From Collodictyon triciliatum (taxonomy: Eukaryota), in contig JBHJMP010000296.1 in NCBI GenBank assembly GCA_043381765.1, positions 1 through 40,299 of the forward strand: a DNA stretch of 40,299 bases, in the 5' to 3' direction. How positions within the stretch are numbered: the first letter of the stretch is position 1; every line of letters starts with the position of its first letter. The notes under the pieces are model-generated. The model did not search any database and was not told the DNA's origin. It saw only the letters and a program-made list of their open reading frames with translations. Positions 1 to 40,299 of this stretch are shown here, piece after piece. The translations under genes and the position numbers were made by a program.

Positions 1-82
1 TTTTTCTTTTTTCTTTTTTCTTTTTTCTTTTTTCTTTTTTCTTTTTTCTTTTTTCTTTTTTCTTTTTTCTTTTTTCTTTTTT
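1..82. repeat. (TTTTTTC)n microsatellite at window start
   Basis: Directly visible 7-bp tandem unit; the same unit, on the same strand, closes the window. Confidence 0.95.
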
Positions 83-163
83 CGTTGTAACTTATCCAAC
101 GTCAGAAGGCACCACGATAGTTGAATGAATGTCTGATTATCAACTCCTCATGGTCATATCTAG

Positions 164-1221
164 GGAATAGATACATATTCAAGACACCATCTCTACCAAC
201 TTTGTGAACTTATTATCGGTCTGCTACAAAACTATTATTTATATTCGATGACATGAAAAAAATATTTAGTAAATTTCGATCGAATAAGGATGAATGCATA
301 ATTAGATGGGCTTTCACATAAGAGTCTCGGTAGGACTATCCCCGATTCTCACCTTGTCACATCGCTGAGAAAACTTTTATTTCAATATGTGAATGAAAGT
401 GTCTCGCAGGTTCGTATTCGTTCACGGCCGGACATTTTGTTATTGCAAATTACTGCATACGTCTTTACCCCGCCATTTTTCGTATTCATTCGTTTTTTAA
501 ACCTGATTTGTGGCTGCTCGCTCCACAATAGACTCAAACCGACTTAGTTCAGAAAGTATCCGATATATTGTACGATGAGATGATTTACATGAAAGTAGTT
601 CAGCAAGTAAACAAGAGCTATGAGAAGGAAATCGAAGGTGGGTTGAGAAGAGGAGGGAAACTTAACCTTTTTTTATCGACAAAGTAGCACAATAAGATGA
701 GAAAACAACAAGGAAAAAAAAAACATGTGACAAACGAATGAAGTGAATAATAGAAATAACAAGTTACGAAACATGACCTGTAAATATAGATTTGAAGACG
801 ACCCAAGAAGTACTCGCAAACGAGGTTGGGGCTCTTTTAGTCCAGCGTGAATCAGACATGAGAAAGCTGCAGGTGTTACGACTTTCTTCTACAAAAATAT
901 CATCATACGGACAGCTATGCAGCACCGGCAGTGGCTTCATGGATGATGCGTTTTTTTATAAGTGACTAAATTACAATCACTTTAAAATAATTTTAACTCA
1001 TTCAGACCGAAAGAAAAAGGAGGTTGAATGAACCCGACGAAGCCGAATTATCACAAAAGGTCGTGTCTCCTTCGACGCTTGGTTAATATTGTAATAATGC
1101 ACTTACCCATTTGTGTTGAGATTTTCTTTTTTTCTTTTTTTTTTTTTTTTCCTCACAGGCCAAACCACCAACCAGGACAAAAGATGGGTAATCAGCCTAA
1201 TTCAGCTTTATTGAATTTTTT

Positions 1222-1262
<41 letters not shown>

Positions 1263-2168
1263 TTTTTTTTTTTTTTTTTTTTTTTTTTTNNNNNNNNNNN
1301 NNNNNNNNNNNNNNNNNNNNNNNNNNNNNNNNNNNNNNNNNNNNNNNNNNNNNNNNNNNNNNNNNNNNNNNNNNNNNNNNNNNNNNNNNTTAAAAGTTTG
1401 GTTATCCGCCTATTTTAGTTTTTTTGATTTTTTTCCTTTTTTTTTTTTTTTTTTTTTGTGGCCTCCTCGTTGGTGATTGACTCACGGTACTACTCAGATT
1501 CTAATCCATAATTCTATCATGTAATCATCGCGGTGGCGTGTTCTCATTTCACAGACTCGGCGGTATCTCTGATGGTTCGTGCTTTATTCTGATTCTTCAC
1601 CACAATAAAATCACACAATTATACTCTATCGTTCATTTCCCATTTGCTTTCTTTTTGTTTTCTGTATTTTTTTATTTTGGTTTACTTTTTGTTTATCATG
1701 GTTTACTTTTGTTTACTTTTGTTTACTTTTTGTTTACTTTTTGTTTACTTTTTGTTTACTTTTTGTTTACTTTTTGTTTACTTTTTGTTTACTTTTTGTT
1801 TACTTTTTGTTTATCATGGTTTACTTTTGTTTACTTTTTCCTTAGCCTTGTAAACTACACATTCCTTTCTGATGCAAACGGACACACAGCCCACTTGTCT
1901 TTTCTGCTCTAATGATTATAATAATAATAATAATGCAGACCAAAGCGCACGCGGCTCAGAGACGGACGATTACGAAGTGGACGAAGCGCACGAAACGGAG
2001 CTCGAAATACACAGCGTCGAGGAACTCCCAACCAGCGTCAGGAAGGCATCAACCAAGGTCAAGACCCGTTCTCCTAATGTGCTTCATCTTGTTGCTGAGC
2101 CCATCTTGCAAAGACTGCTTTGCGGCCCCCACTACGTTTCCCATTCATCTCATGTGTATGTCATTTAG
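164..2168 (+). CDS. Partial multi-exon gene, PCM1 C-terminal-domain-like helical/coiled-coil protein
   Basis: Phase-consistent GT-AG exons ~164-218, 306-409, 532-637, 790-872, 1006-1081, 1159-1187 give ...LVTSLRKLLFQYVNESVSQTQTDLVQKVSDILYDEMIYMKVVQQVNKSYEKEIEDLK..., which aligns without gaps to the recalled PCM1 C-terminal motif. An acidic exon at ~1939-2168 (SVEELPTSVRK) lies beyond the N gap, so its linkage is inferred. Confidence 0.5.
1290..1389. other. Assembly gap (100 N) after poly-T tract
   Basis: Run of N. Confidence 0.99.
1700..1838. repeat. (TTTACTTTTTG)n 11-bp tandem repeat
   Basis: Directly visible; causes spurious F/L/V-rich ORFs. Confidence 0.9.
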
Positions 2169-2337
2169 CAGTCTCGCGAACCGCACACTTATCAGGACAC
2201 AGACCGCGCACTCCTAATCAGCCTTCTGAAGCAGTTTGAGGCAGGGCAGACGTTTGGTTTGTGGGTGGTTAAATGATGGGGTGGTGGAACATTTGAGTGA
2301 CTTGCATTTGGTTGCAGGTGTTGATAGCGGCAGTGGC

Positions 2338-2409
<72 letters not shown>

Positions 2410-2425
2410 GGTGATGATGATGGTG
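2338..2425. repeat. (GAT)n microsatellite
   Basis: Directly visible. Confidence 0.95.
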
Positions 2426-2734
2426 ACAACTCGACCAAGTGACGCTCGCGCCTTCTTCGGCCCCCCGGTTTTTGTGGAAGTCCGGCGTTTGGAATAAACG
2501 ATTAATGATATGCGAATGATGAGGCTGAAGAGAATATTGGATGGTTGGGGCAGGTGCCGAACAAGAAGCAGAGGCAGAAGTAGCAGCAGCAAAGACATAG
2601 AGAGGGAGAGGGAGGAAGATGGGCGCTCATGCTTTGTCGGGAGAAGGGTCTCTTTGTTGCTATTCTCTTAAGGGTCGTGTGCAGTTCGAATACGCCTTGA
2701 TCGTGGACAAAATAAACTCAAGATTCTTTTTCTT

Positions 2735-3016
2735 TTTTATTCTTTCTTTTTTTATTCTTTCTTTTTTTATTCTTTCTTTTTTTATTCTTTCTTTTTTTAT
2801 TCTTTCTTTTTTTATTCTTTCTTTTTTTNNNNNNNNNNNNNNNNNNNNNNNNNNNNNNNNNNNNNNNNNNNNNNNNNNNNNNNNNNNNNNNNNNNNNNNN
2901 NNNNNNNNNNNNNNNNNNNNNNNNNNNNTTTTTTTACTCTTTTTTTACTCTTTTTTTACTCTTTTTTTACTCTTTTTTTACTCTTTTTTTACTCTTTTTT
3001 TACTCTTTTTTTACTC
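2735..3016. repeat. T-rich 15-bp and 11-bp tandem repeats flanking a second 100-N gap (2829-2928)
   Basis: (TTTATTCTTTCTTTT)n before the gap and (TTTTTTTACTC)n after it. Confidence 0.9.
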
Positions 3017-3078
3017 TTCTCTTTTTTCTATTTGAGTTTGGATTTCTATTTGAATCTCAATATAAACATCGACCTCAG

Positions 3079-6000
3079 TTCCAGAAGACTACTATGCTAG
3101 TTTAGACGCAAATGGAAAAAGGGTGGACATTGATGCGAAGCCAGAGTTGCAGTATGTAGCTCGTTTTGATTACAGAAGCTGCACTATATACATATTGAAA
3201 TTGAAGGTATACAGAACCAATTTAATCGGGCGATATTTGTCATTGTTAAATACTCCTAGCTCTGGAAGCTTTGAATACATAGCCACATCCGACTATTATA
3301 CGCACGAACCAAATCCGCCATGTTTTATGTTCCTAATTGACTCGTCGCCGAAAGCAGCTCAAAGGTTATATCAGACCCGCCAATCATAAGGATAGAGCTA
3401 ATATATTGATTGAAATGTTAATAATGACATTATTTTCATAAAAAAAAAATAAAGAGGCATATATGGAAAGAGGATATCGCAAGAATCAAATTTCCTAAGC
3501 CTGTTCAAATACTTAATATAGTGGCTGGCTGCTTTCCATCTGCCGCTCGTTACAGATATCACTACGAAGACTATGCCAAGGTATGCACTGAAATAACATA
3601 TCGAATCGAATTCAATATATATTCGTCAATAAATGTAATGGGTAACAAACCCGTCGTATCATTTTGATTGGTATTGTTTGTCTTAGGCCATGACGATTCG
3701 TCTCGAGTCGGAATCATGACTTTTGATGAACACCTTCACTTTTACCATATTTCTGTCAGTAATTTTGGATGAAGACATCACTTTTCCCTCTTTTTTTTTA
3801 CATCATGAATAGTTATTTCATTCATCGGATATTACCTCATTTATGTTACAATGTCGTATTTATGTGATTAAAAATAATCATATAAAGTTAATGTTTTTCT
3901 TATCACGAAACAAAATCATAATTACGGTTTGATTTAGCTCAAGACAGGAAAGCCAAGAGAATATGTCATGACAGATTTGGTATCTGGTGGTATACCTTAT
4001 CCAACAGGCTTCTTTATTAGTTTAAAGGAGCACGTGGAAAGCATTTGCTCGTTGCTTGAAAAGGTTTATTTTATGGATTACTTTTATTAATCCTTCGATG
4101 TAATAGTGTAATTGGAGTATGTGTGATTGATGTGTATATCCCTGATTCTTATATCTCTTCTTCGTACACTCATCGATTTGTCTACCAATTCAGTATAAGA
4201 GAGGGACTGAGGCAAATAGATAACACTTTGTAAGATGAAAAAAATATTCCTCATCATAGATTCCCTTCAATTCACGCAAGACAGAGTCCAAACCGTGCGC
4301 TCTTGGTTCGGCGATGCAGTCAGCTCTAAAAATAATGGTGATACTCCGCTTCGAATCATAAACATAAAGCTAATAAACTTTACTTTCTCGCAACTAACGC
4401 CAAATTATTAGAACCAGACATGCGGTCGGCTGCTTGTATTCCAATGTGAATCTGCATCAGAACCTGTATTTGCTCAAACTAGTGAAGTAAAGCACACAAA
4501 AGAAAAGGTGCGGTTTAGTGTCTCCGATGACTTTTCACTTTCCTTTAATGAAAGCAAAACGTTCATTCTTATTGACACGATTTAGAGACAAGAGAGTCAT
4601 ATTTCAAGCAAGGAATACTACATGAAACTAGTTCCTTTGTTTTCGAGTTCCTTTATTTGTGTAGACTATTTTGTGTTTGGGGAGCACGAAAATATTTTTT
4701 ATACAAGTAATACGTTAGTCCATAAATGAATACCATATTTATCACGCACATCATGACCTTCGTTCATATGAAAGTATCGATTATATCCTTGATGATACGA
4801 AATTGTACATCATTCAAAAGGTTTCATCAGTCGCAAGACAGGAGGACAGATTCATCATTTCCCGATCAAACAACAAGCCGAAGATGTGTCAAGACTAGAC
4901 ACTGCTCTATCAAATATCGTTTTGGGAGCATTCGTGATGGAATGTGTGATGAGAGTGAGATGCTCACCTGGTCAGTTTATATTTTAGCTATCTCCCTTCT
5001 AATCGTCAGTTTTATCATCTATGGGCTATTGGCCCTGTTCCACCATCACTCCGCGTGTGAAGATGTAAACAATTTCAAAAAAAAACTATTATAGAATACA
5101 AATTGGGATTGTTCCAAGGCAGTTTGGTTATGAAGGCTACCGACCTGTGTATTTTGGGTCAATCCGATTGTCACAAAACTTATTCTGTGATTATTGAGCC
5201 AAAGACGAAAGTGGCCCAATCAAAAGTCTTTTCAATCCAAGTGGCGATGCTTTATGTGACTCGGTCCGGTCTGCGCAAAATTAGAATTCACAATGTTGCT
5301 GTGCCTGTGTCATCGAGTTATGTCGATTTGTATCTAGCAGCGGACTGCAGAGTTATCGGCTCTTTGATAATAAAGAACGGTATGTATGATGATTATTTTT
5401 CTTTGTTTTTTATGCCATGTGCTACATTAAAAGGGAATAACAGAAGAATAATAGTTATATCTGGGGTGATGGAATGGAAGATGCCGAATCCTAAGGAAAA
5501 AGTGATTAAGCACATGGCAGACATTTTGCTTTTTTATCAGAGAGCCATCAAATCAGTAGGTTTCCTTAGCCAATTGCAAATCCATTTAAAGAAAAAAATT
5601 CATGAATATCATCGTTCATCAAAGTTTTCAAAAAATTATTCTAAAAAAAAAAAACCTTACGTAGAAAACGACGATGGAATTATCGCTTCCAGACTCTATC
5701 GCGCACTTACCTATAATTCTTTTATCCCTCTTGAAAGTATGTGGCAGTGCTAGATGAAGAATATTTACATTCTATTTTCTCCGAGAAATTATAATAATAT
5801 ATAGAATGAAACAATAATTGCCTGTTAAAAAAAAAAACATTACATTAGTGCTGTATATTACGTTCCAGTGAAAAATACACCACCAGAAACACTGTATTAT
5901 CACATCACTTGTGTACTTGGTCGATTGAAAAAACTCTTGCCTCTCTTCATCCCTTGCTTATACCTTTGTCGTTCTTTACAGGAAAGGTTTGCGATTTGAA

Positions 6001-6824
6001 TCATTTAAAAGCAACAGTAAATTCCTCCTTTTTCTGTCTAATTTTTCAATCGTCACAGCATATTGATGTGCAATCAGTCAGTTTGTCGGTCTCATCGTTA
6101 GCCCCAAACGAGGTTTTTCATTCCCTTCTATCGCTATCCTCGCTCAGTATCGTTCACAAATATATGTCTTCGTGGTATCATGTTGTGAGTAATCCTTCTT
6201 TCTTTCTTCTTTTTCCAATGGAAATAGATATACGTTATGTATTCTGTTGACAGAGTGTTTGTTCGCATCGGTTTGCACGTCACCACAGAGCTACTTCGCC
6301 AGGCTATAGGCGTTGATACCCACGAACAAATCAGGAACGCAATGGTCTGGCAAATATGCGTACCTTACTTTGATAGAAAGATACATATTGATCGATTGTT
6401 CTTAAAGCTGGGGAGATGGATAAATACCCACACACAAAAGAAGATTCGTGATAGATATTCACAGAACTATTATTTCTAGTTCCATTTGCCCAAAGTCGCG
6501 TCACCTTTGAACCACGCCATACAAAATCTAATTTCTTATTGGGAAGACATACATAATATAGAAAAGGTTTACTCTTTAGATGTGGTATATAAAGATTGTA
6601 TGTTCTGAACCCTTATATTGTTATTATTATTATTATTCTAAAATGAAACCTTTCTAACTGGATATGAACAGATTGTTATTTTTCTGGAGGGCTCTCCACA
6701 AGAAAGAGAGTTCTTAGATTTGCTTGTCGAAGACAGAACGGAAAACAATTTTTCATACTTTGAGTTTCTGGGTCACACGAACCGTCTTGTTTCAAACACA
6801 CGCCGCTCTTCTTTTACCTCATAA
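3079..6824 (+). CDS. SEC24: Sec24-family COPII coat subunit, divergent, 5'-truncated by the gap
   Basis: Spliced peptides VPEDYYASLDANGKRVDIDAKPEL, GSFEYIATSDY..PPCFMFLIDSS, RVGIMTFDEHLHFYH, ALGSAMQSALK, VMRVRCSP, FSIQVAMLYVTRSGLRKIRIHN and last exon 6672-6824 (FLDLLVEDRTENNFSYFEFL..stop) match the trunk, beta-sandwich and C-terminal motifs of Sec24. Confidence 0.88.
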
Positions 6825-7239
6825 TTCATGGTTTTATCCCTTGGAATGCTTACACTTGTGGGAATACCTGACAGCCAAGGCAATTAGATAGATGGGCTCA
6901 AACCAAACTGATGCCGTTTATATATGCATATTTAAACTCTGTTAGCCGTACGAATAATATAATTTCATACCCAGAGACAAAAAGAAAGGAGAGAAGAAAA
7001 GGCTCTTTTTCGTAATAAACTACTTCTCGGCATGATTTCGGCACCTTACTGCTTTCATTTGGTTAAAAGAATAAAAGGAAGGATACAAAATTATAGATTG
7101 TGTCTACTAAATTGTGCTTTTGCCGTGGAAAACATAACCTTACTGACTTATGAGCACTAAAATAAATGAATGCTTAATTACCATAGCCTTTTTTATGTTT
7201 TACTCCATTATCTATCCCGATATTTGTATTTCTGATTTT

Positions 7240-7381
7240 TTTCTATTGTTTCTATTGTTTCTATTTTGTTTCTATTTTGTCTCTATTTTGTTTCTATTTT
7301 GTTTCTATTTTGTTTCTATTTTGTTTCTATTTTGTTTCTATTTTATTTCTATTTTGTTTCTATTTTGTTTCTATTTTGTTT
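7240..7381. repeat. (TTTCTATTTTG)n 11-bp tandem repeat, intergenic
   Basis: Directly visible. Confidence 0.9.
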
Positions 7382-7485
7382 CGTATAAAAGTGAAGAAGG
7401 TTTCTTCATACCTTATCAGTCTTTAATCTATGGAAAATCAGCCGAAAACAATCACCAATCAGTCCGATCAAACTAAGATACAACC

Positions 7486-7514
7486 TATCGCAGCCCAAAA
7501 TCAGGACGACAGAA
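7486..7514 (+). promoter_or_regulatory. Candidate bipartite upstream element TATCGCAGC-N7-CAGGACGACAGAA (copy 1)
   Basis: Both boxes recur exactly at 9298-9325; lies ~110 bp upstream of the MRPL13 ATG. Function inferred. Confidence 0.4.
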
Positions 7515-7624
7515 GAGGCGCACTCAACCACAAGACCTTCCCTGTAACACAATAGCGGTTTCTCACAGGTTTCCTCCGGATTAACCAAGGGACTTGCCGA
7601 AACTCCGAGCCGGTGACTCCGTCC

Positions 7625-8966
7625 ATGAAGCCCCTCTCGGTTTGTTTCTGCCCCTTTCACTGGTTTATTTCCCTCGCTTGAGCCTTCCCTTTCACCCACT
7701 TTCACTTTTCCGCTACCCAACCTCCCAAAGTCGAACACCCTTTCATCTCCCACCTCTCTTTTTTTTCCTCCTCCTTTTTTTTTATTTCATTTTGTTGTAT
7801 CCACCAAGGGAAACATTGCAAAGACTCATAATCCTCTTTGCAAAGACCGCACGAAGCCCCGAAGAAAAAAAAACAATAAAGGAAAAGAAGAAAAAAAAGG
7901 CAAAACGATTCATACACACACCTCAATATCTCCACAGGCTTTGAACTTCATCGCCACACCAAAGCTGTGGCACAAGATTGATGTCAAAGGGATGGTTCTG
8001 GGCCGCGTAGCGTCCCGCATCTCCACGATTCTCCAAGTACCTTACTAGAGAAACATACATACATACATACATACATACATACATACATACATACATACAT
8101 ACATACATACATACATACATACATACATACATACATACATACATACAAAAAAAGAAGAAGAAAAGATAATAGCGCAAACAATTGTTTTATCCATCCGTTC
8201 GTTCAATCAGCATCCCTGAACACGAGTCTGTTTCATATTTGCCCCACGCAGGGAAAGCACAAACCAACATATCTTCCAGAGCGCTTCAGCGGTGACGGCG
8301 TTGTCATTGTGAATGCCAAAGACGTAGTCCTGACCGGCGCCAAATGGGACCAGAAACTATACCGCTGGCATACAGGATACCCTGGAGGTCTCAAAGAAGT
8401 ATGCTGGCATCCAGATGGCGACATCTGGAAAATACATACACATATATAATCTTTTGCTTCAACGAACCACCCATCCTTACGTGTATTCCCTTCCATCCTC
8501 TTTCATTTACGATGAGTAGGTAGTGGCCAAAAACATGCGCGAGGAGCATCCCGACCGCGTCATCCGCCGTGCCGTACTGGGCATGTTGCCAAGGAACAAG
8601 CTGCGCAAGGTGTGGGCCACAAATCTGCTCATCCACGCAGGCCCGGCCGAGACCAAAGCACCGCGATTCGGCTCCACACCGGATCTGAAGCCGGCCATAG
8701 TCTCCAAATGGACGGATCAGCGCGTGGCCCAGCTGCCGGCCGAACGCACACGAGGCACCCAACTCGGCCCCAACGGAGAAAAGACCGGCACAATCACCAT
8801 CACGAAAAACTACGCATGGCGCATTCTGCAGCCCGACTACGACCCCGACAGGCCCATGCCCAAGGACGGCTGGGATGCAAACATCCCCGAGCCGCCACCA
8901 TCCTGGAAGCAGGGCATCGAAAGCGGCATCCTTGTCTCGAAGCCCAAGAAGGTGCCTCTCAAATAA
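7625..8966 (+). CDS. MRPL13: Mitochondrial ribosomal protein uL13m
   Basis: Exons 7625-7639, 7938-8036, 8252-8398, 8520-8966 give [67 protein letters not shown]-..[14 protein letters not shown], the classic bacterial-type L13 motifs in an intron-containing nuclear gene. Confidence 0.93.
8054..8146. repeat. (CATA)n microsatellite in MRPL13 intron 2
   Basis: Directly visible. Confidence 0.95.
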
Positions 8967-9297
8967 ACGGCGCGATAATCAGATGGTGCGGCCTGGTGGA
9001 CTCATGCCTTTTCCAGGGGAAATGTTTTTGCAATTCTGGAATTTATAGTAGTTATTTATTCATGAATCTTGTGAGCAGTAATTTAGGTCTATTAACTGAT
9101 TTTAGATGCAAATATAATGTGGTTGTATCTTTTACATCGAAAGCAGCAACTTCTGGTATAGGATGTCTCTGCAATCGGTTGTCTCTGTGTGGTCAATGGT
9201 GTATGATTTAAGTAGTGCGCAGCATGAATCAATAGTCTATTGTTTTTTTAAGAATCAAAATGGGGTTCAAAGAATAACCCGGTCGTGAGGGAAGCGG

Positions 9298-9325
9298 TAT
9301 CGCAGCATCAACCAGGACGACAGAA
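9298..9325 (+). promoter_or_regulatory. Candidate bipartite upstream element TATCGCAGC-N6-CAGGACGACAGAA (copy 2)
   Basis: Matches 7486-7514; lies upstream of the gene starting at 9886. Confidence 0.4.
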
Positions 9326-9885
9326 CGCGGCAGCCAAGGTCGGTACTAAACAACCCTCATACTTCGTGTGTCCCTTGTAACTGTGCGCCTCTGGCCACCG
9401 AGCAGGCTGAAAACTCCCAAATGCAAGACAAGACCCGCACCTGCCCCTTGACTGGCACTTAGCGGATAATTACACTTGCTAGATCCCAAAACACGCCTTC
9501 TTCCCTTCTCGTACTGAATGCAATCCCGCCCCACACTTCTCACTATTTCTTTCATTGCCCAGTTCCTTAACTCGCATACCTGCCTAGTCAGTTCTTCGCC
9601 TCAGCAGGTGCCCACAGAGCCGCCCGCTTCTCTTTCCTCCAGCGCGACCGATCAAACCTGCACAGACTCATGCACACAAACAGCAATAAAGCCATGAACT
9701 TCAAAAATAACTTGAATAACAAACCCGAAGTCTCGAATCGCGGGAGTCAAGCTCACAACAATTTCCTCCCTACCTTACAACTCATCCTCATTCTAACAAA
9801 CGTCGCAACAGACCCCCTTCTATTTTTTTTTTCTCACAACTTGCTCCACGGAAACTCTTTGTCGCCGCCTCAACAAAACCTGCGG

Positions 9886-12800
9886 ATGAACCACGCAACC
9901 GTGCCACTGGAGTGCGTGCGCTTCCTCACCCTCCCGGACGGACAAAGGCCAAAGGTAAACACAAACACAAATCACAACCTCTTTGATCAAAACACAAACA
10001 GCAGAAGCCACAACCCCTTTGATCAAAACACAAACAGCAGGAGCCGCCCAAAGCCGCCCAAACAGCAGAGGCCGCCGCCCTCACGCAGGACCGGCTCGCC
10101 CTGTGCAGATCGCTCTCGCAGATCCTCACGGGGGAATACTACGTGCAGCTGGACCCGGCCGATCGGGACGATCTGAAGCAGAGCCTCGTGAGCGCGCTGA
10201 GTGCGTGTGCGTTTCGCGCAAAGTGGCGGCAGCAGCGCGCAATGTGGGCGCTTTTGAAGGCCGAGCATCGGAGTCACCAGCAGAGGAGCAGCGGCTCAAG
10301 CAGGGAGTCTGCAAGCCAGGCAAAGAGGCGGGTGCGGCTTAAGAGCGCGTCGCCTGCTTCGCGTGAGTCCAGCGAGTCCAGCGAGGATTCGGACTTTGCC
10401 AGAATCTACGGCGATGGTTACTGGCGGCGGAGGCAGCGGGCCAAGAGGCCAAGAGGGTCGAAAGACTGTGATGGGAGTGATGGGGATAATGACGATCGTG
10501 TTGATGGTGATGATGATGGTGCTGAAAAGGAGATGGAGCGCAAGTCACAGATAGAGTTTCTGTTTGATGAGAGCTACCAAGACCACTTTCGCCACGTGCC
10601 GCTTTTTGCTCACAGTGTGATTGGGTCCTGGGTTGTCCGAGAGACTCGGCAGATTGGATACATGCTCGCTCACCGGCCGCACTATCTCCGCGCTTTCTTC
10701 CGATGCGACCCTGATGCATGCAGGTTTTGATGTGATGTGATGTGATGTGATGTGATGTGATGTGATGTGATGTGATGTGATGTGATGTGATGTGATGTGA
10801 TGTGGACTTTTCAACTCTTTAATAAAGATTGTTGTTTGTCTGGTGGTGAAGGGCGTGGGTTGTGATGCGTCAATGCGGGTTGTAATGCCAACGTCTCTGC
10901 AGGCTCTTTTTTGATCCGAGGATGATTACGGTGAAGACACACGGCGGATATGCGCTGCAGAATTACTCGCTGAGTCATCGTGATTCTGTGTGGGAAAAGC
11001 TTGTGTGGAGAAACCGGATTGTGTCGCCGGTTGTCGCAGTGCAGAATCTCCACCGCTTCTTTGAACTGGACATTGATGCAACCATGAGGACTCTGCTGGA
11101 GTATGTCTTTAATGATTTAATTGTTGTTATGATTATAACTGTCTTTTGAACAGGATGATGCCACCATATTTTTTTTTTTATAGTTTCACTTATACTATAT
11201 CATTTATTTATCACATAACATACCATATTTGAAATGTGTGGGTGTATTTGGTATTAAAGTCGAGTGCAAAAGGGATGAAATTGATTTCTGGCGGTCGGCG
11301 GACTTCCGGAGATGTGCAGAAGAAGGAGAGTATTTGTCTTTGAATCCGACATATTGGATACGAGTTCTCTATGCAGAAATGATGGAAGGAAAATCTGGAC
11401 TATCTGATGTAACAATATAGTTATACGCAAGCTGTATCTTATTCTTATAATTGTCATGATTATCAGTTATATATGTATTGTAGTATTCTCAGCGGAAATC
11501 GTGATTGGTGGTGTTTTGACGTAAATATGTTTCTCATTTTTTTTTATCTTTATCGTTATCGTTATCTTGAGACAACGACAAAGCTTAAGATATTTTCCTT
11601 CTTATTCTGTGAAAAAGATGTTTATCAGTTTGTGACGCATTCGATGTTATTTTAGGAGCTGAAAGTGTCTTTTATCAAATTCATGGAAAAGTTGGTTTTC
11701 TTTATATACTTCATGAGAGCATCTTTAGCATTATTTTTTCTTCCATTTATTTATTCTTCTTAAAGCTCTTTTTCGTTTTCAATTTAATTCTATGATATCC
11801 TCTAAATCTCTGTGCAGCATTAATATTTTGATAATTTTATCCTTGGAAACTAAATACAATGGCACCCAAACAAATGAATGCAGGGAAAGCTGTCAAACCA
11901 TTATTTCCAACTCGTTCCCTTATCTTGATGACGAACTCCTTCTCCAATTCCTGAGAGATAATGCATCTAATATTACGTTCCCTGAAAATGAAGGAAAAGT
12001 AAATAGTTTGACAACTCTCGATTTTATGTTATATTGTCTTTATCCATTATTGCCAATATGTATGTCAGATGTATCGGACAGCCTTCAAGTTTCTCGTTGA
12101 GTTTTGTTCGCTCACCTTTTTTTTTTTAATTGGAACGATCCCTGATACTATTTATTTATTTATTCTTTTATCATTACTATTTCTAGAACACGTATGACTT
12201 GCTATTTCGATACACAGACTGGAGTGATTTGTCGAACCTAATAATCTCCACAATGGCTCTACTGTTTCCTTACAGGTTTGCTTCATTTGTCGAGGTTTAG
12301 ATATCCTTTGACTATTTGAAATCAAACATGCAAGTCTTTTTGGGTGATTAATGACATGTTCTAGTTTTTTTTCTTTTGATTTGATAATTTTTTTTAAAAA
12401 GTTATGGAAAATCTTCAATAGACTCGATAGATGCTTGCGTGATGAGTCTGATGCCTCGACTCATGCTTTTCAGAAAATTACCGATACACTTTCCCGTTTT
12501 CGCATGATTCCGCTCTCACAAGAAGACATGGATTGTCGGGATATGGTAAGTCTGCCCATCTTTTTATATATATCCTAAAAGCAAAAAACAAGAAAATAGA
12601 ATAACATATCTCAACAACACGATTATCAGATTATTAAATAATTATTTCCATGTGAATAATTGATTATGCATCGTATTCTTTCAGCAAAACATTTCCAAGT
12701 TGATACAAGAATTACATGCCCGGAGGATATAAAAGATCAATTAGTCTTAAAAGGGTTAGGGTTTTCATATGTTTTAATGGACAGGGCTTCCAGCAAGTGA

Positions 12801-13670
12801 TGCGCATGTATGAATCAGTCGACTTTCAAACCATCCAAAACATACCTTTCTCCCAGTTCCTGGCCATGGAATCATTCATCACGCACCATGTATTATCGCG
12901 GTATAAATGCGGCTTTTAATGCCATTTCATAATGATTTTTTTCTTTGATTTTTTTTTTTACTGCTCTTGTCTTTGACTCGGGTTTGGATAGTTTGCTCTC
13001 AAGATAAAACAAAGGATTATTGGTCGGTGTACGCCTATTTGAGTTTTGTCATGTGCACCATAAACGAAGCGGCACAGTTGAATTAATTCTTTCGATGGTA
13101 TCACCCAGGTACTATTCTGATGTGAATCGGCTGTTCATCCTCCTTAAAGAAAATGCAGTTCCTTGCCAAGAGATTCGTGGAGAAGGTGATGAGACCTCAT
13201 CAATATACGAAGGTCCAAGTGTAAGAACTTTATTCTGTCTCAAATTACGAATGCATCTGAAATGAACAACGTAGTAATACTAAGAATAAACCGCTTAAAT
13301 TCAATATTATATATTTCTTGATTCTCATAAAAGTAAAAATAAGCACGGCTAACTTGACTCGGGTATATAGTCGATACTCTTGGATGTCTACGACGCAGCA
13401 AGCGATGATTCCGACGAAGAGCGAGTCAAGCGAGGCCGCAAGAGAAAGCACAAAAAGAAGAGCAAGAAAGCATCACGCTCTTCCCAACAAAGCAGCGGCA
13501 CAGGCAAGCAGCCAAGCGACACGAGACAGATTTTTCTGGGCTGGAAGTTCCACAACGACAGCACCCAGACTCTTTTCACACCAGAGCACGTCCCGCAATA
13601 CTTATCCCAAACTTTTGCACAAGCATATGCCCTTGCCTGGCGTAAACATACTCGTTCATTACAGGCTTGA
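9886..13670 (+). CDS. Conserved uncharacterised protein resembling the plant At5g48340-type family
   Basis: Exons 9886-9954, 10089-10723, 10903-11100, several AT-rich internal exons, last exon ending 13670. Peptide GGYALQNYSLSHRDSVWEKLVW..SPVVAVQNLHRFFELDIDATMRTLLEDEIDFWRSADF and a basic C-terminal tract RKRKHKKKSKK resemble that family as recalled. Confidence 0.7.
9973..10044. repeat. 36-bp direct tandem duplication in intron 1
   Basis: cacaacc(t/c)ctttgatcaaaacacaaacagcag(a/g)agc occurs twice. Confidence 0.85.
10728..10804. repeat. (TGTGA)n pentanucleotide microsatellite, intronic
   Basis: Directly visible just after a GT donor. Confidence 0.95.
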
Positions 13671-13989
13671 AAATCATAATAAAAAAAGATATAATCTTTT
13701 CACTGCTTCGTTTCGAAAAAGAAATGGAAGGTAAAGTGAATATACACAATCGATGTAGTCTTGGTGTTGGCTCTTCGTCATCAGAAGAAAAGGCCTCGAC
13801 TCTTGTGCTCGCAAGAGACCACCTTCCGTCATTAGGAGGGAAACTAAGCCGATCCTTTTTCCCTTAACCTTTTTTTCTTTTTGAAATCCGCTTCGCCTTT
13901 GGCTTTCGCGAGATAAATATTTACTGTGTTTCGTATAGTTCAAGACAGTGAGGGAAAAGAATGAAAAGAATGAAATGAAAAGAATGCAA

Positions 13990-14149
13990 AGGAAAAAAAA
14001 AAGAAAAAGAAAAAAAAGAAAAAGAAAAAAAGAAAAAAAAAGAAAAAAAGAAAAAAGAAAAAAAAGAAAAAAAGAAAAAAAGAAAAAAAGAAAAAAAAAA
14101 GAAAAAGAAAAAAAGAAAAAGAAAAAAAGAAAAAAAGAAAAAAGAAAAA
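13990..14149. repeat. (GAAAAAA)n purine-rich tract, intergenic
   Basis: Directly visible; reverse complement of the repeat at both window ends. Confidence 0.9.
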
Positions 14150-14622
14150 CAGGTGAAAATAAAGGCGAGGCAGGTTCATAGACTGGGAGTGATCTTATAG
14201 AAAGCCGATGCTCGAAATGACCATAAACACCGTACACGTTTCCTTTCCTTCCCGACGCCCAACTTGCTTTCAACGAATGGGAACCAAGAGCTTGAGGCTC
14301 AGAGTTCTCGAAATAGCTTTTTTCTTTCTCTCGGTACTTTGCCCCTCCCAAGAGGCTGAGACGCACAACCAAATAGCAAATAGAACCGTCCAACCAAGAA
14401 TGCACGACCGAAAGAAGACACCTTCCATTTTTTTATTTTATTTTTTTATATATTTTTTTTACCCCTCTGCTTTGCTTGCTTATTTTCTGTATATCTCAGG
14501 AATTGAAACCTTAACAGTTCGTGCAAAGAAAAAGAATAAGAAGATCGAAGAGAAGAAGCCAATAGCTATAATTTCTGTAGTTTGCGGCTGAAAGAAAAAG
14601 AAAAGAAAAGCGAAGGAGAACC

Positions 14623-17600
14623 ATGGCAACGAAGACGCAACAGACGCCTGAAGAAATCGCCGCTGCAGCCCGGGCGAAGATGCTTCAGCAGGAGGCAGCG
14701 CTGCCTATTGACATTCACTACAACAAGTTTCTGGGTGCGCTCATTATTCTCTTTCAGTCATTTATCACTATGATTCTTTTTCGTTTTCTTTTTCATTCGT
14801 TCTTATTGCATATTCGAAGATTTCATCCTAAGTATGAAAGAGAATATACTGCCGGTTCATTGGCCTCAAAATCCGATGAATATTGTGCTGTACTTCCAGA
14901 GTTAATTTTAATATATCCCATCACAAAATTAAATATCATGAATCCCTTAGACTGGCTGGTGGATCGGAAAAGGATACCAGAGACATGGAAGAAGCTATTG
15001 GACCATGTTATTTTTTCAATTTTTCGAACTTTCTTTTGTATATTTTCTTATCTTATGATATCGAGTTTCCATTTTAGAATGCACACCTTAAAAAAAAATA
15101 ATCTATTTATATTATTTAACGATTAATCCATTATAAAGTCTCATTAATGCTGGCTAAAAATGATAAAGTACCGATCTTACGCTTGACCGAGTTATAATTT
15201 TACCATCATATTACTTAATAATACTTACTCACGTGTTTAGGTGAATGAATTGGTTAAGGCTGCCTTGGCAGAGACTCCAGAATATCAGAATGTTCATATC
15301 CCCAAACAAATGTAAAAGAAAAGCTTTCAAATAATTTCATTCTTGACTCGACGTTCAGAAAAAAATCACGAAACTTGAGAAAAAGCGTGAATTCTTATTT
15401 AAACCCACACAAACCCTTCCGGATGACCCTGTCATAGCACCCAAAAGTTTGAAATATTTCTTGACAACACCCAACAAATCGATTACTTTTATGCTGTCTA
15501 CATAAGAGACTTGCTTAAGCTATCCGAGGGTCAGAAAAAAGACTTCTTTGGGCGCTACTCTTCAAAAAGGATGAAAGACTGGGACGATATTGTACGTGCA
15601 TACGAAGCGAGCGATATTTACCTTGGAGAAACAGCTCAATATCTTGTTCAACAAGTCAATTATGAAATGTAATCGAATACTGTGATTTTATTTTATAATA
15701 ATTTTCACATCGCAAACGTGTCTTGCATTATATATTAATAGCGTTTCTATTTTATTGCACAATTCAACGACCGACACCAGCCCTGCCTTGAAGAAGTCCA
15801 TTCAAAGACACACAGTAAAAAACATAGAACAACACAAACATAAAAATCAATCAATACATAAGTCTGATTTGATAATTTCATTACTTTTGCTACAAAAATA
15901 TATATTTAGCCTTGCTACTTTAGGTGACGATCAACGAAGTAGAAAAGAAAATTGCAGAGTCCAATCGTGCAATCCACGACCTGCAGAACTCTTATGAAAA
16001 AGGATGCAAGAAACTGAAAATTCAAGTCAGTGTGACAGTCCGAATTTACTTTATACTCCATATGAAAAATATACAAATTGATTTAATATTCAACAGTAAA
16101 AGGACATTTCTATATTTTATACATTACCATAACTATTTTTTACGATTTGTATGAAACATCGGAGCTTTTCTCTAATTAACAGGGAAAAGATTTGGTCTCG
16201 GAGATATCAGCACTTGCAAACGAACTCCCTGATATTTTTGAAAGGGTTCGATTACACTTACATAAGAAATATATCACACTTTCTTTACAAAAAAAGAACT
16301 CGACATATTAGATAAAAAAATATTTATTATAATCCATCTACTCGTCATCTTTCAATATTCTAGATTGTTGAAATAGTCCAGAACGACCGGAACTTTGTTG
16401 AAGGAATAGAATACTATCAGCAATTTTCTCAATATATCAGTTTATCTGTAAGCTTACTTCAAAGGGTGGAATTATATAGCTAATCTTTTATCAAATGTTT
16501 AAGCTTTAAATTATTTACTCTACATTTTTATTCTGCACTATATACACATGCCCGCTTCTGAATAAAGAATGAGCTTGCTCATAAAGGTAATTACCTCCAC
16601 ACTCTCACTCTTTTCTTAACTTTAAACTTTTTTAAAATAAAATAAAAACAGAAAATCGATATATAACTCTGAAAGAATGGCTCATTGCCATTTTATTTGT
16701 ATTTTACACAACAAGGACATGATTTTTAATTTGGAATTAGAGAAAACGCTCCATTTTACGAAATACTTAAGCACAAATGGAAACACACCGATGACACGCT
16801 ATTATCAGCTACCCGATTTCAAAGAGGAGACCAGCGGCATCCAGATCGAATCGTCCGACAGGTTTAGCTTCCATTCCAATAATTTTATTGAAATAGTTTA
16901 TGTTTGTCTTGCAACGCAATTAAATGATATGTTGGAATAAATATTCTGCGAGAATTATCAACCTGCATCCTGCTTTCGGATTATCAACCATAATCCTGTG
17001 CGTATATCTGTAGCAATGAGGCATCTTCCGTCGTAATAGACTGGAATATTGATTTGGTTGGTTGAATTTATACTAGTTTCTCTCTGGCTATTTCTCCATC
17101 AAACTTCATATGAGAGATTTAAATTTTTTTTTTTTAAAAAAAGGAAACACAATGTGTGTCTCTTGTATTGGAGGAAAGATTGAGATGACAAAAAAAATAA
17201 ATAAAAATGGACGGATTCAAAAAAAAAATAAAAATAAAAAGAAGTAATAAACCACATGCCCAACTTTGCAGGATACCACTGAACCATCAGTGCCATCTGG
17301 TCCAGTCGAAACCAGCGAAATCAATTGGGACTTTGATGCAGTTCACGTTTCACCCAATCTAGGTGTCCAGATAATCGGAGGTTTGCCAATTACTCTTTTC
17401 TCTCATTTCTCAATCATGTGGTCCATTTCTTTCTCATTACTTGGACATATATCTCACCATCATGGGTGCTGTTTGCTCACTGAATTTTAAATTACCGAAA
17501 TCAAGAATCTAGCGAAGATGACTCATGTCAAGTCATCAATTGGGATATATCAGATGCGACCGATGACGGTGGAAATGCAGGGGCTTCAATTGATTGGGAT

Positions 17601-19133
17601 GTGGTACGCTTCTTATTTTTTTGATTGATTATTATGATTATTTTTATTCTTGGGAAATGAAATAAAGCCCTCTTAAAAAAACTACTCAAGGTTTCATACA
17701 TAAAAAAAAGAAAAAAAGGAAAGTGACTTATAAGCGATTCTATACAGATAACATCCCTTTTTTTTTTTTCTATTCATGGCCACGGCGTAAAGGACATATA
17801 CTACGTTTGTTTTATTAGATTGTTCATTCTAACGAGATTCATCCACCCAGGATGTTACCAATCCAACAGAATTGGTGGGAAATGATGGCAGCAGCGTAAT
17901 TTTGATTAGCACGCAAACATGCAATTTTAATTTAATCCTGCAAGAAGTGTTGTCCTTGATGTCCGATTCATCTATCCACGTCCTTTTATGTCATAGACGC
18001 ATCCCATGAAAACGAAAAGTCAACCATTTTTACAATCCAGGTTATATCTGCCACAGAAAGCAGGGCTTCATCCAACATCACCGCAACAAAGGAAACAGTT
18101 TTAGGTCACTTGAAAACCCTAAATTCTGCTATTTCTCTCTCTCTCTCTCTCGTATGCTATAATTCCCCACACTGACTTTGCATATATTACTTTCCATGAG
18201 CTGATTTCATGGTTGCTTTCTTTATCTTGGACCGGAGCGAGTTTGCGTGAAAATGATTTCTACATATTTTTTTCCCTTTATTCGATTCAAAGATAATGAT
18301 TTCTATATATATATTTAATGTCACACAGAACACAGCAAAACAAGAAATGCGTTCCTAAACGAGCTTTTGGAGGTTTCTTTCATCCTTCCAAATAAAAATC
18401 ATAACAGATAGTAATAAAATCGTATTGTAGAAAACCCCACTAAAAGTAAAAATGAAGAAAAAAACCTATGTGATGCAACAATCACCCGATTTTACACGAG
18501 CCGACCACCGATTTTCTAAACAGACCCAAAATCGAATCAGTTGGAGGGATTTCTGAAGCACCGACGCGAGGAGCTCGACATCACAGACCACGTAGATATT
18601 GTCCATCAGGTCGACTATGACATCTCATCACATCGCATCACATCGCATCACATCACATCACATCACATCACATCACATCACATCACATCACATCACATCA
18701 CATCACATCACATCACATCACACTGACACACTGACACACTGACACACTTTTTTTCTTTCACCGCAGCTATTCGACGCCCCGCATCTCGTCCAGACGCAGA
18801 GCAAAGAGGTTGTTGCCAAATATCTCCAGTCTGTGGAGACACTCATCGACCTGGTCAACGGCAACAGAACCCGCCAACTGATGCTCATCAAAGGCTCGAA
18901 AAAGTCTATCACTTTTTTTTTTCATTTACTGCTCATTATCTTTATGATAAAAAAGATGAAAATGAATAAAAAAATTTTTTGTATTTCTTTTCCAGGTACG
19001 TATCCCGCCTGTGCTTCGGCCTGCAGCAGAAGGTTGACCACGCGAGGCGACTGGAGCAGTTAATTCCCGTGCTGGAAAAGAAAAGGAAGGATGCCGGCGA
19101 AGGAATTCAACAGTACGCAACGACAAACACACA

Positions 19134-19179
<46 letters not shown>

Positions 19180-19340
19180 CCAATCAATCACACAAATCAA
19201 TCAACAATTACAGAACCATCCCACATCTGGAAAAGCTTGTCCGCCGAACAAAGGAGATCCAAGCAAAAGTCGAGGCATCGCTCTCGAAAATATACAACGG
19301 GCGAAGTGTCCACATCATCGGCGACATCAACACACTCTAA
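14623..19340 (+). CDS. CDK5RAP3: CDK5 regulatory subunit-associated protein 3 (C53), UFMylation/ER-phagy factor
   Basis: Spliced peptides LPIDIHYNKFL-DWLVDRKRIP, KKDFFGRYSSKRMKDWDDIVRAYE..YLGETAQYLVQQVNYEI-PALKK, central IDWN/INWD/INWD/IDWD motifs and C-terminus LSKIYNGRSVHIIGDINTL* (stop 19338-19340). Confidence 0.93.
18628..18747. repeat. (CACAT)n then (CACTGACA)n microsatellite, intronic
   Basis: Directly visible; CACAT is the reverse complement of the 10728 repeat. Confidence 0.93.
19133..19190. repeat. (CAAT)n microsatellite in last CDK5RAP3 intron
   Basis: Directly visible. Confidence 0.9.
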
Positions 19341-19582
19341 GGCGCATTACAGATAAGGCACACCCAGGAAATGATGGTGATGGCGATGATGATGATGATG
19401 ATGATCAAGAAGAGAAAACGGCGACGACAAGAAAAGAAAAGAAAAGAACAGGACAAAAGCCTCTCACCACGAGCAGACGACCAGCAACACCCACCCTTCC
19501 TCCATCGTTGCCCTTTGTTCACTGTTCTTTATTTTCTTTAATCCGAGGACCCGAGCGAGAAGTGTGGCGCAGGTGGTTGCCT

Positions 19583-20145
19583 TCAGTTGCCGGCACTCTG
19601 CTTTCTGCCGGACGCACCGGGCCATTCCTTGACAATGACGGGGTACTCGAGTTTGGGGACCTGCGTGATCTTTGGAGTCCCGTGCGCAACATACGGCTTC
19701 AGCTGCGGAGGAGGCAGTTTGTGTTTCGTGAGACTCTGCGTGGCTTTGCTCATTCGCCTTCTGGCAAAAGCGACGCCATGCTGGTTGGTTGTTGCTGGTG
19801 CGGGAAGGCGTGTTTTATGTGTTTTGTGTGTTTTGTGTGTGTGATCACTCACCTCGCAGGTCGTCAGGTCTGGGATATTGAGGTTCGGGATGCGGTTCTT
19901 ATCGATGTAGTAGCCGCCTGATTGTGAAAGAGCGTAAGCGCTGAAAATAAAATAAATAAGAATATAAGTGTAATTAAATAAGATGAATGGGTGCCTCTGC
20001 GTGTGTTCCAGCCGAGCGAGCCAGTACGCGAGCCTTTGTAGTAGAGGCGATCACCGTCCTTTGCAGACAGATTCCCCCACAATGCCGCTTTGCGCACTTT
20101 GCCGCCGGCTCGCTCAAGTCCTCGCAGAACTCCAAACAAACTCAT
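19583..20145 (-). CDS. MRPL41: Mitochondrial ribosomal protein mL41
   Basis: Exons 20145-19995, 19917-19853, 19702-19583 give ..LSAKDGDRLYYKGSRTGSLGWNTRRG-GYYIDKNRIPNLNIPDLTTCE-LKPYVAHGTP.., the mL41 YYKG..G..T..GGY...PDL....LKPYV signature, with a basic N-terminal presequence-like start. Confidence 0.9.
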
Positions 20146-20585
20146 CTACAAAATGACTATGTTGCCACTGCCGTTCGTTAATAGGAAAGAGGAGAGAAAA
20201 GAGAATAGAGGAAGAAAAAAGCAAAAAGAAAAAAGAAAAAGGAGAAAGGAGAAAAGGGATTTGCTCTTTCGGTTCATCTCGTCAGATATAGTTGAGGCGG
20301 CACACAGCACCAGAGAAGCTCCAGCTGTGGCTTGTATGAAAGGCAACGCCACCGAAGAAGGCCACAACCAGCATATCAGATTCGACGATCAGATTAAACA
20401 TCCAGTCGAAGTCGAGATGAATCAGAATCTTTGCTGCTTTCAGAGTCAAACAAACCGTGCGAGAACGTTGTGTTCCTTCGCCGAAAGAAAGGCGCCTGAT
20501 CGCAGTCGCTTACAATCATGAACAAAAAAAAAAAAAAAACCCACCTAAAGCAACAATAATGCACACAAGGCTGTAAGTTGGTGTG

Positions 20586-20794
20586 ATGTCGTCTCCGAGT
20601 CCCCACTGGAGCGGCTCTGTCGCAGAAGCCCAAGGCGATGGTCGCCGCGTCCGCTCCGTTTCTGGTTTGTGTTGCGCCCAGAAAGTTGAAGAGTGAAGTA
20701 ACTCAGCGTTTTTTTTTAATTCCATGCTAATCTTTCTTTGAATTACTACCCTGAAAAAAAGAAAGCCAAACCCGAAAAAATCAAGTGATCTCGC

Positions 20795-20848
<54 letters not shown>

Positions 20849-22362
20849 CATTGCAAATATGCAATATATACACATTTAACAAAACAAAACAAAACAATAC
20901 AAAACAAATTGGCTGACTACCGGCTTTTATTACTTGCAATCGTCGATTAGGAAAGTATGAGGCAATCGAACAGGTTTCCTACTACACGAAAGTGTATGAA
21001 ACAGAGGAACCGCGTATCATCCCATACCAAGGACCGTTCCCATCTCCTCATCTGTCCTATTCACGAGTTAACTCTGGAATCACCTCCACTCAAAACATGC
21101 CTTCTCTGCATGTGAATTCATTTGCTGAGGAAGATTTTGATCCAAATAAGCGGTATTCTTTCCCAATATCAAAGTATCTTTCCATTTTCCATTTTAAATA
21201 CAAGTGTTGACTATCATGGAATTAGTTCGATAGTCTCGCATCAGGCTGACCCTATTATAATACAAACAAACACGGATCACATACAATTGTGCATTATTTT
21301 TTTCTTGACATTGTTTTACATTATCAGTAAAAACAAAAACAAAAAACAAAAGCTTTTTCGTGAAATCAAGGCATGCTCCCATAAAGATTGTTTTCCCGAA
21401 TCATAGGGTGGTGATATCCAGACAAAAGAACATGGCTCTGTCCATTTTCTTATGTGGACTGCTTCTACTCGCAGCTGGTGCGGCGTTTCTGTACTTCGCC
21501 TGCCTCGGACCCGTGACTTTTTCTAAAGTTCAAATGGAAGGCGCTCGGCTGTTGAGCACGGCTGAGCCTTATTTACTGGAACTAGACTTTACAATATTTG
21601 CAGAGAATTCAAATGTCCAAGAAGTTGAGGTTCATTATCTCAAGACGGATGTTACCTTCAGTCAGTTTATTATTCTACTTCTTTTTTTTTTTTTTTACAA
21701 ATTTTTATTTATTTATAACATATTCCCATTTTTTTTTTGATATCGTGAGGTGTCATGCAAGATTTTTTAAATCATTCTCTTCTTCGCAGCTCAATATATA
21801 TTGTATTAATTACTTTGAATACCGTATTCTGAATTTGGTACTTGCTCGTTTAGTTAACAAGACTTCTGCTGATTCGCATCAATCGTGTCTGAAAGTGGGT
21901 TCCTTTGAAAAGTACTTGAGTTTATACGTCCGTGGATCAGATAAAGCCTCATTTCGGGCGGTGGCCAGTTTTGATGCATCATCCATAGCCTCGTCATCGT
22001 TGGTAATTGAGTAAGTCCTTTATCTTACTTAAGAAATATATGAATTGGATTAAAGCACAAACATTTAAAAATTGCACAAGGGAACTCCCAAGATACTCTT
22101 TGCATGGCTAGCGTTTATTATGTGCTGTGTATTATTAGAGATTTGTGACTCGTACACCGATGGGGGATAATAATATAGATATCTTGAAAAAAAATGAGCA
22201 CAACTGATTCTTCTATCTAATATCTTTTGCAGAGCCTTAAAGGTTGGCAACTTTGATTTCAAGTTGTCAGGCTACATTCGTTTCTATTCTATAGTGGTAT
22301 ATGATGTGAAGGCTGATATTGAGGTTGCTGGTTATGTGGACATTCCTTTGTTGCCGAAATAA
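20586..22362 (+). CDS. Single-pass membrane protein with LEA_2/TMEM106-like beta domain
   Basis: Phase-consistent exons ~20586-20664, 20950-21152, 21408-21660, 21854-22010, 22232-22362. Low-complexity N-terminus, TM helix ALSIFLCGLLLLAAGAAFLYFA, then LELDFTIFAENSNVQEVEVHYLKTDV and alternating beta strands. Confidence 0.65.
20794..20848. repeat. (TAT)n microsatellite, intronic
   Basis: Directly visible. Confidence 0.95.
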
Positions 22363-23445
22363 GTCTCCTGAATATTCAAGTTTTGACATGACGCCTTCTC
22401 AATTATTCATCGTTTAAAGATATTTTTTTCTCTCCTTGTACCCCACAATGTTTTGTGGCGTGATTTTTGATATCTTGTTTGGTGTGAATCCCCAATAAAT
22501 AATAACCTTTTGTGAATCCCAAGTTGCGTTTTCTTTTGCGAGTATGCCCTATTCACCGGTTCATAATTTTATTATTACTTCTTTTTTTTTTTAAAAAAAA
22601 AATAAGCATTCAATTCTCTCTATTATGTAACAATAGTTGTATGTATTAAAAAAAAATAAGAGTTATACAAGGCAAATTGCGTAGGGTGCTTTTTTTTAAT
22701 CCATCATATGGTTTTTCAATGCTCTTCTTTTTTCTTCCTTTTGAAATTGCCACACTCCCTTTTTCTATCGACACATTATATCATCCACAGAGAAAAGAGA
22801 ACCAATTCTGTCAATTTCCATTACTGAAGTGATGAACACACCTTCTGGAGCAACACTTATTGCCTTGACCTCGCATCGCATGGAACAACTCCTTACATGC
22901 TTCCGGACTTGCCCATGACATCGTCCCTCCCCCAGAGAACTGTCACGTGCGACTCGTCCTTGTGCAGGACAAGCATGACAGGTTATTGATGAAAAGAGGC
23001 GTATTCTTCTGCAATCGATGAGAGAGACAAGCACACAAGTCCACGTGCAAGTCCGGGGATCATGATCCATAGCACTCTGCGCTGTTCAGCAACTGATACA
23101 TAGAGGAAAGCTGAGCCTTTCTTTGTTCGTCGTGTATTTGAGTGCTGTTTGGTGTGGACGATTCGCTCTTGTCTGGCTTTCTGTCGTTTCGGGTGTCTGA
23201 GTGAGTTGAGCGGCCAACATGTGATAGATCATCTTTTTGCCCACAGTGATACTTTCCATTCTGTGTTATGAGGCAGAGCTCATGCTTGGCGAAGGTGTTC
23301 TCTTTGTTGTTTGGCTTATCTGTTCGTTTCTTATGCGGCACACAAACGAAGGAGAAACTGAAGGAAACATCATATAATCCTTAGATATGTGTATGGCTCA
23401 AGTTTGGGCTTCAGTGCATTTCAGACATTTCTTAAATCCATCGTC

Positions 23446-23547
<102 letters not shown>

Positions 23548-23629
23548 CTCATCTATTTACTTCATCGATCCATTTATTTATCTACTTATTTATCTACTTA
23601 TTTATTTGTTCATGAACTTTAGAACCAGG

Positions 23630-25493
23630 ATGTCGGAGCATCAAAAACAGCTGGACGAATTGAAGAAGCTGCCGATCGATTTCCGTTCGAAAGGCAAAAA
23701 GCAAGAATTAGAAAAGTGCACATTCTTTAGCATCAGCGGGAGGCATGTGCAGATGGCTCTGGTTGGCATTTTCGAGCTCAGCTGCTTGGTTATTCTCGAA
23801 CTTTACAACAACCTATTATCCCATTTACCGCCTGAAATATCAAAATTGAGTCGCCTAGAGTTATTGGATATTTCCCATAATCAGCTGGCGTTTTTGCCTC
23901 CTCAGATTAATAATCTAACTCGCCTTCGGATTCTCAATGTGAATAGCAATAAGCTTGTCACACTTCCTGTCGAAATATCAGGGCTAAAATGCCTCGAACT
24001 CATCGATGCATCCAGAAATATCATTATTCATTTACCACCCGAAATATCAGCCTTGGGGGCCCTTACACAACTGAATGTATCCAAGAACAGTCTTGGTACA
24101 TTGCCTCCTGAAATATCAGGATGTAGAAATCTCCATGTTTTTGATATTTCAATGAATCAATTCTCGTCCCTACCATCTTGCATATCAGGGCTTATATCTC
24201 TCAAAGGCTTTGATCTGTCTCAAAACCAACTATCGAACTTGCCGCCCGAGATATCAGGATTAACACAACTCGAAATACTATTGATCCAGTCAAACAAGAT
24301 TTCAATGTTACCACCTGAGATATCAGGACTAATTCAAGTTACCAAGCTTTGCATTTATGAAAATCGGGTATGTTTCATTCGGTTTTTTATCCTTTTTTTT
24401 TTTAAAAAAAAAAAAACGCGAATTTTTCACAGCCCATTGTTCTTAGAATTTGTAATATGACAGATTGAGGAGCTCCCTTTGCAAATCACAGCCCTTACAA
24501 ACTTATCAGAGTTTCAAATTGAAATGTTAAGGAAGCGCAGCATAAGGACAGCTCCTCGCGGAATCACAAATCTGCCTTGCTGGAGCAATAAAGAGAATGA
24601 ATACTTTGGAACAACAAGGAGCGTTGCAGAGGGAATTAATGGGCTCTGTCTCTATGATTATGTTGGTTTTCATTAAATGATACCATAAATCCAATAAGAT
24701 CTATTATCGCATCAACAAAAACGCCAACATCCCCACCATCATGCACAAAATTGAAAGACAGAATAAAAATATTTTTTCATCAATAAAAACATATCAAACC
24801 CTATAGAATGAGAACATGGTGGACACTTTGTGGATTCCAGAGGCAAATGAGATTGGCTTTCAAGGATTAAGTTTTTACAGAATGAGTCTCTTCGAATTGC
24901 CCAAACAATTGAAGCTTCTTACAAATATTACTAGTCTATGTCTCAGGAAAAATAATGCAAGTTCTTAGATGATATCAAAAGACTAATCTATTTTATCTAA
25001 AGATGTTATGTGTTATATTCGATATGAAAGACTACTAACTGAACCGCAGTTTATTGAATTTCCCGACGTATTGCTTTGCATGACCTTGATGGTGAATCTG
25101 GATATCTCCCACAACAAGGTTAATCTCCATACACTTCCTTTTGATTCATACGCATATCAATTTATTTATTTATTTAAAATTTGGATAATTTACATTAAAA
25201 ACAGTGCCACAAAACCTCAGATAACAGCTATTCCCAACGAAATTAACTGCCTGTCTAACCTTAAAGTATTAGACGTCACATATAACAGGGTATAATTACC
25301 TATAATTACCTTCAATATCCATCAACCCATATTGAAAAGTCTCATCATATCATAGGTCAGGCAATTGCCCTATTTCCATGCAACAGCCTCGACGAGAAAA
25401 AGAATTGTTCAAGCCCCGGAGAAAGGCTCTGCCAGGAAGGCCTCCCGATTTGAACTACAAAACTGGTCCATCCTAGATGATTTCTCAGACTAA
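23630..25493 (+). CDS. Leucine-rich repeat protein (23-aa LxxLxLxxNxLxxLPPEISG repeats)
   Basis: Exon 23630-24367 carries ~9 regular LRRs; further LRR exons at ~24464, 24807-24956, 25050-25118, 25221-25289; last exon 25356-25493. Confidence 0.85.
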
Positions 25494-26288
25494 GATGCGC
25501 AGCAATAAATAACAGTATTGGGAATAAGTTCATCTTCGAGCCTCTCATTTGGACACGTAAAGGCCATATAAAAATATGTATCTGACAGATGAATCAACAT
25601 GAAACACGATTAATAATATTCGGAATAATAAGAATTGATGCTAATTAGGGTTTAAATATACCACCATAAGTTATCATTTGGTCAGTTTATTCATAGATCG
25701 ATACATTTTAATTTAATGTGCGCTCGTATTATGCCGCAGAGTTTGTCCCTGTGGAGTGATGATACTCAACCTGATTTCCTTCATATCATCGGACTATCAT
25801 CACAAAAAGACCATTTTACGTAGAAATTTGGACAAAAAGATTTGATTGGCTTTACTTGGAGCTTATGAACGACTAGAGGGCTGATATGTAGCGAGTTCTA
25901 TCTTAATGGGCCATAATTTTTTTTTTAATCAAAGAACGAGTTTAGTTGTATCCGCAAGACGAATCTGGATTATTTCTGGAGCGTATACAAGATCTTTCAT
26001 AAACCAGATTTAACTCCCATATCCTATTCAAATCTCTCGCGATTTTATCAGGGTTTCAAGCACTCATCTTCCCCTCCAACCACAATATATAGTTTATGGG
26101 TGAATGTGCAGGATATGTAAGTCTTTCGTTTGAACAGAGCATGTCGAAATATTTTTTTTATAAGGTATCGAGGTCGTAGATTTTTATTATTGTTATTGCT
26201 TTTGTTGCTACTTCCTTCTTTCTTTGATTTGTCTCATAGTTGTTTTCAATAGCCAAAAGTTAGAAAAAAAAATAAACCAATTATTTGC

Positions 26289-29116
26289 TCAAGCACTTGC
26301 TCTGTTCAAAAAAACAAAGAGCGATTGATACAAATCCATCGTTGGTGCGTGATTGGTTCTATCCATTACAACCTTACAGTCTGATATGATGCATTTCATC
26401 TCTACAGAAGTCATGAACAGCCCAGAGTAAATTAACTAAATTCCCGATTGTAAGTGTTTCGGCATGTATTTTCTTATTTTTTTATAAAAATACATGTGCG
26501 TATATTAATTTGTTAACCTCTGCATAAATATCATTAAACATTAAGAGTTAAATTCCAAAACTTACGCAGTTACGTAAAATCGTTCCTATATCATAAAGGG
26601 TTTCGGTGGATAGATTCGGGGTCTTCAAAACCTTCGATGATTTTGCAATAATGTTGGTACTTTGAGTCGAGTGATTTTCAAAGCTTCAAAATAGAAAGAA
26701 ATGAAAGAAAAAATGAAAGAAAAAAATGAAAGAAAAAAACGAAAGAAAAAAACGAAAGAAAAAAACGAAAGAAAAAAACGAAAGAAAAAAACGAAAGAAA
26801 TAAAAGGGAAATAAAATAAAAGTTTGACCAGTGGTGATTGAGAAATATTTATGTAAAATGATAGCGATTATACTTTTTGAACTATGCAGACAATTCTTTT
26901 TATGCTTTCATCTCGGCTTTCTATCCCATTGGCGGTTGCAAAGTTGCTAGACAAGCTTATGGAAAGAACATATTTAATCTTTTGAATGCACTCAGAAAGC
27001 TATGATAGTTTTTGTATACTTAAAGAACAATGGCAAGACGACATCCAGATGTTGACTCGTAAGTGACTTTGAAATGAATGAATTGGACAAATCGACAATC
27101 TAAATACCAATATTTTCTCTTTTAGTGCATAGTCAGTTCTACAATACAAACAATTCCTACCTTAGCTGTGTGTCGGATGATACTCTGGAACAATCTTTCT
27201 GATGAGAGTATATTCGTAAGTGTGCGAATGTATAATTCAAGATATTGCGAGCTTGGCGACTCCAAAACAAAATAGTGTATAAATTCCTCAGTTCTAGCAA
27301 GAAAATGGGAGGATGTTATCGCTCCATGAATATCAGTGAATTGTGCCAACCAACCGATCAGTGAGATTCCTGCATGAAATGGTGCAAACTGTTCATTTAA
27401 AATCATAAAGTCAACTGAAAAGGTAAATTCTTATTACGCACAGCGATACTTGACGACCAAATTCTGAATTGAACGCACACAGAAAGAAATGAGAAGATGG
27501 TACCTTGAAGAGATAACGACAAAGGCCACATACTAATTTTATTTGTCAATCCCAACAATTTTATCAATTCTTCTGAGGGCGGGCGGATTATTTTCGCAGA
27601 CGAAAAGTGGGTATTTTGTAGTATCCACAGTTCGTCTTGTGTAAGTTGTGACTCCGACTGTTGGAATTTTATCATTTATGTTAAAATCGCAGGAAAATAT
27701 ACAATGAAACGGTTTAAAGAAAACTCTAAATATATCGTACTGGAATGTTTTCATTTGCTTCGACGATCAAACTTATGTCTTTATCCAAGTGAATTCGAGT
27801 GTCTATTCGCGGTGCAAAAGTGGTCTAAAAATATACTCTCGTTAACATGGATACATTCATTCGCTTACAAGAGACTTTTTACGAGAAAATGATATACCGT
27901 TCGCTTCGGAACCAGACGATGCATTGTAAACCGTGTGACCATATGTTTCTGGAGTATACATTACATACAAGAAAATGGAGATATTAACACTTTCATTTTT
28001 TTGAAACAAGCGCGATCAGTATAAATCTTATTCATTACCTGAGAGCATCCGCCTGTAGAGGCCGTAAAACCAACCCAGGCATAAGCCGGAGGTTGTCCAT
28101 TAAATTGAGTTGAGGACAAGACCATATCATCAGGGTCGTGCAAATCCAAAATTCGAGGCATATCAACTGCCACGCTTAATACTGGGGCTTGGTTTGAGTC
28201 GATGTAAATAGATAATTCATTATTCCAGTAAACAACAGATACATTATGCGGATTATTGTCCGCAAGCCTTGGAATATTTTCATGAACCTAATATAGTTTT
28301 TACCAACATTTACACAGATTTCTACACGGTTAGACATTTTTTGTATATGAATGGAGAAATACTAAAAAAACGATAAACAAAAGTAATTTACTATTTACGA
28401 TTACATTCGGAGAGGAAAATATATTGACAATTTGATGTATAAAATAAAATTGAGAAATTATATTTTATTGAAAATCGAGAAATTATATTTTATTGAAAAT
28501 CATACAATTCCCAATGATGCATAATGTTCGGCAGTATTAGAGTCCCTTCCTCTCGTATTTACTGATATGTGATTATCATTTGGGTCTTCATACTCTTCGC
28601 CCCAGTTACAAGAGTCAAATTCCACAGCCAAGCTTTAAAAAAATAATATTCAAATGTCTTGAGAAATCAAGCTTATTTTTCTGGTATTATAAAATTTAAG
28701 AATATGCGTGGATCACGTTTACCTATTTTTTATGCATCCGTATCCGAGCTGACTTCCTCTGTCTCCTATCTCTTTATCTCCGCTATTTTGTACTACAAAC
28801 GCCATTCCGTCCGCACCACCACTCATAATAAATGTAAATTCAGCTATAAATCCTTCACTCACATCAATTTTTTTCTTCCACCAAGCTGAACCAACCTTAT
28901 CAGAGAGTGCTTCTGTCAAAAGCAAAACATCTTCTTCATTTCTTGCAAGTATCTGTGTTGAGTAAGTGCAATTTTTTAGTAGTAATTCATAAGAAAGTCC
29001 TTCTTCAAAGTGAATTCCCTTCTATGAATAAATTTTGAGGTATACCCTTGCAAATCCATTTACAGACCACATTGGTTCCATTATAAGCCTGCTTGAAGAT
29101 GCCTCTATAATAGAAT
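26289..29116 (-). CDS. L-type (legume-like) lectin domain plus unassigned C-terminal region; 3' part of the giant gene, or a separate gene
   Basis: Spliced WSVNGFAR-..LLLTEALSDKVGSAWW..FTFIMSGGADGMAFVVQN..LGYG..-SLAVEFDSCNWGEEYEDPNDNHISV..-AWVGFTASTGG; further exons down to a TGA at 26289. Confidence 0.8.
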
Positions 29117-32100
29117 CTAACAAAAATCTGTCATTATTTAGGATTTAAACATACTAGTGATTTTATTGTCAAACGATTTGAGATCTCAATTATTTTTACA
29201 TGCATCTTGTCGCATAGGCTCTGGGATATACGCTTTGAAGGTACGTGTTTCCTTTAGCTCATTCAGTACTTGTGATGCTCCATTGAATTCTTTTGTAGCT
29301 AAATCTGCAATATCGTAAAAACTTGTACATCTTTTATACCAAAGGACCGCCTTATCATGATTTTTCTCGGCAAAAAAATTACTTTCATAAAACGTGCCCA
29401 TAAAAAGGGCAAATAAATGGCCTTGTCTAGTCGACAACTCCTCCAAGACATTCATCATCCCGACAAAATTTGATTCAGCCATTTTTGTAAGAAAATCCCT
29501 CGATTCCTCCTTGTAACAACATATTGCATTCAGGCATATATATTCTGCTTCATTTAGACTGGCTTTCTTGAAAATGTCCATATTATTTTGAATCAACCAT
29601 GTACTCTCCTCGTCACCCAATACAGCTGCTCGAAGATAATATTTGAACGCTTCATTATAATTTTGGGGTACACCTTCTCCAAAATAAAGTAGATCGCCCA
29701 TTCCTTTTGTTGCCTTTACATGATTCTGTTCTGCTGAGAGCTGAAACCAATAATGGCATTGGTCAAGGTCCATTTCTATATTAAGTCCCTTCTTTGCGCA
29801 TAACCCCATGATAAATTGAGCATGAGCATCACCATTCCCAGAGTAAATCACAATTTTTTCATATGATTCGGTGATTTCGATTTCGGCACCAATCCCATAG
29901 TAAAAAACTGCCGACTCGGTGTTAACTCCTGTTCCCCATCCGTTTTCATAGCAATCGGCCAGAGCTGGGATAGATATTGGAAACTTGTAACTTTCTCCGA
30001 TTTCGTAACCATACTGATTGATTCTAGTTTCTTTTTTCCTTTTTGAAAGACTTTTCAGTACTTTAAATGCCCTCTCCGAACCGCCTTGTGCGAGTTGTTT
30101 TAGACGTTCAAAGTGGTTTCTATCGTGTGGAGACGATACTATTTTCCAAAAAATGGACTGTTCTACACTTGGTTCAACGCTCCATCCATTCTCATAGCAT
30201 TCTGCAAGAACAGAGACCGCCATAGGATATTTAATTCTCTCCTGAATTTCATCATCATCCTCATCCTCTTCATCTCTAGATAATCTTGCAAATGCCATAT
30301 TACCTAGGATATCAAAAGCTTCTTTCGACCCTTGCTGTGCAAGTTGTTTTAATTTTACGAAATCTTCGGCCTTTCCAAACATTTTAGCAGCTTTTTTCGG
30401 GGTTTTTTCGACAGCCCATCCATTTTCATAACACTCAGCAATAATTGATATTGCTTGTTTGTATTTGTATGTCTCCCCAATAACCCTATCAAAAGAATCC
30501 AAAACATTTTTACAAACATCAGACATCTTTTTCAGTATAAAGAATGCATCTTTTGATCCTTTTTGTACGTATTGCCTGAGCTTTTCAAAATTTTCAGCAT
30601 AGCCATACCACTTGACTCCTTCTTGTAGATTGGCATCGACTCCCCATCCATTTTCATAGCACTCAGCGATATTATTTTGTATTTGAGGATACTTGTACCT
30701 TTCCTCTTTGTCTCCGCTGTCGTTCTCTACAAATTCTTTCATTTGAGCAACGCCCAGTAGCACTTTAAAGGCATCAACCGAGCCGTTTGTGGCATGATAC
30801 ATCAGCTTCGGAAAATTTTCTGCCTTTCCATTCCATTCCAGTGCCTCACATAAATCCTTCTCTACACCCCAACCATTTTCATAGCAATGTGCCACTACAG
30901 ACGATAATTGGGGATATTTTTCTGTCTCTCTGATTTTTTTACCATAAAGTATCTCATCAATTTTCATTTCCGCTAACGATTTGAGGGCTTTGAATGCCTC
31001 GTTAGAACCCTGCCTAGCCAGAAGCTCCAACTTTTCGAAATTTGAAGAAACTTTGAGGGACTGAATCCACCAAAAATGTGCTTCCCTACTATTTTTCTCT
31101 ACAGTCCATCCATTTTCGAAGCATTTAGCCACCATAGCTGCTTGGAACTCAGAATATTGTTCATTCTTACAGTATGAAATAAAATCTTCGTCAAAGGATG
31201 CTGCGCCTCTTGAAAAAAATATTCTCTTATTTGTGTCACTCAGTCCGACGACATTCTGTAAATAAATTCCTCCTCCCTCTAAAAATCTATGCTCAACTCT
31301 TTGACATATTATTTCATCTACTGGTTCATGAACAGGACTTGTCAACTCATCTGAACACCCAGTTTTGATGTATTTTCTTCCTGATATATATCTTACTTCT
31401 CCTTTTTTTCGGTATCGAAGATTACTCTCATATGTTAGATTTAAAATATGAATAGTCTTTCCAGCCCCGCTATAAGCTAGCCATGTTTCTTCATTTGCAC
31501 TTAGAAAACTGCAGATAACCCTGATATCGCTTTTTTGTTCAAAAATAGTCCTCATCAAGTACCCCGTTTCTGTATCCCAAATACAAATTTTTCCATCGTA
31601 TGCACCAGAAGCAATCCAATTTTCACCATTTGGTCCACAGACCTTGCACATGCTCTTGATAGAACTTTCGTGGCCTTCCAAAACCTTGACTTGAGTGCCT
31701 GAATATAGATTCCAGGCGTAGATTCTGCCATTATCACCCCCGGATACTAGTTGTATCACACCATCCGAATTTTTTACACAGCAAAGACTATTGATGCCAA
31801 AGCATTGCGTTTCAATCGTCTTGATTCTATTCCCAGCGTTAGGGTCCCATATGAGTATTTTATTATCATATCCTCCTGATGCCAGCCATATATCCCCGTC
31901 TGGTCCGTCGATTTGACACACGGAATAGATAGAGGCTGTATGTCCTTTAAGAATCCTGACGGCATCACCAGTTTCCATACTCCATATTATAATATTCTTA
32001 TCGACACCTCCCGAAGCTAGATAAATATCGCCATTTAGAGATTGAAAAAGTAAAAGACTTCTAACACCATCTAAATGTCCCTCCAGTGATTTTTCTTGGG

Positions 32101-35100
32101 TTTGGGCGGCTATATCCCATATTCGAATGATTTTATCATCACCTGCTGATATCAGTCGTTTTTTCCCGTTGGAATTAGAATAAAAGCACAATGCTCTGAC
32201 ATCATTCTGGTGACCCTTCAGTGTTTTGATAACTCTTCCAGTAAGTAAATCCCATAGTATAATAATCTTATCCGAACTCCCAGATGCTAACCAATTTTCT
32301 CCGTTTGGTCCCTCGATTATACATGCACAGTTTGTAAAGTGCATGTGCCCCTCAAGTTTGTTGCAAACAACACCAAGGTTTGCTCCATTCATATTGGATC
32401 CGTTAAGAATAATATCCCTTAATGCTGCATTTGAAAAGTTAACACCCCTCAAGTTGGCTCCAGTCAAGTCAGCACCATCCAAGATTGCATCTCTGAGGTA
32501 CGAATTAGGGATATTAACATTAGAAAGGTCCATCTTGCTGAAGGATACTTTCATGAAATTTAAAAGTTCGATGGCTTTAGATGCTGCTGAATCTTGGCTT
32601 TCAGCTTTTCTTGAAAGATAAACAATATCAAACAGACAAGAAATTATCTGGCTGTAATCTAGTTGCCTGGCCTCGGTGCCTAGGCTAGCACTTATGAATT
32701 CATGGACTTTTGTGAACTCAATCGGTTCTTTGTCGATCCCTAGCTCCTTATAATGATATGATAAAAACTCACATGCATTTAAAATACTAACGTGGTTCCA
32801 ACCTATTTTTTCTGAAAAGTGTTTTATTATATCGACCCAAAAGTCAATAGCCTCTTTGTGCTGTCTATTTTCCATGTATAGTTGATTCAGCTCCTCACAA
32901 CAATTCCAAATTGAAGGGTATGAAATAAATTTCTTGTCACTGAAAAAATGAATGAGCGATTTATACAGTTCTGCAAGAGATGCAACCTCGTTTTTCTGTT
33001 TCTTGAATTTGATCAAATTGATTAATTGTGAGGGTTCTTTGATAGACATCAGTGATTTTGTTGACCTTCGAATAAAAGAGGACTTTTGAAAATATTCTGT
33101 GACCTGGTCCAACCTTGAGAAATTAAAAAATATTAAAAAAGGGTTTCAGACACTTCAAATGAATAAAAAAAAATTGAATATAGTCTACAGAAAGATTATA
33201 TCTAAACAACCTTTTCAGTTCAAAATTAGTTCGGCCTATGTTTTCTAAGGACGATGCATAGTCTGCATGAAGCTCCCCAAGTGTCCTTTTTCGAGCTTCC
33301 AGAGTTTTAGTGTATGAATCTAACGCAACTCTATATCTATAGTATATTATTAGATATTAAAAATCATTGTGAGAATAGAGAGAAAGGTCTTTTAATTAAA
33401 GGTCAGTACTCCTTCATGTCATGGTTGATATCACCAATTAATTCGTGGCAAGATATCACAGCGGGATGATTATCTCCCAAAGTTTCAATAAAGATCGACA
33501 GTGATTCATGCAGTAGCGGAATAGACTCTAGTTTTCTAGTTTTTAAAGCCATATTATAAATCATATTTTACATTAATGAATTTTCGAATTAGATAGTATG
33601 ATTTGAGAACCTATTCTCAGCAATATACACCTTTGCGATGTATAAAATAGTGTGTCCTATTGAAGGGTGAGTATCGCCAAATGATTTTTGAAGTATAAAT
33701 TTTGCATTTTCATATTGCACTCTGGATTCCGCATATCTAAGTAAGCAATAAAAATTCATTTAATGTAGTGAGAAATTAGAGGACGCAAGTATTCATATAC
33801 AATCAATATTCCACTTTTGAATAGATCAACTACTCTTTTAAAATGTTACTTCTTTTCGGCCAAAAGGACGTGACCAATATTTTGAAACGATTGCGCCACT
33901 GACGGATGGTCATTTCCAACTTTTTTCAACCTGATTTCTCTTGCCAAGTAGTATTCTTCTTTCGCTTCATCATTCCTTCAATAATGTATTCATTTGAATC
34001 CTTTTGATTAGATATTTGGAAAGAATAATAGCTTTTGCGAATAAAAAAATGAAAGAAAAAAAAGTGAAGATCATATTATTTAAGGGACGTCATTCGAATT
34101 ACTGCATAGGGTCACCTTCCTTGAAGTAAATATATATCTCCGAAGCGGTCGTGAGATAAAGCTATTTCGAAACTGTTATCATCGTGATGTTTTCTTCGTA
34201 ATTCGTAAGACTTTTGATACTCCAACATAGCCTCGGTCAACCTATTGAAATAGAAATTAATCCAATATATATAATAATATGAACTCTATGCACTTACTTA
34301 TTTTCCTGTTGGTATATATATCCGATTTCTTCGTGAATCGCAGCAAGCGAGCTTACGTTTTCACAGGCATTTCTCTCGTTAATGTGCAAACATTTTCTGA
34401 AATAGTAAGCTGATTCCATCCAACTAGGATTTATGTAAATAAATAAATTATTATCCGTGTTTTTTTTTTGAAAAATTTAATTCGTGGTGAATCTTACTTT
34501 TGTATATTCTTGTATACTTTCCCGAGTGTCAGATAATCTTCAGACTTTGATTCTATCCATATTTACTAGACATTAGGGATTATTGCAAGGAAATAGTAAA
34601 TATTTAATTCATTTTTGTATAATAAACCTTCGGTTAGCTTTTTTCCGATTCTTTGGTTGATGTTCGATATGAGAAATGTATTTTCAAAACTCTCCAAAAA
34701 GAACTCGATTAGCATATCACCAACTCTTCTTACAGACTACATTTATTCCAACTATTAGTATAATATTATAATTAAAAACATCAAAATAGACTGACCTTTA
34801 CGAGACTGGAGTATACTGTTTTGCTATTCGCTACAGATTTTGAATCAATCATTCTCCAACAATAAAAGAACTCATACCGATAGCGCCCACCCAACATCAG
34901 CACTACAGCCTGCAAAAAATTTAAATTGATATAATTCGTAGGTGAAAAAAAATGCATAATTGAGTCAAACGTGCTCTTGTTTGAGATACTCCACTAGTAA
35001 TTCGAAACATTCTCCCTCAAGTAGTTGATGGCAAATTTCTGCTGCTAGTTCCTCATCTACATCAACAGCTTCTGAGTATTGGCTGAAGAGCCATTTTCCG

Positions 35101-38100
35101 TAGTTTTTTTTGACATCAGTTCGGTCTTGCAAATTCGAAAAGAAAAATGATTCGGCCGTCTCCATGAGAAGTTGGTGGAAATACATATATCTTTTGTTGA
35201 AAGAATAAGTATGCATTCTGAACGTCGCTTCAAATTAAATACATAATATGCCTCATTATTTTCTGATGAAGTATAACAACCTCCCGTTTCGCACGAAAAG
35301 TGACTCGATTAAGGTAAAAAAGAATGACTTCCTATAAAAATAAGAAAAATAAAAATAGAGTGAATAGGAGCTTTCGAAAACATTTTTTAAAGGCTTATAA
35401 TGCAATAAAAGGGCTTCTTACCACTCAGCAAGTTCAAATAAGTTTCCAACATGTATTTCAATATATTTATCAAGATCGTTCTCGCTCAAGCCGATACGTG
35501 AAACAAACAAGACTTTCATCGATATGTCCACTATAGGTGCACCTTTTTGTGGAAAATACAGACAAAATTAAGATAAATGATTACTGCTGAAATATTGGTC
35601 AAATGACTTACCCTTTTTGTTGAATTTGCTCTGCCAGCGTTTGATAATCAAAGAATAGAGCTCAATAGCTCCGTTCTTTGAAAGTAGACTGTTTAGTTCT
35701 TTGTCTAGTTTCTCATACACCCCAAAAACTCGTATTTCGTCCAAAACAATACGCAGATAGAGAGGATGGCCTGTAAATAAAATTATATAAAGCAGTATAT
35801 AATTCTTTGCTACTGATACATTTTACTATATTTTGGTTCATAAATCTATTGATATTGAATATAAACCTAGTATTCACCTGTATTTTCATGATTTAAAAGC
35901 AGCATTTGCATTTGCTCTTCACTTAGTGATTTGTCATATCGAAAGAGAAAGGAGGTAGCGCTTTCTTGGATCTCTTCGATGGTTAATTTTGTCACTGGAA
36001 TGGCATCTAGACCGTTTTCAACGGCATGCTGCATGAAAGTTTATCATGACCAGATATTTGGTATGATTTATTTTAATAGTATGAAATGTTTTTCGTATTA
36101 AGACATTCAACCTTGCATGATACATGAGCGTCAATCGTAGAGAATAATAAAGCGATGTTGAATGGTGTTCTTTTGGGCAACCAATTAAGCGTGTGGGGTA
36201 CAGGGTTTTCTTGTGAGGGTTTTATTTGATTCACAGCATCAATCAGGAAAATAAACTTCTTGCTCCTATTTTTTTAAAAATAATATTTTAAACTCAAATA
36301 CAGACTTTATACAATTAATTACCTAGAAATATGGTAACCTGTTTTTTTTCTTTTCTTTCAATAATTTGAATAGGCCATGAATTCCCTCTTTTTGGAAATC
36401 TAATGTATAATCATGATTTAATTTCTTCACTATTGCACCTGTAGTGGCGTATAATCCATATTTGAATATAAAAGTAAGTAAATTACCAGAAGATGTGTCA
36501 TATAAAAAAGAAACTAATTGGTCATCGGAGCTTGTAACCAGTCTCCAGAATCGAATTGAGATACTTTAATGATGTTTGAAATATTAAGTATCTTTTGAAA
36601 AACGAAAACAAAGATGCGAATCATTCATATTAATGTTTTGTGTCGTCTAATTTGGCAAGAGATGATTGGAAGGAAAAGAATATTCTTAAAATTATATTTT
36701 ATTCTAATTTTATGTCAAAATTAAATAAATAGGTACTTTACCTTTCCACATAATTGCTCAAATTGGTGCATCCCACAAAATGGAACATAATATTAAGCCC
36801 AGGAATTCCCATACAATCAAAGTCTTTAGCGATGGCAGCCAAAAGGGATGACTTGCCAATTCCCGACGAAGCTGCCAGGACAGTTGCTGTTGTGTCTTCT
36901 TCATTCAACTGAGACCATATCTTTCAAGAAAAATATCAATAATCTTATGGAGAAGTAACGACCAAATCTATAAAGAATATCTATAACATCTTTATTTCTT
37001 TTTGGTTTTTTGTTAGTTTTTGTTCAATTATTTATCTATTTTTACATTTCCATTGATTGTGGAAAGTAAATCTTTTCGACCACCAAACCCAGCCAGTCGA
37101 TGCATTTTGAATTGGTGATGAGCCTGGTCCTCTGTATCCATAACCTACAAGTTTAAAAGTCCTTTGAGATATAAATATTTAAATTAGGTTTCTTTATAAA
37201 AATTAATTACCTTAACTCCAGAAAAATCTCTGAGAAAAGCGTAAGTCAAGTGATGAACTATCATATCGGAGTACTCTTTTGGTCCTTTATAGGTAACATG
37301 CCCATATTGACCTCTAATCTTTTCCTTGAGATCATCCTGGCGTTGCTTCTGCCATGTATGAATAAATACGAGAAACTTTGTACTTTTGCTCTTGCCTCTT
37401 TTAATCCGAAAAAATACTAACGGCCTCTTCATTCTCAGCCAGGTACAGCTTTCTCTCTTCTTCTGTTTTTGCAGAAGCCTTGGCAAAATCTTCATCTCGG
37501 AAGTAAAAAAATACTCTACTGCAAGCAGGTTTCGGTATCAGAGCAGCATATTGTATCTGAGATACGAGAAAATTGAGTAAACATAGACATATTTCAGCTC
37601 AAATTTTTCAATTCATATACTTCATATTCTGTGACACTTAGCCCAGGCATTTCATCGATGAATGGAAATCGTTTGTTTGTCTCAGAACGCCATTCAATAT
37701 TAAATTCAGCCAATTTAGGCTGATGCCCATATTTTTGATCGTTTTGTTGGTCTTCAGTGATACTGGTCTCTGTCTTCGACTGGTCAGGTATCCATCCGTA
37801 TCTTGCACCCAAAGAACAAACAAAGTAAGGACATTTTCCAATAGAGTCTAAACACCGGATGACGACCTTTTAAAAAAATAAATGAGAAACAGTAAGGTGC
37901 AAAAATTTTATAGATTCACTTTTTTTTATCTTTTTCATACCCATCCTTCTCTGCTGTCTTTTGATGTCAACCCCCAGCGTAAGTCAATAAATACGAGTTC
38001 AAATCCCATTGATTTTGCCAGATTTTTTAATCTGTGAAATCATGTGTTAAATAAAAAAACCTTTAGATATGATAGGGATGAAAAATCAGGCCATCCACGC

Positions 38101-39472
38101 ATATTGTAAGGAGAAAGTGATAGAAATAGAGAAAGCAAAAATGGGGTTGACTCACTCTAGGGCTCCGTGTTGGAAAAATGTATCTCTTTCGTTCTGCATA
38201 TCGCGGAAAGTGGATGACAAGAAAACGCGTATTACATGTTCATCAAATATTATAAGGTCGAGAGCTTTCGGGGTCATATATCGTTGTGGTGCAGGCAGCC
38301 ATTTCTTGAATTTTTTATCTTTCAGCTCATGTTGCATCATGTTCATCTATCCATGTACACTATCAGTCATATAGGGTGGAATCAAACTTTCATATACTAA
38401 AATGAAATAAACCTTGTCTATTAAGATGCACGATCTAATTAAAATGACACTTCCTTGTTGCTCCAGTCCTAAGTCTTAAAATTTTGTTTTTCAATGAAAG
38501 ACAGTTAAGCTAAGAGTATCATATCAAAGAACATTCAGAATGCCATACGGTTGAGAAAAGGTTACACATTATTAGACTATTCACCTCCAAATGGAAAAGG
38601 AATTTTTATTTTTTCGAATAGAACTTTGGCGTCTTGGTATCGCTCTTCAGGTTCATTCTGTGCTTAATTATGTTTAGAATCATATAAATGTCTTGCTTAT
38701 GTGGTACATTGATTTTCCTTCAACTTATCGTTAACCACCTTGAATGGTACATCTTGGCCGACAGATTTCGCTATCAGGTACCATAGCACCAGATAAACAA
38801 TTTCTATAAAAAAAAATACAAGGTTTTTCATAAAAAAATGCTATATTTTGGGCAGGGAATATTCGAGGTTTTTGGGTTATTTTCTTACAAACCTTGGAAC
38901 CTGACATCTTGGAGGGATGTTCTTTGTATATCGATACTTTCATATTTCCTTTCAAGCCATTCTCTAATTTTGGTTTGGTTTTTGGAATTTGATGATTCTT
39001 GAGTGATGGCGCAGTCGCTGGAGTAAATTAAGAAAAATAATGGCATCGTTTAATTTCATCACAAAAACGAAAATAAAACAAAAAAATACAAATTAAAATG
39101 ACGTGAGATAAAATGCTTTACTAAAATAATCTTATGACAATAGACAAAAAATTTTTTAGAATGCCCGCTTACGAGAAGAGTCGAGTTTGATAATCCAGAA
39201 ATTTTTCGTCCAATACAATCTCCGCAAGTATAATGAGGAAGAATCCGTCCTCCATGTCCTTCTTCACATCTTTTGCTCTTAATTGAACTTTATCCAGGTG
39301 GTAGTTGACCCATTCGAGAAGCGCCTTATTAATGTTTAATATCTTCAGATGTGACAAATATGGTATTAGTAAGCTTTTTGGTGAATTATTTGCATAATTT
39401 TCTTTAAATAAGCAATCTATTGCGATACGAAACCTCTGATGTGCTCACAAGCTTTCTTGCTAGCAATGACAT
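26289..39472 (-). CDS. Giant multidomain STAND/NACHT-like NTPase: CH-DUF4062-P-loop-TPR-pentapeptide-WD40-Sel1-L-type lectin
   Basis: CH: LLEWVNYHL..KDVKKDMEDGFFLIILAE..LVLWYLI (39330-38740). DUF4062: RVFLSSTFRDMQNERD, DLRWG, CPYFVCSLGARYGWIP, SVTEYE (38231-37620). Walker A ASSGIGKS (36872-36849), Walker B FIFLIDAVNQ, LNWLP, GHPLYL. KLC-like TPRs FGDTHPS, LGDNHPA, LGELHAD. Then a 3.9 kb exon and lectin exons. Start, end and the lectin junction are inferred. Confidence 0.72.
26693..26800. repeat. (GAAAGAAAAAAAC)n 13-bp tandem repeat, intronic
   Basis: Directly visible. Confidence 0.9.
29186..33112 (-). CDS. Large exon: TPR tail, pentapeptide repeats, 7 WD40 repeats, Sel1-like repeats
   Basis: 1308-aa ORF preceded by an AG acceptor at 33115-33114. 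Contains LRDAILDGADLTGANLRGVNFSNAAL, LEGH/LKGH..LASG..D..I.IWD x7, CYENGW-type units x6 and canonical Sel1 (MGDLLYFGEGVPQNYNEAFKYYLRAA). Confidence 0.92.
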   Translation of the reverse strand: MDQVTEYFQKSSFIRRSTKSLMSIKEPSQLINLIKFKKQKNEVASLAELYKSLIHFFSDKKFISYPSIWNCCEELNQLYMENRQHKEAIDFWVDIIKHFSEKIGWNHVSILNACEFLSYHYKELGIDKEPIEFTKVHEFISASLGTEARQLDYSQIISCLFDIVYLSRKAESQDSAASKAIELLNFMKVSFSKMDLSNVNIPNSYLRDAILDGADLTGANLRGVNFSNAALRDIILNGSNMNGANLGVVCNKLEGHMHFTNCACIIEGPNGENWLASGSSDKIIILWDLLTGRVIKTLKGHQNDVRALCFYSNSNGKKRLISAGDDKIIRIWDIAAQTQEKSLEGHLDGVRSLLLFQSLNGDIYLASGGVDKNIIIWSMETGDAVRILKGHTASIYSVCQIDGPDGDIWLASGGYDNKILIWDPNAGNRIKTIETQCFGINSLCCVKNSDGVIQLVSGGDNGRIYAWNLYSGTQVKVLEGHESSIKSMCKVCGPNGENWIASGAYDGKICIWDTETGYLMRTIFEQKSDIRVICSFLSANEETWLAYSGAGKTIHILNLTYESNLRYRKKGEVRYISGRKYIKTGCSDELTSPVHEPVDEIICQRVEHRFLEGGGIYLQNVVGLSDTNKRIFFSRGAASFDEDFISYCKNEQYSEFQAAMVAKCFENGWTVEKNSREAHFWWIQSLKVSSNFEKLELLARQGSNEAFKALKSLAEMKIDEILYGKKIRETEKYPQLSSVVAHCYENGWGVEKDLCEALEWNGKAENFPKLMYHATNGSVDAFKVLLGVAQMKEFVENDSGDKEERYKYPQIQNNIAECYENGWGVDANLQEGVKWYGYAENFEKLRQYVQKGSKDAFFILKKMSDVCKNVLDSFDRVIGETYKYKQAISIIAECYENGWAVEKTPKKAAKMFGKAEDFVKLKQLAQQGSKEAFDILGNMAFARLSRDEEDEDDDEIQERIKYPMAVSVLAECYENGWSVEPSVEQSIFWKIVSSPHDRNHFERLKQLAQGGSERAFKVLKSLSKRKKETRINQYGYEIGESYKFPISIPALADCYENGWGTGVNTESAVFYYGIGAEIEITESYEKIVIYSGNGDAHAQFIMGLCAKKGLNIEMDLDQCHYWFQLSAEQNHVKATKGMGDLLYFGEGVPQNYNEAFKYYLRAAVLGDEESTWLIQNNMDIFKKASLNEAEYICLNAICCYKEESRDFLTKMAESNFVGMMNVLEELSTRQGHLFALFMGTFYESNFFAEKNHDKAVLWYKRCTSFYDIADLATKEFNGASQVLNELKETRTFKAYIPEPMRQDACKNN

Positions 39473-40195
39473 CCTCAAAGATCTGCAGCCGCTTTTTTGT
39501 TCAACCAGACTGCTCTATTTTCAAGAAAAAGAAATTAGTTGGAGCACCCGATGGAGCACATTATCTATTTTTTGCTGTTCATTCGGCAAAGAGAAGAGAA
39601 CTCAAGACTATGTTATTGATATTTCCTAAATCAATAATTAGATCGTTGATTCGTCATCCTTGTACGATGTTCGTAAACTTATTTGCTTTTTTTTCTTTTT
39701 GATGGTAACGAACGATAGGTAATATTTTCGATTATTCACCGTCGCACAAGAAAGTCAGAATCAGTATGATTTGACACTTTTAATTATTTTGAATTACTTT
39801 CTTGAACGAAGGTTTCAGGCACATAAAAAAAATTGAGATAAGTTGGAGTCTAACATATGGTATGTGGCTTTAGGCAATAATTGATATTCATCAATGGAAA
39901 AAAACAACTCTTACATCTGTTATATAAGATTCGAGAATTGTAATTTCTACTAAAATAAAAAAATAGAGCATTAATTATAGTGTATATAAAATGTAAAAAA
40001 AAAAAATATTCCATGGACTTTTGCGTTAATCAAAGGGAAATATATTCTGATGTTGGTTGTGTAAAAAAAAGTTCGCTTCTATGCTAGAGTCATGCCCACC
40101 TGTATCAGGATCAAGGCTTTTTGACTTTATAGCCCAATATTCGGCAGCCTTATAAAATCAATACCGGAAATGAATTCTCTTTATTCTCTCGGCAT

Positions 40196-40299
40196 TTCTT
40201 TTCTTTTTCTTTTTTCTTTTTTCTTTTTTCTTTTTTCTTTTTTCTTTTTTCTTTTTTCTTTTTTCTTTTTTCTTTTTTCTTTTTTCTTTTTTCTTTTTT
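40196..40299. repeat. (TTTTTTC)n microsatellite at window end
   Basis: Directly visible. Confidence 0.95.

Follow-up and report, generated by a model that had tools for sequence, protein, structure and literature searches.

A single NIR-STAND gene model with stacked repeat sensors, probably closed by an L-type lectin, in Collodictyon triciliatum

NIR domains in STAND proteins and the gene in the window

The DUF4062 domain, renamed NIR, is described in the available text of two preprints as a TIR-like NADase with a catalytic Glu (E1008 in TEP1, E108 in PsAvs2), which in eukaryotic NLR-like proteins is mostly N-terminal and retains this Glu in almost all cases (bioRxiv 10.64898/2026.09.04.749371; 10.64898/2026.05.01.722283). 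According to the same text, the bacterial PsAvs2, Vulcan, Vesta and Swarozyc combine an N-terminal NIR NADase, a central STAND NTPase and a C-terminal repeat sensor, the catalytic Glu being required for defence in such NIR-effector systems; isolated NIR domains need oligomerisation, and the purified human NWD1, NWD2 and NPHP3 were inactive in terms of NAD+ hydrolysis to ADP-ribose and nicotinamide (same preprints). Since DUF4062 is thus described as an NADase effector, the reading of the locus analysed here moves from the "surveillance receptor" of a preliminary description to a receptor with a built-in NAD+-hydrolysing output.

The window, that is the whole stretch of 40,299 nucleotides of C. 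triciliatum DNA that was analysed, carries on its minus strand, in this order, a CH domain, DUF4062, a P-loop NTPase, GHPLYL, TPRs, pentapeptide repeats, seven WD40 blades, a Sel1-like array and an L-type lectin. The gene model spanning them was assembled by coordinates, its splice sites, frame and stops being verified afterwards: it runs from an ATG at 39472 to a TAA stop at 27122-27124, its 37 introns are GT-AG throughout and measure 48-248 nt (median 89), and codon scoring ranks the in-frame reading first among the three frames for 36 of the 38 exons. The N-terminus may be incomplete, as 126-186 aa precede the CH domain in relatives and only 827 nt of the window lie upstream of the model. 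All motifs named in the preliminary description were found on this strand and its seven WD40 blades were confirmed; its span of 26289..39472 and about 3000 aa is corrected to a chain of 38 exons and 2,909 aa, which in the model ends at the TAA stop rather than at 26289. The stretch 26628-26907, beyond this stop, is a microsatellite, and the neighbours of the gene are housekeeping genes. The region is best explained as one gene of a nuclear, eukaryotic, microsatellite-rich genome with short introns.

The NIR-STAND core

The whole model and its central part comprise the following features.

27122..39472, minus strand: whole gene model, 38 exons, CDS of 8,730 nt, 2,909 aa
37621..38346, minus strand: DUF4062/NIR (TIR-like NADase) domain, exons E07-E09 (Pfam, profile, alignment)
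38212-38244, minus strand: IRVFLSSTFRDM motif of DUF4062 (motif verified)
Within exon 37941-38031, minus strand: DLRWG motif (motif verified)
Within exon 37621-37866, minus strand: GARYGW (RYGW) motif (motif verified)
37621-37638, in exon 37621-37866, minus strand: SVTEYE with the putative catalytic Glu (motif verified, profile alignment)
35878..36920, minus strand: P-loop STAND NTPase of NACHT/NPHP3_N type, E13-E17 (motifs, conserved columns)
36846-36875, minus strand: Walker A AASSGIGKSS (motif verified)
36226-36249, minus strand: Walker B FLIDAVNQ (motif verified)
34628..35770, minus strand: GHPLYL/winged-helix and helical arm, E18-E23 (collinearity with P0123, P0134, P0135 and P0131)
35754-35770, minus strand: GHPLYL motif (motif verified)

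The Pfam scan covered 99 stop-to-stop pieces of the minus strand, so that single exons rather than the spliced protein were scored. DUF4062 (PF13271) was recognised in the piece 37597-37869 (E 9.1e-7, 29.4 bits, above the gathering score of 24.7) and in a second piece (E 6e-4, 20.3 bits). Besides, the only PDB match of profile A2, whose five rows begin with the window's own DUF4062 exon, is the TEP1 NADase-domain chain 11gz_A (E 1.8e-5), in which SVTEME is aligned to SVTEYE, the second Glu of this motif being invariant in all five rows; which of the two TEP1 Glu residues is E1008 depends on the chain numbering as read, and the window carries both. The close relative P0129 matches the same chain at 3e-18; exon 9 searched alone against the PDB did not retrieve TEP1.

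The alignment with eight relatives and two mollusc NWD1s has conserved columns at Walker A, Walker B, WLP and GHPLYL, those of the two Walker motifs being counted against 9 other sequences. The window exons alone reach 14.3 bits for NACHT versus a Pfam gathering score of 26.7, and relatives 36-42% identical over the NTPase region pass NPHP3_N (29.3 bits for P0131 and 30.7 for P0128 versus 24.8). These close relatives all come from EukProt transcriptomes, P0123 (2,619 aa), P0134 (2,401 aa), P0131 and P0135 being ORFs of Trinity transcripts; the stretch from CH to WD40 therefore lies on one mRNA in the relatives. Residues 18-1868 of the spliced model align with 187-2032 of P0123 in a single HSP (42.9% identity, 1,531 bits) and residues 20-1770 with 127-1872 of P0134 (37% identity), while P0135 and P0131 are collinear with the model over their own extents. 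The N-terminal parts of P0123 and P0134 score 43.5 and 43.8 bits for DUF4062, preceded in both by CH. The tripartite layout of effector, NTPase and repeat sensor is thereby present on one modelled polypeptide collinear with transcript ORFs, and the relatives' Pfam scores, the collinear alignments and the conserved motifs bear out the earlier assignment to NLR-like STAND NTPases of the DUF4062/NWD1/TEP1/NPHP3 kind. Both Walker motifs and the catalytic-Glu motif are intact.

Taken together, these data make it reasonably likely that the locus is one gene encoding a NIR(DUF4062)-STAND protein of about 2,900 aa of the NWD1, NWD2, TEP1 and NPHP3 family, acting as a ligand-triggered, oligomerising receptor that hydrolyses NAD+. 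Reasoning by analogy from Avs/NLR proteins and from the NIR preprints, and with PsAvs2-type systems as working model, one would expect the C-terminal repeat and lectin modules to impose an autoinhibition that is lifted by ligand binding, the STAND module then to gather the N-terminal NIR domains by NTP-dependent oligomerisation, and the NAD+ hydrolase so turned on to deplete cellular NAD+ as a defence or death response. NAD+ hydrolysis by this NIR domain is suggested by the same analogy, a conserved Glu being in itself no proof of activity or of an immune role.

It seems rather unlikely that this single gene encodes instead a non-immune scaffold comparable to animal NWD1 or NPHP3, in which a ciliary, metabolic or other assembly platform would use the repeats as docking surfaces and keep the NIR domain silent or regulatory. 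Such a role would fit NWD1 proteins being the closest named relatives (20-25% identity), the link reported between Nwd1 and purinosome formation in the part of the source available (PMC7186558), and the housekeeping surroundings of the gene. Nevertheless, the intact catalytic-Glu and Walker motifs speak against it, as do two points made in the preprints, that eukaryotic NIR domains almost always retain the Glu and that isolated domains need oligomerisation (bioRxiv 10.64898/2026.09.04.749371; 10.64898/2026.05.01.722283), and C-terminal ends vary among family members, a pattern commoner in conflict systems.

Repeat sensors, lectin and the two ends of the gene

The C-terminal half of the model consists of the following features.

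32561..34552, minus strand: TPR_12-type array, E24, E25-E30 and the first ~185 codons of E31 (Pfam, splice sites)
29270..33113, minus strand: giant exon E31, 3,844 nt (one open frame)
About 32400-32560, minus strand: pentapeptide repeats in E31 (Pfam)
31403-32356, minus strand: seven WD40 blades in E31 (Pfam, motif check)
29270-31195, minus strand: Sel1-like array in E31 (Pfam, unit positions)
28039..29021, minus strand: L-type (legume-like) lectin, E32-E34 at 28723-29021, 28506-28632 and 28039-28287 (Pfam, PDB, coding score)
27122..27948, minus strand: tentative C-terminal tail of about 190 aa, E35-E38 at 27898-27948, 27741-27824, 27504-27657 and 27122-27414 (ab initio only)

Each of the exons E25-E30 measures exactly 126 nt, which equals one 42-aa unit, and their introns are in phase 2. 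Pfam TPR_12 was found on four exons (8e-5 to 9e-3), TPR_12 and TPR_NPHP3 score in relatives, and profile A1 matches kinesin-light-chain TPRs. Downstream, an open frame of 1,319 uninterrupted codons (29189-33145) contains the pentapeptide repeats (6.4e-11, 42 bits versus a cut-off of 20.2), WD40 (2.4e-36, 123.1 bits versus 27) and Sel1 (4.4e-31, 106.6 bits versus 30.7), which supports the earlier placing of the three in one chain. The Sel1-like array starts with six units of 76-82 aa marked by [CF][YF]ENGW and continues with further Sel1-like repeats.

The lectin begins 165 nt past the stop of the giant exon. PF18483 matches 28722-29021 (1e-13, 52.1 bits versus a cut-off of 78.3) and PF00139 matches 28503-28634 (1.2e-4, 20-22 bits versus 26.3), both families staying under their whole-domain cut-offs because each exon holds only part of the domain; the third lectin exon alone gave no match. 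The lectin matches the PDB "legume lectin" 7elv_E (E 2.3e-9), and its loop VEFD...N...DP...H (LAVEFDSCNWGEEYEDPNDNHISVN), which corresponds to positions 119-152 of PF00139, contains Glu/Asp, Asn, Asp and His residues that are presumably metal-binding. The 5' boundary of E32 is the exact start of the lectin domain, the exon is clearly coding with +28.6 bits in frame versus -38.8 and -61.5 in the other frames, and it has no start codon ahead of the beginning of the fold. A phase-0 donor CAA|GT (29270/29269) in the giant exon matches the phase-0 acceptor tAG|AAG (29022/29021) of the lectin across a 248-nt intron, a geometry that suggests splicing of the two. The sugar-binding L-type lectin would then probably be a terminal module joined to the Sel1 array.

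The tail predicted behind it covers two long open frames of the same strand (27406-27675 and 27125-27430). The weakest exon is E35, whose in-frame score is below the out-of-frame ones, and it may be skipped by direct splicing of E34 to E36 through a 214-nt intron; the in-frame scores of E36-E38 are slightly negative. Against Pfam at E up to 10, the tail gave nothing beyond one chance-level match at 0.036, and in the Atlas weak ARM/helical leads with recognition under the Atlas's own bar. Neither lectin nor tail found a counterpart in any relative in all searches run.

The absence of the lectin from every relative found, together with the in-frame stop that the giant exon carries (29186-29188), could mean that the NIR-STAND gene ends there with about 2,518 aa, and that lectin and tail are a small downstream gene of their own or else an appendage that is alternatively spliced or in decay. 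This we hold to be unlikely, even though P0123 and P0134 end shortly past the propeller and the 165-nt spacer contains an ATG and, behind it, a GTAAAT donor that could open a phase-0 intron of 42 nt leading to the lectin exon: within the spacer, a 3' end would have to share about 100 nt with a promoter and a 5' UTR, none of the 37 modelled introns is as short as 42 nt, the L-type lectin made in this way would lack a leader, and the phase-matched donor and acceptor link the giant exon to the lectin.

At the other end, the single gene opens with the following features.

39434-39472, minus strand: start exon E01, 13 codons (upstream of the CH exons)
38751..39342, minus strand: CH (calponin-homology) domain, E02-E04 at 39173-39342, 38893-39017 and 38751-38803 (Pfam, tblastn)
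38585-38657 and 38413-38468, minus strand: linker exons E05 and E06 joining CH to DUF4062 (read from sequence)

Pfam CH (PF00307) on the window exon alone gives E 1.5e-4 and 22.3 bits versus a gathering score of 26; in the homologous stretch of P0123 it reaches 45.7 bits (E 8.5e-12), and in that of P0134 19.9 bits. By tblastn, the CH exons match P0123 187-237 (43% identity, E 1.2e-9) and P0134 127-175 (45%, E 7e-9). The linker exons are homologous to P0123 at about 300-347, a tblastn HSP places P0123 317-403 on 38481-38155, and the phase-0 donor of E06 fits the tAG|ATG acceptor (38347/38346) across a 66-nt intron. The short, frame-compatible introns and the homologous linker exons thus uphold the earlier placing of CH in the same gene. 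Binding to the cytoskeleton is not shared by all single CH domains, and the tethering to it proposed in the preliminary description is a possibility; the domain, conserved in relatives, would position or couple the protein.

That the CH exons form a separate upstream gene, the NTPase gene beginning at ATG 38346 right behind an in-frame TAG, where a first trained gene-finder pass divided the locus and as the usual N-terminal position of eukaryotic NIR would have it (bioRxiv 10.64898/2026.09.04.749371; 10.64898/2026.05.01.722283), is very improbable in view of E05 and E06 being homologous to P0123 between CH and this ATG, the intervening introns all being phase-compatible and of 66-116 nt, and the spliced model aligning over the junction, as a single HSP to each, with the two transcript ORFs in which CH precedes DUF4062.

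Comparison with known systems

The bacterial NIR-effector systems, likened to the window by their described layout, are prokaryotic, much smaller and equipped with a single sensor module and known phage triggers. Animal NWD1, NWD2, TEP1, NPHP3 and TTC41 have, like the window, DUF4062/NIR beside a NACHT-type NTPase, followed by a helical arm and by repeats of the WD40 or TPR type, and share SSTF.DM, DLRWG, RYG, SVTE.E, WLP and PLYL; however, they carry one repeat type, without CH, pentapeptide, Sel1 or lectin, and are only 20-25% identical. In TEP1, moreover, NIR is internal, after TROVE and vWA, as the available preprint text describes (bioRxiv 10.64898/2026.09.04.749371; 10.64898/2026.05.01.722283).

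A precedent for the sensor cassette is provided by the NACHT and pentapeptide Pfam families found beside WD40 in at least 17 of the 120 matches listed, including actinobacterial TIR-domain proteins. In bacterial and Mortierellomycota proteins of this kind (such as P0003, P0018; TIR-domain P0040, P0068), pentapeptide repeats and then a WD40 propeller follow NACHT, with a TIR effector in front in some, but only the WD40/pentapeptide part is alike, with 27-35% identity across 20-30% of the exon, the NTPase is of another subfamily, and CH, DUF4062, TPR_12, Sel1 and lectin are lacking. P0093 (nSTAND1 and 15 Sel1) and P0143 likewise have a C-terminal Sel1 array on a STAND NTPase, P0143 combining DUF4062, WD40 and Sel1, whereas their identity is weak (21-24%) and they are without the 76-82-aa double unit, CH and lectin.

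The nearest counterparts, P0123 and P0134, share CH, DUF4062/NIR, NTPase, GHPLYL arm, TPR_12, pentapeptide, WD40 and one Sel1-like unit with the window, their C-terminal ends being homologous to its first Sel1-like unit (Pfam Sel1 1.1e-5 and 1.4e-3). The order from CH to this unit is therefore not unique, and the preliminary statement that no protein has the whole order finds no support for this part of it. They differ in having more WD40 (14 matched stretches in P0123 by Pfam), a single Sel1-like unit at the end and 126-186 extra N-terminal residues, and neither a lectin nor a tail was found when looked for in the two. The six 76-82-aa Sel1-like units, the further Sel1-like repeats, the lectin and the tail were found only here; the core layout is thus already known from the relatives' transcripts, and the Sel1 array is unusually long in the window.

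Gene model, locus and relatives

The window consists of nuclear DNA from a eukaryote and has a G+C content of about 35%, short introns and numerous microsatellites. Its minus strand shows, from 39472 to 27122, short open pieces packed densely around one unbroken frame of 1,319 codons (29189-33145). Exons were predicted from the sequence: six introns of the TPR region, read directly, served as the training set of a small coordinate-based gene finder, whose output was then adjusted by eye and against homologues. The final model comprises 38 exons (E01-E38) separated by 37 introns, all of GT-AG type and 48-248 nt long (median 89), and its CDS of 8,730 nt, from the ATG at 39472 to the TAA stop at 27122-27124, encodes 2,909 aa. 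Scored by the codon usage of the giant exon (E31) alone, the frame chosen is the best one in 36 of the 38 exons, all but the 13-codon first exon and E35. All six TPR introns have phase 2, and the exons that they separate measure exactly 126 nt. E25-E30 (33211-34423) are six such exons in succession with one 42-aa TPR unit each, a regularity that is the pattern expected of tandem exon duplication.

Pfam was run on 99 minus-strand stop-to-stop pieces.

Pfam matches on the minus strand (scores are those of pieces or single exons, not of whole domains of the spliced protein)
CH: 22.3 bits, E 1.5e-4, below the cut-off of 26 bits
DUF4062, first piece: 29.4 bits, above the cut-off of 24.7
DUF4062, second piece: 20.3 bits
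P-loop piece: matched weakly
TPR_12: matched on four pieces the size of an exon
Pentapeptide: 42 bits, inside the 1,319-codon frame
WD40: 123 bits, inside the 1,319-codon frame
Sel1: 106.6 bits, inside the 1,319-codon frame
L-type lectin: PF18483 at 1e-13 and PF00139 at 1.2e-4, downstream of the 1,319-codon frame

The pentapeptide, WD40 and Sel1 repeats lie in one reading frame, with no splicing required. Pfam on 11 single exons, at E up to 10, gave no match for the tail, linker, Walker B, GHPLYL or helical exons. The tail, i.e., the last four exons on the minus strand (about 190 aa), is predicted only from long open frames on the same strand and from the geometry of the splice sites. Neither Pfam on its single exons (E up to 10) nor Atlas on the last exon assigned it to a family, the latter returning weak ARM/helical leads whose recognition falls under Atlas's own bar. 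Besides, every motif quoted in a preliminary description, which had proposed a giant NLR-like STAND NTPase at this locus, was found on the minus strand at checked coordinates, so that the underlying observation is real.

An exhaustive HMMER search with exon 9 (E09, 82 aa, from the DUF4062 region) retrieved 11 proteins, the best match being P0123 (57% identity, from its residue 434). A word-index search seeded by residues 150-1150 of P0123 retrieved 12 proteins, the named ones being mollusc NWD1 proteins at 20-25% identity. One candidate relative, P0127, was dropped, as it looks like a low-complexity false match (no tblastn match, odd Pfam rows). P0123, P0134, P0131 and P0135 are of EukProt origin and correspond to ORFs of Trinity transcripts.

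Alignment of the spliced model with its EukProt relatives
P0123: model 18-1868 against 187-2032, 42.9% over 1,878 columns, one HSP, 1,531 bits
P0134: model 20-1770 against 127-1872, 37% identity
P0135: model residues 606-1740
P0131: model residues 186-1155

The alignment of the spliced model with these relatives validates the chain of exons that runs from the CH exon to the propeller. The locus is a single, very long gene, as a predicted model, and a member of the NIR-STAND (NWD1/TEP1-like) kind rather than a new kind.

The open frames next to the STAND gene match ordinary eukaryotic genes, and no obvious cluster of genes similar to it is present within the window.

Open-frame matches in the neighbourhood of the STAND gene
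5061-5750, plus strand: Sec23/24 beta-sandwich
8520-8963, plus strand: ribosomal protein L13, organellar type
14581-15123 and 18743-19060, plus strand: CDK5RAP3, two exon pieces
19586-20050, minus strand: mitochondrial ribosomal protein L27, weak match
23378-24457, plus strand: LRR protein

The G+C content reaches 0.45-0.49 at 8001-12000, compared to about 0.35 elsewhere in the window, and this segment contains the L13-like frame; it also has, on both strands, several long open frames that overlap. Microsatellites rich in T/A, of period 4-15, occur at 1-83, 1643-1839, 2723-3018, 7229-7382, 13954-14149, 23449-23607, 26693-26804 and 40195-40299, similar purine-rich or T-rich arrays lying on either side of the gene (26693-26804 and 40195-40299). 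The first 3 kb include 200 N.

DNA contig pieces of 31-493 nt from four freshwater-metagenome runs match the locus; they are continuous across predicted exon-intron borders, so that these short contigs are genomic DNA and carry no information on splicing. Contigs without a single difference over 151-271 nt, from runs of two studies, cover 27119-27389, 37140-37331, 39334-39484 and other stretches, and therefore indicate the same or a near-identical organism, at low depth, in those samples. Two apparent joints in metagenome contigs were ignored as splice evidence, their sides being 20-21 letters only. A 451-nt contig of one run (X1), covering 28050-28524, carries 5 substitutions relative to the window within lectin exon E34, and 4 of these fall at first or second codon positions. 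In the adjoining intron, this contig shows 7 substitutions as well as an insertion of 1 nt and a deletion of 25 nt. The deletion is the loss of one copy of a 25-nt tandem repeat (28446-28501), and the indels are confined to the predicted intron. This contig is a diverged allele, strain or paralogue.

NIR domain, NTPase and putative mechanism

Two preprints, one of which renamed DUF4062 as NIR in 2026, show that this domain is a TIR-like NADase whose activity needs a catalytic Glu, namely E108 in PsAvs2 and E1008 in TEP1 (10.64898/2026.09.04.749371; 10.64898/2026.05.01.722283). According to the same preprints, eukaryotic NIR domains are mostly N-terminal in NLR-like proteins, are found in NWD1, NWD2, TEP1, TTC41 and NPHP3, and are prevalent in Amoebozoa, Choanoflagellata and Metazoa, the eukaryotic NIR-NLR-like proteins being numerous and their function largely unknown (10.64898/2026.09.04.749371; 10.64898/2026.05.01.722283). 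The NADase nature of NIR was recognised only in 2026.

A PDB search with exon 9 by itself gave a chance-level match only. With a 75-position profile whose first row is this exon, the solved TEP1 domain 11gz_A was the only match (E 1.8e-5), the SVTEYE of the window being aligned opposite the SVTEME of TEP1. The second Glu of SVTEYE is invariant in all five profile rows, and the window has both Glu. In the same line, P0129, a close relative, matches 11gz_A at 3e-18. Regarding the NTPase, Walker A, Walker B, WLP and GHPLYL are conserved in comparison with eight relatives and two NWD1s, and the relatives pass NPHP3_N in Pfam. A third preprint is said to deal with the Evangelion system.

In a mechanism proposed by analogy to Avs and further proteins of NLR type, the binding of a ligand to the C-terminal modules would release autoinhibition, the STAND module would then oligomerise, and the clustered NIR domains would hydrolyse NAD+. 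For this mechanism, the parts list and the integrity of the motifs are what is observed here. The more specific proposal is a protist NLR-like receptor combining a NAD+-hydrolysing NIR effector with a composite sensor that includes an integrated L-type lectin whose presumed metal loop is intact. Cytosolic glycan recognition would operate a NADase death switch, the N-terminal CH domain, conserved in the family, would place the protein, and the C-terminal modules would be swapped or expanded; this proposal is tentative and, as a whole, of rather low probability. A tether to the cytoskeleton via CH is hypothetical. The main functional rival, a non-immune scaffold, is considered less likely.

Gene limits at the lectin and the CH domain

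The lectin is probably fused to the NIR-STAND protein, through a splice predicted from the sequence. The first lectin exon begins 165 nt beyond the giant-exon stop, its start coincides exactly with that of the fold, and it lacks a usable ATG; the lectin exon coding score is +28.6 bits in frame versus -38.8 and -61.5. A phase-0 donor at 29270/29269, 81 nt before the giant-exon stop, fits the phase-0 lectin acceptor at 29022/29021 and would create a 248-nt intron, an alternative route running via a 32-nt micro-exon. Concerning the fold itself, PDB entry 7elv_E was matched at E 2.3e-9, whereas lectin exon 3 by itself retrieved nothing relevant from the PDB. The loop VEFD...N...DP...H is present and is presumably the metal loop, the roles of its individual residues being likewise assumed. 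The lectin is absent from all relatives found, as would be the case if its exons belonged to a gene apart from the NIR-STAND gene, but such a gene would have to start from an ATG within the spacer and to contain an intron of 42 nt, below every modelled intron length, and this two-gene alternative is considered unlikely.

As to the CH exons, it is highly improbable that they form a separate gene upstream of DUF4062: while the DUF4062 exon frame opens with an ATG immediately behind an in-frame TAG, and the trained gene finder split the locus after CH at this very ATG, the CH domain is placed in the same gene because two small exons located in between (38585-38657 and 38413-38468) are homologous to about residues 300-347 of P0123, the TAG is the acceptor AG of a 66-nt phase-0 intron, and the introns from CH to DUF4062 all measure 66-116 nt. 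Among the relatives, the N-terminal 520 residues of P0123 contain CH (45.7 bits) and DUF4062 (43.5 bits) in Pfam, and P0134 has a weak CH (19.9 bits) and DUF4062 (43.8 bits). The CH exon is matched by two of the four EukProt relatives in tblastn, P0131 having a different N-terminus of 186 aa and P0135 starting within the NTPase.

Domain order and comparison with known systems

Pentapeptide repeats followed by WD40 behind a NACHT NTPase are common, at least 17 of the 120 matches listed carrying both Pfam families, including actinobacterial TIR-domain proteins and Mortierellomycota proteins. As in the window gene, a STAND NTPase has a Sel1 sensor in P0093, and DUF4062, WD40 and Sel1 are combined in P0143. 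P0123 and P0134 each terminate in one homologue of the window's first Sel1-like unit (42% and 34% identity; Pfam Sel1 at 1.1e-5 and 1.4e-3), and TPR, pentapeptide, WD40 and Sel1 are therefore already together behind CH-NIR-NTPase in the relatives' transcripts, which goes against the preliminary claim that no protein with the whole order is known. Literature searches on NACHT, calponin homology and STAND retrieved no such architecture by title or abstract, and those on NACHT, pentapeptide repeat, WD40 and Sel1 no description of this domain order.

The giant exon gave two partial matches only among proteins of 2,310-5,000 aa, neither related over the whole, and 124 matches among near-length proteins, all on its WD40/pentapeptide or Sel1 part. 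In metagenome loci, none of its 592 pattern matches was confirmed. As far as the searches reach, the word-index search covering fairly close relatives only and the exhaustive one a single exon, the Sel1 expansion, the lectin and the tail appear particular to the window gene. The Sel1 expansion consists of six '[CF][YF]ENGW' units at a spacing of 76-82 aa, followed by more Sel1-like repeats.

The C-terminal ends of the family look variable. In P0131 (2,314 aa), about 1,170 residues beyond the TPRs are nearly without Pfam match. The end of P0135 (1,849 aa) differs after the propeller, with PF06701 in the precomputed Pfam list; this differing end is a lead only, since Pfam gave no match on the final 80 residues. 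The contrast between the single Sel1 unit of P0123 and P0134, the other ending of P0135, and the Sel1 array with the predicted lectin in the window would hint at module turnover, and both this hint and the possible ligand class rest on the predicted splice.

Together with its transcript-supported relatives, the locus defines a subfamily in which CH precedes NIR, and in which TPR, pentapeptide, WD40 and Sel1 are stacked behind the NTPase; the window copy extends this layout by a long Sel1 array and probably by the lectin. If the lectin is not part of the protein, the gene nonetheless belongs, as a well-documented member, to a family now under study. If it truly is, glycans would be a concrete ligand class for one orphan receptor, and the variable C-terminal ends would be evidence of conflict-type diversification outside animals, plants and fungi; the swapped or expanded C-terminal modules proposed here would have their analogue in the integrated domains of plant NLRs.

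Follow-up and report, generated by a model that had tools for sequence, protein, structure and literature searches.

NLR-like receptors are thought to diversify through shuffling of sensor, switch, and effector parts. According to the sections consulted of one report (Evol Lett 2024, PMC11291939), Mortierellomycota acquired their NACHT-PPR-WD40 receptors from Mycoavidus. The sections consulted of bioRxiv 10.64898/2026.09.04.749371 and PMC13174449 describe DUF4062 as an NADase in bacterial defence systems and human TEP1, and place it N-terminally in eukaryotic NLR-like proteins of the NIR (DUF4062)-NACHT type, including human TTC41 and NPHP3 (TPR type) and NWD1, NWD2, and TEP1 (WD40 type). In APAF-1, as described in the consulted parts of these sources (PMC11291939; bioRxiv 10.64898/2026.09.04.749371; PMC13174449), a STAND NTPase carries C-terminal WD40 propellers that sense ligand and keep the protein inactive.

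The window analysed here, a 40,299-nt stretch of Collodictyon triciliatum DNA, carries a gene that encodes, in order, a CH-like region, DUF4062 (NIR, TIR-like NADase), a NACHT-like NTPase, a helical arm, seven TPR repeats, a family-specific linker, an anchor helix, a pentapeptide beta-helix, a seven-bladed WD40 propeller, a cap, and a Sel1 solenoid (Table 1). Like the eukaryotic NIR-NACHT proteins, as far as the consulted sections describe them, it has DUF4062 (PF13271, above cutoff) N-terminal to and beside a putative NACHT-type NTPase, followed by superstructure-forming C-terminal repeats, here both TPR and WD40 by Pfam; by analogy, it would be expected to share their logic of sensor, switch, and NADase effector. 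The human proteins, compared by their description in those sections, differ from the window gene, which combines TPR, pentapeptide, WD40, and Sel1 repeats with a CH-like N-terminus. APAF-1 shares the STAND NTPase with C-terminal WD40 propellers but, on the same partial descriptions, has an NB-ARC clade NTPase, a CARD effector, and two propellers, and lacks pentapeptide, TPR, and Sel1 repeats.

Table 1. Features of the large-exon gene and its 3' surroundings (window coordinates)
Feature	Position	Strand	Evidence and remarks
CH-like (calponin homology) exon near gene 5' end	39173..39330	-	Pfam CH PF00307, E 1.5e-4, 22.3 bits, below cutoff 26
DUF4062 (NIR, TIR-like NADase), three exons	37621..38346	-	38346-38156, 38031-37941, 37866-37621; Pfam PF13271; aligned to P0234
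Walker A (P-loop) exon, SSGIGKSSLL, NACHT-like NTPase	36742..36920	-	Pfam NACHT positions 8-39, 14.2 bits, E 0.039
Walker B exon, KKFIFLIDAVNQ ... ALLFSTID, NACHT-like NTPase	36112..36265	-	Pfam NACHT positions 80-135, 11.8 bits, E 0.22
Six TPR_12 repeats, one per exon, each exactly 126 nt	33211..34423	-	34423-34298, 34241-34116, 33975-33850, 33736-33611, 33535-33410, 33336-33211; homology-guided model
Last intron	33114..33210	-	97 nt, GC 0.22, GT..AG
Large exon (predicted)	29186..33113	-	Includes stop codon at 29188-29186; ends at 29200 if weak donor used
Start of seventh TPR and family-specific helical linker, ORF aa 12-182	32600..33112	-	Aligned to relatives
Anchor helix (AASKAIELLNFM) and pentapeptide-repeat beta-helix, aa 183-262	32360..32599	-	Pfam Pentapeptide PF00805, E 6e-11 (aa 196-234); pLDDT >90
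Seven-bladed WD40 propeller, blades of 45 aa, aa 263-585	31391..32359	-	Pfam WD40 PF00400, E 2e-36
Cap motif GIYLQNVVGLSDTNKRIFFSRGA, aa 626-648	31202..31270	-	Follows 40-aa spacer 31390-31271
Sel1-repeat region, aa 649-1319	29189..31201	-	Pfam PF08238, E 4e-31, 106.6 bits versus cutoff 30.7
AATAAA hexamer	29162..29167	-	Begins 19 nt past stop codon
L-type lectin-like domain, three exons	28039..29021	-	29021-28723, 28632-28506, 28287-28039; Pfam PF18483, E 1e-13, 52 bits, below cutoff 78; exon models, splice scores

Organization of the upstream gene

A homology-guided model gave 28 upstream exons of 54 to 246 nt (median, 126 nt) that match the relative P0234 at 48% over 1270 columns. This and four further relatives (P0006, P0235, P0236, and P0238) come from a library whose representatives share <50% identity. 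The TPR_12 exons, the NACHT pieces, and the 28-exon model support the assignment of the host as an intron-rich STAND-TPR gene, as had been proposed in a sequence-only reading of this DNA, which also described the other exons as mostly under ∼450 nt. The CH-like exon is 43% identical to P0234 aa 187-237 (tblastn), and the true start codon of the gene lies further upstream of it. DUF4062 was recognized on two frames (E 9e-7, 29.4 bits versus a cutoff of 24.7, and E 6e-4). The domain closes with GLSVTEYE, conserved between the window and P0234, and, judging by TIR-like motifs, it may contain the catalytic Glu of the NADase. The Walker A (GIGKS) and Walker B (FIFLID) motifs are recognizable by eye in the NTPase exons, which are 55% and 64% identical to P0234 aa 639-698 and 745-794, respectively; the two NACHT pieces are collinear and on separate exons, each scoring under the cutoff of 26.7. 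Pfam found TPR_12 on four of the TPR frames, and the 3' end of the last TPR exon was set by hand, not by the model.

The large exon

The longest stop-to-stop frame in a scan of the whole window (29186..33145, minus strand) spans 1319 aa, and the second longest spans 360 aa. We found no in-frame, low-GC GT..AG candidate for a hidden intron within the large exon, where GC fell below 0.27 in 2 of 259 segments of 75 nt. At the intron density of the upstream gene, a stretch of 3914 nt should contain 28.9 introns, giving a Poisson probability of 3e-13 for none. A single 3.9-kb intronless exon, as originally described, is borne out. Its 5' border at 33113 is supported at the sequence level by the AG at 33115-33114, an upstream donor (AAAAG/GT), and the protein across the junction, where NIGRTNFELKR joins LDQVTEYFQKS to complete one TPR_12 repeat split by the intron; P0006, P0234, and P0235 align through this point.

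The 3' end had been placed at 29200; the gene probably terminates at the TGA codon rather than continuing through a donor there. Inspection around the 3' end revealed no poly(A) tract adjoining the stop or following the block. The lectin-like exons downstream are probably a separate gene, or possibly a further portion of this one. Four freshwater metagenome runs yielded 151-nt contigs that match within the large exon at 99 to 100%, and the same read and contig matching found none that spans either exon border. The scaffold that makes up the window contains two stretches of 100 N, 26 kb distant from the exon.

The exon had been described as carrying a complete bacterial-style pentapeptide-WD40 module. 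The module is indeed present, with its helix, pentapeptides, seven WD40 repeats, and cap, but it occupies just aa ∼183 to 648 of the ORF, preceded by a linker of ∼170 residues and followed by ∼670 residues of Sel1 repeats. The latter include six tandem super-repeats of ∼76 aa each (31159-29780); identity between Sel1 units is 21 to 46%. The intron-free zone likewise overruns the cassette on both sides: its start lies inside a TPR repeat, 513 nt ahead of the cassette (P = 0.023 for such a stretch without an intron at the gene's intron density), and continues 2 kb past it.

The sensor cassette and its relatives

The anchor helix leads straight into the pentapeptide repeats, and this junction can be aligned to 27 anchored proteins (the helix and pentapeptide part was matched by 34 of 120 hits, from which 7 generic pentapeptide tracts were left out). 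An AlphaFold2 model of residues 165-665 (mean pLDDT, 83.5) contains two helices, the beta-helix, and 28 strands, and thus seven blades; the nearest folds in Foldseek were WD40 propellers, with target-normalized TM scores of 0.87 to 0.88 to seven-bladed ones. The spacer before the cap falls within the low-confidence part of the model, and the cap itself has a pLDDT of ∼60 to 68. Mean identity among the window blades is 37%. In the window, P0234, P0235, and P0006 the blade period is 45 residues, against 42 in bacteria, the consensus of a 36-row alignment. The motif GL[ST]x6[LIFMV]x3GA occurs in 37 of the 120 hit proteins, lying ≤17 aa from the C-terminus in 34 of these, and in the window it is internal (aa 634-648), with 671 aa still to come.

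The shared helix/pentapeptide junction and cap support, by sequence comparison, homology of the cassette to the unit at the C-terminus of NACHT/NB-ARC proteins from cyanobacteria and Mortierellaceae, of which the earlier reading had recognized it as the sensor. Mortierellaceae sequences, representing the receptors of Mortierellomycota and their Mycoavidus endosymbionts, share with the window the long-form anchor helix (AA.NAI.LL....F...DL..I.IP), ∼12 pentapeptides, the propeller, and the ...GLS..N..L...RGA type of cap, and in an unrooted tree Mortierellomycota-type rows fall on the window's side of a 100/99 split from cyanobacterial rows. They differ in that the cassette directly follows NACHT, the cap is the protein end, and the blade period is 42 aa; in the window gene, TPR repeats and the linker separate cassette and NTPase, and DUF4062, TPR, linker, and Sel1 are extra. 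The NTPase exons show no likeness to Mortierellomycota-type NTPases: in tblastn, the NTPase parts of 232 proteins matched no upstream exon, apart from P0006 and one chance-level match of 29 columns, and a profile of 34 N-termini recovered only the P-loop (E 0.16). Cyanobacterial NACHT/NB-ARC-WD40 proteins have the same helix, pentapeptide, WD40, and cap order and a common cap consensus (...RPYEGMNITGVTGLT..Q...L.ALGA, with LGA versus the window's RGA). Unlike the window, they have a short helix (GYA.GN.LNLL), fewer pentapeptides, and, in most cases, 14 blades, each of 42 aa; a branch supported at 99-100 splits them from its group.

A profile search with the linker returned 6 proteins among 1.84 billion, all family members. 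Linker identity is 33 to 34% to P0234 and P0235 and 23 to 25% to P0006 and P0236, and these four full or partial relatives keep the TPR-linker-pentapeptide-WD40 order. P0006 is collinear with ORF aa 5-593 (E 4e-65) and also matches the upstream exons, and P0234, P0235, and P0236 end 9 to 29 aa beyond the part matching the window's cap and first Sel1 repeat. P0238 is a 132-aa fragment with the helix, pentapeptides, and first blade. The cassette is thus present, whole or in part, in 5/5 family members retrieved via the linker, a search that by design cannot reach paralogues without linker and block.

Origin of the cassette

We put about even weight on the reading that the large exon closes an NLR-like STAND gene at its 3' end as a sensor exon, with a cassette that is an old intron-free fusion later enlarged by in-exon duplication; ancient intron-free acquisition is the reading we prefer, as a possible one. 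The helix-pentapeptide-WD40-cap cassette, homologous to the C-terminal sensor of bacterial and Mortierellomycota receptors, would have been appended without introns behind an intron-rich NIR-NACHT-TPR gene, and this would date back to the shared ancestor of a small family of eukaryotes rather than to recent times. Domestication would have followed, with adoption of host codon usage and lengthening of the blades to 45 residues, and one Sel1 repeat would have been added behind the former C-terminal cap. In the window gene, ∼2.3 of the 3.9 kb may then have arisen by in-exon tandem duplication, as the seven blades and the six Sel1 super-repeats of 76 residues. Analogy with APAF-1, TEP1, and bacterial Avs suggests that the repeats may restrain the NTPase until they bind a ligand; this would release NTP-dependent oligomerization, which would gather and activate the NADase domains.

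In favor of the old fusion are the collinear relatives described above, whose modules group with the window's, and the two histories that meet in one gene, with TPR repeats at one per 126-nt exon followed by 3.9 kb without an intron. Against it, the intron-free zone starts early, in a linker without a bacterial match, and covers 2 kb of Sel1, and the trees are unrooted, with the family not nested among bacteria. The five modules (window, P0006, and P0234 to P0236) form one group (SH-aLRT, 90), in which the window pairs with P0006 (95/91), and with the limited sampling of these trees they are not nested among bacterial or Mortierellaceae rows. Given the absence of a root, the long branches, the odd composition of the rows, and this lack of nesting, no direction of transfer can be read from the trees.

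The lack of nesting among bacteria lends some weight to a less probable alternative, in which this eukaryotic family has long inherited the cassette vertically and its bacterial and fungal likeness stems from shared ancestry or from transfer out of eukaryotes. The 3' introns would have been lost via a partial reverse-transcribed mRNA copy: the last 3.9 kb would be intron-free because cDNA recombination removes neighbouring 3' introns and repeats multiplied within one exon. An intron-free zone running from inside a TPR repeat to the probable stop fits this 3' pattern, as do its span over three unrelated domain types, the 45-aa blade particular to the family, and uniform codon usage (r = 0.84 for module versus upstream exons and 0.88 for module versus Sel1). 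However, among named hits the cassette with a terminal cap occurs in several bacterial groups, and the only named eukaryotes are Mortierellaceae, where the consulted part of the source interprets it as a bacterial transfer (PMC11291939). Were the lectin exons part of the gene, introns would resume downstream, a poor fit to 3' loss.

The suggestion first made for the exon, taken literally as horizontal transfer or retroposition that recently put a bacterial-style block into this gene or species, has very little left to recommend it. The block lacks introns and is complete, including a cap that normally ends the protein, but its best bacterial matches are just 25 to 36% identical, and the same fusion occurs in four diverged relatives, with its first part in the fifth. 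Three comparisons went the other way: the family modules group together and are not nested among the bacterial rows sampled in the unrooted trees, each linker-found relative carries the block or its beginning, and codon usage and GC3 (0.33 in the module, 0.38 upstream, and 0.34 in Sel1) are host-like, with no foreign composition in the module. Exon and block borders also differ, the blade period of 45 residues departs from the 42 of bacteria, the upstream junction is a spliced TPR repeat, and no poly(A) tract was seen behind the block in the sequence inspected. Least probable of all is an artefact (misassembly, a contaminant fused to a eukaryotic gene, or a frame open by chance), for which the N runs and unbridged exon borders could speak, but the N runs are remote, the exon opens by completing a TPR repeat whose first half is on the preceding exon, where relatives are collinear, the metagenome contigs match inside the exon, and three Pfam families lie on the 1319 open codons.

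Implications

The large-exon gene is no clean case of recent gene transfer. More tentatively than the old fusion itself, we suggest that a complete bacterial-type sensor cassette, its natural protein end included, was plugged intron-free onto an unrelated eukaryotic NIR-NACHT-TPR chassis and that a Sel1 array grew behind the former terminus. If true, immune-receptor sensor modules would be swapped between domains of life independently of the NTPase. One gene here combines two modes, TPR repeats in separate small exons and a single-exon pentapeptide-WD40-Sel1 sensor, whose core also occurs in receptors of bacteria and Mortierellomycota. With the 2026 DUF4062-NADase finding added, this makes it, by analogy, a testable candidate for an NADase receptor of eukaryotes whose sensor is composed of four kinds of repeat, and the family may be used to ask whether sensor cassettes cross between bacteria and eukaryotes without their NTPase.

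Large exon: frame, contents, and borders

The longest open frame of the window (29186..33145, minus strand) runs for 1319 codons, against 360 codons for the runner-up in 40 kb. Its Pfam matches and an AlphaFold2 model of aa 165 to 665 (36-row alignment; mean pLDDT, 83.5; pTM, 0.70) confirmed the claim, made from sequence alone, that pentapeptides, WD40 repeats, and a cap lie on a single exon of ~3.9 kb; the cassette (anchor helix, pentapeptides, seven blades, and cap; aa ~183 to 648) is present, but it fills only part of that exon. The model contains two helices, the second being AASKAIELLNFM, followed by a beta-helix of single-residue strands, one per five residues, and 28 strands forming seven WD40 blades. 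Next come a low-confidence stretch of about 50 residues and the cap, which consists in the model of two short strands plus a helix, with a pLDDT of about 60 to 68. Among solved structures, 7-bladed WD40 propellers are the closest in fold, with TM scores of ≤0.88 (target-normalized). The frame is without any unspliced-intron-like stretch; GC fell below 0.27 in 2 of 259 windows of 75 nt across it (0.22 to 0.27 in five neighboring introns), and no low-GC in-frame GT..AG stretches were found inside it. Rfam returned no match.

Features of the receptor gene and its neighbors in the window
Feature	Position	Strand	Evidence or remark
Sec23/Sec24 beta-sandwich exon	5061-5750	+	
Leucine-rich-repeat frame	23378-24457	+	Initial part is a TTAT microsatellite, 23449-23607
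L-type (legume-like) lectin domain, three exons	28039-29021	minus	Pfam PF18483, E 1e-13; directly 3' of large exon
Six consecutive TPR repeats, one per exon of exactly 126 nt	33211-34423	minus	Introns at equivalent place in every repeat
Pentapeptide repeats	aa 196-234 of frame	minus	Pfam PF00805, E 6e-11
WD40	aa ~270-585 of frame	minus	Pfam PF00400, E 2e-36
Cap GIYLQNVVGLSDTNKRIFFSRGA	aa 626-648 = nt 31270-31202	minus	
Sel1 repeats	C-terminal half of frame	minus	Pfam PF08238, E 4e-31

Splice signals and homology make a 5' border at 33113 well supported. An acceptor AG occupies 33115-33114, with a donor AAAAG/GT 97 nt upstream; splicing there would give ...NIGRTNFELKR/LDQVTEYFQKS, a completed TPR_12 repeat, and the alignments of relatives run uninterrupted across the junction. 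At the 3' side, the stop TGA lies at 29188-29186 and an AATAAA begins 19 nt beyond it. The exon end at 29200 proposed in the sequence-only reading would require a weak donor (GCAT/GTAAAA; score, 4.7, 6th lowest of 28), a weak acceptor before 29116 (score, 1.6, under all 28 modeled acceptors), and a 53-nt exon plus a 42-nt intron ahead of the lectin-like exons; three relatives end without a lectin, and the gene probably ends at the stop at 29186. The sole usable ATG of the lectin exons is 96 nt past this upstream stop, and its use requires a 42-nt intron; these exons form either a separate gene, packed tightly behind the large exon, or an additional C-terminal receptor domain. Contigs from freshwater metagenome reads were scattered and short, and none spans 33113 or 29200. 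One contig joint (30445/30642) was rejected as not credible, with one side consisting of 26 letters.

Upstream exons and growth by repeats

Pfam matched DUF4062 (29.4 bits, above cutoff), a P-loop, and TPR_12 on the upstream frames, as well as two collinear NACHT pieces on separate exons (14.2 and 11.8 bits, both below cutoff). Because ab initio exon models missed exons that are evidently coding, we used instead a splice model guided by three related proteins (P0234, P0235, and P0006), with the last exon corrected by hand. This model has 28 exons from 39330 to 33211 (54 to 246 nt; median, 126), a lower bound because unspliced sequence may remain in a few of them, and the start codon lies upstream of the modeled 5' end at 39330. 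Its translation aligned in one piece to aa 187 to 1373 of P0234 (47.9% over 1270 columns), and the motif GLSVTEYE, which may hold the catalytic glutamate of the NADase, is kept between the window and this protein.

The one-TPR-per-exon pattern is as expected from exon duplication, and the large exon opens as a seventh 126-nt-type TPR unit before running on unbroken. In contrast to the TPR exons, all of this gene's WD40 and Sel1 repeats fall within one exon. Window introns are short and AT-rich. At the upstream density (28 introns over 3797 nt of coding sequence), a stretch of 3914 nt should contain 28.9 introns, and the Poisson P(0) is 3e-13; the heterogeneity in introns is therefore real, yet it does not match the cassette borders, and the 513 nt of linker ahead of the cassette give a P(0) of 0.023 alone.

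The proteins of relatives end 9 to 29 residues past the stretch matching the window cap and first Sel1 repeat; the window protein continues for 671 residues beyond its cap. Six tandem Sel1 units of ~76 residues, marked by CYENGW and 21 to 46% identical to one another, account for ~1.4 kb, and the seven blades (mean identity, 37% over the six compared) account for ~0.95 kb, so that roughly 60% of the exon would derive from in-exon duplication.

Kinship of the cassette

The proteins most similar to aa 150 to 700 share 25 to 36% identity with this stretch and include cyanobacterial NACHT/NB-ARC-WD40 proteins and proteins of Mortierella, Entomortierella, and Dissophora. The helix and pentapeptide part was matched by 34 of 120 search matches, 7 of which were set aside as generic pentapeptide tracts. 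A long junction form, AA.NAI.LL....F...DL..I.IP plus about twelve pentapeptides, occurs in the window, the related transcript P0006, Mortierellaceae, and three further database proteins (P0009, P0051, and P0075), and a short form, GYA.GN.LNLL, occurs in cyanobacteria and other bacteria. Of the 120 matches, 37 contained the cap motif, which lay ≤17 residues from the C terminus in 34 of these, and the nearest to the window cap is the RGA variant of Mortierellaceae. These junction and cap matches bear out the earlier view that the cassette is shared with cyanobacteria and Mortierellaceae. One paper reports passage of NACHT-PPR-WD40 receptors from Mycoavidus to Mortierellomycota (PMC11291939). A search among longer proteins gave 0 matches at an E value of ≤1e-30, and one with aa 1 to 270 was dominated by generic pentapeptide proteins.

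A family with the same linker

We searched 1.84 billion representatives with a linker profile (aa 12 to 216 plus the corresponding part of P0006), which matched six proteins. P0006, a EukProt transcript, is collinear with window aa 5 to 593 (E, 4e-65) and also aligns with three upstream exons. The 2619-aa P0234 shows, by eye and alignment, the order CH-like, DUF4062, P-loop NTPase, TPR, linker, helix and pentapeptides, about 20 blades, cap, one Sel1-like repeat, and end. Linker, cassette, and cap are common to P0234, P0235, and P0236, and the fragment P0238 holds the helix, pentapeptides, and first blade. NCBIfam gave nothing useful for the NTPase of six relatives, and two scans of metagenome contigs (592 and 221 pattern matches) confirmed 0 relatives. 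The linker-profile search returned P0237 (3631 aa), which has two consecutive helix-pentapeptide-WD40 units; a clear NACHT NTPase precedes the first, which closes with the cap GLSERNQRLLQQRGA, and this cap is internal as well, since the second unit comes after it.

Trees were built on the stretch from the helix to the seventh blade; they are unrooted, and several rows, including the window, have long branches and deviant composition. In the more careful of two trees (28 rows), the window paired with P0006 (95/91), and a branch with support of 100/99 set nine long-form rows apart from the 19 bacterial ones. For a quick 27-row tree, we removed six near-duplicate cyanobacterial rows and added five new ones; it placed the five family modules in one group (SH-aLRT, 90), apart from the Mortierellaceae (96) and bacterial (99) groups; P0051 was the closest outside relative of the family (SH-aLRT, 96). 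This 2013-aa protein carries its helix and pentapeptides at aa 1686 to 1752, between two WD40 propellers. The period of the family blades is strictly 45 residues, with an insert ...GP.GE.WLASG, compared with a period of 42 in the consensus of bacterial and Mortierellaceae rows, and the window NTPase differs from that accompanying the cassette in other proteins.

Origin of the large exon

The sequence-only reading, that the block entered an older intron-rich STAND-TPR gene by horizontal transfer or retroposition, is partly supported. We prefer an old fusion, in which an intron-free bacterial-type cassette was joined to an intron-rich NIR-NACHT-TPR gene and was then domesticated and enlarged by repeat growth within the exon, and give it about an even chance of being right. 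The main rival, vertical descent with introns lost at the 3' end, is less probable. A recent transfer is very improbable, being opposed by the collinear relatives, the grouping of the family in trees, the 45-residue blades, the different NTPase, and host-like codon usage: the module has a GC3 of 0.33 and Sel1 one of 0.34, compared with 0.38 for upstream exons and 0.37 for a neighboring LRR gene, and codon choice in the module correlates at 0.84 with upstream exons and 0.88 with Sel1. An artefact is likewise very improbable. Near-identical DNA is present in freshwater metagenomes; 15 metagenomic DNA runs from fresh water, lakes, and rivers contain 5 to 8% of the window's words (no RNA runs containing window sequence were listed).

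Surroundings of the gene

The Sec23/Sec24 and LRR neighbors point to a compact, gene-dense eukaryotic genome. Between 8000 and 11000, GC is 0.46 to 0.56, against about 0.35 elsewhere in the window; both strands carry overlapping open frames of 195 to 235 aa there, all lacking Pfam matches, and microsatellites flank the region (ACAT x24 at 8053 and TGATG x15 at 10728). Just beyond each end of the region holding the receptor and lectin exons, at 26693-26804 and 40199-40299, are purine/pyrimidine-rich tandem repeats, whose units are AGAAAAAAACGAA and TTTTCTT, and similar microsatellites are common across the window (24 rows in a tandem-repeat scan).

Proposed function

Literature on NACHT-PPR-WD40, DUF4062, and the five-domain combination, supplements aside, yielded no description of the window architecture in a eukaryote, and solely for that reason do we call it undescribed. 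According to two 2026 preprints, DUF4062 (renamed NIR) is a TIR-like NADase in bacterial defense and human TEP1 and stands at the N terminus of many NLR-like proteins of eukaryotes (NWD1, NWD2, TEP1, NPHP3, and TTC41); its prevalence is high in Metazoa, Choanoflagellata, and Amoebozoa but low in Fungi (bioRxiv 10.64898/2026.09.04.749371; PMC13174449). By analogy with these proteins, the gene may encode a three-part receptor, in which the repeat-built C-terminal exon would sense a ligand and restrain the NTPase, the NTPase, once released, would oligomerize, and the NADase would be activated through proximity.
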